Below are positions 1 to 60,472 of a DNA stretch of 60,472 bases, in pieces; within the stretch, counting starts at the first letter, position 1; each line of letters starts with the position of its first letter. The notes beneath the pieces are model-generated. The model was not told where the DNA came from. It saw nothing but the letters and a program-made list of their open reading frames with translations, and did not search any database. The position numbers were made by a program, and so were the translations under genes. Source of the DNA: a virus (taxonomy: Duplodnaviria > Caudoviricetes); the IMG/VR virus record IMGVR_UViG_3300026519_000014, positions 1-60,472 of that record. One strand, 5' to 3'.

Positions 1-2
1 CC

Positions 3-2612
3 TATACTTATACAAAAGTAATAGGGGATTCTTTATGGCCAATAGGAAATGTGAGGCACCATAGATTTCCTACTTTACATAAATTAAGAAGTTTAAGTGC
101 TGTACCTGGAGAGATAGGAAAAACAGTGTTTCCTAAATTATCAGTAGCTGCTTCAAATGTTAATATACCTGCAGAACTTCAGGATAAAATAGTAGGATGG
201 AGAATTACTTGGGCTAAAAGAACTCCTGCAGATGCTACTGTAATGGGGCAAGCTTTATATCAATATGCAGGAATAGAAGACAATGAATATAGAGAAAACC
301 CTGGTTCTGTGGGTTCAGGGGATACCGCAATAGATAAAAAATTTAGTCCAAGTACTGGTAATTTATTGGTGGGTAATAATGTTGTAACTGGTGTAGATGG
401 AAGTAATTTTGCTCAAAGATTTATACATCAACAGGTTATAAAATTTAACTGCCCTGAATTAATTATAGGAAAGCCTTCTATGGGAAGTCTTTATCTTAGA
501 AATGAAGTAAAACTATCAGCTACAGATGCTTTTATTGATAACACTTCTATACAAGGCCCAGGAACTTTAGAATCTGGAATCTATGCTCAAGGAGTACAGC
601 TTTTAGGACAAGAAGAGAGAAGATGGCATTTTCAAAATTTTGAAAAACAATATATTACTTCTGCTACTCATCAAAATAGTTTACTTAGAGAGGTATTGGA
701 TTATTCTTACCAACCTGCTAATATTATAGATTTAACTTCTTTAGGATTAGGTTGTGATTTAAGAACAGGAGAAGAAAGTCTTTATTTAAAAGTAAAGGGA
801 GGACAGCCTGATTATTTAGATCCAAGTATAACTAATTTTGAAATTAAATCAGACCCTGATGGAGTTGCTCCTATAGAATTAGGTATTTATTATAGATTTC
901 CTGGAAATAATAGCCCTGAAACAGGTAGTACACAGGAAGACACCTACCTTACTACATTATGTCAAAGAAAAGATAATGTATATTCTCCTTTTACTGAACA
1001 ACAACAAGTGCTTACTACAGGAAAGGCGTTATCTACAGAAACTACTGGAGTTTTTTATGGGGGAGATGCCAGGGTTTCTTTTACAGGAATTAAGCAAATG
1101 GCTCCCTTTGTTTCTCATGCTACATTTAAAGATAAACATAATGACCCTACATCTATTGGAATAGCTACTCTTTCCATACGTTATTATGGTTCTTACAGTA
1201 CTAAAAACATAGGATTAAGACATCTTGATAATAGCGATATAAGTACTTTATATTTCCCTAAAGTATTAGATTTTTATAATGGTATTTTTGATACCATACC
1301 CCAACAAAAATACAGGACTTTTTTGTATAATGAAGATTACACTTTAGTCAATGAATATAATTCTATTACTGTTCATAATCCAGACACTATACCATCAGCA
1401 TTATTTTTGCCACATACAGTAGTTTCTTCAACAACTAATAAAGTGGAAGAAAGAACTATTTCATGGCAAACTTTCTTATCTGCAGACAGGTATGTAATGC
1501 CCAGAGATAAAGGGCCTGTTATTAACTTACAAGGGGTTAGCAATGATAGGTTGTTTATTCATCAAAGAGATAGTTTATTTATAACCAGAAGCACAACTAC
1601 TTTAAAAGGAGATATTACAGATATTACGTTAGGTTCTGGAGATTTATTTTCTGTAACGCCTACAGAAGTTTTATCTACAGAAGAAGGGTTTGCAGGAACA
1701 CAACATAAGTTTTCCTGTAAATTAACTAAGGCTGGTTATGTTTTTGCAGATGCTGCCCAAGGAAAAATATTTCTTCATAATGGAAGTCAGTTAGAAGAGA
1801 TTTCTAAAAATGGCCAAAGAATATTTTGGCGGGATGCTATTAATAAAGACCTTTTAGATAACCCTTTTCAAGGACAAGGAATAACCATTACTTTTGATGA
1901 AAAATATAATAGACTATTAGTGGGAGTAAGACAAGGAACTGATAAGTCATTTACAGCATCTTATTCACCTGCTACACAATCTTGGGTTTCTTTTCATGAT
2001 TATTATCCTGATTTTTTAATTGAAACCAGGAAAAAGCTTTATTCTTTAAAAAACAGCTTTCCTTCTTCTCAATATAAAGGGATATATGAACACCATACAG
2101 GAGATTATGGTATATACTATAATGTAGTAGAAGATAATCCTACCCCTTATCCTGTACTTATAGATATAGTTTATAATCCTAATCCATATATTAATAAAAT
2201 ATTTGGTGCTGTAGAATGGGCTACTGAAGTTATTCAGGCAGGAGGAGTGCAAGTTAAAGATGAAACTATAGATTATATCACCCTTTCTACTAATAATAAA
2301 ACTACAGGTAGGGTAGAGTTAGAAAGACTGGTAAACCTATCTCAAATACATTCTTCTAATATGAGAAATGTAAATGAATTTTGGAGGTTTAATGCACTTA
2401 GGGATATAGCTGTATCAGGACTTCCTTTCAGATTAGATTTTTACGATGATTTTGCTATTATAGATAGTAATTTAGATTATAACAGACCTTGGTACAGAAG
2501 GGCCAGGTTTATAGATAGGTTTATGATAGCCAGGTTTGAATATAGTAATTTATACAATAATTCATTTGCTTTTTTAAATCATAATGTTAATTTAAGGCAA
2601 AGCTACAGATAA
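3..2612 (+). CDS. crAss-like tail stabilisation / muzzle protein (P22 gp10-like), 5'-truncated by the window
   Basis: The frame is open back to base 3. It has NVRHHRFP, a beta-rich body (GYVFADAAQGKIF, SYSPATQSWVSFHDYYP) and sits just upstream of the cargo and RNAP genes, as in crAss-like phages. Confidence 0.75.
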   Translation, partial: YTYTKVIGDSLWPIGNVRHHRFPTLHKLRSLSAVPGEIGKTVFPKLSVAASNVNIPAELQDKIVGWRITWAKRTPADATVMGQALYQYAGIEDNEYRENPGSVGSGDTAIDKKFSPSTGNLLVGNNVVTGVDGSNFAQRFIHQQVIKFNCPELIIGKPSMGSLYLRNEVKLSATDAFIDNTSIQGPGTLESGIYAQGVQLLGQEERRWHFQNFEKQYITSATHQNSLLREVLDYSYQPANIIDLTSLGLGCDLRTGEESLYLKVKGGQPDYLDPSITNFEIKSDPDGVAPIELGIYYRFPGNNSPETGSTQEDTYLTTLCQRKDNVYSPFTEQQQVLTTGKALSTETTGVFYGGDARVSFTGIKQMAPFVSHATFKDKHNDPTSIGIATLSIRYYGSYSTKNIGLRHLDNSDISTLYFPKVLDFYNGIFDTIPQQKYRTFLYNEDYTLVNEYNSITVHNPDTIPSALFLPHTVVSSTTNKVEERTISWQTFLSADRYVMPRDKGPVINLQGVSNDRLFIHQRDSLFITRSTTTLKGDITDITLGSGDLFSVTPTEVLSTEEGFAGTQHKFSCKLTKAGYVFADAAQGKIFLHNGSQLEEISKNGQRIFWRDAINKDLLDNPFQGQGITITFDEKYNRLLVGVRQGTDKSFTASYSPATQSWVSFHDYYPDFLIETRKKLYSLKNSFPSSQYKGIYEHHTGDYGIYYNVVEDNPTPYPVLIDIVYNPNPYINKIFGAVEWATEVIQAGGVQVKDETIDYITLSTNNKTTGRVELERLVNLSQIHSSNMRNVNEFWRFNALRDIAVSGLPFRLDFYDDFAIIDSNLDYNRPWYRRARFIDRFMIARFEYSNLYNNSFAFLNHNVNLRQSYR

Positions 2613-2630
2613 TTTATTATTTTTATTAAT

Positions 2631-5600
2631 ATGAAAAAAACCTCATTTAAATATAAGAAGAAAAAACTAAATCCTGGAGGACTTATTAATTCAGCAGGAG
2701 AGTTTACAGAAAAGGGTTTAGGAATAACTGGAGCTGGAGCTGTAGGAATGATAGGAGATATAATAGCAGCCAATTCTGAAAATATTTCTGTGACTGGAGG
2801 AGCATTAAGTGGTGCTGGAAAAGGAGCTTCAATGGGAATGGCTTTTGGTCCTATAGGAGCAGCTTTAGGAGGAATAGGTGGAGCTTTATTTGGTGGAATT
2901 AATGCTAATAAAATAAAACAAGAGCAAGAAAGAGCTAAAATTGAAGCTGATGACCTTAGAGAAAAAAAGCAAATTTTTTCTTCTCAGGCTATATTAAACA
3001 ATTATAACAACAGAGGAATAGGGGCAGGAAGTTCTTTTAAAAAAGGTGGAATGATAAATTACCCTTATCAAGACCAGGATAAAGGGTTATTGATAAACCC
3101 TACTATTCAATTAGCTGATGGGGGGTATCTTAAACCTATATCAGATACTTCTGTAGAAGTAATAGGAAATAATCCACAAGAGACTGATGGAGTAGAGTTA
3201 GAGAATGCCTTTGTTAATCACGGAGAAAGCATAGAAGAAGATAAAGTATATACAGATGAGTTTGGTATTAATGGTAAAAAAGCAACCAAAAAAAACCCCT
3301 CATTTGCTACTTTACATAAAAGGCTTCAAAAACAAAAAACAGGGGAAGACAAATTTACAGAATTTGATGCTTTTATAGATAGAAAAAGTGAAGCTTTATT
3401 TGCTCAACAAGAAGCTCTAAAAGAAGGGCAAGAAGGAGAACCGGGGCTTAAAAAAGGAGGAAAGATATATATCAAACCTTCTAAAAGAGGGACTTTTACT
3501 GCAACAGCTACTAAAGCAGGATATGAAGTTCAGGAATATGCCTCTAAAATACTTGCTAACAAAAAAAAGCATTCTCCTATAATGGTGAAAAAAGCAAATT
3601 TTGCTAAAAATGCGGCTAAGTGGAATAAAGAATTAGGTGGAAAAATAAGTTATCAGGATGGAGGAACTCCTGAAGACAGAAAATTTGCTTTAGAGGAACA
3701 GGCTGCACTTTTTAATAGAGAACCTTCTACTCCTGAAGAATGGAAAGTAGAAATGGAGCTTAGAAAATATGAGCAATCACCTGAAGAAATAAATCAAAGA
3801 ATACAGGATGCTGAACTATCAGCTAAAAATTTTCTTTATGAGAAAAAAAGAAAAGGAAATCCTCAGTTTGAAACTATAGAGCCTAGTGGTGCAAAACCCT
3901 ATATGACATATAAACCAGGTTCTTTAAATAGCTGGTATCAACAAAGAATAGGAGGAGAGGTACAAGGCATACCTTTACAGGAAAGACTTGCTACAACTTC
4001 TTCAAAATTAGGATTAGACCCTGTTGAATTTACTGCAGCTATGGTTCAAGAAGGGGTAAATGCAGAATCCTTTAATACTAATTTAAAAGAAGCCGGTAAT
4101 ATTGATAGTTATGGATTTGGGCTAGATACTGTAGGAGAATATTCTGATGCTATAGAAAAAAAACTAGGCAAAGAATATAGCAGAGAAACACTTAACCTAT
4201 ATCCTGGAGAAAATGAAAGGAGACAAGCTGTAACTCCTGCCCTTTTCAAAGATTCACAAAGATTTTTAGATACAGCAGGAGCTTTATATCAGCATAGGGC
4301 AGATATAGTAGACAAAACCGCTAAAGATTTAGGTATAGAACTGTCTCCTTGGGAAAAAAGATATTTTAATTATATGAGTTATAATACTCAACATAATGCC
4401 CCTAATGCTGTTGTTTTTGATAAAGAAAATGCTGGAGAAGAATATAATTCTTCTATAAAAAGAATGATGAATAAGTTTAGGGAAGCTAAAAAATTAGGTT
4501 TGTCTGAAGATGAGTTTCATAAATATATAGATGTATCTGGAGATGCTTTAACTACACCATTTGGTGCTGTAGATAAGGGAGACGGACAACTTTTTTATAA
4601 TGCTGGAAACTATGCCAGAAGATTAAAAAAATTACAAGGGGCTTATGAGCAAGATATACCTTTTTACCTTAAAGCCCCGGATAAAGAAGAAATCAATACT
4701 GTTCCTAAATTAAATAAAGGGGGATATACAGACATGAACACTTTAAGTGCTAAACATATGGAAGCTAATTTAACAAAAAGAAAAAAAAAGAAAAAAGGTT
4801 ATCAGGGAGGTGGAGATAAACTTGATAGGTATTCTCAGGGAAATCCTACAGGTGCAGAAGACTTTTTTCCAGGAAAACCACAAAGATATTCTCAAATGAC
4901 ATTAGGTGCTGAAAGTACTATTTTACCTAAGCCTATCAGATATTCTCAAATGACATTAGGAGCAGAATCTGCAATGCCAACAGATAAAACTATTCCTGTA
5001 GCTGCTGATGCCACCAATCTACAATTGCAAAAGCCTATAAAAAAAATACCGTATTCTAATGTTGACTATCAATCTTTATTTAAAGAATATAAAAACGGGG
5101 GAAAAATGAAGAAAAAGTATATACATGGAGGAAAAGACCCTGTTTTAAAAGATATTCAATATGAGGAAAAAGGTACTTTATTTAACCCTTCTCTTAAAAC
5201 TCCTGAAGTTCCTGAGGCTGAAGGACTTGGGTATATACCTATAAGTGACCTTAAACCACCTAACCCAATAAGACTTATGGGAAAAAAGAGTACAAGTACT
5301 CCTACCTATTCTGCTTCAGAAAATAAGTCTTTTGATTTTCAGAAATTAGGAGACGCTTTTGGTACTTATGGTGCTAATATAGCAGGAATGACTACCAGAT
5401 TACCCGAAGTACCTAAACCTGAAATGTTATCTCCCACTAAACTAGCAAGAATAGAAAATGCAGAAGAGTTAGATAGAATTAATAGGGGATATAGAGGTAG
5501 TGTAGCAGGTGTAGACCAAGGAGTAGCTCAGGCAGGAGCAGCAGAATCTACTAAAGCAAGTTTGCTAGCTAAAAAATTGGCTGCTGAAAATGCAAGTTTT

Positions 5601-6008
5601 GATAGGACTGATAAAACTAATATTGCTATTCAAAACCAAGAAGCTGCTATTAATGCTCAGCAAGATGCTACTAATACCAGGATACAAAATCAATTTTTAC
5701 AAGATCAATTAGGTAGAGATTTAAAAGAACTTGAAATAAGAAGGGATTCTCTTACTAATATGGCTGATAAATATATGTTGGGCAGAAGTGAAGATAAAAG
5801 GAGGCTACTAGATTTAGATAAAATGAATCTTACTAAAGAAATGTTTGCTGGAACTCAGGTAGATACCAGAACTATGGAAAGATTAAAAGAATTAAATCCT
5901 GAACTATATAAGATTGTAGGAGGAAAAAAATTCGGTGGTCTCATTAAGAGAAAACCTGGAATGAAAGTTAAAATGAAGAAAAACAAATTCCGTAAAATGA
6001 AGTATTAA
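2631..6008 (+). CDS. Virion cargo/ejection protein, modular, with a possible lysozyme/transglycosylase-like insert
   Basis: Gly/Ala-rich hydrophobic N-terminus, about 11 phi-x-x-G-G motifs, an IYIKPSKRGTF...KKANFAKNAAKW module and an AMVQEG...SYN segment; lies between the tail and RNAP genes. Confidence 0.6.
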   Translation: MKKTSFKYKKKKLNPGGLINSAGEFTEKGLGITGAGAVGMIGDIIAANSENISVTGGALSGAGKGASMGMAFGPIGAALGGIGGALFGGINANKIKQEQERAKIEADDLREKKQIFSSQAILNNYNNRGIGAGSSFKKGGMINYPYQDQDKGLLINPTIQLADGGYLKPISDTSVEVIGNNPQETDGVELENAFVNHGESIEEDKVYTDEFGINGKKATKKNPSFATLHKRLQKQKTGEDKFTEFDAFIDRKSEALFAQQEALKEGQEGEPGLKKGGKIYIKPSKRGTFTATATKAGYEVQEYASKILANKKKHSPIMVKKANFAKNAAKWNKELGGKISYQDGGTPEDRKFALEEQAALFNREPSTPEEWKVEMELRKYEQSPEEINQRIQDAELSAKNFLYEKKRKGNPQFETIEPSGAKPYMTYKPGSLNSWYQQRIGGEVQGIPLQERLATTSSKLGLDPVEFTAAMVQEGVNAESFNTNLKEAGNIDSYGFGLDTVGEYSDAIEKKLGKEYSRETLNLYPGENERRQAVTPALFKDSQRFLDTAGALYQHRADIVDKTAKDLGIELSPWEKRYFNYMSYNTQHNAPNAVVFDKENAGEEYNSSIKRMMNKFREAKKLGLSEDEFHKYIDVSGDALTTPFGAVDKGDGQLFYNAGNYARRLKKLQGAYEQDIPFYLKAPDKEEINTVPKLNKGGYTDMNTLSAKHMEANLTKRKKKKKGYQGGGDKLDRYSQGNPTGAEDFFPGKPQRYSQMTLGAESTILPKPIRYSQMTLGAESAMPTDKTIPVAADATNLQLQKPIKKIPYSNVDYQSLFKEYKNGGKMKKKYIHGGKDPVLKDIQYEEKGTLFNPSLKTPEVPEAEGLGYIPISDLKPPNPIRLMGKKSTSTPTYSASENKSFDFQKLGDAFGTYGANIAGMTTRLPEVPKPEMLSPTKLARIENAEELDRINRGYRGSVAGVDQGVAQAGAAESTKASLLAKKLAAENASFDRTDKTNIAIQNQEAAINAQQDATNTRIQNQFLQDQLGRDLKELEIRRDSLTNMADKYMLGRSEDKRRLLDLDKMNLTKEMFAGTQVDTRTMERLKELNPELYKIVGGKKFGGLIKRKPGMKVKMKKNKFRKMKY
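4884..4960 (+). repeat. Intragenic duplication encoding RYSQMTLGAES twice
   Basis: AGATATTCTCAAATGACATTAGG at 4884-4906 and 4938-4960. Confidence 0.9.
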
Positions 6009-6033
6009 AGACACTATTTATATTTTTGAAGAT

Positions 6034-6063
6034 AAACCCTGGCTGTTTAGTTGGGGTTTTTTA
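6034..6063 (+). terminator. Intrinsic terminator after the cargo gene
   Basis: AAACCCTGGCT-gttt-AGTTGGGGTTT followed by a T run. Confidence 0.7.
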
Positions 6064-6065
6064 AT

Positions 6066-6099
6066 AAAAAATCCCTAAGTTTTTTGCAAAATTTAGGGA
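6066..6099 (-). terminator. Intrinsic terminator closing the candidate ncRNA
   Basis: Minus strand TCCCTAAATTTT-gcaa-AAAACTTAGGGA-TTTTTT. Confidence 0.7.
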
Positions 6100-6530
6100 G
6101 TTGTGCTACTTTTATAATTCTGGTTATAACAGTTACCACAAAGGCAAATCTACAAAGAGCCTATTGTTTAAACAAACTGAGAGCTTAAAACTTTTTGATA
6201 AAATACTAAAAAGTCCCTTATTGTTCTTAAGCTACCTTAAAAGGCTGAAATCTTAACATAGTAGTAGCGTTGTTATAAGAAGTATAGGCAACAAGTATTT
6301 ACTAACAAGAATATTCACTTATTTAAGCAAAACCCAGGCTCTATCCAACCTGATAACCTGGTGGGTGAAGTATGAACCAGAATATTCTTCTTTAAACCAT
6401 TGAAATAGCTTAAATGCCACCAATCATTTAAGTGAGAGCTTAACAGGGCAGGTTCTATCCTAAGTTAAGTGTTAGTAAGGCTTCTTCCTCTTTGAGTTCA
6501 TTTCACCCAATAGTGGCTATTGGTATCTCT
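6066..6530 (-). ncRNA. Candidate large structured ncRNA (~470 nt), antisense to the late operon
   Basis: 636-bp gap with no ORF in the track, nested long-range complementary segments, and a minus-strand terminator at 6066-6099. Confidence 0.6.
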
Positions 6531-6644
6531 AATTTTGTAATTATCTAAATTTAGGTTACCTTTAAATTGTGGTTTAAAGGAAGTATGGGCATTTTATAGT
6601 AAGTATTATGTGTTTACTTATATTCTAAATTAAAAATTAAAAAT

Positions 6645-8600
6645 ATGGCAAGTCCTTATGACAATCTAAGGTTTTCTCAATCACAAGTTATTCCTCAATA
6701 TGCAGGAGCTCCAGTAGAAGAATTTAGTAAATTATTAGCAAAAAGGGAGGCAGAGTATAAATCTAATTTAGCAGATATAGACCAACTAGAATTAGCTGCC
6801 AGTACTTTGGATGTTAATGATGCAGATTATGAAGTAAAAAAAGCTGCTTTAGATAAAGTAAGAGAAACTATTCAAGGAATAGCAAATTCTGGAGGGGCTT
6901 ATGAATTTGCTGGAGATAAAATAAGGGCTGCAGCCAGAAATTTTATGGGAAATGAAGCTTTGCAAGCAGCTATGAAAAATCAAGCTACTATTAAGACTAA
7001 AAAAGATGAATATACAAATTTATATCTAAATAAAAAAATATCTGAAGTAGGATATGCAGAAGCTATGAGAAGATTAGCTGATTATCAGGGAATTGGGGAA
7101 GGGGAAAACGGCATCTATGCTACTCCTGATTTATATACTCCTGTTAAATATACAGACTATACTAAAAAATTAGATGATTTTGGCAAAGGGTTTAAAGCAG
7201 ACTTAATAGATAGTGGATGGGTACAGAGTGAAGATGGGAGATGGTTAAACAGAGTTACTAAAAGAGAACTTTCTGCAGATGAAGTAGTAAAAGCAATGAG
7301 AGAGTATGCTGAATCTGATCCTGATATAATGGCTACTATTAATGAACATCAGACTATAACAGGAGAAGATATTTTAACTAAAAATATAGTAGCTCAAGGA
7401 ATTAAGTTAGGTTTTAAAGAAGAACAGTTTGACACTAAAGCACAACCTTATACATTGTCTGCCTATAGGGAAAGAGTAGGTAAAGATAAAACAGATGATG
7501 CTTCTATTCCTTATGATATTATTACAAGGGTGCCTGGTTCTAAAATTAAATCTATAGAAGATTATCATAAAGAAGTGCAAACTATAGAAAAATCTTATGA
7601 TACCTTATTAGAAAAAAGAAATAAATTAAGTATTGACCCTTATACTAATAGAACTGAACTATATAAAATAAACCAAGACTTGGAGGCTTTAGCCGGACAA
7701 AAAGAAGCCTATGAAAATACATATAAAAAGTATGAACAGAGAGCACTTAAAGAGTTAGGCAAAACTTCTGCTCAGTATGCAGAAAATATTATTCCTTTTG
7801 AAGAATTTAAACAACAAAAAAGAATAGATGCCAGCCCTAATTTACAAGACTTTTATTTTACTAAAGAAGGTATTAAAGACTTAGAAAATCAATATAAAAA
7901 ATATTTAGAGGTTGAAGCTCCTATAGCTAGTAAAATTAATGAGTATTTCATTAAAGCAGGAGAAGATAAGACCATGTTAGGAACTGCCAGAGTTTTATCT
8001 ACTGAAAAAGAAAGGAAAACCTTAGGTGCTATTTTTGATTCTACTTTTGGGCTAGGGGCATTATATAAAGGCAAAACTTTAGAAGATAAAGCTGCTGACA
8101 CATTATTAATGGGAGCAACTTTTGTAGGTACTGAAAAAGGCGGTCAACAAGTAGATAATGATACTTTAGAAAAAGTAAATAGTAGGGGGGAAGTTAACTA
8201 TTATACTGATCCAGCTACAGGAAGACAAGGGTTAATTACTGACCTTTTAGATAAAGATGGAAGGTCATTAGGAAAGGTGTTTATTTCTACTCCAAGTTTG
8301 CAAGAATATATACTACAAAAAAACCCTGATGCTTTAGGTGCTATAGTAGGAGGGCAAATTACAGAAATTACTTCTTCTTTAGATGGAACAGGAAAAGTTA
8401 ACTTATCAGCAACTAAAGAATATCCTCCTTTATCTGTAGACGTAGAATATTTGGGAAATGATTTAGAAGCCTCTGAACAAGGACTTTATAAGCTTACATA
8501 CACTATGCCATCGGGAAAAGAAAAAACAGGGTATTTTGTTAACAATCTAGCTTTGATGAAGGCTATTAAAAACCTATACTTACTACAAAAAAATCAATAA
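6645..8600 (+). CDS. Virion cargo/ejection protein
   Basis: 651-aa helical protein directly upstream of the giant RNAP gene (1-nt gap), matching crAss-like gene order. Confidence 0.55.
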   Translation: MASPYDNLRFSQSQVIPQYAGAPVEEFSKLLAKREAEYKSNLADIDQLELAASTLDVNDADYEVKKAALDKVRETIQGIANSGGAYEFAGDKIRAAARNFMGNEALQAAMKNQATIKTKKDEYTNLYLNKKISEVGYAEAMRRLADYQGIGEGENGIYATPDLYTPVKYTDYTKKLDDFGKGFKADLIDSGWVQSEDGRWLNRVTKRELSADEVVKAMREYAESDPDIMATINEHQTITGEDILTKNIVAQGIKLGFKEEQFDTKAQPYTLSAYRERVGKDKTDDASIPYDIITRVPGSKIKSIEDYHKEVQTIEKSYDTLLEKRNKLSIDPYTNRTELYKINQDLEALAGQKEAYENTYKKYEQRALKELGKTSAQYAENIIPFEEFKQQKRIDASPNLQDFYFTKEGIKDLENQYKKYLEVEAPIASKINEYFIKAGEDKTMLGTARVLSTEKERKTLGAIFDSTFGLGALYKGKTLEDKAADTLLMGATFVGTEKGGQQVDNDTLEKVNSRGEVNYYTDPATGRQGLITDLLDKDGRSLGKVFISTPSLQEYILQKNPDALGAIVGGQITEITSSLDGTGKVNLSATKEYPPLSVDVEYLGNDLEASEQGLYKLTYTMPSGKEKTGYFVNNLALMKAIKNLYLLQKNQ

Positions 8601-8601
8601 T

Positions 8602-11600
8602 ATGGCGCTAACTGAAGAACAGGTTAATGCTGCTTTAAATGGAGAGGTTAAACCAGCTTCTGAAGCATCTACAGAACCAAAATTAACTGAGGAACAAGTT
8701 GAGGCAGCTATGAACTCTGCCAATATTTTATATGGTTGGGGACAAGGGGAACAAGTAAATCCTGATGATTTTGGTTTTAATTTAAAAACAGGAGATTTTG
8801 ATAATTTTTTATACAGGGCTCAAGACCAGGGCTGGGGAGTTCAGTTAGGAAATGCTGCTGCCAGAATAGTACCTAATGCTGCTTTAGAAATAATAGGGGG
8901 AGTGGGTTCTATATTTGATTTTGAAGACTACTTAAATCAAGATAATGAGGTAGGAAATTCTTTAGTAAGAGCTTCTAATGAAGGAAAAGAAGCAATAAAT
9001 GAAGCTTTTCCTATTTACAGGGAAAGGCCGGGAACTTCTTTAGATATAGGAGATTCTGCATGGTGGTTTGAAAATGGTTCTGGAATAGTTTCTTCTGCTG
9101 CTGCTTTTGTAGGAATGGGTATGGGAACTGGAGCAGTTCTTTCTAAAGGAGCTCAAGCTTTACAATGGGTGGCAAAAGCTGGTGGAATGGTAAGAACTGC
9201 TGTTAGAATACGTAAAGCTTCTAAACTTATTATTCCTGGGCTTAATACTTTAGCTTTAAATCAAGCTGAAGGAATGCTTACTGCAACTGAAATATATGAT
9301 GAAACTTTAAAAAGGGGAATAAAACAAGGACTATCTCAAGATGAAGCTAAAAGAATTGCTGCAGCATCAGCTTCTCATTCCATTAATGTAAATAGAGCTA
9401 ATATTCTACTTAATGCTACTTCTGTAGCCGCTATTACTAAAGGAGTGAATAAAGGGGTTACCAGACAAATTCTTAAAAAAGAAGCTATGGGAAGAGCCGT
9501 AGCTTTAGAATCTGCCCAAGAATATGCTGAAGAAGTAATAAATCTATATGCTGAAAAGGAAGGTAAAAGAAAAGCTGATTTTGATTTATTAGGAAAATAC
9601 TATGAAACTAAACCTACTACTTGGGCAGAAAGGTTGTCAAATACTGTGTTTTCTATAGAAGGATTAGAAGCTGGTATTTTAGGGGCTGTAGGAGGGGCTG
9701 CTCAAACTGGGTTTACTCATGCAGGAAGGAATATAGCTATTAATGGAAAAAGTAAAAATGCAGAACTTAATGAAAGAATACAACAACAACAAAGCTTTAT
9801 TTCTAATTTAGATGGGGTATTAAAATCTCAGGGCACTAAAAATTTTACTACTAATTCTGCAGGTTTGGACGAACTTAGAAAAAGTGTAGAAGAAAGAAAC
9901 AATCTTTTAGCTTTAGCTGAAGAATATACCAAAAAGGGAGAAGAAGTGCCTTCCAAACTTGCCACTAAGATATTAATATCTGGAGATGCCATCTTAACAG
10001 ATCAAGCTCTAGCTAATTTTCAACAAGGGACTACTGAGTATTTAGAAAGCTGGTATAAAGATGTGCAAAAAGCTACTGTAGAAGAAGCTGTTGCTATGGG
10101 ATATACTGGAGAACAACTTAATGAAAATTCTCCTGTACATTATTCTAAAATGGCAGAAAGAGCATTGACCAAAATAAAAGAATTTGAAAAAATTTATCAG
10201 CAACATTATGCTTATAAAGGACTAGGCTCTATTATGGCTAATAGAATAGCTGCTAAAGCCACTATTGAAAGTATTAAAGAAGCTAATATAGAATTAGACA
10301 AGTTAAAAACAGAAGCAGAAGAATTTAATAAAACACTACCTTTATATGGCAATGAATTTAGGGTTTTAGTAGAAGATTTTGATAGGGTTTCTAAAACAGG
10401 AACACCTAAAGCAAAAAGATATATTACTCAAGCTAAAAAGAAAAGGGGATTACAACCTTATTTAAAAGCTGTTGAAAGACAAAAAAACATTATTAAAGAA
10501 TTAAAAAACCTGGAAAAGGAGTACAAAAAACTTATCTCTGATGAATATCAAAATAAATTAAAAAAGATAGAAGAAGAAATAGAAAAAAAGGAGATAGAGA
10601 AACAGGAAAAAGCTGTTGTAAAAGCTAAAGAAGATAAAGACTTAGCTGAAATTCAGGATGATACTGAAGACCAAGCAGAAGCTGTTAATGTTCCTGAAGC
10701 TTCTGTAAATACCCCTATAGAAGAGACAAGTCCAGAAGTTGAAGGCCATAGAGGATATGTAGGGCCTATAGTAGAAATATCTGAAGAGGAAGCAGAAAAA
10801 CAAGCCATCTTAGAAGAAATAATTGGTGAGGTAAAAAGAAGCTATGAAGAAGAAATAAAAAAAGAAGTTGGAATATCTGAAACTGAACAAAGAGAGGAAA
10901 TAGCTGAAGAAAATGCTAAGTATATTGAAGATATTCAAGAAAGTAGAGATATAGCTGAAGGTAAAAGTTTTGATGTAAAAGACCAAACTACGATTAAAAA
11001 TAATATAGTAGCTATAGATGAAAAACTATCCAGTCAAAATAAAACAGATAATAAGGCTTCTTCTGTAGCTTATTTGGCAGAAACTATCTTATCAAAAGAA
11101 AATACAGAAATAGACCCTATAGTATTTAATTATAATGAAGTTAATGTAGGAACTCCTGTTACTTTAAGAGTAGATACCTCTTATACTGGTAATGTTTATT
11201 ATAAAGGAAACGAAGTTCCCTGGCAAGGTTTAAAGTCCAGTTTAACTGAACAAGAACTTTTGGAAAAAACACCTATTGTTATTATGGTAGGAGATAAAAC
11301 AATAGGGTATGTGCATGATACTGAGTGGTTTACTTTATATAATATAGGAAAAGGGGCCCTTGAAAAATCAGAAACAGAGCCTTCTTTAAAAGAAAAAAAG
11401 ATTGCTGAAGAAAAACTTGCTGAAGAAAAGGAAAGAAATAGAGCTATCAGAAAATCTGTTTTGGAAAAAGGCTCTATAAATACTACAATTTCTTATAGAG
11501 GAAATGGTATTATACCTACTATAGAACAGGGAACTAAGCCAGTGTCTGAAGCTTTGCCTGGAATTAAGATAGCAGTTATAAAGAAAAATACGTTATCTGA

Positions 11601-14600
11601 TTATGAAGACTTAAATATTTTAAATAGAGAAACAATAACTAATGGAGAAAGGGTAAAAGATGGATATACTGTAGCTATTGTTCCAGTTAATAAAAATGAA
11701 GTGGGAGAAGAGCAATATATAGCTTATCCGCTATTAAGACAAAAATTAAATACAAAAGCTAAGTCTTCAATAGTAAAGGCTACTACCATTTTAATGAAAT
11801 CTTTATATTATCCAAAAGCCATTAGTTCAGAAGAAACAAAAATAGCAGATACTATAAAAGAGTTAATTGATGTAGATATAAGAACTATAGAAGGATTTGA
11901 AAAATATTTAACTTTATTTACTCATAATACTTATCCAGAAGGTAGTGGTAACCTTTCTCAATTTATGCTTACGCAAAATGAGAATAAATACGCTATCAAT
12001 GTTACTAGTAAAGGATCAGCAGGAGTATCTTTTGGTAAAGGAGGAAAACAAATTACTAAGACTACTAAGAATGTAATTATCCCTCAAATGTTCAAATCTA
12101 ATCCTGATACTTATATAGAAGGGTTGGAAAATATAGTAGAACACTTGTATGCAAATATTAATGATGCTTTATTAGATGCTGATGTTACAATTCCTGTTAT
12201 CACAGAAGAAAATAAAGTAGAGACTTTGTTTTCAGGAAAGTATACTGAATATGTTAAAACTTACGGCTTACATACCAATGCTACTTATCATGAAATAGGC
12301 ACTGAAGAAAATCCCAAGAGAGTTTATACTATTCAGAGTGTTATTTCTTATGACGATAGTTTTTCTGGTTTTATACCTAAATCCAATCAAAATGAAACAG
12401 TAGCTGCTACTGAAAAACCTGACATAGATAAAGAAACAGTTTTAAAAGAACCTTTTGAACCTTCTGAAAAAGTAAAAAAAGCTCCTCCAGGATTGGAGTT
12501 TATGGATGATTTTGACTTCACTCATTTAGAAGATAAAAATAAAGACATAGAAAGTGAGGAATTGTTTGCACCTTATACCGGAAAAACAGTTTCTGATTAT
12601 ATTATAGAGGGCATTCCAGCACACACACAAAATTTGCTTATAGATAATATTATCTTTAATGTACTCAATACTGTTGAAAACGATGATTTAGTTTTATCTA
12701 GAGTACAAGAAGCTTTAAGTTATTTAACTGAAGTTAAGTTTCCTATGATTAAATCAGAATCTTGGAAACTTAAAGAACTGGTAAGACTTAGATTGCAAAA
12801 TTTAACTAATACTGTTATTCAAAATGAAGAAGAATCTTTAGATTCTACTGAAAATAAGGATGAGGCAAGATCAGTAGAAGAAAAAGATCAAGCTTGGGGA
12901 ATAGATATTTTGACCATTAATCCTAAAGACAGTTTAAGCAGTAGATTAAAACAATTATTTTCTTTTATCCCTTTAGTTAATAAAGAAGATGGAACACCTT
13001 TAAGAACTAAAGAAGGTCTTATTGTTTTTGCTGGGTTTGATAAAACTTATGAAATAGTAATGTCAGAACTTTCTACTAATTTTGATAAGGATACTCCTGC
13101 CCCAAGAACTTTTGATTCTATGATGGATACTCTATTGGCTGCTAAAGATATTTATACTTTTTTGCCTTTTGTTGTAGATAGGCTTAAAAAAGCTCCCAGA
13201 CAACTTAAAAATGAATTTATGGTAAATGCTGATAAGCATTATACTGTTATGCACCATGTATGGAAAAAACAAACCTCAGATGGAAAATTTTATTATAACG
13301 TTTTAAATGATAATGCTAACTCCAGAACTCTTATTATAGAACAAACTTGGAGAAATAATAATTTACAGGTATCTAGGATTTCTAATAATCTTTTAGCTAA
13401 TGGAGAAGTAGTGGAAGAACTTAAAGCCGAATTTGATAAATGGATAACTAAAGATAAACAAATTGAAGATAAGAAGGTACTTAAATGGCTTTCTGATATG
13501 GGTATAACCATTAATCAAAAAACTTTAGATTCCTTTAAAGAAGAAGATATATATGGCTTATCCTATGTAAAACATTTTACTACAAAGGAAGGAATATTTA
13601 AAAATATAAGAGAGGCTCTTAATTCTATAAAAGACGGTAATGAGTTGTTAGAAACTACTTTATATAGAATGAGTGCTTTTAGTAGATTGGCAGCACAAGA
13701 GGGTTTAAACAATAGTATGTATATCCCTGATTCTTTCAGGTCAGGAGATAGTAATATTTATGGTTATCAGGAACAAAAGTGGGCTGTTAAAAGAACTTCA
13801 GATTTAAAATACGATGAAGAAGAGCTAACAAGATTGGCTAAAAATCCTATAACTAAAAACATATCTTGGCTAAAAAAATTAGGAAAACTAGACCCTTCTA
13901 CAGGTAAATTTGTTATAGATAAAGAAAGTAGGTTTTATAAAAATTTTTCTTTTGGTTATGTAGGATTAGCAGCTTTACAGGAAGAAGGTAAATTCTATGC
14001 AAATAAGAAAAAACTTTCTGAGCTGAGTTCTTCTGCTCATGAAGAAGTAAAAAAAGGTTTTTTTGAAAATAGGGCATTAGCTGATAAGTTTGGAAATAGA
14101 GTTGTTAGATTCTTTTTTCCTACTATGTCTGATAAGTCTACAATGTTTACTCTTAAAGTAGAACCTATCAAAATAGCTTATGATATTAATGGAAAATTAA
14201 CTAAAGAAACTATTGATGCTTTATATGATACTATTCTGATTCCTGAAATTAATAGAATGGTAAATCATATAGAAGGAGAAACCAATATAAAAAACTATGA
14301 CCAGGGAGCTATGATGTTTTATAGTGTTCCTGAATTAAATAATATTCCAGAAATATGGAATGGCACAGGAAGTACAAGAAGATTAAATTTAAAAGTAGGA
14401 AGAAAAGGAATAGAAGGAGATACTGTTAAAAAAATTATCAGGGAAAACTTTGAGAAACACTTAAACAACTTAGTGGAAGAACAGTTAAAAGACTGGGAGA
14501 GTTTAGGTTTATATAATGCTGATACTCATGTTTTTAGAGCAGGTTCTGAATATAAAGAATATTTAGATGGTTTAGTTTATGGAGAAATTGGCAGTTCTGA

Positions 14601-17600
14601 AAGAGAGTTTAATAAAGCAAAATTAGCAGCAGCAGATTTTGCTTTAAACTATATGGCAGCCAATGCTAATTTTCAAGTACTTTATGCAGGAGATGCAGCA
14701 CAATATTATGTTGGGGAACCTACATTCAAAGAAAATATAAAAACTGAAGAAGGGGAGTTTAAAAAAGGAGATAAAATACCTGTAAATCATTCATTATATT
14801 ATACTACTATAGCTAAAAATACTTTTATTAATATAGGTAAAAGACTAACTCTTTTAGCAGGGCCTAGAAGAAGTCCTGTATTTATTGAAGGAAAAACCAC
14901 ATATAGACAAGGTTTTGTAGAAGATAAAAGAACTGCTTCTTTAGCAATAGATTATATAAGTTCTATTTATGAAGACAATCCTGAATTTATAGAAAAATAT
15001 AAAAATATAGTAGGTACCGATGCTGTAGAACTTATAACAGTATCTGAAAAAATAGAAATTCTTTATAGAGATGGAAAATTAGACAATACAGATTATAAAA
15101 GACTATTAGAAATTGCTAAAAAAGGAGGAGATTTTTCTTCTTCTGATTTAGGTAAACTTAAAGTATTTCAAGCTGATAAGCCATTATATGCAGGCAAAGC
15201 AGTAGAGCCTAATTCTTTAGTTGAAAGAAGAATATATATTAAATCTGCTGCTATTACTTTAATCCCACAATTTACCAGAGGACTTGAAATAGATAAATTA
15301 AGAGTTCTTATGGAAAATAAGAAAAATCCTGTAAATAGAATAGCTTTTTCTTCTGCTGTTAAAGTAGGAAATGTTAAAAACCCTTTAAATATATGGAATG
15401 AAGATGGCAGTATTAAGGAAAATCTAAGTTTTTCTGAAGATCAGATACTGACCTTAAATAGAAATGAGCATGGCATACAACAAGACATTCCTTATAAAGA
15501 AAAGGATAGTATAAAAAGAGTAGTTCAAGCTTCTAAATTGTCTTTTGTTAATCTGTTGAATAGAGATATTTTGGTAGATAGTAAAAAAATTAAAGGCAGA
15601 GAACTATATGAAAGATTTCAAAAAAATTGGGAATCCTTATATTCTTTAGCAAAAGAGGAGTTTTTTGAAGAATTAGAAGTAGATGTTTCTAAAGATGTTT
15701 GGATACCAAACAGTAAAAAATTAAGTCGCTATATTAAAAGAGAAGCTGAGCTTAGAAACCTTTCTTTACAAGATTTAGAAGGTTTAGAACTTAGAGAAGA
15801 TGGTACTTTTGAATTACCTTTATGGGCTAATGGAGCTAATAAACAGTTTGAAGCTCTTTTAAATTCACTTATTACTAATAAAATACTAGAACAATCTATT
15901 CCAGGCAAAGCTTATGTTTTAGCTTCTGAGGAAGGTTTTCAAAAACAGGTAAAAACTATAGAAGATGTACTAGAAGAACAAAACATTAAAGACATAGAAT
16001 CTTCTGGAATTGTATTTACTGAATTTTGGAATGGTAAAAGTTTAATGCCTTCTATAGAAGGTAGTAATAATCAAGTATTTATACCTTGGCCTTTTAAAGA
16101 TGTTCCTATGGAACATTATATAAAGGATGGTAAAATAGACATGAGTAGAATAGATGCTGATTTATTTACTATGTATGGTATGAGGATACCAAATCAAGGG
16201 CCTAATTCTACAGGAAATTTGGAAATAGCTGGATTTCTACCTGAAGTTATGGGCGATATTATTATAGCTCCCAGAGATTTTGTAACTCAAATGGGGAGTG
16301 ATTTTGATGTGGACAAACTTTATACTTACAGATATAATTATATAGTTACAGATAATGGAGACATACGAAGAATTAAAGAAGAATATTTAAATCCTGAAAA
16401 ATTAAAACTAAGATTAAGTAAAGCAGAAAAACGGCTAAATGAAATTATTCTGTTAGATTTAAAAAAAGACAGACAAAGAGAAAAAAATTTACTTTATATT
16501 CAAATAGAAAAGCTAAACAAATTGCTTGAACCTAATGCTTTAGCCAAATTAAAATTTCAGGATGATATAGTAAAAATACATAGGTTATTAAATGCAGACC
16601 CCTCTAATTTTGTACAAAGACAGATAAAAGCCCCTTTAGGAGAAGGCAGGTTAAAGGAATATTCAGATATTATAGAAAATTCAAAAGATTCTTCTTTTTT
16701 TAGTCCCTATTCTTCTATTTATCAAAGAAATAAATTTAAAAATGCTTCTTCTGGAAATAAAGCTATTGGTGTTTTTGCTATAGCAAATACTTTTAATGCT
16801 TCTGCACAAACTGTTGAAGGCCCTTTAAAAATAGTAGATGGTGATAAAGATTTATATGTAAGATTTGGAAATCAAGTTAGTTATGGAGTGTTAAATAATG
16901 AATTAGCATTAGATAATAAAACATATATTTCTGAGAATATTTCTAATTACCTTTCTGTTGCTGTAGACAATGAAAAAATACAAGCTCTTCATAATTTGAA
17001 CATTAATGATGTTACTTATGGTATAGTAAATTTATTAACCCAACTAGGATTTACTCATGATGTTATTAGTAGTTTTTTAGGTCAGGATATACTTTTTGAA
17101 TTGGTAAAAAAAGTAGAGGAATTTCAAGATAAAGGAGAATCTTCAATTTCTGCTTTAAACAAGGCTTTTAGTGTGCTAGAAAAAGATTCCAAATACTCTG
17201 AAAAAGTTTTTGATGCTTTAGATGAAGATAATAAAAATAAAATATTAAAAAAATATGCAGACAGTAGTAGCGCATTTTTATTTGAAGTTATAAAAAAAGG
17301 AGAAGACCATCCTGACTATAAAATCACCCAAAAAGCTATATTGAAAAAATTTAAATTTCTTAGTAAAAAAGCTGTTTCTTTACAAAATTTACAAAGAATA
17401 ACTAATATAGATTCTTCAGGGATAGGAAAAAACCTAATAGAGAGTAAAGTAAAAGAGGAAGCTTTTGTAGAAGCACTTACAGATAAAAATATTATAGGAG
17501 CTTCTAAGCTATTTGGAGAAATTTCTTATACACCTTTAAAAGGATACCAACAATTTGGAAATATTTACTTTAAGCCTACTTCTATTTCTGGATTTGCAGT

Positions 17601-20600
17601 TATCTATGGAGTTATTCCTAATAATAGGCTATGGAATCAATCCAGATATTTTCCTTATACAGATAAAGCAATTAATGATGTAGTAAAAACTATTATTGAT
17701 ATAAGCAATATTAGAGAATTTGATGAATATCAAAATGTTTCTATAGAAAGTAGAATATTTAATGCTATAAAAAGTTATTATTTTAGTAATCTTGGTGAAT
17801 TAGGGTTTGTAGATACTTCACTACAAAAAGACACCGGTAGATTAGTAAGATATAATTTACTTTCTGAAGAAGGTGTTCTTCAAAATATAATTGCAAAATA
17901 TAGTAATACTTCTTTGTTTATAAATAATCCTTTTTTAAATAAGCTTTCTATTAGAAAAAGGAAAGCTGGAACTCCAGGAAGTATTAATTTTTCTTCAAGA
18001 GATACAGATGTTGTAAGTAAACATAATATTTATGGAGGATTAATAAAACTGCTAAATTCTACTAAAGAACTTCCTGAGCAGATACAGATTAATAATGATA
18101 AAGTTAAACTTATCACTGAACAAGATTTAGCTAGAGCTTTAATAGTTTCTCAATATGCTACAGGAGGTATACAAAAATACACACAATTTTTAAGATATAT
18201 CCCATTAGATTATTTGAAAAAAATAGGATTTACAGAATCTGCTAGAAACTTAGACTTTGCAAAACTTCTTAATGAAGGTAGAGGTAATAATAAATTTCAA
18301 CTTCCCTATATGGTTATTCAATTTTTTCAGCATAATCCCTATTTACTTAATACCCCAGAAGTAAGTATAAGAGAATTTGTAACTAAAGATGCTGAAAAGG
18401 AAGAAGATATAACTAGATTTTCTGTTCCACTACCTTTAAATAAAGCAAAAATAGAAGACCCCACTCTATTAGACCCTATGGTTAAGTTAAAAGGAGAAAA
18501 TAAAGACCATGTTTTTCTTTTTGATGGGAATGAATATATAAGACTAGATAATCTGGGAAGTGTAGATTTTAATGAATATCAAAGTAAAGAAATAACCAGA
18601 AGTGTTATTTATAACAATATAGCAAAAGATAAAAAAGGGGTACCGGTATCTTATTATGATCAAGTAGCAGCTAATACCCCTAAAAAACCTATCATTAATA
18701 AGGCTGATCAACTAAACCACATCACATTAGACCAAAAATATGGTTTTAATGAGGCTGAGCCAACTATCTCTAAAACCTTAATGGCTATATCCAATAATGG
18801 CCCTACTGCTCACAGAGCTCTTGCAGAAGATTATTTGCAAGTGTTTAAAGACGGAGAATACAAATTAGTAATAGATAGAAACTTACCTGCTAAAGGAAGA
18901 CACATAAGAAGTGAAAAAACTGTATTTATTAATCCTGATTTACTAACAGGGGATGAGGATTATAGCAAAACTTTTTTACATGAGGTTACACATATGCTTA
19001 CAGTAGAAGTACTAGAAAATCCTGTTACAGAACAACAAAAGAAAGCCAAAGCAAGTTTAACAAGATTATTAAATGCTTACAGAAAAACTCTCAAATCAGG
19101 AGAACTGGAGTTAGTAAAGAAACAAGTTTCAGAAGCTAAAGAAAAAGGCGTTTCTCCTAAACTAACTGAAGAACAACTTGTAAGAGTATATCCTGCTATT
19201 AATTTAAAAGAATTTGTAGCTGGTTTTATGACTGATGTCAAAGTTCAAAATCATTTAAATAAAGTAGATTTTAATGAAAATACTACTTATGGACAAGAAT
19301 ATGAAAAAAGACTGTTAAAGATTTTAAATTCTATAAAAGGTTTTGAATTAACTTCTACTTCTGCTCAAGCTATAAGAGAAGTAATTGCTTTAATAGATTA
19401 TCAAGATGAAGTTAAATTAAATCCAGTAGTTTTAGCTAAAATGGAAAATTCTACTTCTAATAGTGTAGATGCAAACTCCAGAGTTAGAAAAAAATCTATT
19501 AAACATACTGAAGAAGATGTAGGCATAAAAAGTTCTATAGCACAGGCAGAGGCTAATTTCTTAGAAGACAATTATGAAAATATGATAACTTCTGCTATAA
19601 ATAAAGCTGTGGATAGAATGGCTCCTATTGATGAAAATAATATTCCGCCAGAACCCACTACTTTTGAAGATTTACCAGCAGCCACTAAAAAAGAAAAAGA
19701 CGAAGAAGCACCAATATCAGATTTAGTCCATCCTTCTATTAAAAATAAACAGGCTATTTTAAAAGCTTTAAATAAAAAAGTTAATAGGGACAAAAAAAGG
19801 ATGCATGATTCTACTGATCCTAAAGTAGGAGTTTATTATGAGAATAGAATAATAAGAACTAAAGAAAAAATAGCTGAAATAGAAGAACAAATTGCTGCTA
19901 TTACAGGAATGAATACTTATTCCACTACTTTAAAGATAGCTGAAGAAGATTTATCTTATGTAGATACTTTAGTTAGTAGTGATATAAGGCTTATTACTTC
20001 AGAAGATATGGAAATAGTGGATAGTATTATTACACTATGGAAAAATTTTAAAAAAGAAGAATTTGTTGAAAAAATTTATAGTTCTTTAGACACTGAAAAA
20101 GATTTTAACAATATAAAAAATAAAGCCGAATCTTTAGAGGATAAGTTACATGATATAGCTATAGAAAAGACCAAATCTTTTATTAAAAGAGAGTTGCCTA
20201 AAGCTACTTCTGAAGATATTAAAAATCTAATGGCTATATCTGATGATATAGGAGTAGCTTCTTCTTATATATATGACCTTTCGAGGGTAGATAATGTAAT
20301 AGCTCAAGCTATGTCCAAATCTATTTTAAGAACTAATGACTATATAACTGAAGAAGTTACTAAAGTAGCAGAAGAAATAGACCCTATTTTACAAAATGCT
20401 GAAAAAGCGTTAAAAAAGCTGGGTCTTACTTTTGATGTTTTTATGCAAAAAGATGAAAAAGATAGATATACTGGTAGAATAATAATGCCATACTCCCAGA
20501 AATTTTTTAATTTGCTTAAAGCTAATTCTGAAAAAGCCTTTAGCCCAGAGGCTAGTAAAGAAGATAGACAAGCATATAGAGAATGGAGAAAACTTACTCA

Positions 20601-23001
20601 AATAACAATAAATCCTTCTAAATTGGAAGATAAAAAATATGTTGAAACTCTAATTAAAGAGGTAGGAAATGAAAATATAGAATATATTAAAAAACAAGCT
20701 ATTAGAAGGCAGGAATACTATAATAAAGCTTTAGAAAGAGAGCAAATAAGAATAGATACTAATCCTGACTTATCTAAAGAAGAGAAGAAACAAGCTATTA
20801 AAAAATGGGCAGAAGAAAATAAATTTAAATATCAAATATCTATCCCAAGAAAAATAAATACCAGAGGAGAACCTACTGGGTTTTATGATAGCAAGTTTGA
20901 AATAATTCAAAATAACCCAGACTTAAAAGTATTTCATGAATATACAATAGATTTACTTTCTAAATTAGGTAAATATTCTACTAACAAAAGAACCCCTGTA
21001 AATAGTATTCCTTTAATGCAAAAGGAGTTTTGGGAGGCGGCTAAAGGGAAAGACAGTCAAGGTATTTTTAACCTTATGGCTGATGCCATGAAAAAAGGGT
21101 TGAGGGCTAAAGGTGCTTATGAAGATTATATTACAGAAATAACTTCTGGAAAAAGAACCCTTTCTAATAATTTTAATGAAGTTACTAAAAGACAGTTGGC
21201 TGATAGATTAGTAGTTAAAGAATTACAGTATAAGCAGAAAACAAATAAAAACCCTACTAAAACACAAATTAAAGAATGGAAAGCTGATATTATGGATGAG
21301 CTTACTAAAGAAAGCTCTTTAGACATTGGTAAAATATTAAAAACTTATGCTGCCACCGCTATTGCCTATAAGCATAAAAGTCAAGTAGAAACACCTTTAA
21401 GAATAGCTGAAAAATTATTAAAAGAAGTAAAAGCTGCTGAAAGAAGTTCTTCTGGAGCTATTATTAATGACTTGGTAAATAAAGGTATAGATGAACAAGG
21501 GCTTATCAATATTAATAACATGGTTACCAGTACTTTAAATCATTGGTTTGGTGTTAAAAAGCCTGAAAAAATAAACAAAAAAAGTAAAGTAAAATATACT
21601 TCCGAAGAGAAAAAAACCAAAATTAAATTAGATAAAATAATAGCTACAGCTAAGGAGAATATTGAAAAATTAAACAAAAGCTTAAAAAATGCTTCTATAA
21701 CAGAAGATAGATATATAAAAAAGATAGCTGTAGAACAAAATGCTATAGATACTGCTCAAAAACAATTAGATAAACTAGGAGGTGTGATTTCTAAAGAACG
21801 TATCTTTAAAGGTACCATGAGATATATGCAACTTTTAGGTATGGGTTGGAATGCTGTAGCTGGAATAGCTAATTTAGGTTTTGGGCTTATTTCAAATACT
21901 AATGAGGGAATAGGAGGAGAATACTATACTACAAAAGAATTTTTTAATGCTCTTGGGGATGTTATAAAAGGGACTTTATTTGGTATAAAAACTGAAGATG
22001 GTAAAAAACAATCTATTCTTATGAAAAGATGGGGAATCTTACAAAAATCTTCACAAGAAACTTTCAAAAGAAAAACAGCAACCAATAAGTTACTTAATTT
22101 TTTAAATCCTTATAAGATTCAAGATACTACTGAGTATCTTAATCAAGCTCCTATAATGGTATTAATGCAGAAAAAAACTCCTGTATTAGATTCTAAAGGA
22201 GAGCCTGTAGTAATAAATGGAACTAAAATAAATTTTTATAATGCTTATGATAAAGATGGAAATTGGAAAACAGGTATTTTAGGAGAAGAAAAAAACTATC
22301 AAAAACAGAAGGACGACCTTAGAATACTTATAGGAGATTTAATAGCCAGAAATCATGGTAATTATAATAATGAGGGCAGACATTTAATGGTGAAAGATAG
22401 TTTAATAGGGCAATCATTAACTCAATTTAGGACTTGGATGTTAGAGGGCATAGGAAACAGATTTAGAGAGGAGTATTTTGATAGAATTACAGGAACTATT
22501 AAAAAAGGTAGATATGTGACTATTTATGAAGATTGGGAGAGAGCAGCTAAATTATTATATAGTGCTAAAACATGGAAAGAGTTATCTATTGTAGATAGAG
22601 CTAATGTAAGAAAAACATTAGCAGATATAGGAATGCTATTATCTTTTATGGGGTTTGTTACTTTACTTAAAGGTGCAGCAGAAGATGAAGACGATGAAGA
22701 TAAATTAGCAGTATTGCATTTACTTATTAATATTGGTTTAAGGATGCAAACAGATATAGCTTTTTATGTTAATCCAATGGAAGCTGAAAGACTTACTCAA
22801 TCTACTATTCCTGTAGCATCTTTAGTTTCCAGAGCTTCAGGATTAACGCAAGCTATGTATAAATATATAATGGACGAAGATGAAATAACTAATGGAATAT
22901 ATGCAGGGGAAAGCAATTTATTACATAAAGGATTTAACTCTATACCATTTGGAAAAGCTATATTACAAGTTCATAAAACAGCAACAAGACCATTCAGATA
23001 A
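8602..23001 (+). CDS. Giant virion-packaged DNA-dependent RNA polymerase polyprotein with a zincin protease domain
   Basis: 4799 aa. RIPNQG...GSDFDVDKLY catalytic loop (DFDVDK at 16300-16317) as in crAss-like/phi14:2-type RNAPs; HEVTH...NLKEFVA zincin motif (18979-18993); Gly/Ala-rich hydrophobic N-terminal region. Confidence 0.9.
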   Translation: MALTEEQVNAALNGEVKPASEASTEPKLTEEQVEAAMNSANILYGWGQGEQVNPDDFGFNLKTGDFDNFLYRAQDQGWGVQLGNAAARIVPNAALEIIGGVGSIFDFEDYLNQDNEVGNSLVRASNEGKEAINEAFPIYRERPGTSLDIGDSAWWFENGSGIVSSAAAFVGMGMGTGAVLSKGAQALQWVAKAGGMVRTAVRIRKASKLIIPGLNTLALNQAEGMLTATEIYDETLKRGIKQGLSQDEAKRIAAASASHSINVNRANILLNATSVAAITKGVNKGVTRQILKKEAMGRAVALESAQEYAEEVINLYAEKEGKRKADFDLLGKYYETKPTTWAERLSNTVFSIEGLEAGILGAVGGAAQTGFTHAGRNIAINGKSKNAELNERIQQQQSFISNLDGVLKSQGTKNFTTNSAGLDELRKSVEERNNLLALAEEYTKKGEEVPSKLATKILISGDAILTDQALANFQQGTTEYLESWYKDVQKATVEEAVAMGYTGEQLNENSPVHYSKMAERALTKIKEFEKIYQQHYAYKGLGSIMANRIAAKATIESIKEANIELDKLKTEAEEFNKTLPLYGNEFRVLVEDFDRVSKTGTPKAKRYITQAKKKRGLQPYLKAVERQKNIIKELKNLEKEYKKLISDEYQNKLKKIEEEIEKKEIEKQEKAVVKAKEDKDLAEIQDDTEDQAEAVNVPEASVNTPIEETSPEVEGHRGYVGPIVEISEEEAEKQAILEEIIGEVKRSYEEEIKKEVGISETEQREEIAEENAKYIEDIQESRDIAEGKSFDVKDQTTIKNNIVAIDEKLSSQNKTDNKASSVAYLAETILSKENTEIDPIVFNYNEVNVGTPVTLRVDTSYTGNVYYKGNEVPWQGLKSSLTEQELLEKTPIVIMVGDKTIGYVHDTEWFTLYNIGKGALEKSETEPSLKEKKIAEEKLAEEKERNRAIRKSVLEKGSINTTISYRGNGIIPTIEQGTKPVSEALPGIKIAVIKKNTLSDYEDLNILNRETITNGERVKDGYTVAIVPVNKNEVGEEQYIAYPLLRQKLNTKAKSSIVKATTILMKSLYYPKAISSEETKIADTIKELIDVDIRTIEGFEKYLTLFTHNTYPEGSGNLSQFMLTQNENKYAINVTSKGSAGVSFGKGGKQITKTTKNVIIPQMFKSNPDTYIEGLENIVEHLYANINDALLDADVTIPVITEENKVETLFSGKYTEYVKTYGLHTNATYHEIGTEENPKRVYTIQSVISYDDSFSGFIPKSNQNETVAATEKPDIDKETVLKEPFEPSEKVKKAPPGLEFMDDFDFTHLEDKNKDIESEELFAPYTGKTVSDYIIEGIPAHTQNLLIDNIIFNVLNTVENDDLVLSRVQEALSYLTEVKFPMIKSESWKLKELVRLRLQNLTNTVIQNEEESLDSTENKDEARSVEEKDQAWGIDILTINPKDSLSSRLKQLFSFIPLVNKEDGTPLRTKEGLIVFAGFDKTYEIVMSELSTNFDKDTPAPRTFDSMMDTLLAAKDIYTFLPFVVDRLKKAPRQLKNEFMVNADKHYTVMHHVWKKQTSDGKFYYNVLNDNANSRTLIIEQTWRNNNLQVSRISNNLLANGEVVEELKAEFDKWITKDKQIEDKKVLKWLSDMGITINQKTLDSFKEEDIYGLSYVKHFTTKEGIFKNIREALNSIKDGNELLETTLYRMSAFSRLAAQEGLNNSMYIPDSFRSGDSNIYGYQEQKWAVKRTSDLKYDEEELTRLAKNPITKNISWLKKLGKLDPSTGKFVIDKESRFYKNFSFGYVGLAALQEEGKFYANKKKLSELSSSAHEEVKKGFFENRALADKFGNRVVRFFFPTMSDKSTMFTLKVEPIKIAYDINGKLTKETIDALYDTILIPEINRMVNHIEGETNIKNYDQGAMMFYSVPELNNIPEIWNGTGSTRRLNLKVGRKGIEGDTVKKIIRENFEKHLNNLVEEQLKDWESLGLYNADTHVFRAGSEYKEYLDGLVYGEIGSSEREFNKAKLAAADFALNYMAANANFQVLYAGDAAQYYVGEPTFKENIKTEEGEFKKGDKIPVNHSLYYTTIAKNTFINIGKRLTLLAGPRRSPVFIEGKTTYRQGFVEDKRTASLAIDYISSIYEDNPEFIEKYKNIVGTDAVELITVSEKIEILYRDGKLDNTDYKRLLEIAKKGGDFSSSDLGKLKVFQADKPLYAGKAVEPNSLVERRIYIKSAAITLIPQFTRGLEIDKLRVLMENKKNPVNRIAFSSAVKVGNVKNPLNIWNEDGSIKENLSFSEDQILTLNRNEHGIQQDIPYKEKDSIKRVVQASKLSFVNLLNRDILVDSKKIKGRELYERFQKNWESLYSLAKEEFFEELEVDVSKDVWIPNSKKLSRYIKREAELRNLSLQDLEGLELREDGTFELPLWANGANKQFEALLNSLITNKILEQSIPGKAYVLASEEGFQKQVKTIEDVLEEQNIKDIESSGIVFTEFWNGKSLMPSIEGSNNQVFIPWPFKDVPMEHYIKDGKIDMSRIDADLFTMYGMRIPNQGPNSTGNLEIAGFLPEVMGDIIIAPRDFVTQMGSDFDVDKLYTYRYNYIVTDNGDIRRIKEEYLNPEKLKLRLSKAEKRLNEIILLDLKKDRQREKNLLYIQIEKLNKLLEPNALAKLKFQDDIVKIHRLLNADPSNFVQRQIKAPLGEGRLKEYSDIIENSKDSSFFSPYSSIYQRNKFKNASSGNKAIGVFAIANTFNASAQTVEGPLKIVDGDKDLYVRFGNQVSYGVLNNELALDNKTYISENISNYLSVAVDNEKIQALHNLNINDVTYGIVNLLTQLGFTHDVISSFLGQDILFELVKKVEEFQDKGESSISALNKAFSVLEKDSKYSEKVFDALDEDNKNKILKKYADSSSAFLFEVIKKGEDHPDYKITQKAILKKFKFLSKKAVSLQNLQRITNIDSSGIGKNLIESKVKEEAFVEALTDKNIIGASKLFGEISYTPLKGYQQFGNIYFKPTSISGFAVIYGVIPNNRLWNQSRYFPYTDKAINDVVKTIIDISNIREFDEYQNVSIESRIFNAIKSYYFSNLGELGFVDTSLQKDTGRLVRYNLLSEEGVLQNIIAKYSNTSLFINNPFLNKLSIRKRKAGTPGSINFSSRDTDVVSKHNIYGGLIKLLNSTKELPEQIQINNDKVKLITEQDLARALIVSQYATGGIQKYTQFLRYIPLDYLKKIGFTESARNLDFAKLLNEGRGNNKFQLPYMVIQFFQHNPYLLNTPEVSIREFVTKDAEKEEDITRFSVPLPLNKAKIEDPTLLDPMVKLKGENKDHVFLFDGNEYIRLDNLGSVDFNEYQSKEITRSVIYNNIAKDKKGVPVSYYDQVAANTPKKPIINKADQLNHITLDQKYGFNEAEPTISKTLMAISNNGPTAHRALAEDYLQVFKDGEYKLVIDRNLPAKGRHIRSEKTVFINPDLLTGDEDYSKTFLHEVTHMLTVEVLENPVTEQQKKAKASLTRLLNAYRKTLKSGELELVKKQVSEAKEKGVSPKLTEEQLVRVYPAINLKEFVAGFMTDVKVQNHLNKVDFNENTTYGQEYEKRLLKILNSIKGFELTSTSAQAIREVIALIDYQDEVKLNPVVLAKMENSTSNSVDANSRVRKKSIKHTEEDVGIKSSIAQAEANFLEDNYENMITSAINKAVDRMAPIDENNIPPEPTTFEDLPAATKKEKDEEAPISDLVHPSIKNKQAILKALNKKVNRDKKRMHDSTDPKVGVYYENRIIRTKEKIAEIEEQIAAITGMNTYSTTLKIAEEDLSYVDTLVSSDIRLITSEDMEIVDSIITLWKNFKKEEFVEKIYSSLDTEKDFNNIKNKAESLEDKLHDIAIEKTKSFIKRELPKATSEDIKNLMAISDDIGVASSYIYDLSRVDNVIAQAMSKSILRTNDYITEEVTKVAEEIDPILQNAEKALKKLGLTFDVFMQKDEKDRYTGRIIMPYSQKFFNLLKANSEKAFSPEASKEDRQAYREWRKLTQITINPSKLEDKKYVETLIKEVGNENIEYIKKQAIRRQEYYNKALEREQIRIDTNPDLSKEEKKQAIKKWAEENKFKYQISIPRKINTRGEPTGFYDSKFEIIQNNPDLKVFHEYTIDLLSKLGKYSTNKRTPVNSIPLMQKEFWEAAKGKDSQGIFNLMADAMKKGLRAKGAYEDYITEITSGKRTLSNNFNEVTKRQLADRLVVKELQYKQKTNKNPTKTQIKEWKADIMDELTKESSLDIGKILKTYAATAIAYKHKSQVETPLRIAEKLLKEVKAAERSSSGAIINDLVNKGIDEQGLININNMVTSTLNHWFGVKKPEKINKKSKVKYTSEEKKTKIKLDKIIATAKENIEKLNKSLKNASITEDRYIKKIAVEQNAIDTAQKQLDKLGGVISKERIFKGTMRYMQLLGMGWNAVAGIANLGFGLISNTNEGIGGEYYTTKEFFNALGDVIKGTLFGIKTEDGKKQSILMKRWGILQKSSQETFKRKTATNKLLNFLNPYKIQDTTEYLNQAPIMVLMQKKTPVLDSKGEPVVINGTKINFYNAYDKDGNWKTGILGEEKNYQKQKDDLRILIGDLIARNHGNYNNEGRHLMVKDSLIGQSLTQFRTWMLEGIGNRFREEYFDRITGTIKKGRYVTIYEDWERAAKLLYSAKTWKELSIVDRANVRKTLADIGMLLSFMGFVTLLKGAAEDEDDEDKLAVLHLLINIGLRMQTDIAFYVNPMEAERLTQSTIPVASLVSRASGLTQAMYKYIMDEDEITNGIYAGESNLLHKGFNSIPFGKAILQVHKTATRPFR

Positions 23002-23032
23002 AAAAAGGGAGAAAATTACTTCTCCCTTTTTT
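23001..23032. terminator. Bidirectional intrinsic terminator where the late and early/middle units converge
   Basis: AAAAAAGGGAGAA-aattac-TTCTCCCTTTTTT between convergent stop codons. Confidence 0.9.
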
Positions 23033-23491
23033 CTATAGAAACCACTCTTTTTTAGGGGCTTCTAATAATTCAGCATGATCTTCTATTATTATATTTAATT
23101 TTTCTTCAAGATACTTTTTTAATCTGGGGTCTTTATCTAACCCAAGAATAATATCATGGGTAGCAGGTAGCCCGGAATTTTTTTTGATATGCTGTTTAAT
23201 AGAACCAGGAATAGTACTATATTTACCTGTTACAAAGGCTTTTATAGTTTTTGTTAATCTGGCAGGAAAGTTATAAATAATGATATTATCATTTTCTATC
23301 TTCTTATCAAAAGCAGCAACATTAAAAGCAGTATAATGAACGTTAGCTATATTATAAGTGAAACAAATTAATTTTAAATTTTTAATATCAAGTTTTACAG
23401 ATTTTAAATTGCTTTTTCTTTGATAACTTCCAAAACTACAAAAATTGACCCCTGCTAATGGAAGTAAATAATACGTTACTAAGTTATGCAT
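23033..23491 (-). CDS. Hypothetical phage protein
   Basis: 152-aa ORF ending at the terminator. Confidence 0.7.
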   Translation of the reverse strand: MHNLVTYYLLPLAGVNFCSFGSYQRKSNLKSVKLDIKNLKLICFTYNIANVHYTAFNVAAFDKKIENDNIIIYNFPARLTKTIKAFVTGKYSTIPGSIKQHIKKNSGLPATHDIILGLDKDPRLKKYLEEKLNIIIEDHAELLEAPKKEWFL

Positions 23492-23774
23492 TAAAGCAAT
23501 ATTTAAAAAGTTCTTAAATATTAAAAGGTAATTTTTGCCCTACTAAGATAAAGGGATACTAAGAAATAAGCAAAAACAACAAACCCTATTTAAAGGGTAT
23601 TTAGTCTATCTTAGATAGTCTTTCTTAACCAATAATATTGTAATAAATTTTCCAAAGTTTTCCATTATAATATATTTTAATGCAGTATAGTGGCTAAAGT
23701 TAATAGCCTTGCAAGGTCTTGTTGTAATTTTATGGTTAGTCATTAAGACTACTAGTCTTGTCCGTTGTAGTGCA

Positions 23775-23993
23775 CTAGTACCTGTGAGCATTTTGAGCGT
23801 TATTAATAGCTCTCTTTAGTTCATTTGCTAATACAGTCATTTTCTTGTCATCTATTTCTATAACAACAAATTCTTTTCTGTTCCAATGCTCTCTAACCTT
23901 TATTTTAGATTGATCACTTTTTAGTCTTTTTTCTTCTGTTCCGTTGATTTCGTATACTTTAATTAGGTTAGTACTTTCAAATCTGCTGCTCAT
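23775..23993 (-). CDS. Small hypothetical protein (cassette gene)
   Basis: Likely start MSSRFEST; the stop is followed directly by a TGCACTACAAC core. Confidence 0.7.
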   Translation of the reverse strand: MSSRFESTNLIKVYEINGTEEKRLKSDQSKIKVREHWNRKEFVVIEIDDKKMTVLANELKRAINNAQNAHRY

Positions 23994-24097
23994 ATTTTTC
24001 TTTTTTTGTTGTTTATAACTAATATTAAATTTTTTTTTCACGTTCTTCTTTTTTTTGCTGATACTTCTAAAATTTAGGAATTGCTAAATATTTGAAT

Positions 24098-24373
24098 TTA
24101 ATTATCAGTATTATTATCAGATATTAATCCTAGGTTACTTTCATTTATTCCTTTCAATAAAGTATAACCTATAATATTAGGTTTGTATGTTCTTTTATAA
24201 CTTGGAAGTCCTTTAAGAGTTACATTAACCAAAGGCGTCCATTGGCTGTCCCACACACTACCATCTTTGTTAATACTTTTTAACCAATTGTATATTTTTA
24301 TACAGTCTTCAGCATCTTTTTTGGTGTCAGGATTTTTTAGTTGTTTTTGTAATCTATCTAATAATTTTCCCAT
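24098..24373 (-). CDS. Small hypothetical protein (cassette gene)
   Basis: 91-aa ORF inside the array. Confidence 0.7.
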   Translation of the reverse strand: MGKLLDRLQKQLKNPDTKKDAEDCIKIYNWLKSINKDGSVWDSQWTPLVNVTLKGLPSYKRTYKPNIIGYTLLKGINESNLGLISDNNTDN

Positions 24374-24433
24374 GACTTAAAACGTTTATAATAATGTATT
24401 TTATTAGCAGCGTTGTAATTAACATAATCCTAT

Positions 24434-24640
24434 CTAAAATTCTTCACCACATTTTGTGCATTTATTTAAAACGGCATCATCTCCAATTACAACATAATCA
24501 AATGGATGATTACAATTTTTATTGCTAATTTTTTGTAGTTTAATCCTTGCAATAGTTATCCTATCGCTAATTTCTTCGTGAATTGCATCCTCAAACTCAC
24601 GGAGTACCTCATCTATATATTCTGTATTATCCGTATTCAT
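24434..24640 (-). CDS. Small protein with a C-terminal Zn-ribbon (CxH...CxxC)
   Basis: CNHPF...KCTKCG; followed by an ATTACAAC core. Confidence 0.7.
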   Translation of the reverse strand: MNTDNTEYIDEVLREFEDAIHEEISDRITIARIKLQKISNKNCNHPFDYVVIGDDAVLNKCTKCGEEF

Positions 24641-24675
24641 AATTTATATAGTTAAATTTGTTTTTTGTTTACTTT

Positions 24676-24721
24676 CCTAATAACAGCAACTTTTGTTGCG
24701 CTTGACCCCTGTTAGCAACCA
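24676..24721 (-). repeat. Short attC-like site
   Basis: Minus strand TGGTTGCTAAC-AG...GCAAC-aaaa-GTTGC-T-GTTATTAGG. Confidence 0.55.
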
Positions 24722-24723
24722 TA

Positions 24724-24957
24724 CTACAATAGTTGGTTGCATTTAGCGGATGGGTCTTTACTCCCTCCTCCATATTTACATTCATCACAATCAATCTTAG
24801 TGTTATATTCACAATCATATTCTATGCCCCATCCTATGTCTGGTATTTCATATCCTTTGCATTTTGGGTGTCTTGTGTCAGTACGGTTGCTAACAATAGA
24901 TATACCCAAATTGGCAAATCTTTTGTTGACTGAAACATTTTCCTTTTTATTACACAT
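24724..24957 (-). CDS. Cys-rich small protein whose N-terminus is encoded inside an attC-like hairpin
   Basis: MCNKK...LGISIV|SNRTD...CDECKYGG...C; the GTT of the core is the Val codon. Confidence 0.7.
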   Translation of the reverse strand: MCNKKENVSVNKRFANLGISIVSNRTDTRHPKCKGYEIPDIGWGIEYDCEYNTKIDCDECKYGGGSKDPSAKCNQLL

Positions 24958-25026
24958 TGTTTTAAATTTTTAATTACTATTATTTTAATTGCCAATCAGT
25001 GTGTATATCCCAATCCGTTGGTTGCT
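24885..25026 (-). repeat. attC-like site (~142 bp) with a start codon in its loop
   Basis: Arms pair: gatatac 24899-24905 with gtatatc 25003-25009, attggcaa 24910-24917 with ttgccaat 24989-24996; cores AGCAACCAAC and GTTAGCAACC. Confidence 0.7.
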
Positions 25027-25084
25027 ATTTAATTTAAAAAAAGCTCATCCAACTGTTCAGCCATAGCTTCTGCTGGCCACTGAT

Positions 25085-25506
25085 GCCCAACACCGTATAC
25101 AATTAAAAAATTGGAGTTAGTCATTTTTAGAAGTTTTAGTTGGGTCAACCATGAAATAATAAATGTTTTTTGTTTCTTTATCATACCTTCTTTTAATTTC
25201 TTCATGCCATTTTTTAATAAGATACATGGCAACCTTTAATTTGTAGAAACCACAATTCCTTTTATTTAAAGGATAATTAATGCTTGGATTGAATTTTTCG
25301 TAATTTCCAACTTCCGTACATATTCCTATCCATGACCTTTTACCAAGAATACCAATCTTTGACAATGACATTTGGGGATAGTAAACTTTATCTCCATTAT
25401 TTTTCTCTTCTACTTTAATTCTAAATTTTGGGTCTGTGAATGTTCTCATTTTTTATATTTTTAGTTAACTAATTTTCTAATTATATACTTTTTTCGTTAC
25501 CCACCA
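25085..25506 (-). repeat. attC-like site whose arms enclose a whole gene
   Basis: gtatacaattaaaaaattggagtta (25095-25119) is the near-complement of taactaattttctaattatatac (25466-25488); cores GTGGGTAAC and GTTGGGC. Confidence 0.65.
25117..25449 (-). CDS. Hypothetical protein lying between the arms of an attC-like site
   Basis: 110-aa ORF with an A-rich leader. Confidence 0.7.
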   Translation of the reverse strand: MRTFTDPKFRIKVEEKNNGDKVYYPQMSLSKIGILGKRSWIGICTEVGNYEKFNPSINYPLNKRNCGFYKLKVAMYLIKKWHEEIKRRYDKETKNIYYFMVDPTKTSKND

Positions 25507-25722
25507 TTAAGGCAGTTCGGTAATTATATAGTTTATAGCCATATTTATATCAGTTTCAATCTGAAATTTAAAGCCTTTGAAATCATACACTTTTTTATCC
25601 TTTACTCTTTCAAGGCTGTATTTTTGCAATAGTTCATAAATCTCTGGGAGTGTAAGATTATCCACGTTTGCTTCTATATTTAAGTTTATTGTCATCATAG
25701 TTTCTATTTTGCCTGCGCTCAT
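25507..25722 (-). CDS. Small hypothetical protein
   Basis: 71-aa ORF; the stop is followed directly by a TGGTGGGTAAC core. Confidence 0.6.
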   Translation of the reverse strand: MSAGKIETMMTINLNIEANVDNLTLPEIYELLQKYSLERVKDKKVYDFKGFKFQIETDINMAINYIITELP

Positions 25723-25840
25723 GTGCTTTTAATCTATTTTCTCGTTTGATATCAGCCATCCATTGCAGCACTTGAATAATTCCAATGGTTTCATATCCTT
25801 GTTTCTGCAACTCTTTTAATCTTTTTTCAAGTTCTTTCAT
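25658..25840 (-). CDS. Small hypothetical protein
   Basis: 60-aa ORF overlapping the next gene. Confidence 0.5.
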   Translation of the reverse strand: MKELEKRLKELQKQGYETIGIIQVLQWMADIKRENRLKAHERRQNRNYDDNKLKYRSKRG

Positions 25841-25865
25841 TTTTTTCAGTTACCCATAATAAAAA

Positions 25866-26123
25866 TTACTTACGTGTGTATGTGTCAATACCACCCTCAT
25901 AGTTTTCATAACCTAAAGCCATTGCAATACAAAACATTTTAGTTCTTGCGTTACATTGTTCCATATAGTCAAGAGCTTCATATAGTATTTCAATCTTCTT
26001 AGCTTGTGTTAATTCACTAAATTGTTTTGCTATAAAAGCTTGTGTGTACTTCTTTTTAACTTCTGTTTTCATAATCCGTAATTTTAAAATATGCCTAACA
26101 ATAAATATAGCAGAGTGGGGCAT
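25866..26123 (-). CDS. Small hypothetical protein (cassette gene; true start may be MKTE)
   Basis: The frame crosses the GTTAGGCAT core; an ATGGGTAAC core follows the stop. Confidence 0.65.
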   Translation of the reverse strand: MPHSAIFIVRHILKLRIMKTEVKKKYTQAFIAKQFSELTQAKKIEILYEALDYMEQCNARTKMFCIAMALGYENYEGGIDTYTRK

Positions 26124-26225
26124 CGTCCCAAATCGCCATATAGTACCTTTTATTTAATTTAGTGCAAGATTGAAAGTTGGTACTGCTATCTTCCCACCTT
26201 GCCATATTTTTGTAACGTTATATTT
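26091..26225 (-). repeat. Best-preserved attC-like site (~135 bp)
   Basis: Minus strand AAATATAAC...AAATATGGCAAGGTGGG...AGTACC...GGTACT...CCCACTCTGCTATATTT..GTTAGGCAT; GTTAGGC fits the GTTRRRY consensus. Confidence 0.75.
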
Positions 26226-26340
26226 AAGTTTGCTTAAATAAGGAACATTTTTTTAAACATACTGAATCCGTCAACCATGAATCACAACTTTTCCATGCGC
26301 CAGTATCCTTGCAAACATCCGCTCGTGCCTCGCTAAACAT
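26224..26340 (-). CDS. 38-aa four-cysteine peptide (mini cassette), below the ORF-track cutoff
   Basis: MFSEARADVCKDTGAWKSCDSWLTDSVCLKKCSLFKQT, bracketed by GTTATGTTTA and TAAATATAAC. Confidence 0.55.
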   Translation of the reverse strand: MFSEARADVCKDTGAWKSCDSWLTDSVCLKKCSLFKQT

Positions 26341-26359
26341 AACAACTGCTATGTCAGTA

Positions 26360-26848
26360 TTATTTTTTCTCTATATCTGACACAATTTCACACTCGGAAG
26401 ATGGAACAAAAAACATATTTTGTCCTTCCGAAACTGTAATACCTAACTTCATATCCTCAAAATCAACACCAAGCAATATAAAATCTACAGATTCAGCGTA
26501 GTATCCGTTACTTTCTCCATACCATCTAATATCTACATATCCTTTAATTGTTGCGAATTTATAATAAGTCCAAGTACAAGACCCCCGAAGATTCCCTTGC
26601 TTTGTTAGTTCAATGTCTTCTTTAGAAGATGGCTCATAATTAGAAACTTCTTCTGCTTTTAGTATTGGGCCCCCAACCAAATCTTGTAAGTCACCAACTA
26701 TATCTTGGATCGAGACACTTTCGCAACAATCTTGCCTGTGATACATTTTATATTACTTTCCATCTTCGCAAGTGAATATTATCTCGTCATTATCTATTTT
26801 TTCTACTTTTGTAAGTGTTTTGCCAATCAATTCTTTTAATCTTGTCAT
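26360..26848 (-). pseudogene. Phage protein (YHxQDCCESV type) interrupted by an in-frame TAA
   Basis: [44 protein letters not shown]...; the stop is at 26753-26755, in frame with the 128-aa ORF. Confidence 0.7.
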
Positions 26849-26968
26849 TTTATTTAAGTTTTATATTTACAAACCGCGTATGTATTTAATTCAATCACGC
26901 CACGTTACCATCATCTAATTTTTCAAAAGTTATTTTGTCCATAATCTATGTAATTTCATATTTTAAAT

Positions 26969-27196
26969 TTAGTTTTCACGAACACGAGCATTCCACTTTT
27001 CTTCTAATATTAACCCTATTTCTTTTTTAGACTTTCTACCACCTAAATATGGATTTTCGGCATAAGTCATCTGACAGCCGCATACGCTACATTCTAAATA
27101 ATGTATTTCTTCACCATATCTGCTGTTTGTATTTTCTTCTCTATATTTTTTTGAGATAGAATTATTTCCACAAAAAGGACAGTTTAATAATTTCAT
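26969..27196 (-). CDS. Lar-like restriction-alleviation / Zn-ribbon protein
   Basis: MKLLNCPFCG...CSVCG...KWNARV is the Lar family pattern. Confidence 0.75.
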   Translation of the reverse strand: MKLLNCPFCGNNSISKKYREENTNSRYGEEIHYLECSVCGCQMTYAENPYLGGRKSKKEIGLILEEKWNARVREN

Positions 27197-27198
27197 AA

Positions 27199-27372
27199 TT
27201 ACAACTTTAATAATCTTAAAAATGTTATGCTTATCAACGCGAACCCGCAAATTAGCTGATAAGGGAACCATCCCAAACCAACATAATAAATAGCTCGAAA
27301 TTTCCCAAATTTAGAATCACGGTAAACAAAGTAAATTCCTATTATAGGAATCCAATATTTAAATTCAGACAT
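27199..27372 (-). CDS. 57-aa membrane protein not in the ORF track
   Basis: MSEFKYWIPIIGIYFVY...YQLICGFALISITFLRLLKL fills the gap between its neighbours. Confidence 0.6.
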   Translation of the reverse strand: MSEFKYWIPIIGIYFVYRDSKFGKFRAIYYVGLGWFPYQLICGFALISITFLRLLKL

Positions 27373-27373
27373 A

Positions 27374-27823
27374 TTATAAAGTAACTTTAATTGTTTCTAT
27401 ACCTTGAGTTTTTACTTCTACTTTAGGTACTTCAATCCCTTCATTATCGTAGATAGGCTCTTGCATTTTTTTAGCCATTTTAAGGAGTTCTGTTCTCTCT
27501 TTAAGCTTAGTGGATAGTTCTGTCCAGATAGGGTCTTGAGAGTAATTTAAAGTAGCCCCAGAGCTTGATAGGACTATGTTAGTACTTCCTACTTTAGTCT
27601 TGCCATTGTATTTAGATAGTTCTTCAGTAGCAGCTTCTTTTATGGCTTTATTAAAAGCTGTAAGTACTTCTAAATACTTTTTTGCTGAAATAGTTAATCT
27701 TATAGGATCAGCCCATCCACTATCTATTAATTCTTTGGCTTTATTTTCACCATAGATTTTTAATTCTTGCTTATTTAATTCTAAAATATCTCGATTTAAA
27801 ATTAATTCTGTAGTTTGTTCCAT
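27374..27823 (-). CDS. Hypothetical phage protein
   Basis: Likely start MEQTT; helical, with an LNYSQDPIW segment. Confidence 0.65.
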   Translation of the reverse strand: MEQTTELILNRDILELNKQELKIYGENKAKELIDSGWADPIRLTISAKKYLEVLTAFNKAIKEAATEELSKYNGKTKVGSTNIVLSSSGATLNYSQDPIWTELSTKLKERTELLKMAKKMQEPIYDNEGIEVPKVEVKTQGIETIKVTL

Positions 27824-27834
27824 AATAAAGATTT

Positions 27835-28632
27835 TTAATAAAATACTAATGCCCAAGGAATATTTTGAAACTTTGTATTATCATAATATTCATAATATCC
27901 TGTCTCATAACTGCCCATTCTTTGATTTCCTAATTGATGTGGTTTTAAAGGTCTGCTAAAATGACCATAAATAGCAATAGAAGATTCAGGCCCTCCTTCT
28001 AAATAAACTGCTCTATAGATTTTTAGCTCTTTGTGGTTTAAAAGAATATCTATAAAATTATGCATAGTATAGGGTTCTCTACTATGAATGAATAATACAT
28101 AGCCATCTGTAGTAACAGCAAGCATTGCTACTGACCATTTTTTTTGGTCTATTTGCCATCTGTTTCTTTTACCTTCTTCTATAATTGTTCTTATATTTTG
28201 ACTTATATTAGGCCATTTCATAATAGCTTCCAAACCGTCTTTATACTTATCTAAAATAAGTAAGGTGTCTTTATTCCAAACTATAAAACCATTATAATCT
28301 TTCCTTATTTCAGGCTGAATAACTTTATTGTTAATTTTAGTGTATCCCATAGGCAGGTATCCTAATCCCCACATATTAAGATTAATACCTCCATCGTACC
28401 ACTTAGCCCATTCAGGAAGAGTTTTAATGTTATCTTGATTTCCAACAGCTTTAAACGTATATTCTTTTTGATCTATTTTAAAAACCCATATATTTTTATC
28501 TACTGTTGTTTTACTTATCCCTTCTTCGGGATAAGTCCATAAAAGCTGAGCATGAATCATTGTACTCCATAAAAGCAATCCTATAGCAAATGTTAAAGCT
28601 ATTAGTAGTTGTTTAATTTGTCTTTGTGTCAT
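27835..28632 (-). CDS. Exported phosphodiester glycosidase (NAGPA-like) family protein
   Basis: N-terminal signal peptide; GINLNMW, AMLAVTTDG and AVYLEGGPES (LDGGGS-like) motifs. Confidence 0.65.
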   Translation of the reverse strand: MTQRQIKQLLIALTFAIGLLLWSTMIHAQLLWTYPEEGISKTTVDKNIWVFKIDQKEYTFKAVGNQDNIKTLPEWAKWYDGGINLNMWGLGYLPMGYTKINNKVIQPEIRKDYNGFIVWNKDTLLILDKYKDGLEAIMKWPNISQNIRTIIEEGKRNRWQIDQKKWSVAMLAVTTDGYVLFIHSREPYTMHNFIDILLNHKELKIYRAVYLEGGPESSIAIYGHFSRPLKPHQLGNQRMGSYETGYYEYYDNTKFQNIPWALVFY

Positions 28633-29066
28633 TTTTTTAAATTTTTAATTAATTTTTTAGTAATAGGAACTATCCATATTCCAGGATTATCTTTGTTGTA
28701 AGTGTAGTATTTACCTTTTAGTTTAAAAGGCACAGGAATTATTTCATCAGAATTATCGTCTTTTATATATTCATATTCTACCATTAAATCCTGAACTCCC
28801 TGAACTAAGTTTACCCAATCTTGTTTATGTTTAGTTCCTCTTATAAAATGAATACCAATTTTAAAAGGCTTTTCTTCTTCTCTAACAAGAGATAAAAAAT
28901 CTTTTTTCTTCAGTAACCACTCTATTTTTGAAATTTTCTTGTATTTCATAACAGTCTTAGAATGAATAAGACGAGGTTTTTGCCCTTTCTTGATTATCAT
29001 TCTTTTACTATTTTTAAAACTAGGGAAATTACCTTTTATAAATATTCCTTGTGCTTTAATTTTCAT
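28629..29066 (-). CDS. RusA-like Holliday junction resolvase
   Basis: GNFPSFKNS...DWVNLVQGVQDLM...IKDDN matches the RusA acidic pattern; likely start MKIKAQ. Confidence 0.7.
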   Translation of the reverse strand: MKIKAQGIFIKGNFPSFKNSKRMIIKKGQKPRLIHSKTVMKYKKISKIEWLLKKKDFLSLVREEEKPFKIGIHFIRGTKHKQDWVNLVQGVQDLMVEYEYIKDDNSDEIIPVPFKLKGKYYTYNKDNPGIWIVPITKKLIKNLKK

Positions 29067-30798
29067 AATGTAATACTTCCTTCTCTGTAAAATTATAATA
29101 TGTAGATAGAGCAACATCTTGACCAGAAAATAGCAAAGGATTAGGCATATTTTCAATGTGTTTTATTACTTTCTCCAAAGAGATTGGAGAATCAGATAAA
29201 ACCTCTCCTTTTAAAATATGCTCTTTTATTATTTCTACTTTATCATAAATAGAATCAATTTTTGCTTTAAATAATAAAGTATTATAAACTATAAAAAGAA
29301 CATGAATATCCCAAATATAAACTAAATCATATTTATCTGCCTTTTTTCTATTGTTCAATAATTCACTAAAAGTTATTAATAAAATATTAGTATCTTCAAA
29401 AAGGTTTTCAACATATGTAATTTCACATAAAGAAAGTGTAGTTAGATATCCATTTAGTTTATTGTCATAAAACACATAACCTTTAGTCTTATCATCCCAT
29501 ACTTTGTCTGGATATTTTTCATTTAATTTATGTTTTATAGCCTTAAAGTTTTTTATCTCATAAACTATATTGCTGTCTATAGTTGGACTTTCCCAGTATT
29601 CTACATAAGTAGATAAAGAAGAATTAGTTAATTTGCTTTCTATAATAACAATACAATCATCAAAATTAGAAATAGGGGTTTCTATACTTTCTTCTTCAAG
29701 TTCTTTTAAAGTAGAAAAAACAACAAGCAATGCATTTGGAATTTGTACTATTTCTTCAGTAATCCACTGCCCTTCAAAATAAGTTTGTTTTATGCTTCTG
29801 CCATTAGCTCCTATTTTAAGCAATCTTTGCATACCTTCTACTAATTCTATACCTTTATAATAGGTCTTATCTACATATTCGATAAAATTATATAGTGTTA
29901 TAAAAGCACTTCTACGTTTAAGCCAAGCATTATAAATTATTTGAGAATTTAAACCTATTTCAATCTCTTTTTTTTCCTTTATTTCTTGTTTTTCATGGGC
30001 TAAAAAAGAAAGTAAAACGGCTTCCATTTCTTTTTTCTTGTCTTCCCTTTTTTTGGCTTTCGGAGACCATACTGATCTATCTATTTGAGTATAAGAGAGC
30101 TTTTCTAATATCTTATCTGTATAGACAATTTCAATATTTTTCTTTTCAAAGGGAGTAATAAATCTGTCTTTAAATGCTTTAGAATATCCTCTGGAGTTAG
30201 TTACTAAAGGAAAGTCTTTTTCTATAAAAACAGTAAACCATTCACTTTTTACATTTCTACCTGAAATTAGCGCTTTTTGTAGTTCTTTTATATATTTTGT
30301 TTTAAAGGTAAAGACATATAAAAAACCAAGCTTATCCTTTTGTTTATAATATATTAATGTTTTTGCTATACCTCTAAACTCTATATTATCTACTCTAAAC
30401 GGAGTTCCATTAAAAGCTTTATGATAAGAAAATTTAGTCAAATATTTTACATTAGGAAAAGCTATGTTAGATCTAAGATGAAAAACAAGATCATCTAACC
30501 TTAATACTTTTTCAATAAATTCTTTTTTAGGGCTTAGATAATCAGAAAAAGGATATCTTCTGTTGTAATAACTAGTAAATTTAAAGTTTAAGTATTTATT
30601 GATATTTATTGAATCACAACAACTACTACTTAAAAACAAATTATGTGTATATATTAAATGTTCAATAGAATCAAATGTAGTTAAAATAGGGATATATTCA
30701 GATTTTTTCATACTGAAATTAAATTTTCCATCTATTTCTACTTCATTAAATAATCTTTGTGCTCTATGACTTATCATTTTTTTACTTTTTAATTTCAA
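29056..30798 (-). CDS. 580-aa hypothetical protein overlapping the E1 gene
   Basis: Long ORF with no motif I recognise. Confidence 0.7.
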   Translation of the reverse strand: MKLKSKKMISHRAQRLFNEVEIDGKFNFSMKKSEYIPILTTFDSIEHLIYTHNLFLSSSCCDSININKYLNFKFTSYYNRRYPFSDYLSPKKEFIEKVLRLDDLVFHLRSNIAFPNVKYLTKFSYHKAFNGTPFRVDNIEFRGIAKTLIYYKQKDKLGFLYVFTFKTKYIKELQKALISGRNVKSEWFTVFIEKDFPLVTNSRGYSKAFKDRFITPFEKKNIEIVYTDKILEKLSYTQIDRSVWSPKAKKREDKKKEMEAVLLSFLAHEKQEIKEKKEIEIGLNSQIIYNAWLKRRSAFITLYNFIEYVDKTYYKGIELVEGMQRLLKIGANGRSIKQTYFEGQWITEEIVQIPNALLVVFSTLKELEEESIETPISNFDDCIVIIESKLTNSSLSTYVEYWESPTIDSNIVYEIKNFKAIKHKLNEKYPDKVWDDKTKGYVFYDNKLNGYLTTLSLCEITYVENLFEDTNILLITFSELLNNRKKADKYDLVYIWDIHVLFIVYNTLLFKAKIDSIYDKVEIIKEHILKGEVLSDSPISLEKVIKHIENMPNPLLFSGQDVALSTYYNFTEKEVLHYEN

Positions 30799-31483
30799 TT
30801 AAAAACAGATTACCTTCTTCCCTAATGTGAAAAGGTAGACTATAAAACATATGCTTAGAATAAAAATTAGTCAAGCCGTGTACCATTCTTCCTGCACAAA
30901 TATGAGCCCAATGATTAGTTTGTTTGATGGTACATCCTACTTCAGGGATTTCACTATCCTCAAATAAAGTAGCTTCATAAGCTTCTTCCTGTCCTTTTTG
31001 GACAAAAAAAACCTCATATTGGTCTAGCAGCAATCTTGCCTCAATAAGCAATTCTCTATCTTCTTTCTTTTTCCAGATTTCAAATAAATCTTTTCTTGCC
31101 TGCATATTATCAAAACAAGAAAATATTACAGTTTCAGGAATATCGGTCTCTTTATCTACTTTTTCATTATAGGGGTATATTTTTGCAGTACCGAGGTCCA
31201 TTGCTATCTCAGTAATTGCATTTACTTTAAACTTGCCTAATTGATGTATAGTAAATGTTTGACTTGCCAAATTTACTTTTTCTACAATATCGTAGTCATA
31301 GATATAAATAGAAGACACTATTCTTGAAAGCATAGGAACTAAAGCAGAACCTATTCCTCCTATTCCACAAACAGCTACTGATTTTTTTACTAGTTTAGAG
31401 AAAAAAGGAGCATCTCTAAATCTACTGTGTCTTGTATTAATTTTATTTTCTAACATTTTTTTAATTTTTAAGCTTCTTTCCAA
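30782..31483 (-). CDS. ThiF/E1-like ubiquitin-activating enzyme
   Basis: RHSRF, VCGIGGIGS, DYDIVEKVNLASQ, GKFKV, CFDNMQAR; candidate catalytic Cys in VGCTIKQT. Confidence 0.9.
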   Translation of the reverse strand: MERSLKIKKMLENKINTRHSRFRDAPFFSKLVKKSVAVCGIGGIGSALVPMLSRIVSSIYIYDYDIVEKVNLASQTFTIHQLGKFKVNAITEIAMDLGTAKIYPYNEKVDKETDIPETVIFSCFDNMQARKDLFEIWKKKEDRELLIEARLLLDQYEVFFVQKGQEEAYEATLFEDSEIPEVGCTIKQTNHWAHICAGRMVHGLTNFYSKHMFYSLPFHIREEGNLFLIEIKK

Positions 31484-32412
31484 ATAGTTTCTAATAATTC
31501 TTCTACATTATCGCCTATTCCTTCCATTTCAGCATCTTCTGCATAAAGCATAAAATTTTCTTTTTGCCAAGGGGTAGCTAATTTAAATTTTTCTACAAAA
31601 TTTAAAATAATTTTATTCGCTTCAACAAAAGATAGAGCATTAAAATAGTCTATTGTTTCTGTAATTACTACATTTCCATTAAACTCTCCATGTAAAAAAT
31701 CTCTTAGAAATATCTTACCTTGTTTTTTTCTATACTCTAGTTGCATATCGAAAGAATCTATATTCTTAGCAGTATATGTATTAAAATTTGGAGTATAGGT
31801 TTTAGGTTTACTTACTATGTAATCTACTCTGTCTTTTAAAGTTTTAGGTATGGTAATGTGAGTTTTTGGCATTTCTATCTTAAAATTAATAACTACCATA
31901 ACTTCTTTTTTAGGTAGTTGCCATTTAGCTCCTTTAAATTTCTTGGGGTGTATTTTTTGACTGGGTAGTTCAGCTTGAAAAGCTAATTTAGCATCAAACT
32001 CCAGATCATTATTAGAAATTAAAGAAAAGTAGTACTCTTCATAAATGTTTATCTTATCTTTTAAATCTTCAATATCAGTGGAAGAATGGAAAACAGCCAT
32101 ATTATTATGTGAGTGATGCTTTCCTGTCCTATAAATAGTATTATTAAAAGGGTCTAATTCTTGTTTTTTATCATATAACTGAATAATGCTTTCATCAGAA
32201 TCAAATTCAGTATAACTTACATCCCCTTGGTCCATAAGATGAATATAGTAAGGAATTATTTTAAATGTTGATAATTTAGAAGGTACCCCTTCTATAGCAT
32301 AAAATAAAATACCTGACCATTCTATACTTGATATTTTATTGTTAATAAATTTCACTTGGTTTAAAAAATCCTCTGTAATTACTACAGTAGCTTTTTCTTT
32401 GATTTCTATCAT
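31468..32412 (-). CDS. JAB/MPN+ metallo-isopeptidase
   Basis: EWSG plus HSHNNMAVFHSSTD, the JAMM motif E...HxH-x7-S-x2-D. Confidence 0.85.
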   Translation of the reverse strand: MIEIKEKATVVITEDFLNQVKFINNKISSIEWSGILFYAIEGVPSKLSTFKIIPYYIHLMDQGDVSYTEFDSDESIIQLYDKKQELDPFNNTIYRTGKHHSHNNMAVFHSSTDIEDLKDKINIYEEYYFSLISNNDLEFDAKLAFQAELPSQKIHPKKFKGAKWQLPKKEVMVVINFKIEMPKTHITIPKTLKDRVDYIVSKPKTYTPNFNTYTAKNIDSFDMQLEYRKKQGKIFLRDFLHGEFNGNVVITETIDYFNALSFVEANKIILNFVEKFKLATPWQKENFMLYAEDAEMEGIGDNVEELLETIWKEA

Positions 32413-32423
32413 TGTTCTGTTTT

Positions 32424-33398
32424 TTAGTTTGTTTTGTCTGTTAAATATATGTGTAAGCGGTTTCCTATTATTTCTATAATTATTCTAAATAATGCTGGAT
32501 GTACAACTCTAACACCTTTTTCTATTTTTATATTATTGTTAGAACCAGTAAAATTTATTTTAGGAAATCTGTTTTTTCCTTTAAAAAAGAAACTTCCAGT
32601 TAAGTTTATATTTTCTGCATAATTTAATATTTCAGAATAGTCTTCATTTTCTACATAATAAGTATTGTTGTATTTAATTGCAGGGTTAACTATAAGGCTA
32701 TAGTAAGGGTCTTCTGAATATATTTTTTCCCATTCTTCAAGAAGTTCTAATGAGTTAAGTATAGTCACACTGTCTAAATTAAGCACAAAATATAACTTTT
32801 TTATAAAGTACTCTGGTACAGTAGTGATAAAATGTTCAGCTACTTCCTGTTTATCTACAGAAATATAACTAGTCATATCTACCGAAGTGTATTCATTAAT
32901 AGCATCTTGTACTTCTGTCATTTCAATATAAGGCCCTCCTTCTAAAGATTCCCATCTTATAAAATCATTTATGAAGTTTAATAAGATAATAAAATTATCT
33001 ATAGTAAATTGTAAATTTAAACTAGCTAAAACTACACTAATACCGTCTGACCCTAAACAAAAATCTGTAAAAGATATGCGTACATTTTGTTCTTCTTCTT
33101 CTTCTTCTATATCTAGTGTAGGTAAATGAGAGTGAATATATCCTTTATATATTTCTACAGGAGAGAAAGATAATCGTATTCCTTTTAAAGTATTGTAGAA
33201 TATGCTTACATTTCTATTACTATCATATCTCCAACCTAGTTGTATGTATAGATCAGTAATAGTATGTTCATCGTTTTTACTGTTTGTAATAGTTATCTTA
33301 GGAAAATGAATAATACATCCACCATCTTCTTTTATGTCTACATACTTTTCCCCAAATATCTGATAAAGTTTTTCTTTGATTTTTTCTTCGTCACTCAT
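32424..33398 (-). CDS. Prokaryotic E2-like conjugating enzyme
   Basis: YIHSHL...DFCLG resembles the E2 HPN...C arrangement; lies between the Ubl and JAB genes. Confidence 0.65.
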   Translation of the reverse strand: MSDEEKIKEKLYQIFGEKYVDIKEDGGCIIHFPKITITNSKNDEHTITDLYIQLGWRYDSNRNVSIFYNTLKGIRLSFSPVEIYKGYIHSHLPTLDIEEEEEEQNVRISFTDFCLGSDGISVVLASLNLQFTIDNFIILLNFINDFIRWESLEGGPYIEMTEVQDAINEYTSVDMTSYISVDKQEVAEHFITTVPEYFIKKLYFVLNLDSVTILNSLELLEEWEKIYSEDPYYSLIVNPAIKYNNTYYVENEDYSEILNYAENINLTGSFFFKGKNRFPKINFTGSNNNIKIEKGVRVVHPALFRIIIEIIGNRLHIYLTDKTN

Positions 33399-33411
33399 AA
33401 TATTTTAACTT

Positions 33412-33440
33412 AAAAAAGGGCTGCTATAATAGCAGCCCTT
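33412..33440 (-). terminator. Intrinsic terminator between the Ubl and E2 genes
   Basis: AAGGGCTGCTA-tta-TAGCAGCCCTT-TTTT on the minus strand. Confidence 0.85.
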
Positions 33441-33471
33441 AACTAACTTACATATAACTAAAACCTATTTT

Positions 33472-34008
33472 TTAATTCCAAAAAGAATCTTCTTCAGGAG
33501 TAACGCCAGAAGACAATCTCTTTTCTAAAAAGGAAACTCTTTTTTCAAGTTTTTTCAATTTGGTTTCTAAGTTTAAGGATTTGTTTGATGTAGAAGAAAC
33601 AACAGAAATAGTTTCTTTTACTGTTTTTTCTTTCTTTTTTGTAGTGTTTTTATTATAGAAAGAATCTAAGGCATCAATACAAGCTTGTTTACCATTAGGA
33701 GCAAATCCTGTAATTTTCTTACAGTAAGTTCTAAGTTCAGAAAAATTTGCTTTGTGGTAATTAGCTTTTGTTATAGTTCCTGATTTATTTTTATCAGTAC
33801 TTACTATAAGTTGTAAATTTTCCATTGGTAATTCTGCAGAAGCACTACTGTAATGATGGTTAGTTTTTCTGTCTCTTACTTTAGTGTTTTCAAAACTTAT
33901 GTTTAAAGTTTCTTCTAACTCTTTTTGCAAAACTCCCCAAGTAGTTGCATTACTTTGCATTTCTTTAGGGGCTGCTGCTCCTGGTAATGAAATTTGTACT
34001 CTTCTCAT
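33472..34008 (-). CDS. Ubiquitin-like (beta-grasp) protein with a C-terminal extension
   Basis: Residues 1-77 (ATTWGVLQKEL...LQLIVSTDKNKSG) fit a beta-grasp ending in Gly77, followed by a helical/coiled-coil tail; first gene of the E2-JAB-E1 cluster. Confidence 0.65.
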   Translation of the reverse strand: MRRVQISLPGAAAPKEMQSNATTWGVLQKELEETLNISFENTKVRDRKTNHHYSSASAELPMENLQLIVSTDKNKSGTITKANYHKANFSELRTYCKKITGFAPNGKQACIDALDSFYNKNTTKKKEKTVKETISVVSSTSNKSLNLETKLKKLEKRVSFLEKRLSSGVTPEEDSFWN

Positions 34009-34034
34009 AATTTTAATTTGTTAATAATAAACGT

Positions 34035-34307
34035 TTATTTTAATTTATTTAAGTGTTCTTGGATTTTGTAAATTAGTACACCTAATTCTCTTCTTTCTAA
34101 AGTATCTTCTTTAATAGAGTTTCTATTATTTTTTAAAATAATAACTACTTCATTTAGAAAAGAAAAAGCATCCTTACTCCATAATGAGTGTTTATCATCT
34201 TCCAAAGCTTTTGTTATTTCTTCAGAAACAGTATTAATAACTTTGTCACTAAGATTAAACTCATGTTCTTCTAAAACCTCAACAATAATATCTTTGGTGT
34301 TTTTCAT
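34035..34307 (-). CDS. Hypothetical protein
   Basis: 90-aa ORF coupled to the primase stop. Confidence 0.65.
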   Translation of the reverse strand: MKNTKDIIVEVLEEHEFNLSDKVINTVSEEITKALEDDKHSLWSKDAFSFLNEVVIILKNNRNSIKEDTLERRELGVLIYKIQEHLNKLK

Positions 34308-35284
34308 TCTAATAGGTTTAAAAGTATTTTTTTAGCTTTAACTAAACCTTCTCCTTTAACAAAATCACTTATATCTTTATATCCTGTAGAAATAGGTAAT
34401 TCTATTTTAGGATAAGGATATAAATGAGCATTATGGCGTAAATCATTATCAAAGAATACTACTATTTTGCTATATTTGGCTTCTATTTTATTTAAGATAG
34501 CCCTGGTTATTAATGTAGATTCTGATTTTGGTGAAATAGCCTCAAAACCTAACTCATGTAATACCATTACATCTTTCAAAGATTTAGTAATGATAAGTAA
34601 GTTTTTGTTTTGTTTAAGTTGTAATAAACCTTCTACATAATTACGAGGATAGTTATTAATAAATTTATACTTTTTTTCAAAAGGAGAATAAATTTTATAA
34701 TACTTACCTATTCTATATGCAAAAGACAAACTCTTAGGCTTAACTGGAATATTGTTCCATAATAAATAATCTACTGAAAAAACACTATATTTTTTTAGTG
34801 TAGATAAACTTATTTTAAAACTATTCCAAAAAGCTAAGTCTTTATTTGTAAAAGATTTTATTTTAACTTTTAATTTCTTTTTTTTCTTGATGGGTCTACT
34901 TCTTACAGAGAGTTTATATTTAGCAGTAGTGTTGGTTAATCCAAAATCATTTGCTATTTTTTTTAAAGCTTCTTTTTCTGTAATAGAAAATAAAGAAGCT
35001 ACAAAAAATACAATGTCCCCTGTTTTATTATTATTACCATAGTCTGTGAACATAAGTGTTCCACTTGAATTATAATATAGTCTAAAAGAAGCATTAGTAT
35101 CTGTATCCCTTAGTACAGAAATAATATTTTCTCCTATTTTTATATTTATATTTCCTAATATTTGTTCTATATAATAAGAATAAACAGTAAATTCATCAAG
35201 AATAGAAAACATAGAAAATCTGCTTAATCCTAATCTAGCTGTAACTAGATCATAGGTATTAATTAGATTTTCTTTGTTACACAT
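34304..35284 (-). CDS. DNA primase (crAss-type DnaG-like)
   Basis: LRDTDTNASF..., TOPRIM-like IITKSLKDVM and FFDND, KDISD. Confidence 0.85.
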   Translation of the reverse strand: MCNKENLINTYDLVTARLGLSRFSMFSILDEFTVYSYYIEQILGNINIKIGENIISVLRDTDTNASFRLYYNSSGTLMFTDYGNNNKTGDIVFFVASLFSITEKEALKKIANDFGLTNTTAKYKLSVRSRPIKKKKKLKVKIKSFTNKDLAFWNSFKISLSTLKKYSVFSVDYLLWNNIPVKPKSLSFAYRIGKYYKIYSPFEKKYKFINNYPRNYVEGLLQLKQNKNLLIITKSLKDVMVLHELGFEAISPKSESTLITRAILNKIEAKYSKIVVFFDNDLRHNAHLYPYPKIELPISTGYKDISDFVKGEGLVKAKKILLNLLE

Positions 35285-35292
35285 TATTATTA

Positions 35293-36024
35293 TTATTCAG
35301 AATCTCCAAACATTTCTTTAGCGGCTTTAGCCTCTTCAGGATCAGCCTCTGATTCTTCTATTATAGGGTTAGGATTACTTAAATCTACACCAGATGGAGT
35401 GCTTTTATCTCCCTTTCTGTATCCAAGTTCATAGTTACTATATTTAACATTAGAAGCTTCTTTTTTAATGTCCATAGATTCCCAAAAAGCTTCTTTCTCT
35501 AAATCAGCATATTGCCCTACTTTAGGAAAAGAGGAAAAAGCTTTCAATTTAGACTGTCTGTTTAATCTAACTCTAAACAGCAGTCCTTTTCCAATAAATG
35601 GAGTAACCATATCAATAAATTGAGTTACTATATTATTGTACATTTTAGACATGACTGTATCAGTTATAAGTATTTCTCCTATTTCTTGGTCATTTTTGTT
35701 TGCAATATCAATTCCTTTAAAAGGATTAAATTTTTCAGCTATTTTATCTTTTTCCAAGTATCCTTTTAGTATGTGTATTAACATTCTTTTAAGGGAATCA
35801 AATTCCCTTACTACATCATCAGGAGTTTTTACATATTCTCCTAAAGTTACAGGCCAAATAAAAAAATCTTGTCCTTCCTCTACTGAAGATTCATCAGAAC
35901 CACTGCTTAGCCTTTCAGTAAGGGATTTTTCTCCACCTTTTTTTAAGCCTATTATAAGTGTTCCTTTGTCATTAATTTCTGCTTTTACAAGTTCTATATT
36001 TTCGTGTATTCCGACTTTTAACAT
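35293..36024 (-). CDS. Replication-module protein, possible ssDNA-binding protein
   Basis: VGIHENIEL start and an acidic C-tail; sits between the AAA ATPase and primase. Confidence 0.45.
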   Translation of the reverse strand: MLKVGIHENIELVKAEINDKGTLIIGLKKGGEKSLTERLSSGSDESSVEEGQDFFIWPVTLGEYVKTPDDVVREFDSLKRMLIHILKGYLEKDKIAEKFNPFKGIDIANKNDQEIGEILITDTVMSKMYNNIVTQFIDMVTPFIGKGLLFRVRLNRQSKLKAFSSFPKVGQYADLEKEAFWESMDIKKEASNVKYSNYELGYRKGDKSTPSGVDLSNPNPIIEESEADPEEAKAAKEMFGDSE

Positions 36025-36048
36025 ATGTTTTATTATTTATAAGGTTTA

Positions 36049-36711
36049 TTATTGATTTTCAAAGGGTACTTCTTCTATATTAGCTTTTTGTGGTTCTTCA
36101 CCAATAGGTTCTGTGTTAACCACTATTAAAGGATAAATCTCACAATTTTCCCTTCTTACACTTTTTATAACACCAGCTTCCTTTCCTTTAGCTACTACAT
36201 AAGGTAGATTATAAATACCATTATTTGAGCTTAATTTACGCTCTCTAACAAGCTTTAAATCTAAATAAGGTTCATCACCCATCTCTACACCTAAAACAAC
36301 ATCAAGATAGCTTAAAAGTGTTTTACCAGCACTTATGGAACCTTGAGACATTACAGAATGTACGGGTTTTCCATCTTTCATTCTATATTTTCCAAACAGC
36401 ATAGGTTTTCTGGCAGATGCTCTATTTACAGTAGCTATTGCTAAAAATCTAGGAGTGTCTTTTGGCAGCATTCCCCATAAAGCAGTATCTATAAGGTCAA
36501 AACCATTTTCTACTATATCAGAACCTTCTGATTGATATTCCAGATTAAATTCCTCTACTAGTTTTTCAGATGGGTAAATAGCCCCATCTGCAAATACTCT
36601 AATATCAGCTTCAGTAGGATTTTTTTCAACTTTACTACTTCCCATTTGCTGTTTAGGAATAACTTCAGATAATTCTATGTTATCTAAAAAACTAAAAAAA
36701 CTTTCATTCAT
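36049..36711 (-). CDS. Hypothetical replication-module protein
   Basis: 220-aa ORF with an acidic EEVPF tail. Confidence 0.65.
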   Translation of the reverse strand: MNESFFSFLDNIELSEVIPKQQMGSSKVEKNPTEADIRVFADGAIYPSEKLVEEFNLEYQSEGSDIVENGFDLIDTALWGMLPKDTPRFLAIATVNRASARKPMLFGKYRMKDGKPVHSVMSQGSISAGKTLLSYLDVVLGVEMGDEPYLDLKLVRERKLSSNNGIYNLPYVVAKGKEAGVIKSVRRENCEIYPLIVVNTEPIGEEPQKANIEEVPFENQ

Positions 36712-36775
36712 AATAATTTGTTTTTAAAATTATACTTTAATGGTTGTCCACTCTGAACAACCAATCTTAAAAATT

Positions 36776-37489
36776 TTATTGCTGAGTAGGTGTTTTAAGC
36801 GGTGTAGGATTTTCAGACAATGTAGAATTTTCATATAATTTTATAGTTTTTATAACTTCAGCAATGTCATTAGGTATATATAAATCTTTAAATAAATTCA
36901 TAGGGGTTTTAGCTTCTTTATTGTTAGCAAAATTAGTTTGAAAAACATATTCTCTTTTTTCATCTTTTTCTAATACTACACTATGTAAAACATAAGTAAA
37001 ATAGGATACCGGTTTTATTTCTCTATCTACAAGATTTCCTGAAGAAGCAAAGCCCTCTACACTATCCTCTCCTACCTGTGTATGATGAATAATCACTACA
37101 GCATCTAGTTCTCTGAGTTCTTCTGTAGCTTGTTTAATAATAGCATGAATATCCATTGCATAAACTCCCCATCTTCCCCATTTATCTCCTGCATTTTGAA
37201 AAGCAGAAGACATGGTTCTTGCAGAGAAAAAGTGACTTAAGTCTTCTACTACTATTGTTTTAGTATTTGGTCTTTCTTGTGGAATTTTTTCCAATATGAC
37301 CTTTAATTGGGTTAAACTACTGGTAATAAACCTGTTTTTCCCTTCTATATACATAGAACTGCTTCCTGGAAAAGGAATAGGTTTAGTATTTGGAGTAATT
37401 AAAACTGTTGTTTTTGGGTCTAAATTTCTTAGACTTGTGCTTTTACCTGTAGAAGGTCTTCCAAGCACCAGGATTCCTGATACACTCAT
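36776..37489 (-). CDS. AAA_24/Sak4-like P-loop ATPase
   Basis: Walker A GRPSTGKSTS, Walker B IVVED, AKTPMNLF. Confidence 0.85.
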   Translation of the reverse strand: MSVSGILVLGRPSTGKSTSLRNLDPKTTVLITPNTKPIPFPGSSSMYIEGKNRFITSSLTQLKVILEKIPQERPNTKTIVVEDLSHFFSARTMSSAFQNAGDKWGRWGVYAMDIHAIIKQATEELRELDAVVIIHHTQVGEDSVEGFASSGNLVDREIKPVSYFTYVLHSVVLEKDEKREYVFQTNFANNKEAKTPMNLFKDLYIPNDIAEVIKTIKLYENSTLSENPTPLKTPTQQ

Positions 37490-37512
37490 AATTTATTTGT
37501 TTTTAATTATAC

Positions 37513-37710
37513 TTACTTAATTATTTTTTCCAGTTTGTTTTTAAAGTAATCTTGAATAAAAGGCAAACATATAGTAATGCCTAACCTTACCCCCTTACTA
37601 AATGCTGTAGAGGGAGTTACCAAATAACCACTATCTCCTCTTTTATCATATTTTAGAGCCTCCTTTACTAATTCTTTTTTATCAGGAATTTGTTTTTCTT
37701 TAAGTTCCAT
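37513..37710 (-). CDS. Small hypothetical protein
   Basis: 65-aa ORF within the operon. Confidence 0.55.
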   Translation of the reverse strand: MELKEKQIPDKKELVKEALKYDKRGDSGYLVTPSTAFSKGVRLGITICLPFIQDYFKNKLEKIIK

Positions 37711-38794
37711 CTTCTACAATATTTTGAATTATATTTAAATTAGTATAAGGCTCATAACCAGAAACTTCTAATATTTTAGGTGTTGGTAATTCTTTAAAAA
37801 CGCCTACTTCACCTATAAAATTTAATCCTAATCCCACATCTGCTTCCCCATCTCTATTTTTAAGTACAGATAAATATCTATATCTATCTAAAAATTTGGT
37901 AATGTCGTAACCTCTGTGTTCTTCAAAATCATACCTTGCCGGAGAAAAAAGAGAAAAAACAATATTAGCATCTTCTTGAGTATTGGCAGTTTGTTTTAAA
38001 TCACTAAGTTGAGGTTCTACTCTTTTTAATTTAAACCTGTCTGTAGAAGACATAGCTCTGGATATTTGTTGTACCATTACTGGAGTATAACCATAACTAT
38101 TTCTTAATCTGACCATATACTCAGACATTTTATCAATAGTTTGCTTACTGTCAAACCCTCTTTCTTTTCTCAATAGCCCTACATGATCTATAATAATAAT
38201 TATATATTCATTAGGATTATTAGGAATATATTTATCAAAGGCTTTTTTCTCTACTCCATTTCTATCTGTATAAGTTTTATAGATAATTTCTCCATTTTTT
38301 CTTGCGTAATCTACCATTGTATGATAAATTCCTGTTGGGTTTTCTGGAGGATAGATATAAAAAATATCTTCTAATTCTTCATAAAAGTAAGATAATCCCA
38401 TAGCATCTTTATACACTTCTTCAGTGATTCTATTTTTACCTTTACTCAAAACAAAATTTATATCTACTATATAGTTGTATTTAAAATACAATTTTCTACA
38501 TACTGCTTTAGTTATAATATCTATTATAGGTATTTCCAAAGCCCACATAAATACTTTAAAAGTTAAATTATTAGGGTTATTTGCTCTTAATAAACTAAAA
38601 GGATTATATAAAAAAGAATTTAAAGCAAAGCTGCTTTTTCCTCCACCTGGCTCTCCTGCTACTAAATAATAAGTTCTTTGTTGAATATTAGGAACTATAT
38701 TTATTAGCTTATCTAAATTTCCCATTGGTAAGCCAGTATTTAAACCTTGTTTGCCTCTTTCAATGGCTTTTTGTAATTCTGAAAAATACCCCAT
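37700..38794 (-). CDS. DnaB-like (SF4) replicative helicase
   Basis: GEPGGGKSS, IIIDHVGLL, VQQISR, PQLSDLKQT...QEDAN, LKNRDGE. Confidence 0.9.
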   Translation of the reverse strand: MGYFSELQKAIERGKQGLNTGLPMGNLDKLINIVPNIQQRTYYLVAGEPGGGKSSFALNSFLYNPFSLLRANNPNNLTFKVFMWALEIPIIDIITKAVCRKLYFKYNYIVDINFVLSKGKNRITEEVYKDAMGLSYFYEELEDIFYIYPPENPTGIYHTMVDYARKNGEIIYKTYTDRNGVEKKAFDKYIPNNPNEYIIIIIDHVGLLRKERGFDSKQTIDKMSEYMVRLRNSYGYTPVMVQQISRAMSSTDRFKLKRVEPQLSDLKQTANTQEDANIVFSLFSPARYDFEEHRGYDITKFLDRYRYLSVLKNRDGEADVGLGLNFIGEVGVFKELPTPKILEVSGYEPYTNLNIIQNIVEDGT

Positions 38795-39246
38795 TAGTTT
38801 AAATCTCTAATTAAGTTGTCTTTATCTGGAATACTTAAATTACCTTCTATTAAAAGATCACAAAGGCTTTCTAATTCTGAACTACCATTTTTAGAAATAA
38901 AATAATCTGCTGAAATAGTAAATTGCCAATTATTTTGCTTAGCTTTTTTGAGATAAATATCAGTAGCTTCTAAAATAATTTTATAAGGAATGTCTTTTCT
39001 TTTATTAACAAAGGCTTTCATTTTAGCTTTTAAGCTATTTACTGATCTTCTTATTAATCTATTTCCAGAAGTGATTTTTTTAGGCCACAAGTCTGCATAT
39101 TGTTGTAATAAATTTTCAAAGTTTTCATCAATTTTAGAAGTTTTATAGTTTTTAGGATAGTACTCTTTAGCTAAAACTATAGTTCCTTGTTTCTCCATAA
39201 GAACTTTTTCTTTTAAAAAAAGTTCTATAACTTCTTTCCTTGTCAT
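38794..39246 (-). CDS. Replication protein upstream of the helicase (possible loader/initiator-like)
   Basis: YADLWPKK...ILEATDIYL...ADYFISK; overlaps the helicase start. Confidence 0.5.
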   Translation of the reverse strand: MTRKEVIELFLKEKVLMEKQGTIVLAKEYYPKNYKTSKIDENFENLLQQYADLWPKKITSGNRLIRRSVNSLKAKMKAFVNKRKDIPYKIILEATDIYLKKAKQNNWQFTISADYFISKNGSSELESLCDLLIEGNLSIPDKDNLIRDLN

Positions 39247-39267
39247 GATAATTTCTTTTTCTTGGTC

Positions 39268-39298
39268 AAAAAAGCCTTCTGGGTTATCCAGAAGGCTA
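39268..39298 (-). terminator. Intrinsic terminator
   Basis: AGCCTTCTGG-ataac-CCAGAAGGCT-TTTTT on the minus strand. Confidence 0.75.
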
Positions 39299-39320
39299 TA
39301 AAATTGTTTTCATACTTACT

Positions 39321-39437
39321 TTAAGCTGCGATAAATAAGGCCATAACCATAGATATTACACTAGCAGCAAATGCTGTAATAAATATCAATATAAACGGCC
39401 ATAAACTCACTTTTTCAGCTTCTTTTACATATCTCAT
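39321..39437 (-). CDS. 38-aa single-pass membrane peptide
   Basis: MRYVKEAEKVSLWPFILIFITAFAASVISMVMALFIAA. Confidence 0.5.
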   Translation of the reverse strand: MRYVKEAEKVSLWPFILIFITAFAASVISMVMALFIAA

Positions 39438-39622
39438 ATAGAAATATTTGGTAAGACATAAAGGAGAATTTCAACTCCTATTTATATTTTGAAAATAATA
39501 TCTAAGTTACTGTAATCTTTTTAAAGTAGGAAGATAAAACACAATTTGTTTTACATCATTACATATATCACACCAACCTTGATATAAAGGTAAATTATCA
39601 GGTAAATCTTTTCCCCAACAAT

Positions 39623-40738
39623 TTAAGCAGTAGTATTTTGCTTCTTTTTTTCTTCCCATTTTTTTATAAGTAAATTCTTGAAATTTGCTGTGGTATTTCT
39701 CATCCACACTTCTTCCTGGGTATTTTCAGCTACTAAAACAACAGCAACAGCTTTCTTATCAGGGTTATTAGGGTCTTTACGAAGACTTCTGCCAAGTACC
39801 TGTATAAGGTTCCTTTCTTTAGCATCAACTCCAAGTTTTAATAAACTATCACAAGGAGCATTAATTCCTTCTATTAGTTTGCCCACAGAAGATAATACAT
39901 TAAAGTTACCTTTTCTATAATTCTCTAATAGTTCTTTATCAGATTTACTATGATAGCTATATTTACAAAGCCTATCACTTTGTTTAATATTGGCAGCAAA
40001 TACTAAATTTCTTTTATCTTTAGGAAATCTTTTTATTATTTCTTTAGCTACTATTTCTTTGCTTGGTAAACCCGCTAATAATTGTTTCCTCCAAATAGAT
40101 AAAAAGCTAACTTTATTCCAATCCATATTTCTTTTAGCAATATTTATACTAGAAGTTAACCACTCATAAGCTTTAGTTTCAGAAATAGGATATTTAAATC
40201 TTGGTAAATCCGCTCTTTTTTCAGTACCTAATGGTATAGTATAAACTATCATTTGATAGTCTACAATAAATCCTGCTTTAACTGCTTGGTCTGTATTAAA
40301 ATTAACATAGTGTTCTGCCCTAAGTCCTAACTCCCTTAAAATTTCCCTTTTATCCTTTGCTATAGTAGCTGATAGAGCTATTATTTTAGTTTCTGGAGTA
40401 AGGTATGCCTTAAGATAAGAAAGTCTGTTATATGTTATCCTATGAGCTTCATCCATCACATAATCTATCCCATGTTTCATATTTTTATGTAAACTTTGGT
40501 AGCAATATATTTTTAGGTAAGGAAGAAGATGTTGCATTTTCCATCTTTCAATTTCATCTTTCCACCCTTTAGCTATATCTGTAGTTGGAGTAAGAATATG
40601 GGTTTCTTTAGTAGTATCTTTTATTAAGTTTAAGGTTATTTGTGTTTTACCACTACCTGTTGCCGCTTGGATTACTACTTTTCCTTCTTTTTTATAAATT
40701 TTCTTAATCTTTTCAAATAATTTTTTTCTTTCTTCCAT
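39623..40738 (-). CDS. Superfamily 2 (DEAH) helicase
   Basis: AATGSGKT, MDEAHR, LSAT, LIEGIN, QVLGRSLR. Confidence 0.9.
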   Translation of the reverse strand: MEERKKLFEKIKKIYKKEGKVVIQAATGSGKTQITLNLIKDTTKETHILTPTTDIAKGWKDEIERWKMQHLLPYLKIYCYQSLHKNMKHGIDYVMDEAHRITYNRLSYLKAYLTPETKIIALSATIAKDKREILRELGLRAEHYVNFNTDQAVKAGFIVDYQMIVYTIPLGTEKRADLPRFKYPISETKAYEWLTSSINIAKRNMDWNKVSFLSIWRKQLLAGLPSKEIVAKEIIKRFPKDKRNLVFAANIKQSDRLCKYSYHSKSDKELLENYRKGNFNVLSSVGKLIEGINAPCDSLLKLGVDAKERNLIQVLGRSLRKDPNNPDKKAVAVVLVAENTQEEVWMRNTTANFKNLLIKKWEEKKKQNTTA

Positions 40739-40881
40739 AATTTTATTAATCTTACATCGCTTTAGAATTTATTCATAATTTTTGTTTTGTTACTTAATTA
40801 GATGTAGATTAGCCTTGGATTGATTTTCAAGGCTAATTTTTTGTTTTATAAACAGCTTTTCTTTTTTACTTATAGCCTTTA

Positions 40882-41121
40882 TTATGCTCTAGTTAAAATA
40901 TCCATAAGTTGCTTACTCATAGAAAGTATAGAATTATAAACTCTGCCAGTACCTTCAGGTTTAAGCTTTTCCAGCTTTTTAAACTCATCAATAGACCCTT
41001 TAAAAGCTGTTTCATCTTCTCTTATTACCTGGATAGTTTGGGTAGTTAAATCTATACTTGTAGCCCAATTTTCTTCTTCAAGAAATGTACTAAATCTAAT
41101 AGTATTCTTAAGTTTGTCCAT
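40882..41121 (-). CDS. Hypothetical protein
   Basis: Part of a tightly packed minus-strand operon. Confidence 0.65.
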   Translation of the reverse strand: MDKLKNTIRFSTFLEEENWATSIDLTTQTIQVIREDETAFKGSIDEFKKLEKLKPEGTGRVYNSILSMSKQLMDILTRA

Positions 41122-41434
41122 CTTTTTTTATTTTATAACAATTATCATCTATAATTTCTCTTACTTTAATAGCTTCGTCATCAAAATTATATATAATTTT
41201 CCATTCATCTTCCGGCATAAGATATTCTGCTTCACTAATAGCAGCATTTTCTTTTTTACTCATAGGTTCAGCGGTATTTAAAAGATACTCTACAGGTGAA
41301 TCATTGTTTTCACCTTTTAAAACTTTCTTTTTGGCTTCTTCTATGTTATCGGCTTCTATTTCTATAGTGTATCTTCTCCAGATAGTACATTTTTCATCTA
41401 ATATAATATTAAATTTATCCATTTTAATCAACAC
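41108..41434 (-). CDS. Hypothetical protein
   Basis: IEIEADNIEEAKKKV small phage-domain pattern. Confidence 0.65.
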   Translation of the reverse strand: MLIKMDKFNIILDEKCTIWRRYTIEIEADNIEEAKKKVLKGENNDSPVEYLLNTAEPMSKKENAAISEAEYLMPEDEWKIIYNFDDEAIKVREIIDDNCYKIKKDGQT

Positions 41435-41792
41435 TTATTAGTTGAAACCATACAAAATCTTCTTTAACAATAGGATCAGAAAAATTATATTTTCCTTTTG
41501 GTATGTGCATTAAAGTTAAAGAAGCCACATAGTGAATAGCACTTTTTTTAGGTTTTTTTACTGAATAGCCATATAGCCCTTTTCCCAAAGGTCTTTTAGC
41601 TATAAAATTACTGTTTCCTACTTTACCAAAAATAACATAATTTCCTTCTTTTATGTTTAATTTTTTAAGTGCTTCTGCACTAAAAGCCACTCTTCCCTTT
41701 CTTCCTACAGCTATCATAGAACCCATAGTTTTTTGGATTTGGCTATCTATTATTTCAATGTTTAACTCTTCAATATTTAGTAATTCACTCAT
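41424..41792 (-). CDS. Hypothetical protein, possible AbrB-like swapped-hairpin fold
   Basis: VGRKGRVAFSAEALKKLNIKEGNYVIF. Confidence 0.5.
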   Translation of the reverse strand: MSELLNIEELNIEIIDSQIQKTMGSMIAVGRKGRVAFSAEALKKLNIKEGNYVIFGKVGNSNFIAKRPLGKGLYGYSVKKPKKSAIHYVASLTLMHIPKGKYNFSDPIVKEDFVWFQLISVD

Positions 41793-41945
41793 TTTTTTTA
41801 TTTTTAAGCTCTGAATAATTTTAGACCATTTTTTATTTGTTTTACTCTACTTCTTTTAGGTTGTAAATCAGAAGCTACGGTTTTTTTCATTTTTACTTTA
41901 GGTTCTTCTATCTCTACTTTAATAGCTTCTTTTATATCTTGTAAA

Positions 41946-43688
41946 TCAGTTAGTTTTTTCATTTTTCTTGGGTTTTATTGTATCAATATTTCTTCTTATA
42001 TGCCATTTTAGAATTTCCTCTAAAAATATTTTTTGCCGTTCATACTCTTTTCCAATCTCAAGTAACATATCTTTTAACTGTTTTGATGCTTCAGTATTTT
42101 TTGCAATAGCTGTAATGGCTCCAAATTTTTCTCCTAGAAGTCCGATTTGCTTTATTATTTTTTCTTCCATTGTTTTTAATATTTTGCATGTTCTTGACAA
42201 AATGTGCCTTTTGATGTTGTTATTATTATAGAAGGATAATGTCCACAGACATCACAGGAAACTCTATAATGTTTAATATCTTTTAGTCCTTTTATATTAG
42301 TAATAAGTTTAGCTTTTTCCTTAATACATTTATTCAATTCTTCTTTTAACTCAAGATAAAGTTTATGTAAATGTTTATTTTCTTTAATAAGAGTATCAAA
42401 CACCTCTATATGAGCTCCATATTCACCCCATTTAGTAACAATGTCTTTTCTCAAGGCATCTTCATTAAATACTCTTGCTTTTCTCTCTTTTAACTTTTTA
42501 TTTTCTTTTTCTAATTTTTCAATTCTAGTTAAAAGACTTTCTATATGGTTTATATACCTTTTAATCCATTTCTTAATTGTGGAAAGCCAATTATGTTTAC
42601 ATTTATTCATATCTTTTCTAGTTTAAATGTACAGGTATCAATTTTTACCCAACCTAATCTGGTAGTCTGGATAAGAATACCTAAACTAAAGGTTTTCTTT
42701 ATGTCCCAAACTTCTTCATAAACAGGTCTTTTTCTTCTATCTTCAGTTGATTTAACCATTAATTTAAGATTAAGAAACTCTTCTAGGATATATCTAAGTA
42801 CATTAAATGGATAAACTTTTATATAGTCTTCAAAATCAGATAATTCCATTATGATATACCTTTTCTTTTCATATATTCAATTAATCCAGCAGTTAAAGCT
42901 GGTATATTTTTATCACTTAGGCCAATAATAGTAAACTTAGCCCCTAATCTACTTTTAAATTCAGTAGTAGGTTCTTCAGGATTTTCTCCTTCGTGCATCA
43001 TCCTGGCAAAATTTAAAACACATATATCACTACCTTCTTCCCATTTAATAGTAAGTTTTACATTCTTTTTGGGTTTAGTAGTTAAACTATGTATTAATAC
43101 TTTATCATCTTTAGTCATCTTCTTCTAGTTATCTGAATATATAGTACTGAATATAATGCAATAAGAGATATATCAATCAGGGTTGCTTCCGTTAATGGTG
43201 TTCTTCCCCATTCATTTATCTCTTCCTTATAGGAAAATAAAGTACCTATTATTATAAGTGCTATTATGACACTAAATAGCCATTTCCATTTTTCTATAAA
43301 TCTAATCATCTTTAATTTGTTTAAGTCCATATTGTAGTCCAGCTTCTAAGGCTTTTTCATAGGTGTTATGATAAATTCCCCATTCTTTCTTACCTTCTTT
43401 TACATCTGTATTGTTGACCCAAACTACTTGTTCAATAATTAATTTAGGCATAACATATATCCAAATTTCATGTCTTTCCCTTAACCAGCGTTGTAAAAGG
43501 CTTTGTGAAGCTGCAGTTATAGCGCCTTTTCTGTAAGCAAAGCTTAATCTTGAATTTCTATAAGTAATAGAAAGTTCATGAGGTTCATGAAAATCATTAT
43601 CTGGATAGTATATTGATAAACATTCTTCATCAAAGCCTTTTTCTTTAGCTAAAACTGCTGTTTCAAATGTTATAAGTTCTTCAGTCAT
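41946..43688 (-). CDS. Run of six small hypothetical genes (41946-42200, 42176-42610, 42607-42849, 42849-43118, 43115-43330 membrane, 43302-43688)
   Basis: Overlapping start/stop codons on one strand; 43302-43688 has the ITFETAVLAKEKGF...QSLLQRWLRE pattern common in Bacteroidota phages. Confidence 0.65.
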
Positions 43689-43840
43689 AATTTTGTTTTT
43701 AAATATTCAATTAAATATTTAGCATAATCTGGAATAAATGGAGCACCTTCAAAAACAAATACTTCTTTATCTTTATTCTTTTTATACACTTTTTCAAAAG
43801 CATTTAATTTCTCTTTAGTCCATTCTATTTCTTCTGTCAT
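43685..43840 (-). CDS. 51-aa hypothetical protein not in the ORF track
   Basis: MTEEIEWTKEKLNAF...YAKYLIEYLKTKL fills the gap after PolA. Confidence 0.6.
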   Translation of the reverse strand: MTEEIEWTKEKLNAFEKVYKKNKDKEVFVFEGAPFIPDYAKYLIEYLKTKL

Positions 43841-43842
43841 AA

Positions 43843-45969
43843 TTATTTAGTCCAATAAGGTTGTACATCTACATCTGCTTTTAATTCTAAAAAACCATCC
43901 ATATATTTAGCTGCTACTCTTTCCATAAGTTCTCTTGCTCTTTCTGGAAACCAAGTAAGTTCAGTTTTAAACATAAAAACAATTTCATCATGTATTGTTA
44001 ACATTATAAAAGCATCTATTTTATATAAATTAATCCATTTATCAACAGTTACAATAGCTTCCATAACCATATCTGCTTGGGAAGATTGTATTTTTGTATT
44101 TCTGGCTTGACTTTCAGTATCCCTTTTAACCATAAAAGAAGGTTCCCTGTGTGCTTTGTTGGCTGCTAAAATATCAGGAAACCATCTTCTGCTATTAGTT
44201 CTGGTATTATTTATAATGTAGCCTTTACTAAGAGCAAATTTTGAAGCGGTTTCTACCATAGATATGGTTTTGGGTATTTCAGAAGTAATAGTTTTAATAG
44301 CTATTCCCCCTTCTTTACTTGTTATATTAAGGGTTTGAGCAGCTTTCTTATCTCTAAGACCATATACTACACCAAATAACATAGGTTTATAGGCAGTTCT
44401 TTTTTCTTTATGGTTAGATTTAGAGATAATATCTTCCTCTTTCCAGTCTAATCCTCTGTTATTATAAATAGCTTTCCATCCTTTATTAGCAAAATAACTA
44501 TGCATATCTTGTTTAGATAATTCTATTAATCTATCATCTTTAGCAAGAGCTGCCATAAAACATAATTCAGCTCCAGCATAATCTATAGTTGCAATAGAAT
44601 AACCTTCATCTGCTAAAAAACAATGTCTAAAAGTATTGTTTGCAGGTATTTGTTGGCTATTGTATAATCCTTCTTTAGCATTGCCGGAAGTCAGTCTTCC
44701 TGTAGCTGCGTTTTGTCTATAAGAAGTATGTACTCTATTTGTTATTGAATTAAGGTATTTTTCTACCCAGTTTTTACCAAAAGAATTAACTAAATGCAGT
44801 TTATTCTTAAACTCATGAAATAGTTGCATAAGCTCTTCCCATTTATGCCCTTTATTTTCAAGTAGCCAACTATCTCTTGCAGCATGACTTACAGAGGGTT
44901 GTATAAGGTGTGTAGTAGAAGATTTAGCTTGTGGTAAAGGGTCTATTCCTAATTGAGTAAAGGTCTCTAATACTTGCTTAGAACTACTCCAATTAATGCC
45001 TATATTGTTATCAAAAGAAATAAGATTATAGTTTACTAATTCTGTTTCAGCTTTTTTTAAAAGATTTAGATTAGTTTGGTAAGACTTAAGATGAGTTTTA
45101 CCCATAGTTTCTTGTATGGAGATAGTTTTTTTTAGCTTTTTTATTCTTTCCTCACTTCTTTTAATTCCTTTATCTTTTTTTTCTTTTTCTTTAGCAAAAT
45201 CAGCATTGATTTCTTGCCAATTTACTATTGGCATCACTATGTTATTTAGTTTTTGTATAAGTTGTTTACATTCTTCTTCTATTTTAGAAGCATTTTCTAA
45301 CCACTTATCAGCATCTAACTTAAATCCTTTTAGTTTTATTTTGGCTAAAATTAAACTTAAGGGGTTATGAATACTTTTAATAAAGAAATTAAGTTTAAAA
45401 GTGTTTATATTTTGTTGTTGTTTTTCTTTTAAAGCAGGAAGGGCTAAAACATCTGCTGCTGAATAAATAATATGTTGTTCCTGAAGTTGAAAATCTTCTT
45501 GGGTAAAATCTATTCTTAAATTTTTATCCATGCCTTCTGGCAGAGGAATATCTCTCCTTTCTAAGGTATGTTTTAAAGCTGTAGAATAATTACTTCCTTG
45601 AAGTAGCTTAGCTTCAGTTACCATTGTATCCCAGGTTCTTTTAATATAGATTTCTTTTAATGCTAAAAAGCTATATTCAAATTGAGAATTATGGCATATT
45701 ATTAGTTTTTTATCTAGATTAAGCTCTTTTAAAATAGCTATGTCTATTGATTGTAGATCAATAACTAAAACCCAGTTATAGAGAGGGTTATAAAGAGAGA
45801 TAAGTAGTATTTTACCTGTCCAGGGATTTAGTGAAGTAGTTTCAATATCCAGATAAATTTCATCTACTTTATTAAAAGCAGCAATAGCATAGTGTATATT
45901 TTTTAAACCTAAGATATTTACTTTATTGAATGTTAAATTCTTTCTTTCTGTAATAAATATATAATTCAT
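43843..45969 (-). CDS. polA: Family A DNA polymerase with a 3'-5' exonuclease domain
   Basis: Exo motifs DIET, HNSQFE, YSAADV; ATGRLTS; motif A DYAGAEL; motif B RTAYKPMLFGVVYG; motif C IHDE. Confidence 0.95.
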   Translation of the reverse strand: MNYIFITERKNLTFNKVNILGLKNIHYAIAAFNKVDEIYLDIETTSLNPWTGKILLISLYNPLYNWVLVIDLQSIDIAILKELNLDKKLIICHNSQFEYSFLALKEIYIKRTWDTMVTEAKLLQGSNYSTALKHTLERRDIPLPEGMDKNLRIDFTQEDFQLQEQHIIYSAADVLALPALKEKQQQNINTFKLNFFIKSIHNPLSLILAKIKLKGFKLDADKWLENASKIEEECKQLIQKLNNIVMPIVNWQEINADFAKEKEKKDKGIKRSEERIKKLKKTISIQETMGKTHLKSYQTNLNLLKKAETELVNYNLISFDNNIGINWSSSKQVLETFTQLGIDPLPQAKSSTTHLIQPSVSHAARDSWLLENKGHKWEELMQLFHEFKNKLHLVNSFGKNWVEKYLNSITNRVHTSYRQNAATGRLTSGNAKEGLYNSQQIPANNTFRHCFLADEGYSIATIDYAGAELCFMAALAKDDRLIELSKQDMHSYFANKGWKAIYNNRGLDWKEEDIISKSNHKEKRTAYKPMLFGVVYGLRDKKAAQTLNITSKEGGIAIKTITSEIPKTISMVETASKFALSKGYIINNTRTNSRRWFPDILAANKAHREPSFMVKRDTESQARNTKIQSSQADMVMEAIVTVDKWINLYKIDAFIMLTIHDEIVFMFKTELTWFPERARELMERVAAKYMDGFLELKADVDVQPYWTK

Positions 45970-46039
45970 TTCAAATGGTTTAAAAGTAGATAAAATAGGA
46001 AATAAGCGTTATCCCTTATCTCCCTAAACTATGGAAATA

Positions 46040-46324
46040 TTATAATTCTAATTTAAGAATTGATAATTTAGTAATAATATCAGACAACATTTTCATTTTA
46101 ATTTTATTTGTCTGTAAGTTTTCTTTTCTAAAACTATCTACTGCTGTTTGAAAAGCTTCAGGATAAGTTTTTTTAAGCAGTTTAATTGTCATAGGTAAAG
46201 GTTCATCATCTCCTGCAAATATCTTTTCTATTTTTTTCTGGTTTTTTCTAAAGATTTCAAATTCTTCTTGAAGTATTTCAATAATATAATTTATTTCTTT
46301 TTCTGTTAGTTTTTCTTCTTGCAT
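46040..46324 (-). CDS. Hypothetical protein
   Basis: Likely start MQEEK; the longer start in the track runs through a terminator. Confidence 0.65.
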   Translation of the reverse strand: MQEEKLTEKEINYIIEILQEEFEIFRKNQKKIEKIFAGDDEPLPMTIKLLKKTYPEAFQTAVDSFRKENLQTNKIKMKMLSDIITKLSILKLEL

Positions 46325-46349
46325 AGTTATAAAATTATAAAATTTAATT

Positions 46350-46385
46350 AAAAAGCCCCCCAGAAAGCTATTCCTGGAGGGCTTT
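46350..46385 (-). terminator. Intrinsic terminator
   Basis: AAAGCCCTCCAGGA-atagct-TTCTGGGGGGCTTT-TT on the minus strand. Confidence 0.8.
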
Positions 46386-47136
46386 CCCTTACTATCCCCT
46401 GCACTTTGCAAGGGATTAAAGGATTAAATAAAAACAAAGGCTTTAATGGATTCCTTGATATAATCTGAAGGTATAACGTAGTTTCCTACTTCCAAACTAG
46501 ATTAGTGGGGGCCAGCACCATCTCCTGTTCTGTTTTATAAAGCCTTTGTACCTAATTAGCATACTTCTATGTTTTACTATTACCCTACAATAGGATATAA
46601 TAGTCTAATCAGGATTAGTATTTTAAAAAAATGGTTGTAGTTTATAGTGGAAACATTACCCTTCGATAACTTCAATCATCACTAAACCTCTTCAGGTTGC
46701 CTAGCTATCCTAACACTAAAGGCTTTAACGGATGTTTTAAGTGTTTTTGCATTTCTGCCCAACCATCTTTTATATTTTTAAATAGGTTTGGGAAGGAAGC
46801 CAGAATCTTACAACTGGTATACAGATTTTTAATTTACCACACCTCCCCTAAACACTATTACTTCTATAATATCTGTCTTTCCAGATTGTCATACTTTGTC
46901 AATATCAATCTTTAAAAATTACCTGTGCCTCTAAGAGCAATGTTAATGTTAGCTGGATTAAAGATTTTTTCTTCTCCTCAATTTAAAGGGCTTTCCCTTA
47001 CTTTTTAACACCTTTCAATAGACTAATCATCTTAGACTGATTAATAATAACACAACTCCTGATGATAACAAAGGTTATCCCTTTGGGAATAAGTTGTCTA
47101 CTGATATTATTTGTCTATCTTCAGACAGGTAATTTT
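46350..47136 (-). ncRNA. Candidate large structured ncRNA (~790 nt)
   Basis: No credible ORF; two perfect 12-bp long-range stems, two 16-nt internal direct repeats, many hairpins; bounded by terminators on both sides. Confidence 0.6.
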
Positions 47137-47163
47137 ATATTTTAAAATATTGTAAGATGTCTT

Positions 47164-47192
47164 AAAAAGGGCTACAACTTTTTGTAACCCTT
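47164..47192 (-). terminator. Intrinsic terminator
   Basis: AAGGGTTACAA-aaag-TTGTAGCCCTT-TTT on the minus strand. Confidence 0.75.
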
Positions 47193-47262
47193 ACCAGTAG
47201 GAATTAAGAAAAGCTTTCGGGGACAGTTCTTCTACTGGATTTTTAGCTAATGAAAGTTAGTG

Positions 47263-47526
47263 CTAAAATAATTCTTTTTGCAATTCTTCAATAGCTTTTA
47301 AACCTCTTTTATAGGCTTCAACTTCGTCTTGGGTCTTAAGAATATTTTCTACCCGCAATGGGTATGAATTTTTTAGATTTTCTAAATGCAATTCTACCTC
47401 TGCCAATTTGGATTGGGTTTCCAATAAATCCCCTGAAAGTTGTAATTTTGCTAATTCCACTTGTTTTTTTAATTGGTTGTCCTCCAGTTCTTGTGGGCTT
47501 TGTTTGAGCCTGGCTAAATACTTCAT
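47263..47526 (-). CDS. Coiled-coil hypothetical protein
   Basis: 87 aa with an A-rich leader; overlapped by the tail of the upstream ORF. Confidence 0.7.
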   Translation of the reverse strand: MKYLARLKQSPQELEDNQLKKQVELAKLQLSGDLLETQSKLAEVELHLENLKNSYPLRVENILKTQDEVEAYKRGLKAIEELQKELF

Positions 47527-48418
47527 TTGTAGTTTGTTTATTGTTTAAAATTGATTTAAATTCTTGTAAAGTGTAAATTGGAATAGTTGTTCTATTAGTT
47601 TTTACAAAACATATATACTCCCCTTCTCTAACACCATAAAAGGAGACTTTAAAACTATCTCCCCTCCATCCAACATTATATTTTATATAATGTTTTATAC
47701 ATAATTCTATATATTCATTAAATTCTTTTTTAGATTTTAAATTTAGATAGAAATTATTTTTATCAAATGATAGATGACTTTTATTTGGGGTTAATGGGTA
47801 TTTAATAGGTTCATGCCATTCAGTAGCAAAAGTTTTAACTTTTAATTCTGCTCTGATAGCATCTAAATTAGTAAGATGATATGTATTAATCATATTAGTT
47901 ATATTTTTACTGCTATACATTATAATTTTATCTTTAGAGATAACTAAGTAAGGTTTGTCAATAAAAGAAATAACTTTACCTTTATTATTCCAACTATATC
48001 CTAATTGAAATAATACATTTTGTATTTCTTCAGAATGAGCTTTATCTTCTACTTTAAAATATTTAGGCCAGTTATCTTCTTCAACCAATTCTATCATATC
48101 TTCTAAAAAGTATACTAGTTGTTCTGAAGTATATACATATTGGTTATTATAGCAATTAAATTTAATACTTTGTATTCTGTGTATTGTATTAAGAAAAGGT
48201 GTGCCTATACCATAATCCAGTTTGATTACCTTTACTTTATCTCCTACTTTAAATTTAGGTAGCATTGTTGCTCCTTCATTATACCATACTTCTTCTTTTG
48301 GAGTAGCTTTTCTCCAACACAGAGAAATTAATGAGCTTGATGAATTGTATAGTTCCCCTACTATATTTTTTCCAATATAAGGCCCCCTATCATATTTTTT
48401 TACTCTTGTGTGTATCAT
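47336..48418 (-). CDS. Mosaic hypothetical protein (FKVGDKVKV SH3-like module plus others)
   Basis: 360-aa ORF built from short phage modules. Confidence 0.65.
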   Translation of the reverse strand: MIHTRVKKYDRGPYIGKNIVGELYNSSSSLISLCWRKATPKEEVWYNEGATMLPKFKVGDKVKVIKLDYGIGTPFLNTIHRIQSIKFNCYNNQYVYTSEQLVYFLEDMIELVEEDNWPKYFKVEDKAHSEEIQNVLFQLGYSWNNKGKVISFIDKPYLVISKDKIIMYSSKNITNMINTYHLTNLDAIRAELKVKTFATEWHEPIKYPLTPNKSHLSFDKNNFYLNLKSKKEFNEYIELCIKHYIKYNVGWRGDSFKVSFYGVREGEYICFVKTNRTTIPIYTLQEFKSILNNKQTTNEVFSQAQTKPTRTGGQPIKKTSGISKITTFRGFIGNPIQIGRGRIAFRKSKKFIPIAGRKYS

Positions 48419-48750
48419 TTTTCCTGGTCTTTAAGTTGGCAAATATATACTATGCCATAACCTATTTGAGCTTTAGCATGGTTTTTTTCTATTATACCTT
48501 CTTTAAGAAGGAGTTTATACAAATCTTTGTTTTCTCCCCAAGTTTTTATTGCTACTTCATCATCAGCTAAATCTGTAAGTTCGGCATTTACTGATGGAAT
48601 GGCATATAGTTCCTCCATACCTAGTTCTTCATTCCAAGAAAATATAGACACAGCATTAATATTGCTACTTGGATAAGTACCTAGAGCTATCCTGATATTT
48701 TCTCCTTTAAAAGAAATAGGATAGTATTTTTTTATTTCTTCTTCTCTCAT
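48415..48750 (-). CDS. DUF4313-like protein
   Basis: SVN...DEVAIKTWGEN...LLKEGIIE...GYG. Confidence 0.5.
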   Translation of the reverse strand: MREEEIKKYYPISFKGENIRIALGTYPSSNINAVSIFSWNEELGMEELYAIPSVNAELTDLADDEVAIKTWGENKDLYKLLLKEGIIEKNHAKAQIGYGIVYICQLKDQEK

Positions 48751-48752
48751 AG

Positions 48753-49283
48753 TTATTTATAATTGTTATAGGAATTAGGATAAATATGTTGATAGGCCTC
48801 AGCAAATTTTGTAGTATTGATTGTTATCACAAGTTCTTTATCTTCTTCTAAACTAATGATAAATTTAAGCTCTTTTTCTGCTAAAAGCATATTTACAATT
48901 ATATTTGCATAATCATCCGGATTAGAATACATAATATAGTTTTCTTTGTAATTTACTTTTGGCCTTTTTTCTTTGATATAATAAATTTCTTTATTTATAT
49001 CTTTGAATTTTATTAGTGTGCTGTATTTAGGAGCTTCTACTTTTTTGGTAAACCTGTTATAAACTTTTATTTTTATACTATAATTATCTATAATAAAGAT
49101 AATATGAGCATATTTTTCTGTGTTTACATCAGTTATATAAAGTAGATGAGGAGATGAGTAAATAGGGTCCTCAAATTCATCTACATAATAAACTGTGTTC
49201 CAGGTGTTTATATTGAAATTTGATTTTTGGCTATAACTAAGTGTAGTTATAAACAATAAGGCAATAAGAATTAAATTTTTCAT
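48753..49283 (-). CDS. Exported protein with a Bacteroidota-type signal peptide
   Basis: MKNLILIALLFITTLSYS|Q, then YYVDEFED. Confidence 0.7.
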   Translation of the reverse strand: MKNLILIALLFITTLSYSQKSNFNINTWNTVYYVDEFEDPIYSSPHLLYITDVNTEKYAHIIFIIDNYSIKIKVYNRFTKKVEAPKYSTLIKFKDINKEIYYIKEKRPKVNYKENYIMYSNPDDYANIIVNMLLAEKELKFIISLEEDKELVITINTTKFAEAYQHIYPNSYNNYK

Positions 49284-49316
49284 GATTTTATAAATTTTAG
49301 ATTGTTTTTAAATTTT

Positions 49317-49347
49317 AAAAAAAGAGCTACTTAATTGTAGCTCTTTT
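49317..49347. terminator. Intrinsic terminator
   Basis: AAAAGAGCTAC-ttaatt-GTAGCTCTTTT. Confidence 0.8.
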
Positions 49348-49458
49348 AATATTATGAGTATTAATAGTCTAGTTTTTTAAGTTCATTGTCCAACTTAAAA
49401 TAACTAGTTAATACTACTCCTAATAATAGGAGCAGTATTACTATTGTGATTGACATTG

Positions 49459-49950
49459 TTAGGCCTCTGTTTCTTCAGGAACTTCATCCATTTTAATATC
49501 CTGATTTTCAGGGGCTACAAATGAATCTTCAGGCAACTGATGTCCCGCCCTTCTGAAAGCAGCTAAAATATTGTTGTGGAAAAGTTCTTTGTCAGTGTCG
49601 TCACCAAATACTGCTGTAGTATATGATGAAGCTGTAACTTCATCTCCTTCTGCATTGATGAAAGAATATTCTTCCACTGATTTGGAGATGATTTTTCCTG
49701 GGATTAAGGTACCTACAGGAGCATTGTAAGCTGGGTCTTTGCTTCCATCTAAATATGATTCTTCATATTGATTGAAGCTGACCTCCCTTGCTGTAAGATC
49801 AATTACAGGATTAATTTCTCCTGTTACAGGGTCAATCCTTGTTCCTGCCAAAGGCTTGACAGAAATTCTTTTGTAATTTCTGCCGTTTTTGTCTACCGCT
49901 ACTTCACTAACTTTAGTTACTTGTAGCATTGAGCTTTCTTGATTTTCCAT
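49459..49950 (-). CDS. Putative single-stranded DNA-binding protein
   Basis: Beta-rich body (DKNGRNYKRISV) and an acidic C-tail; has its own structured leader and terminator. Confidence 0.45.
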   Translation of the reverse strand: MENQESSMLQVTKVSEVAVDKNGRNYKRISVKPLAGTRIDPVTGEINPVIDLTAREVSFNQYEESYLDGSKDPAYNAPVGTLIPGKIISKSVEEYSFINAEGDEVTASSYTTAVFGDDTDKELFHNNILAAFRRAGHQLPEDSFVAPENQDIKMDEVPEETEA

Positions 49951-50193
49951 TTTTCAATTTGTTTTTGTTAATTAAATTTTTCAGATTTTCTGAAGTTTGT
50001 TATTACTTCTACTTCTTAGGTTATTAAAAGTTTATAGATTTTAGAGTTTTGCTAATTTAGTTGTAGCCTGAGTTAATCTTATAAACTTGTTTAATCTTTA
50101 AAATATAGGTAATAGTTCTATCCTTGCTATTGAAAGCAACAGCATACTGAGTTCAACTAAGTTGTAACTTGGTATCTGGATAGAAAATAGTTT

Positions 50194-50222
50194 AAAAAGG
50201 GGAAGATATTTCTATCTTCCCC
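50194..50222 (-). terminator. Intrinsic terminator
   Basis: GGGGAAGATA-gaaa-TATCTTCCCC-TTTTT on the minus strand. Confidence 0.8.
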
Positions 50223-50252
50223 ATAAACTATGAAATGGTAGTAAGTTACCAG

Positions 50253-51254
50253 CTATTTTTTCCATTCTCCAAATTTTGGTGCTCCCATATAACTTTTGGG
50301 AACTGTGGAAATTTTTTTAAATTTCGGATTAAATTTGTTTATTGGAATGTAGTTTAATCCTACCAGATAACAAAGGTCTTCTAAATCCCTGAGAAAATTG
50401 TTATTGGTGAGCATATTATCAGATTCCTTGTTTACTGCTTCAAAGAATCTTTCTGCGTGCTTTTGTTTTTTGAATTGGAAACTTAAATTTCCATATAGAG
50501 GAACATATCTTGTTATTTCCTCTTTTTGTTTTTCTTCTATATAAGAATACATATCTATCTGTATTCTTTTTGCTAATAGAATTTTTGGGTTTTCTGTTTT
50601 TTCGATTTTCATAATTTTAGTTGTTAGTGTGAAATTAAGGAAAGGTATATTATTACCAGTAATAGTATTGTCAGGTAATAAAGGAATCCTGGCATTTCTT
50701 TACCATTTACTGAATAGCCATAACTTCCTCTTTCATTTATGTAAATAAAGACTAAAAGTGAGGCTACAAATAAAAATATGAGTGCTAAAATCATGATTCC
50801 CAGGATGAAGATGAAGTAAGTATTGTTATTATAGCTAAAATAGCTATAAATAAAGCTAAGAGCAAATAAGGAAGTAAAGCTGGTATTAATGCTAATGTTC
50901 CTAAGATATATAAGGATTTACTTTTTAGTTTAAGCCCTAATCCTAATAGACCTAATCCTGAGAATATTAATATTGCTAAAATAGTATTTGTCATAGTTTT
51001 GGGATTCTAGGTGTTTTGTAAGTATTTACAGGAGGGTTTAAATAGTCCTCCTTGATGGTTAGGAGCTCTTGTGTGAGCTTATCTATTTCTTGGTGATACT
51101 TGGTATCAGAAATAATTCCCATGTCTTTAAAAGCTTCTAAAGCAGCTAATTTATTGGCTAAAGAATTTAACCTGGCTTTAAGCTCAACTTCTCTTAGATT
51201 AATTATACCGTTGTTTTCTAAGATGGCTTTTCTAAGTAATTGATGTACATTCAT
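50253..51254 (-). CDS. Four small early genes (50253-50612; 50624-50794 membrane, not in track; 50791-50994 membrane; 50991-51254)
   Basis: Coupled ATGA overlaps; two are strongly hydrophobic. Confidence 0.6.
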
Positions 51255-51354
51255 AGTTTTAAAAGATTTTAAGATGTAGTAATTTTAGTTTTTAGGAAAG
51301 TAATTAATGATGTAATTTGATTTACCCTAAAATGTGGAGTTTTAATGAAAGAAA

Positions 51355-51443
51355 AATATTATGTTAAATAGGAATAGAGTTGAGAGAGAACTGATTATCA
51401 GCTACTTAGCTACTCAATTTACTCCTCTATTTAACATAATATT
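51355..51443. repeat. 17-bp perfect inverted repeat containing XerD/dif half-sites
   Basis: AATATTATGTTAAATAG (51355-51371) and CTATTTAACATAATATT (51427-51443); TTATGTTAAAT is the XerD arm of dif. Confidence 0.75.
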
Positions 51444-51495
51444 AATTTAATCTAACCATAATAGTAGTATAAATACTAATTATAGCTAACAATCA

Positions 51496-51813
51496 TTAAG
51501 CAGTTCTAACTAACATTCCAAATTTATAGCCTATAGCTTCAATTTCAGAGGCAGTTAGAATTTTGCCCTCTTCTGGTCTCCCATTAAGCTTGAAAACTAA
51601 GGCAATATCCCCCACTTTTTGGGAATATTGTGCCCTATTCATAGGGATATTAACCCCTAATAGAGTTTTCAGAATATCGCAAGTGGACTGATGGCCCACG
51701 TAGCTTTCTACGCCCCTCTTGACCATTTCCCTGGCATCCTCCAGGGAAACTTCAGTGTATCTATACTCCCCGAAGGAAGTTAAGATACTAGTATTTAAAA
51801 CTGCTGTCTTCAT
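51496..51813 (-). CDS. acrIII-1: AcrIII-1 family (DUF1874/YddF/STIV B116-like) cyclic-oligoadenylate ring nuclease
   Basis: LNTSILT..G.Y, SYVGHQST (catalytic GH), PMNR, LNGRPEEGKIL, GYKFGML; 105 aa. Confidence 0.85.
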   Translation of the reverse strand: MKTAVLNTSILTSFGEYRYTEVSLEDAREMVKRGVESYVGHQSTCDILKTLLGVNIPMNRAQYSQKVGDIALVFKLNGRPEEGKILTASEIEAIGYKFGMLVRTA

Positions 51814-51903
51814 TTTTTTATTATTTAAGGTTTAATTGCCTACTCTATTAAATAGAGCTATCCTAAGTGAAATAAAGGAAGGAAAGGGGTTTCCCCCTTA
51901 CCA

Positions 51904-52128
51904 CTACATTATTACTGTAGTTCCTATTTTGAGCCTCTCTAGGCCCACTCCAGTGAGGCACTCAATGCCCTCTTTGATGAACTTATTACCATCCCATCCT
52001 CCTTCGAGGATGACAACAACATACTCACCAATTTTTTCAGAAGTGAAAACTTCGGGGTTTTCTCCCCTGGTTCTGCTTCCCTTTTCTCCTACCAGGAAAG
52101 CAGAAATTTTTCTTTCAATGTTATTCAT
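51904..52128 (-). CDS. First gene of the early unit, hypothetical
   Basis: 74-aa ORF with an A-rich leader. Confidence 0.6.
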   Translation of the reverse strand: MNNIERKISAFLVGEKGSRTRGENPEVFTSEKIGEYVVVILEGGWDGNKFIKEGIECLTGVGLERLKIGTTVIM

Positions 52129-52149
52129 AGTTTTACTTGTTTATAGGTA

Positions 52150-52284
52150 GGGGGATATCCCCCACCAACCAGGATTAAGTGGGGGTTTTTATGGGGGTAC
52201 CCCCTCATTTAGAACACTTTTATAATTTCTCAAATTTTTAACAAAATTTTTTTCTGTTCTCTACTATTTAGAACACTTTTATAA
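52150..52284. promoter_or_regulatory. G/C palindromes and a 19-bp direct repeat upstream of the early region
   Basis: GGGGGATATCCCCC 52150-52163; GGGGGTACCCCC 52193-52204; ATTTAGAACACTTTTATAA at 52207-52225 and 52266-52284. Confidence 0.6.
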
Positions 52285-52696
52285 CTTTCTAAAGCAGGGA
52301 AAGGGGGGATAGCTATAAAGAAAGGGAAAACCAGATATAAGATGGAGTTTTGATTTTCAGAAATATAAAAATTTTTTAAGGTGGGGGATAATAAGTTCAA
52401 CTATATTTTATGAAGGGTGATAAGTAGTAAATCACCTTTTTTCTTTATAGAAGGTCTATAACCTACCTTTATTGTTATTTTCATTATAGCTGCTTGAAAT
52501 TTACAAAAGCAACCATAGGTGTTTTTCATTAGGGGGTAAGGTATTTTTATTATAGCCTTAACTGGAGATTTAGATAGGTGGGAGTTAATGATGGAAGCTG
52601 GGGTAGCCATAGGGAAGAAACGCATTACTTATATTTTTCTTTTTTTTAATTGTTTCCTTATTTCTCCTTCTTCTTTAATAGGGTTACGGCTATTAA

Positions 52697-52753
52697 ACAT
52701 TATAGCTACTGTAAGGTCTTAATTAAGACATTATAGCTACTGTAAAGTCTTAA
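52697..52753. repeat. Iteron-like 26-bp tandem repeat with a central palindrome
   Basis: ACATTATAGCTACTGTAARGTCTTAA at 52697-52722 and 52728-52753; GTCTTAATTAAGAC at 52716-52729. Confidence 0.8.
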
Positions 52754-52754
52754 A

Positions 52755-53174
52755 CTATTTATTAAGCCCTTTTTTAATATCTGAAAGGAGTACTTGACTT
52801 AGTTTTTCCATTACTCCATAGGGGTTTGCATCTACTATCCAATGAGTTCCTTTTCTTAAATATTCTTTTTTTAGATAGCCTTGTTTAACAAGTAATGTCC
52901 AGGCTCTATTGAATCTTTGTATTCCCATTCCTGCTTGTCTATGAACTTTATTTTCTTCTTTTAAAACAAAGTGATTTTGGATTATAGATTTATGAATAAT
53001 ATAATCTGTTCCTGAGTATGAATAGATTTTCCAAAATATAGCAAAAGTTTCTGGAAAAGCTAAAAGAGCTTTATCATTAATAATATGATCTGGAAGAGAA
53101 GTAAAGGGATTCTTAGTTTCCTGATAAGTATCTGGAAGATAAGAGGTTTTATTATTGCTTTTAAATTCTTTCAT
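52755..53174 (-). CDS. Winged-helix DNA-binding protein resembling the N-domain of phage replication initiators
   Basis: NPFTSLPDHIINDKAL...MGIQRFNRAWTLLVKQGYL. Confidence 0.6.
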   Translation of the reverse strand: MKEFKSNNKTSYLPDTYQETKNPFTSLPDHIINDKALLAFPETFAIFWKIYSYSGTDYIIHKSIIQNHFVLKEENKVHRQAGMGIQRFNRAWTLLVKQGYLKKEYLRKGTHWIVDANPYGVMEKLSQVLLSDIKKGLNK

Positions 53175-53269
53175 TTTTTATAAGTTTAGTGAGTTACTAA
53201 TATAGCAAAAAAATAGGGGGTTCACTACTCCCCCCTTGTTTTTTTAACTTATATCATGAATGAATTATT

Positions 53270-53277
53270 CAAATATA
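53270..53277 (-). promoter_or_regulatory. Bacteroidota -7 promoter box
   Basis: TATATTTG (TAnnTTTG) on the minus strand upstream of 53174. Confidence 0.45.
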
Positions 53278-53311
53278 GTTATATTTATGCCAAATTCTAA
53301 ATTTTACTATC

Positions 53312-53815
53312 ATGCATGAAGAAATTATTTCAAAACTTAATAATGCTTTAGCTACCCTTCAGGTGCATAAAGCTAATATTCAGGGGGCTCATTGGAATAT
53401 GCGGGGTTGCCATGTGTTTTTGTTTATGCATAGATATTTTGATGAAATGTATGCTGGTAATGCTGCCCATATTGATTTTATAGCTGAGGCTATAAGGATA
53501 TTAGGACAAAATCCTAATTATACTCTCACTAAGTTTTTAGCCAGGAGTTATATTTCTGAAGCTTCTTTAGAACAGGTTATAGATTTTAAGAAAGTATTGA
53601 AAAAAGCTTTGGAAGATAATCAAAGGATGTTAGAGTTATCTAAAAAGCTTTTTTCTGCTTCTGCTGCTTATCCTGATATAAATGATTATGCTGCTGGTAT
53701 GGTAGCAGATTTTGGCAAGAGGATTTGGTTTCTAAAAAGCTCTATAATGGAAGATAAAATGGAAGAAAAAAAAGAAGAACCTACTGAAGAAGGCTCTTCT
53801 TATGATGAAGATTAA
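53312..53815 (+). CDS. dps: Dps/ferritin-like protein
   Basis: AHWNMRG, MHRYFDEMY, HIDFIAEAIRILG, KRIWFLKS ferroxidase pattern. Confidence 0.85.
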   Translation: MHEEIISKLNNALATLQVHKANIQGAHWNMRGCHVFLFMHRYFDEMYAGNAAHIDFIAEAIRILGQNPNYTLTKFLARSYISEASLEQVIDFKKVLKKALEDNQRMLELSKKLFSASAAYPDINDYAAGMVADFGKRIWFLKSSIMEDKMEEKKEEPTEEGSSYDED

Positions 53816-54039
53816 GTTTTATTGAATCTTTCTTCTACAGTTTCTTTTATAGCTTTACTTAATTTTCTACAACTTTTACAATTTGGATTATTACATAGGT
53901 TAAAATCTAAACTTGATCTTGTAACCATACCTTTTGTTTCACACCAATTAGAGAATATTATAAAGGATTCTTTTTTTGTATCTTCAAGTGTTTCTTCTAT
54001 AAGTTTAATTAATTTCTTTTCAGTAAATTTTTCCATCAT
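53812..54039 (-). CDS. Small Cys-containing protein
   Basis: C...CNNPNCKSC; coupled to the nuclease stop. Confidence 0.55.
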   Translation of the reverse strand: MMEKFTEKKLIKLIEETLEDTKKESFIIFSNWCETKGMVTRSSLDFNLCNNPNCKSCRKLSKAIKETVEERFNKT

Positions 54040-54887
54040 TATTTATAGTTTAACATTCTAATTACATCTTCTTTTAAATAGGGCATAGTATAAGATTTTA
54101 CTCCTGCTTCTCTTTTGGTATCTAAGGCATCTTTACCATGTATCCAATACATTGTCAGGCTTCTTACTATATAGCCTAATTCTTCTAACATCCATCCATA
54201 CATACTTAGTTGTAAAGCTGTTGTCCAATAATTAGCATTTGGTATATGAGATAAGGGTTTTAATAACATTTCTCCCCTAAAACCTTCCATATCAAGTTTC
54301 TTATAGGTCTTATAGTCTCCAAGATCGAGGTGTCTACCTTCTTTATTACAATTATCAATTTGTCCACTAATTTTATATTCATCATTATATATTAATAGTT
54401 CAGGATAACTTTTATTGCTAGTAAAATCTTGTATCTCCAAAATACTTTCCTGAGACACTTCATAGTTTATATGTCCTTCTCTTATTACTTTGCTGTGATA
54501 AAAGGCATTTTCTAAATCTTCATGAATTTTACTTCCTTTTTCATTGGCTATTTTTCCTTCGTTTTCCCATTTTTCTAAATACCATTGTTGTCTTTCAGCT
54601 ATGGCTTTTCTACTTTCCAAAGTAGTAAAACCTATGTGATATTTTTCAAAGTAGTCTACTGCATTTTCCCATCCTCCTGCTGCTCTTTTTAACTCATACC
54701 ATTTTCCTTTTTTCTCTAAAATATCTTTTATAGCTTTATATAGGCTCCAGTATTCTCCATTAAATTTAGGCCTGAATTTAGCTATTAAGGTAGTAACACT
54801 AGTATATCTATCTCCTGTATCTAAGTGGGTATAGGTATGGTCTTTTTCTCTAAACCCTACCCTGCCTCCTATTTTAGTATATGTCAT
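54039..54887 (-). CDS. PD-(D/E)XK exonuclease
   Basis: SVTTLI, GSKIH, E...ISGQID...GDYKT, LQLSMY. Confidence 0.85.
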   Translation of the reverse strand: MTYTKIGGRVGFREKDHTYTHLDTGDRYTSVTTLIAKFRPKFNGEYWSLYKAIKDILEKKGKWYELKRAAGGWENAVDYFEKYHIGFTTLESRKAIAERQQWYLEKWENEGKIANEKGSKIHEDLENAFYHSKVIREGHINYEVSQESILEIQDFTSNKSYPELLIYNDEYKISGQIDNCNKEGRHLDLGDYKTYKKLDMEGFRGEMLLKPLSHIPNANYWTTALQLSMYGWMLEELGYIVRSLTMYWIHGKDALDTKREAGVKSYTMPYLKEDVIRMLNYK

Positions 54888-54890
54888 ATT

Positions 54891-55151
54891 TTATTTTTCT
54901 ATATTTCCTAAAAACTCCACTTCTTCTATTTCTTCAGGTTCTTCTTCTTTTGCCATAGCCATTTGTAATTTATAATATTCTATAGTTTGACTATCATGTA
55001 AATCTTTCATAGTCTCTATTATATTTTCTTGAGCAATGGGTTGAGTAGGAGTTGCAGTTTGTTCTGTTCTAGTTAATACTCCATTCATATATACATAAGT
55101 AGAATTAGTATTAATACCTATATAAAAATCACCATCTTGCATTTCAGCCAT
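54891..55151 (-). CDS. Acidic hypothetical protein
   Basis: 86-aa ORF upstream of the nuclease. Confidence 0.6.
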   Translation of the reverse strand: MAEMQDGDFYIGINTNSTYVYMNGVLTRTEQTATPTQPIAQENIIETMKDLHDSQTIEYYKLQMAMAKEEEPEEIEEVEFLGNIEK

Positions 55152-55284
55152 TCTTTCAAGTGGAGGGGGTATTCTTCAACAAAATATCCTTGATTTTCTT
55201 CCATTGTTTTTTATTTGTGATAAAAGTATAAAATAATTTGATATATACCTAACTTTGTTATACTTTTATCAAAAATATATACTT

Positions 55285-56052
55285 ATGGCACAAAAAGAAA
55301 AAGAAATTAATGTTAATCAGGTAAATTATAGGGTTTATGAATCCCTTATTAAAGCTTGTCTAAATGATTATAAGAACGCTTTTAATCAGATGAATCCTGA
55401 AAGAAGGGTACAGTTTATTTTAACTTTACATCCTGCCAAATTAAAGTCTCATGATATATTAAAAAGGCAGGGACTAAGTGAACAAGAAATTAAAAAATAT
55501 AAAAATGAAAAAATTGAGGTAAGGTATCTTAGATTAGGAAAATTTTTTGAGAGAGTTTCTTTTTACATTCCTATCATAGAGGAATTTAAGCCTGGGTTTG
55601 TTTATCAGAAATTAAATATTGTAAATAAAGTATGGGAAGAAGTAGAATTTAAGCAAGGAGATATTATAAATCAAGAATTATTGGATAAGGAACAAATTAG
55701 AGTAGCTAAAATAAGCAAAGAAAAAGAAACACCTATTTATCAACAATCTATAAGATTAAAAACCAAACAAGAAGTGTTAAATGATAAATGGTGGAAAAGA
55801 GTTTTATATCTTGATTTGCTTAACACCTTAATGGCTAAGGGAATAGAGTATGGAGAAGTTTTGGAATTAGTTAGAAGGGGGGAGGAAGAAAAAGCTGTTC
55901 TTGCTAAAGAATTAGGGGAAAGTGCTAAACAAGTACTGGAAGCTAATAAGATAGTAATAAGAAAAGATATGCCTAAGAAATTATCTAAAGAAGATAAGGC
56001 TTATGTAGAGTATATCAAAAAGGAAAAAGAAAAACTAAAGAAGAAGGGATAA
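55285..56052 (+). CDS. Hypothetical protein
   Basis: Likely start MAQKEK; a TAACTTTG -7-like box lies at 55250-55257. Confidence 0.7.
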   Translation: MAQKEKEINVNQVNYRVYESLIKACLNDYKNAFNQMNPERRVQFILTLHPAKLKSHDILKRQGLSEQEIKKYKNEKIEVRYLRLGKFFERVSFYIPIIEEFKPGFVYQKLNIVNKVWEEVEFKQGDIINQELLDKEQIRVAKISKEKETPIYQQSIRLKTKQEVLNDKWWKRVLYLDLLNTLMAKGIEYGEVLELVRRGEEEKAVLAKELGESAKQVLEANKIVIRKDMPKKLSKEDKAYVEYIKKEKEKLKKKG

Positions 56053-56144
56053 GCATATCCGATATTTTAATTAAAGATTGGTTTTTGTATTAATAGTGGG
56101 TTTTTATATATACTTTCTTATATTTGAATAAAAAATAGATAATT

Positions 56145-56414
56145 ATGGCTAAAGGAAAAACAAAATCTGTATCTAAACCCAAGGTAAAGAAAGCTCTTTC
56201 TAAAAAGAAAGAAAAACCTATTGAGGAAGTTATTTTAGAAGCTGAAAAAGTTTCTGATAAAAAAATAGAAAAAAAGAATAAAAAAAGTAAACACAGTTTT
56301 CCTGATAAAGAAAAATGTAAACATACACACACTAAAAAGAAATTAAATAAAAGATTAAGAGTAGAATATATTTGCACTGAATGTGGCAAAGTAGTTAGAT
56401 TTGGTGGCAGATGA
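56145..56414 (+). CDS. Lys-rich protein with a C-terminal Zn-ribbon
   Basis: CKH...CTECG; a TATATTTG -7 box lies at 56119-56126. Confidence 0.65.
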   Translation: MAKGKTKSVSKPKVKKALSKKKEKPIEEVILEAEKVSDKKIEKKNKKSKHSFPDKEKCKHTHTKKKLNKRLRVEYICTECGKVVRFGGR

Positions 56415-56613
56415 GAAATAGTAAAACATATAATAATGAAAAACCCTCTTTCCAAAGGAAGGGCTATTATTATAGAAGCCCTATTGGAGAGGTTAGCTCT
56501 TGAAAAGCTAATCTCTGCTACAGAGCTTAAAAGATTACAAGTCTTGAAAGCACTGGAAGTAGAGGAGTTGTTTAAATTTTAAAAAAGTTTTCTGACACAA
56601 AACACAAGAAAAA

Positions 56614-56952
56614 ATGCAAAAAGAGTTAATAGTAACTAAAGCGTATGCTTATGTTACTGCAATCTCAGGGGTATTTATTACTGCCGCTAATCCATCTGGA
56701 CTTACTGTAAGAGAAAGAGAAGTTGTTGCTGTTTTATTGGATTTAATAGATGATGAAAAAATCAACCCCAGGATTCAAAAAGTAAAATGGCAAATATTTA
56801 AAAAAGCAGTCAATCTTAAAACTCAGTCTATGAGTAATATGATGAGGGTGTTAAAAAATAAAAAGGCTGTTTTTTTAGACAATGGTTATTACACCTTACA
56901 TCCTATTTTAAGAAAAGATAAAAGTTTAGTTATAAGGTATGAAACTAACTAA
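56614..56952 (+). CDS. Winged-helix-like DNA-binding protein
   Basis: LTVREREVVAVLL...SNMMRVLKNKKAV...YTLHPIL. Confidence 0.55.
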   Translation: MQKELIVTKAYAYVTAISGVFITAANPSGLTVREREVVAVLLDLIDDEKINPRIQKVKWQIFKKAVNLKTQSMSNMMRVLKNKKAVFLDNGYYTLHPILRKDKSLVIRYETN

Positions 56953-57301
56953 AGAAGAAATAGAAAACGGCAAATTCACTAAAAAGTTAAAAAATATAAA
57001 AGAAAAAGATGTTTCTGATATTTTAATGAAGCAAGTAGCAGAGGAGTTAAATGTGCCTTTAAGTTGGGTAAGAGAAGCTATTGTTAATGGACAAAGTAAG
57101 TATACTGCACATACAATGAAAAGTGGTTCATTTGATGGAGTAAGGTGGCCTTTTCTAGGAAAATTTACTGTTAAAGCAAAATCCGCCCAAGTATTAAAGC
57201 ATTTGAAAGGACTTACCCCTATTCAAAAAGATTTCTTTTTAATGAGAAAGGAGTTTGCTTTTTTTAAAAGAGTTTTTGATAATGGAAGAAAAAGAAGATG
57301 A
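56939..57301 (+). CDS. IHF/HU-like DNA-binding protein
   Basis: KQVAEELNVP...VRWPFLGKFTVK; IHF-like genes precede the terminase in crAss-like phages. Confidence 0.65.
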   Translation: MKLTKEEIENGKFTKKLKNIKEKDVSDILMKQVAEELNVPLSWVREAIVNGQSKYTAHTMKSGSFDGVRWPFLGKFTVKAKSAQVLKHLKGLTPIQKDFFLMRKEFAFFKRVFDNGRKRR

Positions 57302-57513
57302 GCAATAAAGAAACAAAAAATAATAAATTGGACGAGTTTAATGTTGTGGAGATTCCTTTTGAAAATAATGAACATACTACAGTTACTTGGAAAGTAGATA
57401 TTGTAGAGGAAGTAATATGTTCAGTATGTGATAAATTATTTGTACCTGATTTAAACAGGCCTCCTATTTTTTGTCCTGTATGTAAAGAAAAATTGAAAGT
57501 TTTAGTTTCATGA
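57298..57513 (+). CDS. Zn-ribbon protein
   Basis: CSVC...FCPVC. Confidence 0.65.
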   Translation: MSNKETKNNKLDEFNVVEIPFENNEHTTVTWKVDIVEEVICSVCDKLFVPDLNRPPIFCPVCKEKLKVLVS

Positions 57514-57926
57514 AAACAGTAGCAATAGATTTTGATGGAGTGATTCATAGCTATACAAAAGGTTGGCAAGATGGTTCTATTTATGATACAGAAGTAAAGG
57601 GGGCTTTAACTGCAATTTTAAAATTTAAAGAAAAAGGGTGGTCAGTATATATTTTGTCTACAAGAAATCCTTATCAAATAAAAAAATGGTTAGAGAATCT
57701 ACAAAACATTCACTATATGTTTCAAAAAGAAGCTAAATTGTCTTTTAAAGTTATACCTTGGTGGATGTTTTGGAAAAAATTTTGGAGTGGTGAAAATAAA
57801 ATAGCTATAACACAAAAGAAACTTGCTGCTCATATTTATATAGATGACAGAGCATATAAATTTACAGGTTTTTGGGATAACGCTACTTTTAAAGAAATAG
57901 TTGAATTTAAAACATATCAACAATGA
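57510..57926 (+). CDS. HAD-superfamily phosphatase
   Basis: AIDFDGVIHSY, ILSTR, K...YIDDRA. Confidence 0.85.
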   Translation: MKTVAIDFDGVIHSYTKGWQDGSIYDTEVKGALTAILKFKEKGWSVYILSTRNPYQIKKWLENLQNIHYMFQKEAKLSFKVIPWWMFWKKFWSGENKIAITQKKLAAHIYIDDRAYKFTGFWDNATFKEIVEFKTYQQ

Positions 57927-58495
57927 GTTTAACTTTGTTTGTTATAGAAGATTATGAACCTGCTCTTTCTAGAGAAGCTTTACTTATAGAGGAGTTTAAA
58001 GCTTTATATTCTAATAACTATAACAAACAAAAAGGAGATACTCAAGGAAGAAAAAAATTTAGGGCTATTCAGGAATGTAGGTTTATTTATCATTATTGTG
58101 ATTATAGGTCAGAATATTCTGAGTATGACGATCATGAAAGAAAATTAGAATCTTTACTTGCTGCAGGATTGCCTGAAAATTATAAATTCAGTCCTCAAAT
58201 GGAAGCCTGTATCAAGGTTTTTATTAAATTACAGGAAACAAGAATGCTTAAAACTTTAAAAGTAGCAGAAGAAGCTCTTGATAAGTTAAGAGTTTATCTT
58301 AGTAGTATTGATTTTAGTGAGAAAGATAAAAATGGGGCTTTAATACATAAACCAAAGGAAGTTATGGGTTTAATTGGAGATTTAGGAGTATATAATAAAA
58401 AACTTTCTACTTTGCAGAAGCAGGTAAAAGCAGAACTTAAAGAAACTGAATCTTTAAGGGGGGACCATAAAGGGGGATTTGATGGAGCAATCTAA
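57923..58495 (+). CDS. Helical protein upstream of the terminase (terminase small subunit candidate)
   Basis: Position, coiled-coil C-terminus and LRG tail. Confidence 0.45.
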   Translation: MSLTLFVIEDYEPALSREALLIEEFKALYSNNYNKQKGDTQGRKKFRAIQECRFIYHYCDYRSEYSEYDDHERKLESLLAAGLPENYKFSPQMEACIKVFIKLQETRMLKTLKVAEEALDKLRVYLSSIDFSEKDKNGALIHKPKEVMGLIGDLGVYNKKLSTLQKQVKAELKETESLRGDHKGGFDGAI

Positions 58496-58709
58496 ATATA
58501 GGATAGTAAAAGAAACTACTAGTAAAACATTAGTTTCAAGATACTATATAGAAAGAAGAAATAAATTTTTATGGTGGACTTGGTGGAGTAAGCTTGCTTT
58601 TTTTTCTCCTTTATATGATACTAGTTTTATAGAAAGTTTTACTACTTTGGCAGAAGCTGAAGAAAGAGTTAGAGAACTTAAAGATACAATAATACGTGAA
58701 ATCATTTAA
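58479..58709 (+). CDS. Small hypothetical protein
   Basis: YRIVKE...YYIERR...WW pattern. Confidence 0.6.
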   Translation: MMEQSKYRIVKETTSKTLVSRYYIERRNKFLWWTWWSKLAFFSPLYDTSFIESFTTLAEAEERVRELKDTIIREII

Positions 58710-60472
58710 TGGAAGATCAAGTCCCTATTATAGAAGTAGATCATGAAGCTGCTGCAGGATTTGCTTACCTTGGAAGTGAAGAAGGATTAGATGAGGCCAT
58801 AAAAGCCCAAAGAATACAAAAACTCAGAAAAACTATTAAAGGTACTTATAATAAAGAAGTACTGTATAATACTAAATTTACCCACACTGATTTATTTTCT
58901 GTTGCTGCTGCCCATAAGAAAAAATATGGGGTTTATTGTACTGCTCCTTTTGGTTCTAAAGCCTATAGGGAATATTGGTTGGAGCAGGGAAGAAGAAGTT
59001 TAGAAGGGTATAAGAATCCTGTTACCGGAGTTTGGGTTACCGGCTATCATTACTTTTTTCTTAATTTTAAACAACTGGAAATAGTAGATGACCCTTATTC
59101 TCCTGTTTCTACTAAAAGTACGTCTTTTCCCAGGTTTTGGGCTATTCACTGGCATTGGTTTATGGCTGTACAAGAAGCCGAAGAAAATGGTAAACATATT
59201 TGTTTACTAAAACCCAGAGGAACTGGTTTTTCTGAATTATTTTCTTCTATGGGAGCCAGGGATTATACTTTAAGAAAGAGAAAAAAGAGTTTTTATTTTG
59301 CTTCCCATAAAGATTATCTTTTAGGTGAAGGTATTGTACAAAAAGTATGGGATAACCTTGAATATTTAAATCAACATACAGAAAGAGGATTTAAAAGGTT
59401 AAGACAAAAAAAAGATACAGACTACCATAAAAGAGCATCTGAAGTTACCAGAAAAGGAGATGAAGTTTGGAAAGGTGGAGAAATTTTTGCCAGGATTTTA
59501 GATAATCCCAATAAAGCAAGGGGAGCAAGGGGATATAAGATATATTATGAAGAAGGAGGTTCTTTTGATAAAGTTGATATAGCCTGGAATATTGCCAGAC
59601 CTTTAGTAGAACAAGGAGGCATTGCTACAGGAACTCAAATATTATGGGGAACAGGAGGTGAAAGTGGGGCTGGTATTGCAGGACTTGAAGATATATTCAG
59701 GCATCCAAAAGCTTATAATTGTTTGGAGTTTGATAATTGTTGGGAAAAAGACCAAGGAGGAAAGCCTCATGGATTCTTTTTTCCAGTAGAAGCCTGTATG
59801 GATAGGTTTATGGATAAAGATGGAAATCCTGATTTTGAAGCTGGCAGAGCTTATCATTTAATGGAAAGAGCTACTATTAGGGAGGATAAACCTGAAAAAG
59901 AAGATAAATATATTGCAGAATATCCATTTACAGTTACAGAATGTCTTTTAAGAATTTCTTCAAATCATTTTCCTATTGCTGAACTGCAAAGACAAAAACT
60001 AAGGGTGCTTAATGATAAAGGAATACAGGGCTTCTTAAAATATGGGGATATAGTAAGAGATACGGAAAAAGGAGGATTTAAGTTTAAATTAGACCCTAAA
60101 GGTAAAAAAAGAGCAATTCAGGAATATCCCCATGACCAGGGGGGAGATTTATCTGGATGTGTAACTATGATAGAAGCTCCTTATACAGACCAATTAGGCC
60201 ATGTTCCTGCTAATATGTATTATGTATTAGTTGACCCCTTTTATAAAGATGATTCTACAGATAGAACTTCACTTGGAGCTATTTATGTCTATAAAGCAAT
60301 TAATAATTTTTCTGCTTCTGAAGGAGATATTATAGTAGCTTGGTATGTAGGCAGACCAAGAACTACAGATAAATTTCATAAAATAGTTTTTGATTTAGCC
60401 AGATTTTATGGAGCTACAGTACAGTCTGAAATTGCAGGAGGGGGAAAAGGGCTGTATGATTATGCTAAAATA
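58709..60472 (+). CDS. terL: Terminase large subunit, 3'-truncated by the window (absent from the ORF track)
   Basis: ATG at 58709; VTGYHYFFLNF, Walker A-like LKPRGTGFS, Walker B YYEEGGS, WGTGG, nuclease VDPFYKD...SLGAIYVYK. Confidence 0.92.
   Translation, partial: MEDQVPIIEVDHEAAAGFAYLGSEEGLDEAIKAQRIQKLRKTIKGTYNKEVLYNTKFTHTDLFSVAAAHKKKYGVYCTAPFGSKAYREYWLEQGRRSLEGYKNPVTGVWVTGYHYFFLNFKQLEIVDDPYSPVSTKSTSFPRFWAIHWHWFMAVQEAEENGKHICLLKPRGTGFSELFSSMGARDYTLRKRKKSFYFASHKDYLLGEGIVQKVWDNLEYLNQHTERGFKRLRQKKDTDYHKRASEVTRKGDEVWKGGEIFARILDNPNKARGARGYKIYYEEGGSFDKVDIAWNIARPLVEQGGIATGTQILWGTGGESGAGIAGLEDIFRHPKAYNCLEFDNCWEKDQGGKPHGFFFPVEACMDRFMDKDGNPDFEAGRAYHLMERATIREDKPEKEDKYIAEYPFTVTECLLRISSNHFPIAELQRQKLRVLNDKGIQGFLKYGDIVRDTEKGGFKFKLDPKGKKRAIQEYPHDQGGDLSGCVTMIEAPYTDQLGHVPANMYYVLVDPFYKDDSTDRTSLGAIYVYKAINNFSASEGDIIVAWYVGRPRTTDKFHKIVFDLARFYGATVQSEIAGGGKGLYDYAKI

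Follow-up and report, generated by a model that had tools for sequence, protein, structure and literature searches.

The region between 23.7 and 26.9 kb on the minus strand of the window, the whole 60,472-base stretch of crAss-like phage DNA that was analysed, is probably a partly eroded mobile gene-cassette array in which attC-like recombination sites lie between the cassettes. The core of this reading, namely that attC-like folded sites delimit cassettes and that the window has no integrase, is supported by covarying stems, cassette-specific arm complementarity, a window cassette shared with other phages and, in relatives, a recombinase linked to arrays of this kind; most of this evidence comes from outside the window. 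The window has two intact sites, and the remaining ones are without their hairpins (Table 1). The array may still be active in the window or, alternatively, it may be a fossil. As the first-pass annotation had described, the genes are small and co-oriented (about a dozen minus-strand ORFs from 27.3 to 23.0 kb), all of the quoted cores are found at the positions given, as minus-strand sequence, and a PF00589 search of the window for a recombinase gives 0 matches.

Table 1. Genes, sites and site remnants of the putative cassette array
Feature	Position	Strand	Remarks
Row of small accessory ORFs	23775..27271	-	
Lar-like ORF, 100 aa	26969-27271	-	
DUF7448, two pieces	26753-26848 and 26360-26746	-	
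38-aa ORF	26224-26340	-	
68-aa ORF	25866-26072	-	
60-aa ORF	25658-25840	-	
63-aa cassette gene	25507..25698	-	internal Met of listed 71-aa ORF
110-aa ORF	25117-25449	-	
Cys-rich ORF	ends at 24724	-	
68-aa ORF	24434-24640	-	
91-aa ORF	24098-24373	-	
88-aa ORF	23775-24041	-	
attC-like site A, intact	26087..26229	-	R1 45.1 bits, full model length
Site A 5' arm	26229-26217	-	...AAATATAAC, then imperfect inner stem
Site A 3' arm	26099-26087	-	GTTAGGCAT...; first-pass GTTAGGC at 26099
attC-like site B, intact	24882..25029	-	R1 50.6 bits
Site B 5' arm	25029-25017	-	AATAGCAACCAAC, then long inner stem, spacer ATT
Site B 3' arm	24894-24882	-	GTTAGCAACCGTA; GTTAGCA core at 24894
Downstream arm of cassette beginning at site B's 3' arm	24711..24723	-	TATGGTTGCTAAC; first-pass 10/10 pair
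Mini-site	24672..24723	-	AAC arm, 5-bp GCAAC/GTTGC hairpin, one T, GTTATTAGG
Downstream arm of 63-aa cassette	25496..25508	-	AATGGTGGGTAAC; conserved in relatives' alignment
AAC arm-like remnant	25849..25861	-	TATTATGGGTAAC; 3' of 68-aa ORF 26072-25866; hairpin absent behind
Remnant AAC and GTT arm	26862..26915	-	GATGATGGTAAC-G, ~28 nt, ..ATACATACGC-G-GTTTGTAAAT
Remnant	25079..25128	-	stop within ..GACTAAC, 24 nt ending TTGTATAC, GGT, GTTGGGCATC
YAACG remnant	24411..24422	-	TTAATTACAACG; after 68-aa ORF 24640-24434
YAACG remnant	23763..23775	-	GTGCACTACAACG; overlaps stop of 88-aa ORF 24041-23775

The site family and the two intact sites

On the sense strand the sites begin with a 13-nt arm that ends in [T/C]AAC and usually starts just after a stop codon. 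This arm is followed by G and 3-5 further bases and then by an imperfect inner stem, which often opens with GTATATG and closes with CATATAC and has a loop of 10-150 nt. After another 1-3 bases a second 13-nt arm opens with GTT[A/G]. The stems covary: 95.8% of 260 stem cells are paired, compared with 25-54% in slid controls, and 30 cells carry double changes, compared with 7.5 ± 2.2 in shuffles (0 of 500 shuffles reach 30).

The covariance model R1 was trained on 20 sites from other phages, with the window excluded. When both strands of the 60-kb window are scanned, R1 gives two full-length matches, both on the gene-sense strand. These are site A (E 2.6e-7 over 7 kb and 2.2e-6 over 60 kb, heuristic stem score 12.5) and site B (E 2.1e-8 over 7 kb and 1.8e-7 over 60 kb, stem score 9), and site B is also found by a 3'-half profile at E 0.008. 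Nothing else in the 60 kb is better than E 0.9, and the next best match has 16.4 bits. In two cases the AAC and GTT cores of the first-pass annotation belong to one full site. The pair AAATATAAC (26217-25) and GTTAGGC (26099) forms the ends of site A and the pair AGCAACCAAC (25017-26) and GTTAGCA (24894) forms the ends of site B, but the other cores are half-sites or unproven.

Proposed cassette exchange and the linked recombinase

Relatives carry clear cassette arrays of this site family. For 46 consecutive site pairs, the GTT arm that precedes a gene was compared with the AAC arm that follows it; the two match at 6.2 of 9 variable bases, and 25 of the 46 pairs have at least 7 matches. The match across the hairpin of a single site is 3.46 (n=57), and unrelated arm pairs have a mean of 3.34, with 1.9% at 7 or more (n=2928).

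The 63-aa cassette of the window is shared with nine other phage records (8 IMG/VR loci and LR756500) at 73-91% nucleotide identity. In pairwise blastn of 6-kb loci this cassette is the only shared DNA in all pairs but one, which has two further short stretches of 46 and 62 nt. Among 28 pairs of distinct sequences the homology ends within 2 nt of AAC in 13, extends 7-11 nt further in 2 and stops earlier in 13; in 0 of the 28 does it run through the next hairpin. Between the window and its relatives the homology stops at 25495/25496. The flanking arms of this cassette show compensating changes between phages (ACCCACC/GGTGGGT, AGCCACC/GGTGGCT, AGCTACC/GGCAGCT), and the arm at 25496..25508 covaries with the upstream GTTA arm in relatives. 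The window copy has lost its upstream arm and the following hairpin. Breakpoints had been expected at the GTT cores; the upstream limit does fall at GTT in some pairs but at the preceding AAC in one, and there is no one neighbouring gene that the hairpins consistently accompany.

A 274-aa Xer-like tyrosine recombinase lies ~200 nt after an array in another phage record, which is 100% complete. Homologues at 38-40% identity were found through protein similarity alone in 4 further IMG/VR loci and 3 Bacteroidota MAG contigs; with the original, and with 3 of the 4 IMG/VR loci assessable, this gives 7 assessable loci. Array sites are located just upstream of the recombinase gene and on the same strand in 7/7 loci, in 3 of which the model gives at best a weak match (E 0.019 and 0.056) or none and the sites rest on the stem scan. 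At 6/7 loci an attI-like box, ..TATATGTAC.., is conserved directly next to the last AAC arm, ~55-65 nt 5' of the ATG. This box is absent from the window. The first-pass annotation had proposed an IntI-like enzyme. However, the relatives' recombinase is not IntI, since the family is Xer-like and is without the ~35-residue IntI-specific domain (131.5 bits against an integron-integrase cut-off of 265). Among the records of five array-bearing relatives, PF00589 has no match at E<=0.01 in three, one of which is 96% complete, and a match above the family cut-off in only one.

It is proposed that the gene-sense strand would fold in vivo as single-stranded DNA and that a tyrosine recombinase, putatively of the Xer/IntI clade, would exchange strands where AAC and GTT form the base of the hairpin. 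The cassette would leave as a circle with its own two arms paired; for re-entry it could use a different site of this family or an attI-like box beside the recombinase gene. Mobility now would need an outside recombinase because the window has none, and the source could be the missing 37% of the genome, the host or a co-infecting phage. Neither excised circles nor presence/absence variants were observed.

Known systems and competing explanations

Clusters of attC sites without an integron-integrase are called CALINs (Cury et al. 2016, PMC4889954), and the window resembles them in having sites and no recombinase. Like integrons and CALINs, it has a row of mostly single-ORF cassettes. The sites are palindromic, the AAC/GTT arms lie outside an inner stem that is set off by an unpaired spacer, the loop varies, the arms are complementary within each cassette as is expected after excision and insertion, and the Xer/IntI-clade recombinase of relatives has a simple site by its 5' end; all of these are integron features. 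Unlike in integrons, besides the different recombinase family, the cassette ORFs point toward the recombinase gene and not away from it, the ORF-sense strand folds better, and the strict cores are mostly missing (RYYYAAC in 4 and GTTRRRY in 7 of 57 sites). The paired arms are 13 nt long with conserved AAT../..GTT outer ends, and the spacers are unequal (4-6 nt versus 1-3 nt).

Modules bracketed by short sites for an Xer-type recombinase, possibly supplied by the host, are also known from the pdif modules of Acinetobacter plasmids and from IMEX, and the site of the IMEX CTX phage is presented as a folded single strand. The present sites would share these features. However, pdif sites are 28-bp, double-stranded and free of hairpins, and IMEX insert whole elements at dif and not arrayed cassettes.

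Clusters of attC sites in virulent phages have already been published by Qi et al. (2023, PMC9892861). As they describe them, these clusters are attC-like, have no integrase and occur in lytic phages, like the window, and they share methyltransferase cassettes with the present site family. Polaribacter phage P12002L has 10 R1 matches at E<=0.014, nine of them gene-sense, around methyltransferase genes, and on this basis belongs to the same family. Qi et al. reported the P12002L region as a CALIN, with two predicted sites in divergent direction versus about ten for R1, and one predicted attC, not necessarily an R1 match, recombined with attI1 under IntI1 (PMC9892861). Section 3.4 of that paper names no crAss-like phage, Xer-like recombinase or attI-like box. 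The suggested novelty for Crassvirales is narrowed: no published report of attC-type arrays in crAss-like phages was found in literature searches, but such clusters in virulent phages as a whole are not new (PMC9892861).

A different explanation is that the hairpins serve the operon at the RNA level or in its regulation (as processing sites, as stems that stabilise mRNA ends or as PeSL-like promoter-terminator modules) and that ordinary homologous recombination between conserved intergenic motifs shuffles the genes without a dedicated recombinase. This is unlikely, although several observations agree with it. The bottom strand had been expected to fold, but the sense strand is the better-folding one in 43 of 48 sites, and G.U-type pairs, tolerated on the sense strand only, are conserved at 16/20 and 13/20; mRNA structure would produce an identical pattern. 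Breakpoints on both sides of the hairpins fit exchange at any conserved motif, and the mini-site also fits a terminator-like pattern (24699-24686). PeSLs of T4-type phages are a published precedent, being regulatory motifs used by general recombination in a hyperplastic region with small accessory ORFs, conserved stem-loops and gene shuffling between phages (PMC2839356, PMC4122927). However, regulatory hairpins explain neither the repeated, oriented linkage to a recombinase nor the conserved junction box, and they do not explain arm pairing across genes of up to 369 aa. Matches to sigma-70-type promoters are not enriched (31 versus 25.6 ± 4.1 in shuffles), sites A and B have no T-run terminator, and IntI1 recombined one site of the P12002L cluster (PMC9892861).

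It is very improbable that each gene is an inverton or small transposon with terminal inverted repeats, which a tyrosine recombinase would flip or move as double-stranded DNA. Recombinase-driven inversions are plentiful in Bacteroidota, each ORF lies between gene-specific 13-nt inverted repeats, and some records have a tyrosine recombinase close by. However, opposite-strand site matches in the arrays are rare (one lower-scoring second match and one weak match, E 0.49), and the direction of the 63-aa gene with respect to its sites is constant in 10/10 records. The neighbours of the same cassette differ from genome to genome, a pattern that calls for excision and insertion and not inversion, and the inner hairpin and conserved spacing are left unexplained.

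Putative remnant sites in the window

Under the cassette-array reading the other cores would be parts of eroded sites. The AAC-after-stop signature, on which the first-pass annotation relied, is at chance level: AAC lies within 25 nt 3' of the stop in 8 of 15 ORFs of the region, compared with 16 of 38 control ORFs (other minus-strand ORFs of at least 60 aa, 27.3-52.5 kb). For YAACG the same counts are 5 of 15 and 0 of 38, and of the 22 YAACG copies on the minus strand of the window, 12 fall within 23,000-27,300, which is 7% of the length (binomial 5.5e-9).

The 10/10 match of the pair 24711-24894 is confirmed and continues beyond the ten bases, with 12 complementary positions among 13 and one G.T; 8 of its 9 variable positions match, and 8 or more are reached by 0.5% of the 2928 unrelated arm pairs. 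The pairs 26217-26343 and 25849-26099, claimed as 9/10 and 7/9, each match at 5 of 9 variable positions by direct count and are not significant against a background of 3.3 ± 1.4. Half-site profiles give no significant match for most claimed cores. With the 5'-half profile not even sites A and B are recovered at E<=10 and there are no other matches, so this test has no power. The remnant at 25079..25128 has E 1.5 with the 3'-half profile, and no partner arm was found for the one at 24411..24422. Most of the stem is missing at 26862..26915, where R1 has no match at E<=10. The mini-site is a shortened or decayed site and its R1 match is not significant, and near 23763..23775 there is a weak R1 match at 23819-23694 (13.8 bits, E 0.34).

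That the whole pattern is chance in AT-rich DNA, with meaningless AAC/GTT triplets and short inverted repeats near stops, is scarcely credible: the AAC counts, the two 5/9 pairs and the half-site profiles fit it, but the two full-length matches (45-51 bits over a 16-bit background), the YAACG clustering, the 8/9 arm match and the AAC arm that nine other records also keep after the 63-aa gene do not. Chance is refuted as the origin of sites A and B and of the arms 24711-24723 and 25496-25508, and is possible for the cores 24412-19, 25849-57, 26335-43 and 26904-12.

Two listed ORFs overlap the intact sites. A 36-aa ORF (26095-26205), probably spurious, sits within site A. The ATG (24957) of a 77-aa ORF falls in the loop of site B, and the upstream arm of the pair 24711-24894 falls inside the same ORF.

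Site family and cassette structure of the array

The region at 23.7-26.9 kb is best described as an eroded integron-like (CALIN-like) cassette array, a reading that is real in part and largely right in kind. The first-pass annotation had claimed an integron-like array at 23681-26912; the claim holds largely in kind, but the array is eroded, only two intact sites are left in the window and the recombinase found in relatives is Xer-like. The small genes, between about 27.3 and 23.0 kb, are minus-strand genes convergent with the giant gene, therefore the AAC and GTT cores listed in that annotation are minus-strand sequence, and as such every one of them is present where it was quoted. A bare AAC within 25 nt past the stop, which had been taken as a signature, is not enriched (8 of 15 ORFs of the region, 16 of 38 other minus-strand ORFs). 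The longer motif [T/C]AACG has 12 of its 22 minus-strand window copies in 23.0-27.3 kb (binomial 5.5e-9), and it lies within 25 nt past the stop in 5 of 15 ORFs of the region and 0 of 38 control ORFs.

The site family has been characterized from other phages. An intergenic listing of relatives shows an array unit that consists of a gene, an AAC arm, G plus 3-5 bases, an imperfect stem, a loop, 1-3 bases and a GTT arm. The inner stem has 10-22 bp, is imperfect, and often has GTATATG at its start and CATATAC at its end. An alignment of 20 sites from five phage records, with the window excluded, was folded by RNAalifold into a TAACG/TGTTA outer stem and an 8-bp inner stem. In this alignment 95.8% of 260 cells are paired, compared with 25-54% in slid controls, and double-sided changes occur in 30 cells, compared with 7.5 +/- 2.2 in shuffles (0 of 500 shuffles reach 30). 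R1, a covariance model of the family built from other phages' sites, gave no match in the window with default filters. With the filters off it located site A and site B, both full-length and on the minus strand, therefore the default filters miss such AT-rich matches. On 84 kb of relatives' loci R1 gave 41 matches at E<=0.01, nearly all of them gene-sense and grouped into arrays.

The family has the elements of an attC palindrome: R and L boxes, an unpaired spacer and a variable loop. Sites of attC type are about 57-141 bp long; those of the family have 47-198 nt (median 115), and the two window sites, measured between TAAC and GTTA, have 125 and 130 nt. Among 57 sites the strict cores RYYYAAC and GTTRRRY are found in 4 and 7, so the family departs from the attC core consensus, and the minimal AAC and GTT are kept in 52 and 54. 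Reading of the window sequence shows that GTTAGGC of site A conforms to the strict consensus and the remaining three cores do not.

The arms carry the cassette signature. Each 13-nt arm has nine variable positions, and these were compared for 57 R1 matches. The GTT arm before a gene and the AAC arm after the same gene match at 6.2 of 9 positions (n=46), with at least 7 in 25 of the 46 pairs. Within a single site, the arms on either side of the hairpin match at 3.46 of 9 (n=57), and unrelated arm pairs at 3.34 +/- 1.44 of 9 (n=2928), with at least 7 in 1.9%. An integron cassette begins with sequence that can pair with the start of its own 3' site, and this is found in the family and in the window cassette 24894-24711. 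For the arms of that cassette, previously given as complementary at 10/10 positions, the count is 12 of 13 complementary positions and one G.T, equal to 8 of the 9 variable positions. For each of the other two arm pairs proposed in the window a hand count gives 5 of 9 variable positions, which is not significant relative to unrelated arms. Pairing of arms across a gene is the trace that excision and insertion of circular cassettes at the hairpin base would leave, and a plain intergenic hairpin would not produce it.

It could also be suggested that the hairpins are RNA structures. With DNA parameters, 43 of 48 sites fold better on the gene-sense strand (Wilcoxon 2.6e-8), and two stem positions are conserved G.T/G.U pairs; an RNA structure would account for this as well as a top-strand DNA fold, which calls for caution. 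A related arrangement is the PeSL-type regulatory cassette, in which an early promoter and a stem-loop terminator bracket each ORF. Sigma-70-type promoter matches number 31, no enrichment over the 25.6 +/- 4.1 of shuffles, for a scan consensus that is not of Bacteroidota type, and a T-run terminator is found at the mini-site and at neither site A nor site B. An early-promoter explanation was rejected, since the accessible text of the phi14:2 study describes no common motif upstream of early transcripts.

As a cassette array the window region has lost much of its structure. The hairpins are gone at most sites, one cassette is without its upstream arm, and an ORF starts inside the loop of site B; the array may be a fossil. 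An Rfam scan of 22.5-28 kb gave sub-threshold chance matches only and no attC match. Half-site profiles (nhmmer) on the window cores established nothing, the approach being without power, and a 77-aa Cys-rich ORF has no relatives in IMG/VR.

A Lar-like gene lies at the upstream edge of the array. The DUF7448 gene is interrupted, and the first 29-43 positions of the profile are absent from its 128-aa piece; the gene may be a pseudogene or a case of read-through or recoding. Part of this gene resembles Bacillus phages SBSphiJ, Grass and others at the DNA level, these being phages of another host phylum.

Coordinates of features in the window and in loci taken from other records
Feature	Record	Position	Strand	Remarks
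Giant ORF, 4799 aa	window	8602-23001	+	single ORF; DFDVD at residue 2567
Mini-site	window	24672-24723	-	T-run terminator at 24699-24686
Arms of cassette 24894-24711	window	24894-24882 and 24723-24711	-	
Site B	window	24882-25029	-	R1 50.6 bits
63-aa cassette	window	25495-25699		79% identity to a 462-kb uncultured phage (blastn, GenBank phages)
Downstream arm of 63-aa gene	window	25508-25496		
Site A	window	26087-26229	-	R1 45.1 bits
DUF7448 / phrog_2650 gene	window	26360-26848	-	single in-frame TAA; pieces of 31 aa and 128 aa
Stretch like Bacillus phages	window	26481-26576		74-76% nt identity over ~95 nt
Lar-like restriction-alleviation zinc-ribbon protein	window	26969-27271	-	phrog_599 E 1.4e-7; PF14354 below cut-off
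Next-best R1 match in whole window	window	43273-43337	-	partial, 16.4 bits, E 0.9; TAACG nearby at 43194; probably noise
Serine recombinase, 221 aa	L003	1198-1863		~1.1 kb upstream of 63-aa cassette
Further sites, opposite direction	L018	10130-10559	-	downstream of recombinase gene
DNA methyltransferase	L019	5250-5920		DPPY/DPPF motifs
DNA methyltransferase	L022	1450-2080		DPPY/DPPF motifs
DNA methyltransferases	L023	29248-32126 and 37305-38816		DPPY/DPPF motifs

Sharing of the 63-aa cassette among phages

The 63-aa protein is encoded in 8 IMG/VR loci on contigs of 22-429 kb, and its gene is flanked by the inverted repeat in 7 of 10 alignment rows. In relatives the upstream arm has the form GTTA+6+GTT and the downstream arm, directly past the stop, AAT+6+TAAC; the six variable bases show compensating changes between phages. 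The window copy has the downstream arm and has lost the upstream arm, where the preceding ORF overlaps. Pairwise blastn of 6-kb loci shows that the cassette is the sole shared DNA, barring one pair with extra stretches of 46 and 62 nt.

An integron integrase recombines the folded bottom strand of attC, with exchange at G|TT; the strand preference of the fold and the limits of homology bear on this only indirectly. In 28 pairs of distinct sequences the downstream limit of homology lies within 2 nt of AAC in 13 and extends 7-11 nt more in 2; another 13 stop earlier, with weak similarity, and none crosses the next hairpin. The upstream limit is the GTT arm in some pairs (locus L006 with L007 and L008). 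For L003 with L004 upstream homology begins at the AAC of the preceding site, so the upstream hairpin is shared too, and one hairpin half is common to unrelated positions in two records. Together, the limits at GTT and at the preceding AAC and the shared hairpin half suggest that exchange takes place to either side of the hairpin; where precisely the crossover lies is inferred.

Two comparisons were set aside as sources of indels. Over 19 kb there is no difference between GenBank LR756500 and phage record G005, nor is there any between L004 and L005; neither pair holds indel information. Over 19,097 bases (L015, L014) the IMG/VR record behind L008 (429 kb) has 100% identity to LR756500 (462 kb), and the two probably represent the same or a near-identical huge phage, which has about 14 sites in one array. 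Contigs of X1, the one DNA sequencing run found and probably the source, have a graph break at 24621-24678 and loose ends at 24434, 25448, 25843 and 26126. Another X1 contig, of 76 kb, shares 35 nt at 24434-24468 and 51 nt at 26076-26126, with 267 other letters between them; these stretches are the end of a 68-aa ORF and the 3' half of site A. The pattern is suggestive of mosaicism near cassette ends and is too weak to count.

The recombinase linked to related arrays

The window has no integrase, as had been noted at first pass: there are 0 PF00589 matches at E<=1, in a record that is 63% complete. An IntI-like recombinase encoded elsewhere had also been proposed. A tyrosine recombinase is indeed tied to the arrays in relatives, but it is Xer-like and without the IntI-specific domain. 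Five array-bearing records gave one PF00589 match over the cut-off and one weak match (E 0.004, 13.9 bits). Among array-bearing phages that are almost complete, some are without a recombinase. The PF00589 protein has 274 aa; its gene shares the strand of an array, begins about 200 nt past the last site of that array, and belongs to a record with a completeness rating of 100%. Of the known families it resembles XerA, XerD and XerC most, and the integron integrase is below cut-off; the score against TIGR02249 is 131.5 bits (cut-off 265). The family profile aligns end to end with the XerA and XerD structures. With IntI4 (2a3v) the alignment is split (12-176/11-179 and 200-270/246-316), so about 43 IntI4 residues have no counterpart in the recombinase family, and they fall where the IntI-specific domain is expected. 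The accessible text of Cury 2016 (PMC4889954) describes intI as a tyrosine recombinase with an additional domain of ~35 residues near patch III. The intI of a complete integron is found neither in the window nor in the recombinase linked to the relatives' arrays. A serine recombinase was rejected as the array enzyme, being present in just 1 of the 5 array-bearing records; that record (L003) is a 62-kb phage, 98% complete, without a tyrosine recombinase.

The key test came from homologues of the recombinase, which were found by protein similarity alone (38-40% identity). IMG/VR contains 4 further loci, one of which is at a contig end and not assessable; in every locus that could be judged, R1 sites directly precede the recombinase gene in the same orientation. 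Species-representative genomes with the recombinase are MAGs of Flavobacterium, Chitinophagaceae and Segetibacter; Psychroflexus has a relative of 27% identity. R1 matches in the MAG loci are weak (E 0.002-0.056) and the Segetibacter locus gave none; a stem scan of these loci shows GC-richer sites of the same layout with self-complementary arms. Of 7 recombinase loci, 6 have a conserved ..TATATGTAC.. box that adjoins the last AAC arm, ~55-65 nt before the ATG, and is followed by a CTATAAT-like element. Box and element are a putative attI-like site and recombinase promoter. Neither strand of the window contains the TATATGTAC box, nor is there an attI beside an integrase gene.

The record of L018, a recombinase phage, has a separate array ~9 kb upstream of the recombinase. 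DNA methyltransferases are frequent among the cassettes that adjoin the recombinase or stand between two sites, as shown by DPPY/DPPF motifs in the sequence and, for P12002L, by an annotation that also names a Mom-like protein.

Relation to described integrons and the host phage

The site family of the array is common to diverse Bacteroidota phages, and in relatives it is tied to an Xer-like recombinase and not to IntI. It is possible, although we lean slightly to the doubtful side, that Bacteroidota and their phages have an integron-like system of their own, not described before, and that the sites are part of it. In such a system the integrase would be a short Xer-like recombinase without the IntI domain, preceded by a conserved attI-like box (..AAC-n-TGTATATGTAC..). 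The sites would fold on the gene-sense strand and have 13-bp cassette-specific arms, and the cassettes would read towards the integrase. Very different phages (crAss-like phages, a siphovirus and the 462-kb phage) would trade small accessory genes, and recombinase-less arrays like that of the window would be served in trans.

A CALIN is defined as at least two attC sites with no integrase (Cury 2016, PMC4889954); by R1, which is a family-specific model and not the attC model of IntegronFinder, the window has 2 sites 1.06 kb apart. Compared with integrons, the cassettes in relatives' arrays read towards the recombinase. Integrons are held to be rare in Bacteroidetes, and the accessible text of the IntegronFinder 2.0 paper reports complete integrons there in Salinibacter only. 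They are also marginal in phages: in the available text of Qi et al. 2023 (PMC9892861), 10,705 phage genomes yielded 17 CALINs, some in virulent phages, and IntI1 recombined 5 of 6 phage attC sites with attI1. Polaribacter phage P12002L is among the phages with a CALIN in that study. It has 10 R1 matches at E<=0.014, nine of them gene-sense, around methyltransferase and Mom-like genes, therefore the site family is partly visible to attC finders. A literature search covering few subscription journals found no description of crAss-like phages with such arrays, or of an Xer-like integrase with attC-like arrays in Bacteroidota.

If the system works, it would explain tiny accessory genes common to unrelated phages of one host phylum, which include methyltransferases, Lar-like anti-restriction genes and unknown ORFs, and cassette capture would be possible without the IntI-specific domain. 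It would also offer a tractable test bed, since P12002L and its Polaribacter host are cultured. The window alone is a more modest finding, a decayed array with two intact sites.

One defining feature of crAss-like phages is a giant virion protein that carries the RNA polymerase motif DFDxD (10.1101/2020.03.07.982082, accessible text). The window has it in the 4799-aa ORF, the C-terminal 500 aa of which match crAss-like phages at 21-24% identity. The window, a linear record of 60,472 bases with an estimated completeness of 63%, also encodes a PolA-type polymerase, a DnaB-like helicase and a large terminase, and may reasonably be regarded as a distant crAss-like phage. The giant-polymerase region has a homologue in 1 of 10 array-bearing records searched (the 118-kb record behind L010), therefore the window is probably not the sole crAss-like carrier of such arrays. 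For breakpoint mapping no close relatives were found among GenBank phages, where giant-protein matches have just 21-25% identity, and the giant-protein C-terminus gave 0 confirmed relatives among 82 candidate stretches in IMG/VR. The end of the 4799-aa ORF is separated from a convergent 152-aa ORF by 32 nt, which hold a palindromic hairpin with T-runs on both sides.

Follow-up and report, generated by a model that had tools for sequence, protein, structure and literature searches.

Integron attC sites are imperfect palindromes of about 57-141 nt with the arrangement R''(..AAC)-L''...L'-R'(GTT..), and the elements known as CALINs lack the integron integrase (IntI) by definition. Clusters of attC sites without an integrase occur in virulent phages (Qi et al. 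2023, PMC9892861). Phage CALINs are arrays of small co-oriented cassettes with AAC...GTT imperfect palindromes of about 45-170 nt, in virulent phage genomes for which no integrase is reported; the first bases of an integron cassette are complementary to the inverse core that follows its gene, and on one strand the blocks are delimited by GTT (PMC9892861). The region described here, at 24.7-26.4 kb of a 60,472-nt phage window (the whole stretch of DNA analysed), resembles the phage CALINs in these features, with palindromes that are putative attC-like sites, and departs from integron cassettes in others. Its genes run antisense to the polarity that the block limits would imply, the open reading frame opens within the hairpin, and many cargos lack a start codon. 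The L stems are as long as 16-18 bp in modules of only 120-400 nt, and the core reads GTTAGC, not a strict GTTRRRY.

In shufflons and phage invertible segments (R64 pilV, Mu G segment), a constant N-terminus is combined with alternative C-termini at a short conserved sequence, and C-terminal swapping of polymorphic toxins relies on in-frame joining at conserved junction motifs. The region shares with both the in-frame joining of N-terminal and C-terminal parts at a short conserved sequence. Here, however, variable and constant roles are many-to-many, with no inverted alternative cargos.

Translation signals can also reside in a recombination site. In attI1 (ORF-11/ORF-18), and likewise where attC sites contain short ORFs, translation can start within the site and proceed through a short ORF across the core (PMC8876359). 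ORF-11 ends with a TAG that occupies positions 3-5 of GTTRRRY, the very arrangement found at site 3 of the window, and serves cassettes lacking translation signals; it works through coupling, and the peptide it encodes does not become part of the cargo protein. In contrast, at least one frame here (GTT = Val) continues into the cargo, which is the common arrangement in homologues.

The PeSLs of T4-type phages are repeated stem-loop and expression signals placed before small ORFan genes in plastic regions, where recombination between the repeated signals shuffles modules (Arbiol et al. 2010, PMC2839356), and the present modules are similar in both respects. Unlike the modules considered here, PeSLs lie between genes, depend on sigma-70 and stop short of the start codon, and they are described without encoded N-termini or covarying arms around the gene (PMC2839356).

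Four GTT sites in the phage window

All four cores lie on the minus strand, as do the features below unless otherwise stated. The sequence-only reading of this stretch, which had described the GTT of each core as an in-frame Val codon, is partly confirmed: the coordinates and peptides of all four GTTs agreed with the sequence on checking, but the pattern is weak inside the window alone. GTTRRRY occurs 88 times within the window. Across 44 ordinary window genes, codon phase 0 accounts for 321 of the 657 occurrences of GTT (49%), for 182 of 310 of GTTR (59%) and for 17 of 21 of TTGTTA; therefore, four of four sites in phase amounts to roughly a 1-in-10 event. Against this 49-59% background, the window offers weak evidence for the proposed fixed phase. 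Single-stranded DNA folds upstream of sites 1-4 give z = -1.3, +0.15, -1.0 and -2.1 against shuffles, and the upstream hairpins of the four window sites do not fold better than shuffles. The shared 15-mer TATATYTATTGTTAG has two exact copies in the window; with up to three mismatches it gives 25 matches versus 23.5 expected, no excess.

Background phase, motif abundance, non-significant folds and chance-level repeats are all consistent with chance and codon bias, under which ordinary small phage genes would carry coincidental cores and hairpins and N-terminal variety would reflect fast-diverging unconstrained tails. Sites 2-4 fit this account as well, being no demonstrable fusions: of the in-frame fusions proposed at four sites, one can be upheld, and the only window site clearly translated through GTT is site 1 (24892-94, Val22).

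At site 2, reading of the sequence places a 31-aa ORF (25029..25124), a possible mini-module without a PHROG match, and the core GTTGGGC (25085-25091); the arm complementarity of its partner box GTTGGGT (25139-25145, plus strand) is only 5 bp. Site 3 is organised differently. Its core GTTAGGCATA (26090..26099) pairs at 8 of 10 positions, by reading, with TATGGGTAAC at 25849-25858, and it is followed by a 68-aa gene with its own ATG (25866..26072). Each of the four homologues, the gene call of the window itself among them, has a length of 68 aa and starts at M18 (26072); the GTT read earlier as Val is not translated and lies 27 nt upstream of the true ATG. The site 3 hairpin (arms 26193-26213 and 26100-26120) contains a 36-aa ORF in a different frame (26095..26205), which stops at the TAG (26097-26095) inside the core GTTAGG. 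The layout is that of ORF-11, with a short ORF, a TAG in the core and then the ATG at 26072, and by analogy the short ORF would be a candidate for translational coupling.

Site 4 belongs to a family-2 cargo whose N-terminal module is missing (26224..26343). A 38-aa ORF (26224-26340) is preceded by the core GTTATGTTTA (26334-26343), and the 3' arm TAAATATAAC (26217..26226), which overlaps the stop codon, pairs with this core through nine Watson-Crick pairs and one G.T. The GTT directly precedes the only ATG of this N-terminally truncated gene, and its frame is open for just 10 codons upstream. The same Val is invariant and internal in 8/8 short homologues (72-106 aa) out of 10 matches, while the family-2 alignment search matched no viral locus and no phage record. 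The idea that a +1 frameshift might join the phrog_2650 gene with the 38-aa ORF found no support, because the conserved part of that family ends earlier. The small-ORF PHROG search returned no family except phrog_2650, a Lar-like and a RusA-like one.

Module A, its arms and its limits

Module A at site 1 begins at an AAC box (25017..25019; gene sense AAC/GG), where homology to the related contig L024 also begins. The 5' hairpin arm (24989..25011) pairs in the single-stranded DNA fold with the 3' arm (24899..24917), a pairing also seen in the alignment, and the 3' arm doubles as codons 14-20 (FANLGIS) of the ORF. On alignment A8, 92% of cells in these arms are paired, as compared with 13-44% when the partners are slid, and three pairs are altered on both sides. 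The hairpin loop carries an A-rich leader (24958..24988; ATTAAA... motif), conserved with L024, L044 and L045, which may serve as a promoter or in translation initiation. As the earlier reading had held, the complementary arms enclose the ATG (24957) together with the first 21 codons of the ORF. The ORF (24724..24957) encodes 77 aa, with a hairpin-encoded N-terminus and a Cys-rich cargo; this family 1 has 42 homologues, and its conserved core begins at RHPKCKG. The wider claim that hairpins donate leader, start and N-terminus is therefore borne out at site 1 in its anatomy, with translation from the hairpin ATG as its conjectural part.

The junction is formed by the core arm GTTAGCAACC (24885..24894; Val22-Ser23-Asn24...), which makes a perfect 10-11 nt inverted repeat with the 3' arm GGTTGCTAAC (24711..24720), 4 nt past the stop codon. 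This 3' arm is the downstream limit of module A, and homology to L024 stops exactly there. A lower-depth contig of sequencing run X1, the one run found to match the region and probably its source, agrees with the window over 24649-24722 and diverges beyond 24722; contigs of the same run share short pieces with the window at 26076-26126.

In related contigs, inverted arms of 10 nt, GTTAGCxxxx...xxxxGCTAAC, flank the cargo on both sides, and upstream of them lies a hairpin with the leader and the ATG in its loop. The complementarity of the arms is maintained between lineages by covariation of their inner 4 nt: perfect 10-11 nt arms read AACC/GGTT in the window and L024, GGTA/TACC in L005, AATA/TATT in L007 and, around a different cargo (L024-ORF67), AGTA/TACT, with one mismatch in L004. 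Bracket repeats number 39 across 1734 ORFs, versus 21.3 +/- 4.6 (maximum 32) in 50 cross-ORF controls, and the 1055-nt L024 holds five copies of GTTAGC/GCTAAC where 0.3 are expected. Among family-1 proteins, the VSGS-type junction and the [Y/C/D]R ending occur together in 12, are both lacking in 27 and are mixed in 3. Of the ORF-crossing brackets judged independent, 8/9 are in phase 0, with p only ~0.02-0.06 against the codon-bias background.

Other measures set bounds to this pattern. The arms are absent at 15/20 family-1 loci, and cores match GTTRRRY in only about half of the cases. Single-sequence folds of the window, L024, L004 and L007 are weak, with z = -1.4, +0.2, -0.8 and -0.5, respectively, and only L005 reaches -2.6; a generic energy-based scan for AAC...GTT hairpins did not place these sites among its 30 best-folding candidates. 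The 9-of-10 inverted repeats number ~446 among the matches listed versus 449 in the Markov null, no excess.

Inverted arms of this kind could also be recognised by an invertase, in which case inversion of the cargo would switch off the protein or alter its C-terminus. The arms are indeed identical inverted repeats 167-184 nt apart, and fimS-type switches have a similar repeat spacing and length. An intragenic inversion switch is nevertheless highly unlikely: the flipped forms are short unconserved tails in 4/5 loci, being open in L005 only, no strand-changing joint at the arms appears in the run X1 contigs (which cannot reveal circles or rare flipped forms), and no invertase family was seen in the window gene content. 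On the same grounds of flipped forms and invertase, the region falls outside the shufflons.

Alternatively, hairpin and arms might fold only in the transcript, controlling translation or stability and having no role in recombination. The non-Watson-Crick positions of the near-perfect arms agree with such an RNA, comprising four G.T and no A.C on the gene-sense strand, and the L004/L005 stem adds two G.T by reading. If the sense strand of the DNA folds, however, G.T should appear there just as readily, and a purely transcript-level role, which we strongly doubt, leaves both the exact block ends at the boxes and the reshuffling of modules and cargos unexplained.

Homology blocks between related contigs have breakpoints at two places, the AAC box and the GTT core. 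For the close pairs window/L024, L004/L005 and L044/L045, the shared block runs from the AAC box upstream of the hairpin, with its recurrent AAC/GG limit, to the AAC past the stop codon, and the flanks are unrelated; therefore, the whole ORF moved as one unit. On the strand antisense to the genes, these blocks are bounded GTT...GTT. The most recent breaks are accordingly not at the GTT highlighted earlier, since hairpin and cargo moved together in all three pairs. The nearest homologues, P0001, P0002 and L024, keep the same N-terminus across the Val. In a three-way mosaic, the break is located at the GTTAGC arm. On alignment A6, the hairpin and N-terminus of L005 and L025 are ~94% identical but the cargo only ~45-75% (counted on the alignment), and the cargo places L005 with L004 instead of L025. 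For module C, L043 is too distant to place the limits.

Such breaks are also compatible with PeSL-like regulatory cassettes, in which hairpin, leader and arms would be expression signals (promoter or translation start, and terminator-like stems between small accessory genes) shuffled by ordinary homologous recombination at short shared sequences. Breaks occur at both box types and at either box edge, the L024 block ending at the 3' arm and the block shared with the X1 variant beginning there; many modules repeat, as judged by eye, an A-rich leader resembling TTAATTAA some 15-25 nt ahead of the ATG; and a complete phage with the module has no tyrosine recombinase. PeSLs themselves consist of a promoter and a stem-loop upstream of ORFans and mediate modular shuffling and mini-circles (PMC2839356). 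We regard this reading as unlikely. It is hard to see a regulatory role for cargo-bracketing arms whose four inner nucleotides covary, but such arms are natural for a folded site that is cut and rejoined, and the conserved triplets are AAC and GTT. Moreover, the promoter scan of the region found 39 sigma-70-type sites versus 36.1 expected, no excess, and the hairpin overlaps coding sequence, which sets the modules apart from PeSLs proper.

Combinations of N-termini and cargos

The clearest view of the junction comes from cargo X, a segment of ~50 aa with roughly 90% identity in 118/120 of the homologues listed. Among these 118, the N-termini are 9-67 aa long and form ~66 clusters, and V comes first at the junction in 111, mostly followed by three residues as VSGS (85); only 3/120 of the homologues listed have no VSGS-type extension. 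The proposal that different N-termini meet the C-terminal parts at the Val thus finds support in both sets: 8/8 for family 2 and 111/118 of the listed homologues for cargo X. The N-terminal module MKNxSTELAxNPPFCKTDVSGS stands on cargo X in L025 and P0057 and on the family-1 cargo in P0042, and the LGISIVS hairpin of the window is homologous to the hairpin that precedes cargo X in two other phages, L044 and L045. Judged from these sequences, the combinations of N-terminus and cargo joined in one frame are real.

Between related cargos, 12/16, 14/20, 12/17 and 24/35 differences lie at third codon positions, which shows coding selection on the cargos; the 12/17 figure is that of the family-1 cargo between the window and L024. 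In the N-terminal codons, unlike in the cargos, changes are mostly non-synonymous, without protein-level selection; therefore, the N-termini look like passengers of the hairpin DNA and not like selected protein parts. In cargo X, a TTG directly after VSGS is a possible true start, so some cargo X fusions may be gene-caller extensions.

Chance and codon bias are a very improbable explanation of these data. Arm covariation in four lineage/cargo combinations, exact limits of the shared blocks in three pairs, incongruent similarity of hairpin and cargo, and a ~90% conserved cargo X bearing ~66 unrelated N-terminal types among the homologues listed all speak against it. For site 1 the chance reading is already contradicted; for site 2 it is possible.

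Proposed modules and searches for a recombinase

The best explanation, which we hold with slightly better than even confidence, is that these are small mobile modules in which hairpins supply translation starts and cargos are joined in frame at the core, most likely by an attC-like process. In gene sense, a module runs from the AAC box through the hairpin, with A-rich leader and ATG in its loop, to the GTT core that opens the 10-nt arm, followed by a cargo coding segment, often start-less, the stop codon and the complementary arm ending in AAC. A cargo without a start, as at site 1, would be translated from the hairpin ATG, the core being read as Val-Ser into the cargo; for a cargo with its own ATG, as at site 3, the hairpin ORF would end at the core TAG and expression would proceed by coupling. 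Lineages have recombined at the AAC box as well as at the GTT core, and since the core is always read in a single frame, hairpin/N-terminus modules and cargos occur in many in-frame combinations. Modules of this type are common to many phage contigs and one contig from a metagenome-assembled genome.

The closest working analogue is most likely a folded single-strand site of the integron attC type, with genes antisense to the usual polarity, but exchange at the core may instead proceed by short-homology recombination, and either mechanism is unproven. Translation from the hairpin ATG, like the recombination chemistry and its enzyme, is something we infer. More tentatively, the modules might represent an undescribed class of micro-cassettes, widespread in phages and other mobile DNA, in which an attC-like site serves as a start module, exchange at AAC/GTT is site-specific, proteins are assembled in frame from N-termini and start-less cargos, and no integrase is resident; such a system would operate on cassettes at the level of the protein.

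If the hairpins act as both recombination sites and translation starts, they would give phages a compact way to capture and express very small start-less genes. This would explain many hypothetical proteins with a near-identical body and unrelated heads, bring integron-like biology, with the gene orientation reversed, into lytic phage genomes, and provide a testable handle on the reshuffling of plastic regions, for which exact boxes are defined and both circles and N-termini can be predicted. In practice, many such ORFs have probably been given wrong starts, or been extended too far, by gene callers.

No tyrosine recombinase was found in the window, at a completeness of 63% (PF00589, 0 matches), nor in 4/5 related records, one of them rated 100% complete. 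The fifth encodes a 271-aa Xer-like recombinase, matched by TIGR02249 at 126.9 bits versus a cut-off of 265, and this match scores below every curated cut-off. With no recombinase found, the claim that any recombination at G/TT would yield a chimera is likewise unproven. As regards the attC anatomy, AAC/GTT boxes and stems are present, with fold energies mostly no better than shuffles, and the Rfam search returned nothing at E<=1. The window gene content showed no signs of a T4-type phage.

The DNA search among phage records gave only short matches, to two cargos. Single-protein locus searches of viral contigs returned nothing for the 77-aa ORF or for the C-terminus of the giant protein, and an exact search with the 24-nt hairpin arm matched only two already-known contigs. 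The back-translated LNILDVS pattern retrieved 15 new loci, none with a cargo family seen here; one of these loci encodes an HTH-like protein.

GTT junctions and the module at site 1

The sequence-only reading placed in-frame Val codons at four minus-strand GTT junctions, at 24892-94, 25089-91, 26097-99 and 26341-43 (sites 1 to 4), and its coordinates and quoted peptides are correct. The fixed phase it saw there is real as read, but carries little weight by the window's own statistics. In 44 ordinary genes of the window, 321 of 657 GTTs and 182 of 310 GTTRs stand in phase 0, and GTTAG is never found in phase 1, where it would make TAG (0/41). The motif GTTRRRY occurs 88 times in the window, near-copies of the shared 15-mer are at chance level (25 versus 23.5 expected), and no repeat family stands out. 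The single-stranded DNA folds upstream of sites 1 to 4 have z-scores of -1.3, +0.15, -1.0 and -2.1.

A fusion started in the upstream hairpin had been proposed for all four sites, but in the window only site 1 shows it. Here, GTT encodes Val22 of the 77-aa ORF 24724-24957 (minus strand). This protein is real, having 42 homologues, and its Cys-rich segment downstream of the core (the cargo) defines family 1. Site 2 lies in a putative 31-aa minus-strand ORF. At site 3, all four homologues are 68 aa long and begin at 26072, which puts the GTT 27 nt before the start; the 36-aa ORF of its hairpin stops at the TAG within GTTAGG. The GTT of site 4 directly precedes the sole ATG of a 38-aa ORF; this Val is internal and invariant in eight short homologues (72-106 aa), and the window copy is devoid of the N-terminal part.

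The site 1 module is also found elsewhere. A 1055-nt metagenome contig, L024, matches window positions 25019-24711 with nothing in common on either flank, and the common block spans leader and hairpin, the complete ORF and, past the stop, a 10-nt arm. Two such arms, in inverted orientation, flank the cargo, with GTTAGCAACC placed at the Val-Ser codons and GGTTGCTAAC past the stop. The same bracket recurs with different complementary inner bases, GGTA/TACC in L005 and AATA/TATT in L007, with one mismatch in L004, and around an unrelated 67-aa ORF of L024 (AGTA/TACT). The family-2 cargo at site 4 is bracketed likewise, by nine Watson-Crick pairs and one G.T. Across all collected loci (1734 ORFs), 39 brackets of this type were counted versus 21.3 +/- 4.6 in 50 cross-ORF controls; the bracket is absent from 15 of the 20 family-1 loci. 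Phase 0 was found in eight of nine brackets judged independent by the author, only marginally above the codon-bias background.

Combinations of N-termini and cargos

As to the proposed switching of N-termini exactly at the Val, N-terminal types cross-cut cargo subtypes (by eye) among more distant family-1 homologues, but the homologues closest to the window show no change of N-terminus at the Val. Cargo X (ORF 130-348 of contig L025) gives the clearest example of switching; its body of about 50 aa is kept at about 90% identity in 118 of the 120 homologues listed. Among these 118, the N-termini range from 9 to 67 aa, and clustering by a crude 50% criterion gives about 66 groups; the junction peptide VSGS is present in 85 of the homologues listed, and V comes first in 111. 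Since a TTG lies right behind VSGS, some of these extensions may be gene-caller choices, but the rarity of short forms, with the VSGS-type extension missing in only 3 of the 120 listed, speaks against this being the rule.

Moreover, N-terminal modules occur on different cargos. One type is common to cargo X and a family-1 cargo (P0042, L025, P0057), and the window's own hairpin and N-terminus (..ANLGISIVS) align with the hairpin preceding cargo X in L044 and L045 (..PELGIxVVS). In this alignment of only four sequences, pairing holds in 92% of the proposed pair cells versus 13-44% when slid, and three pairs are changed on both sides. Together with the variety of cargo X N-termini, this indicates that N-terminal modules and cargos really are combined, the core joining them in one frame. 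Hairpin-encoded starts with in-frame combinations, as the earlier interpretation held, exist in this module class.

A recurring junction peptide C/L-N/T-I/L-P-x-V precedes quite different cargos in L025 784-1026, in the family-2 homologues P0051-P0056 and in P0096, P0121, P0154 and P0168; its recurrence suggests a second common hairpin/core type besides VSGS.

The cargos are under coding selection, with third positions holding 12/16, 14/20, 12/17 and 24/35 of their differences. The N-terminal modules are without it, as non-synonymous changes make up 4/5, 4/5, 3/6 and 1/1 of the changed codons in the comparisons. Rather than protein parts under selection, these N-termini resemble products of a hairpin DNA that has to remain open. 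The earlier observation is confirmed in part, and its interpretation is supported in part.

Breakpoints and resemblance to known systems

In the window and L024, in L004 and L005, and in L044 and L045, the common unit is delimited by AAC|GG, upstream of the hairpin, and by ...AAC| past the stop. L024 carries three or more modules in a row, all of them ending in ...AAC with G next, and L025, which its record title assigns to a Treponemataceae MAG, has ten or more small ORFs of one orientation, several of them bracketed. In a three-way DNA alignment, the hairpin and N-terminus of L005 and L025 are about 94% identical, loops included, versus about 45-75% for their cargos (author's counts); the L005 cargo resembles that of L004, and the upstream box of L025 is also L004-like. 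This mosaic marks the AAC box and the GTTAGC arm alike as points of past recombination. A contig of lower depth in the likely source run matches window 24649-24722 and diverges beyond. In recent moves, the ORF has travelled as a whole.

The assembly graph of the same run breaks at 24649/50. A lower-depth 76-kb contig of another entity in that run has 51 nt in common with the window (26076-26126, three differences), covering the core of site 3 and one hairpin arm.

If the genes lie antisense to the usual polarity, several features would match integron cassettes: the AAC/GTT triplets, the complementarity of a module's first bases to the box past its gene, the block limits and the arrays. Integrase-free attC clusters are reported in virulent phages (PMC9892861), and site 3 looks like the short ORF of attI1 in class 1 integrons, which spans the crossover point and stops at the core TAG (PMC8876359). 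Against such membership, fold statistics are weak, and no tyrosine recombinase was found in the window or in four of five related records, one of these four rated complete. The sole match in the five is a 271-aa Xer-like protein (L051 1204-2019, in the record of L026), about 17 kb from the cassette and under all cut-offs; its best match, an archaeal XerA/integron-integrase model, gives 181.5 bits with a cut-off of 220. Recombination by short homology at conserved expression signals, the proposal made for PeSLs (PMC2839356), fits breaks at one box edge or the other, but leaves the covarying arms unexplained. Literature searches on attC and integron cassettes, in-frame fusions and PeSLs (main texts) gave no description of N-termini embedded in hairpins of phage cassettes.

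Gene setting

The window takes in all 60,472 nt of its IMG/VR virus record, which is rated 63% complete; it is AT-rich (G+C about 29%), and no tRNA genes were found in it. Structural genes, including the terminase and a single 4799-aa ORF (8602-23001), occupy the plus strand, and replication genes the minus strand. The four sites lie among consecutive small minus-strand ORFs directly past the giant gene. A search seeded with exact peptides from the last 400 residues of its product gave no relative in the viral contig collection.

A homologue of phrog_2650, a family of 158 records widespread in Bacillus and Pseudomonas phages, lies at 26360-26848 (minus strand) and is interrupted by an in-frame TAA at 26755-26753, which could reflect a nonsense mutation or a sequencing error, or be read through. 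ORF 26848-26753 covers profile positions 10-40, and ORF 26746-26360 positions 44-134. Two intergenic, G+C-richer stretches, 51590-52200 and 56438-56593, fold far more strongly than the rest of the AAC...GTT scan, reaching -45 kcal/mol across about 150 nt, and are possible structured RNAs or regulatory regions close to where gene orientation switches. Finally, window 25495-25699 is 79% identical over 205 nt to the 462-kb uncultured phage record LR756500.1. The match spans the small ORF 25507-25722 and little beyond, another sign of single small genes being exchanged between very different phages.

Follow-up and report, generated by a model that had tools for sequence, protein, structure and literature searches.

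A terminator-bounded non-coding stretch ahead of the polymerase gene in a crAss-like phage: a candidate minus-strand transcription unit

The DNA analysed here (the window) is an entire viral contig of 60,472 nt, with a GC content of 0.30 and an estimated completeness of 63%. Between 23 and 52 kb, all annotated open reading frames (ORFs) of at least 80 aa lie on the minus strand. In the direction of that strand, a series of small genes without family matches (52-47.3 kb) gives way to a stretch without genes, followed by a 94-aa ORF and by the gene for a family-A polymerase (PolA); beyond PolA lie helicases, a Sak4-like annealing protein and a primase. The ORFs that flank the stretch are separate, and each has its own stop and its own start. 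The coordinates of these features, and of the elements described below, are collected in Table 1.

What kind of phage is this? Among named phages, the best matches of PolA are crAss-like, at 23-30% identity. A plus-strand ORF of 4799 aa (8602-23001) matches the crAss-type virion protein family phrog_16227 (E 1.5e-98) and has the sequence DFDVD at residue 2567; the catalytic motif of the virion RNA polymerase of crAss-like phages is given as DFDxD in the available text on these enzymes. The 4799-aa protein appears to be such a virion RNA polymerase, placed inside an unusually large protein.

Table 1. Features in and around the non-coding stretch (positions in the window)
Feature	Position	Strand	Remarks
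PolA, family-A polymerase	43843-45969	-	whole; exonuclease and polymerase domains
94-aa ORF	46040-46324	-	downstream of the stretch; PolA is next
T2 terminator	46387-46350	-	from consensus scan; 17 pairs, 7 of them G-C
Candidate non-coding RNA body	46391-47163	-	~770 nt; no ORF, no codon signal
Hairpin F	46392-46430	-	predicted; abuts T2; z -3.5; 3' foot within the 16-nt repeat
Domain E	46434-46549	-	predicted; 116 nt; perfect 12-bp helix ACAAAGGCUUUA/UAAAGCCUUUGU, then a U-rich run
Hairpin D	46550-46626	-	predicted branched stem-loop; z -2.7 minus, -1.1 plus
Domain C	46627-46772	-	predicted; 146 nt; closing helix includes ATGGTTG/CAACCAT; 23-nt repeat copy 46711-46733
Domain A	46915-47136	-	predicted; 222 nt; closed by a perfect 12-bp helix
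T1 terminator	~47194-47164	-	hairpin GGGUUACAA/UUGUAGCCC, then UUUUU; from sequence and fold
87-aa coiled-coil-like ORF	47263-47526	-	final coding sequence upstream of the stretch
360-aa ORF	47336-48418	-	junk-like tail overlaps the 87-aa ORF

At its C-terminal end, the 360-aa ORF has ~60 residues (47336-47544, minus strand) with the look of out-of-frame junk, and the 87-aa ORF occupies this region in another frame. Either there are two genes here, of which the first has been mis-extended, or the overlap is a frameshift site.

The only public run listed as holding the stretch is a DNA run labelled hydrothermal vent metagenome, and there are no RNA runs among the listed holders. In a second assembly of this run, positions 45000-47725 are present on one contig with 0 differences, which argues against a misassembly; the run is possibly the sample from which the window itself came, and thus the second assembly is not independent.

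The interval from 46325 to 47262 is non-coding. The original prediction had seen no credible ORF between 46350 and 47136, and this holds. The longest ORFs under translation table 11 are 72 aa on the plus strand and 31 aa on the minus strand, and the longest frame from stop to stop is 81 aa, which by our own estimate is about what is expected for random AT-rich sequence of equal length. A codon-usage log-likelihood, for which 18 long genes from the window served as the training set, was scored in 150-nt windows, taking the best frame; it lies between -0.34 and -0.03 in every window of 46375-47274, while coding windows have a mean of 0.31 and a 5th percentile of 0.14. The score turns positive from ~47200 upward, on the side of the 87-aa ORF. 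By this measure the stretch is the longest low-coding run of the window, at 950 nt. Alternative genetic codes do not rescue it: reading TAG as glutamine gives a minus-strand frame of at most 86 aa with four recoded stops, table 4 opens no credible frame, and the frames that appear under table 6, on either strand, each include 3-22 recoded stops, as is expected by chance in AT-rich DNA. All three codes were rejected. Finally, a six-frame tblastn search with X at stops found 0 matches in the related loci and one in the window, at E 0.86; a decayed gene with protein-level similarity to the loci or the window was rejected on these grounds.

The base composition of the stretch also differs from that of its surroundings. 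The GC content of the body is 0.323 (0.323-0.328 for the stretch), compared with 0.223-0.286 in 10 other gaps of the minus-strand gene block and 0.289 in the block overall. Another low-coding interval of the window by the codon scan lies at 6009-6644, where 636 nt without an ORF of at least 60 aa separate two large structural genes on the plus strand.

Does the stretch belong to a known RNA family? Phages carry large RNAs such as GOLLD and ROOL, and the original prediction had proposed a member of this group or a new class. A scan of the whole window against Rfam gave 0 matches at the gathering score. When 45900-47600 was searched at E<=10, there were 13 matches, all far under threshold, and none to a large RNA, intron, ribozyme or tmRNA; membership of GOLLD or ROOL thus failed, neither model matching even at this permissive cut-off. 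The best of the weak matches fall on T2 (Phe_leader at 24.2 bits and His_leader at 23.9 bits, against thresholds of 49-55 bits). ARAGORN found 0 tRNA and 0 tmRNA genes over the 60 kb of the window. The tmRNA of the crAss-like Cellulophaga phage phi14:2, which served as a positive control, is detected by ARAGORN and by Rfam. Two specific candidates were rejected: a tmRNA, for which ARAGORN and Rfam RF00023 gave no match, and a group I or group II intron or self-cleaving ribozyme, for which there was no Rfam core match at E<=10 and the flanking ORFs are separate genes.

The stretch lies between two transcription terminators. T2 ends 25 nt ahead of the ATG of the 94-aa ORF at 46324; it has a z-score of -4.7 and pair probabilities of up to 1.0. 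T1 is the terminator of the upstream genes. It is absent from the consensus scan that lists T2, and is recognised from its sequence and fold; a second hairpin lies ahead of it (~47199-47239), and the segment that contains it (47137-47262) has z -3.4 on the minus strand and -1.8 on the plus strand. That terminators bound the region on both sides had been predicted, and this can now be refined, in that both are on the minus strand. Since T1 and T2 share this orientation with each other and with all neighbouring genes, any RNA from the stretch should be a minus-strand RNA of approximately 46350-47160.

In other parts of the phage, for example at 33.4, 39.3, and 49.3 kb, genes end in a terminator with the next ATG ~17-40 nt beyond it, and this is the usual layout between genes. 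By this pattern T2 closes a unit, here one without an ORF. The strong hairpins that stand 17-40 nt before starts (33399-33471, 39247-39300, and 49284-49340) are accompanied by no visible Shine-Dalgarno sequence, a pattern compatible with hosts that start translation independently of this signal.

Downstream of T1, a promoter was not recognised. The count of sigma-70-like sites is 15, against 8.8 +/- 2.9 in shuffled sequences, and the consensus TAnnTTTG does not occur on the minus strand of 45900-47400. The available text of a study of crAss-like phages ascribes early transcription to the virion RNA polymerase, without a known promoter motif (10.1101/2020.03.07.982082). If a transcript were made by such a polymerase, the lack of a recognisable promoter would be expected.

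The stretch is rich in repeated sequence. A repeat search recovered every stem and repeat of the original prediction, each in its place. A perfect 12-nt inverted repeat joins 46915-46926 and 47125-47136. Another inverted repeat extends over 21 nt at 81% identity (46425-46445 and 46538-46558), with a perfect 12-mer as its core (46434-45 and 46538-49). There is an exact 16-nt direct repeat (46378-46393 and 46987-47002) and a direct repeat of 23 nt at 83% (46429-46451 and 46711-46733), whose 16-nt core agrees at 15 of 16 positions; through this second family, 46538-47 has an alternative 10-nt partner at 46718-27. Tandem arrays are absent from the stretch, apart from two 8-nt units repeated twice (46327-46344 and 46413-46428).

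The significance of the repeats depends on the comparison. Among 1000 dinucleotide shuffles of 46350-47136, the two 12-nt inverted-repeat words were matched in 16, the 16-nt direct repeat in 1, and the seven 10-nt inverted words in 5. Of 152 equally long windows from the phage itself, 10 contain a minimum of two 12-nt inverted words and 6 contain a 16-nt direct repeat. Thus, the repeats exceed those of shuffled sequence, and the stems are less special when set against the phage's own DNA. The motif ARGGCTTT has 19 matches in the 60-kb window, five of them inside 46378-46994; these five are not independent, because they are the two repeat families and their partner.

Folded as a minus-strand RNA, the stretch is predicted to form several domains (A, C, D, E, and F) one after another, each closed on its own, and not one compact ornate core. 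The closing helix of domain A has pair probabilities of 0.35-0.95, and the domain has z-scores of -3.2 on the minus strand and -2.9 on the plus strand. Within it, one copy of the 16-nt repeat forms a small predicted hairpin (46986-46999; pair probability 0.63-0.87). The ATGGTTG/CAACCAT pairing of 46631-37 with 46760-66, which had been read directly from the sequence, reappears in the closing helix of domain C at a probability of 0.93-0.95 on the minus-strand RNA. Domain E, which overlaps the copy of the 23-nt repeat at 46429-46451, closes with pair probabilities of 0.83-0.99. The z-scores of domains C and E (-1.6 and -1.4) are not significant. Towards the 3' end, the other copy of the 16-nt repeat runs from the base of hairpin F into the 5' arm of T2, and here the small hairpin has a predicted probability of 0.00. 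Given this position, a factor-dependent effect on termination just ahead of the polymerase operon is conceivable, as a speculation.

Where does the folding signal come from? The whole 916 nt has z -5.0 on the minus strand and -2.8 on the plus strand relative to shuffles. When the terminators are taken away (46432-47140), these values become -2.1 and -1.9. Among segments cut by hand, A, D, F, T1, and T2 have z-scores of -2.7 to -4.7, and B, C, and E of -1.2 to -1.6; the borders of the domains were set after the stems had been seen, so that the z-scores of domains are inflated. A fold scan over all 603 windows (200 nt each), with a correction for GC and G content, ranks the minus-strand windows with T2 and T1 5th, 6th, and 17th; five interior windows from 46401 to 47000 rank between 269 and 454, and 46901-47100 ranks 126. 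Shuffle z-scores in 200-nt windows have a mean of -1.27 for six interior windows and of -0.72 for 26 coding windows (sd 0.87). The strong folding signal therefore stems mostly from the two terminator ends, and the interior resembles the coding DNA of the phage. The minus strand has the lower z-score in all eight hand-cut segments; in arbitrary 200-nt windows it folds better in 4 of 6 from the region and in 15 of 26 coding ones.

These results do not sustain the ornate fold that had been proposed for the stretch, the interior scoring only -2.1 and -1.9 and its windows ranking 126-454 of 603. The same is true of the suggestion that the duplicated motifs form a switch: at equilibrium, the competing helix between 46727-18 and 46538-47 has a probability of 0.00, against 0.83-0.99 for the 12-bp helix. 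A switch that acts kinetically, during transcription, may nonetheless exist.

Other sites in the window also fold well. The spacers 51255-51495, 49201-49500, and 50001-50300 of the same gene block have z-scores of -3.2 to -4.1 on both strands against a GC-corrected background. A long, near-perfect inverted repeat lies at ~51300-51440, and an ORF-free leader of ~270 nt follows a terminator at ~50230.

The search for homologues, which had been proposed as the way to collect sequences for a covariation test, came back empty in phage records, IMG/VR, JGI, ten relatives, and public runs. With blastn, there was no homologue of the stretch in 50,697 phage records. The loci used for closer comparison were 13 from IMG/VR, in which PolA is at most 44% identical, and 24 from JGI; the PolA relatives reach 65, 62, 60% and lower. 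These relatives include P0003-P0007, at 52-62% identity and one of them on a contig of 48,756 nt, and a PolA identical to that of the window is encoded on a contig of 88,332 nt. In the 13 IMG/VR loci the best blastn match had E 0.12 and nhmmer found none. A permissive blastn search of 45970-47600 against both sets gave only eight dispersed matches, 48-122 nt long and 65-77% identical (E 2e-4 to 5e-3). Their strands are mixed and most of them fall on T2 and the 94-aa ORF; they are read as chance matches of AT-rich sequence. The whole records of 10 relatives, including phi14:2 and three complete ones, contained only matches of 18-46 nt with E>=0.003, and a search of the window against itself found no useful match to the stretch. 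A covariance model built from the single sequence of domain A had 0 matches at E<=1 in the whole records of five relatives; in 27 sources besides itself it gave two 15-bit matches, which are noise.

Pattern scans were no more productive. In IMG/VR, a pattern from PolA alone had 72 matches and one from the 360-aa neighbour nine, with 0 relatives in either case, and a 21-mer from the stretch had 0 matches. The 16-nt repeat was found nine times, as single matches in unrelated contigs with a GC content of 0.26-0.54; four of these have an identical 19-mer and appear to represent a single family of prophages. An 18-mer, a poorly chosen pattern, had 105 matches in a scan of genome contigs, and among the 80 matches listed nearly all were in typically GC-rich taxa.

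The neighbourhood of the stretch is itself variable. In the nearest PolA relative (L015, 65% identity), the 1371 nt upstream of PolA are occupied by two ordinary genes and have no similarity to the stretch. Only one of 11 neighbouring proteins has relatives in the compared loci (p128, encoded downstream of PolA), and none of the six upstream does. The difference from L015 and the lack of relatives of the upstream neighbours place the stretch in a zone of fast turnover. Three complete relatives also have long low-coding runs, in which Rfam finds two tRNAs only, the scan of the third stopping 20 kb short of its end. The complete 95-kb relative G001 (locus L006) has an ORF-free gap of 829 nt (2417-3245) approximately 2.8 kb upstream of PolA; this holds a tRNA (2700-2784) and then ~460 nt of fairly GC-rich, unassigned sequence, and it has no similarity to the stretch.

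How can a stretch of this kind be explained? The reading that we prefer, tentatively, is that it is an orphan non-coding transcription unit of a crAss-like phage, from which a minus-strand RNA of ~0.8 kb is made that ends at T2. The RNA would start just downstream of T1 (~47160) and end at T2 (46350), and the unit would sit where the block of small genes meets the replication module (the 94-aa ORF, PolA, helicases, and primase). By analogy with the abundant early intergenic transcripts of phi14:2, its role would most likely be that of a phage long non-coding RNA. The reading draws on the clean drop in coding signal within a compact genome, the co-oriented terminators, the GC content, the strand bias in folding, the repeats, and the phi14:2 precedent; from these we infer that the stretch is transcribed as a unit of its own, that RNA rather than DNA is its functional form, and that it has a function at all. 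Against it weigh the empty homologue searches, the fast-turnover setting, an interior of ordinary folding, the limited strand bias in arbitrary windows, and the lack of a recognised promoter. Of the original interpretation, a non-coding, terminator-bounded phage element with more repeats than shuffled sequence has stood, and the link to GOLLD and ROOL, the ornate fold, and the switch have not.

The stretch could instead be a relic, either of one or two accessory genes in a hypervariable region, decayed beyond recognition, or of foreign DNA that recombination left behind, with T2 as an old terminator and with stems and repeats that have no function. This is somewhat unlikely. The wholly different region upstream of PolA in L015, six upstream neighbours without relatives, and the failure to find a homologue in any collection searched would all suit a relic, as would an interior that folds like coding DNA and comparable stems in 10 of 152 phage windows of the same size; the GC content, which is above that of the other spacers, would suit former coding or foreign DNA. 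However, no frame retains a codon bias and none of the six has protein similarity, the longest stop-free frame (81 aa) is close to our own estimate for random AT-rich sequence, and the exact 16-nt repeat arises in only 1 of 1000 shuffles. Moreover, phages rarely keep ~0.9 kb of dead DNA. A length of ~800 nt weighs against the idea of a long regulatory leader of the replication operon, in which transcription begins inside the stretch or passes T1 and a factor on the 16-nt motif permits read-through of a conditional T2, since known leaders are far shorter. T2 does stand immediately ahead of the 94-aa ORF and PolA, with no room recognised for a separate promoter; one copy of the motif lies across hairpin F and T2 and the other forms a hairpin of its own (0.63-0.87), and the best weak Rfam matches on T2 are to attenuator leaders, albeit far below their gathering scores. 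Yet terminators close to an ATG are common between ordinary genes of this phage, so that T2 needs no special role, the small hairpin has a probability of 0.00 at the T2 copy, and there is no match to a leader peptide, riboswitch, or known antiterminator family. A leader is distinctly unlikely.

Might the stretch act as DNA? A replication origin or a cluster of protein-binding sites, with RGGCTTT present four times in direct and once in inverted orientation, would be well placed next to the replication genes, and 46378-46994 contains five of the 19 matches to ARGGCTTT that the window has. These five are, however, not independent; there is no AT-rich block for unwinding in what is the GC-richest spacer of the minus-strand block, the cumulative GC skew does not turn here, and folding favours one strand. 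The divergent junction at ~52.2-52.8 kb, with its 31-nt tandem repeat, is more origin-like, and we consider a site of this type within the stretch improbable. At the junction (52200-52760), the tandem repeat is present in two copies (52692-52753) and the motif TTTAGAACACTTTTATAA is repeated at ~52210 and ~52267; it is a better candidate for an origin or regulatory region than the stretch. A large ornate RNA like GOLLD or ROOL but of a class of its own, perhaps multimerising by way of its repeated motifs, would be a stronger version of the transcription-unit reading, with which it is compatible, and it is just as improbable as a DNA-level site. In its favour are a comparable size, an origin in a phage, a unit with terminators at both ends, three long-range helices of high predicted probability, and the z-score of domain A (-3.2). 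On the other side stand the lack of an Rfam match or of a tRNA in the window, the ordinary stability of the interior, the inflation of domain z-scores by borders drawn post hoc, and a domain A covariance model that finds no significant match in relatives. A variant that is also very doubtful, though a little less so, is a modular structured RNA of ~0.8 kb specific to this lineage of deep-sea crAss-like phage and made from a transcription unit of its own, in which the two repeated motifs with RGGCTTT would bind proteins or mediate contacts between RNAs and so tie the RNA to the control of T2 and to polymerase expression.

What would follow if the preferred reading, an orphan transcription unit, were correct? 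A transcribed and functional RNA from the stretch would add a second example to that of phi14:2, with long non-coding RNAs then a regular trait of crAss-like phages, and would be the first such RNA to be placed directly ahead of replication genes; it would also offer a handle on the timing of expression in these phages. The lineage-specific structured RNA, if real, would represent a new class of regulatory RNA in phages, one without a relative in the current databases. As it stands, the stretch is a flagged candidate from a single sequence in one sample, and not a discovery.

The comparison with other systems begins within the phage itself. The other terminator-bounded spacers resemble the stretch in having a G+C-rich hairpin and a U-tract shortly ahead of an ATG. 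In those spacers the terminator follows a protein gene, whereas T2 is preceded by ~770 nt without coding signal. With GOLLD and ROOL, the stretch has in common that it is phage-encoded, several hundred nucleotides in length, and free of ORFs. The family models cover a conserved 3' region with its structure for GOLLD and a multi-pseudoknot structure for ROOL, and the formation of homo-oligomeric nanocages is a further mark of these RNAs. According to the available text of a recent study, these RNAs are often, but not always, found near tRNA islands in phages and prophages (10.1101/2024.12.08.627333). The stretch differs from them in having no neighbouring tRNA, no family of homologues, and no structure supported by covariation.

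The closest known analogue, in kind and not in sequence, is provided by the early long non-coding RNAs of phi14:2. In the available text of the transcriptomic study, two long intergenic regions in the early block of this phage are transcribed above most genes (10.1101/2020.03.07.982082); these regions, at the g004-g005 and g005-g006 junctions, persist through infection and are termed 'long non-coding RNAs' (10.1101/2020.03.07.982082). The corresponding interval of the RefSeq record (2905-4601) contains no current CDS. A tmRNA gene lies within the g005-g006 interval, at 4031-4500 on the plus strand (L153, NC_021806), with the tag peptide GSSVQKLAMVA according to ARAGORN and an Rfam RF00023 score of 46 bits, where the gathering score is 47 (E 2.6e-16). 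The interval is not called a tmRNA in the available text of that study (10.1101/2020.03.07.982082), and the record has no RNA feature there.

The sequences themselves are unrelated: the best blastn match between the stretch and 2905-4601 of phi14:2 is 20 nt long (E 0.034, the level of chance), and against the full phi14:2 record the lowest E is 0.04. A tmRNA is present in the second stretch of phi14:2 and absent from the one described here; the phi14:2 RNAs are, by the available text, known from RNA-seq, whereas the present stretch is known from DNA alone; and they lie near the start of the genome, while the stretch adjoins PolA. The likenesses are those of setting. Both phages are crAss-like and encode a giant virion protein with a DFDxD motif, both have ORF-free stretches of ~0.7 kb amid small genes and co-oriented with them, and the first stretch of phi14:2, like that of the window, matches no Rfam family.
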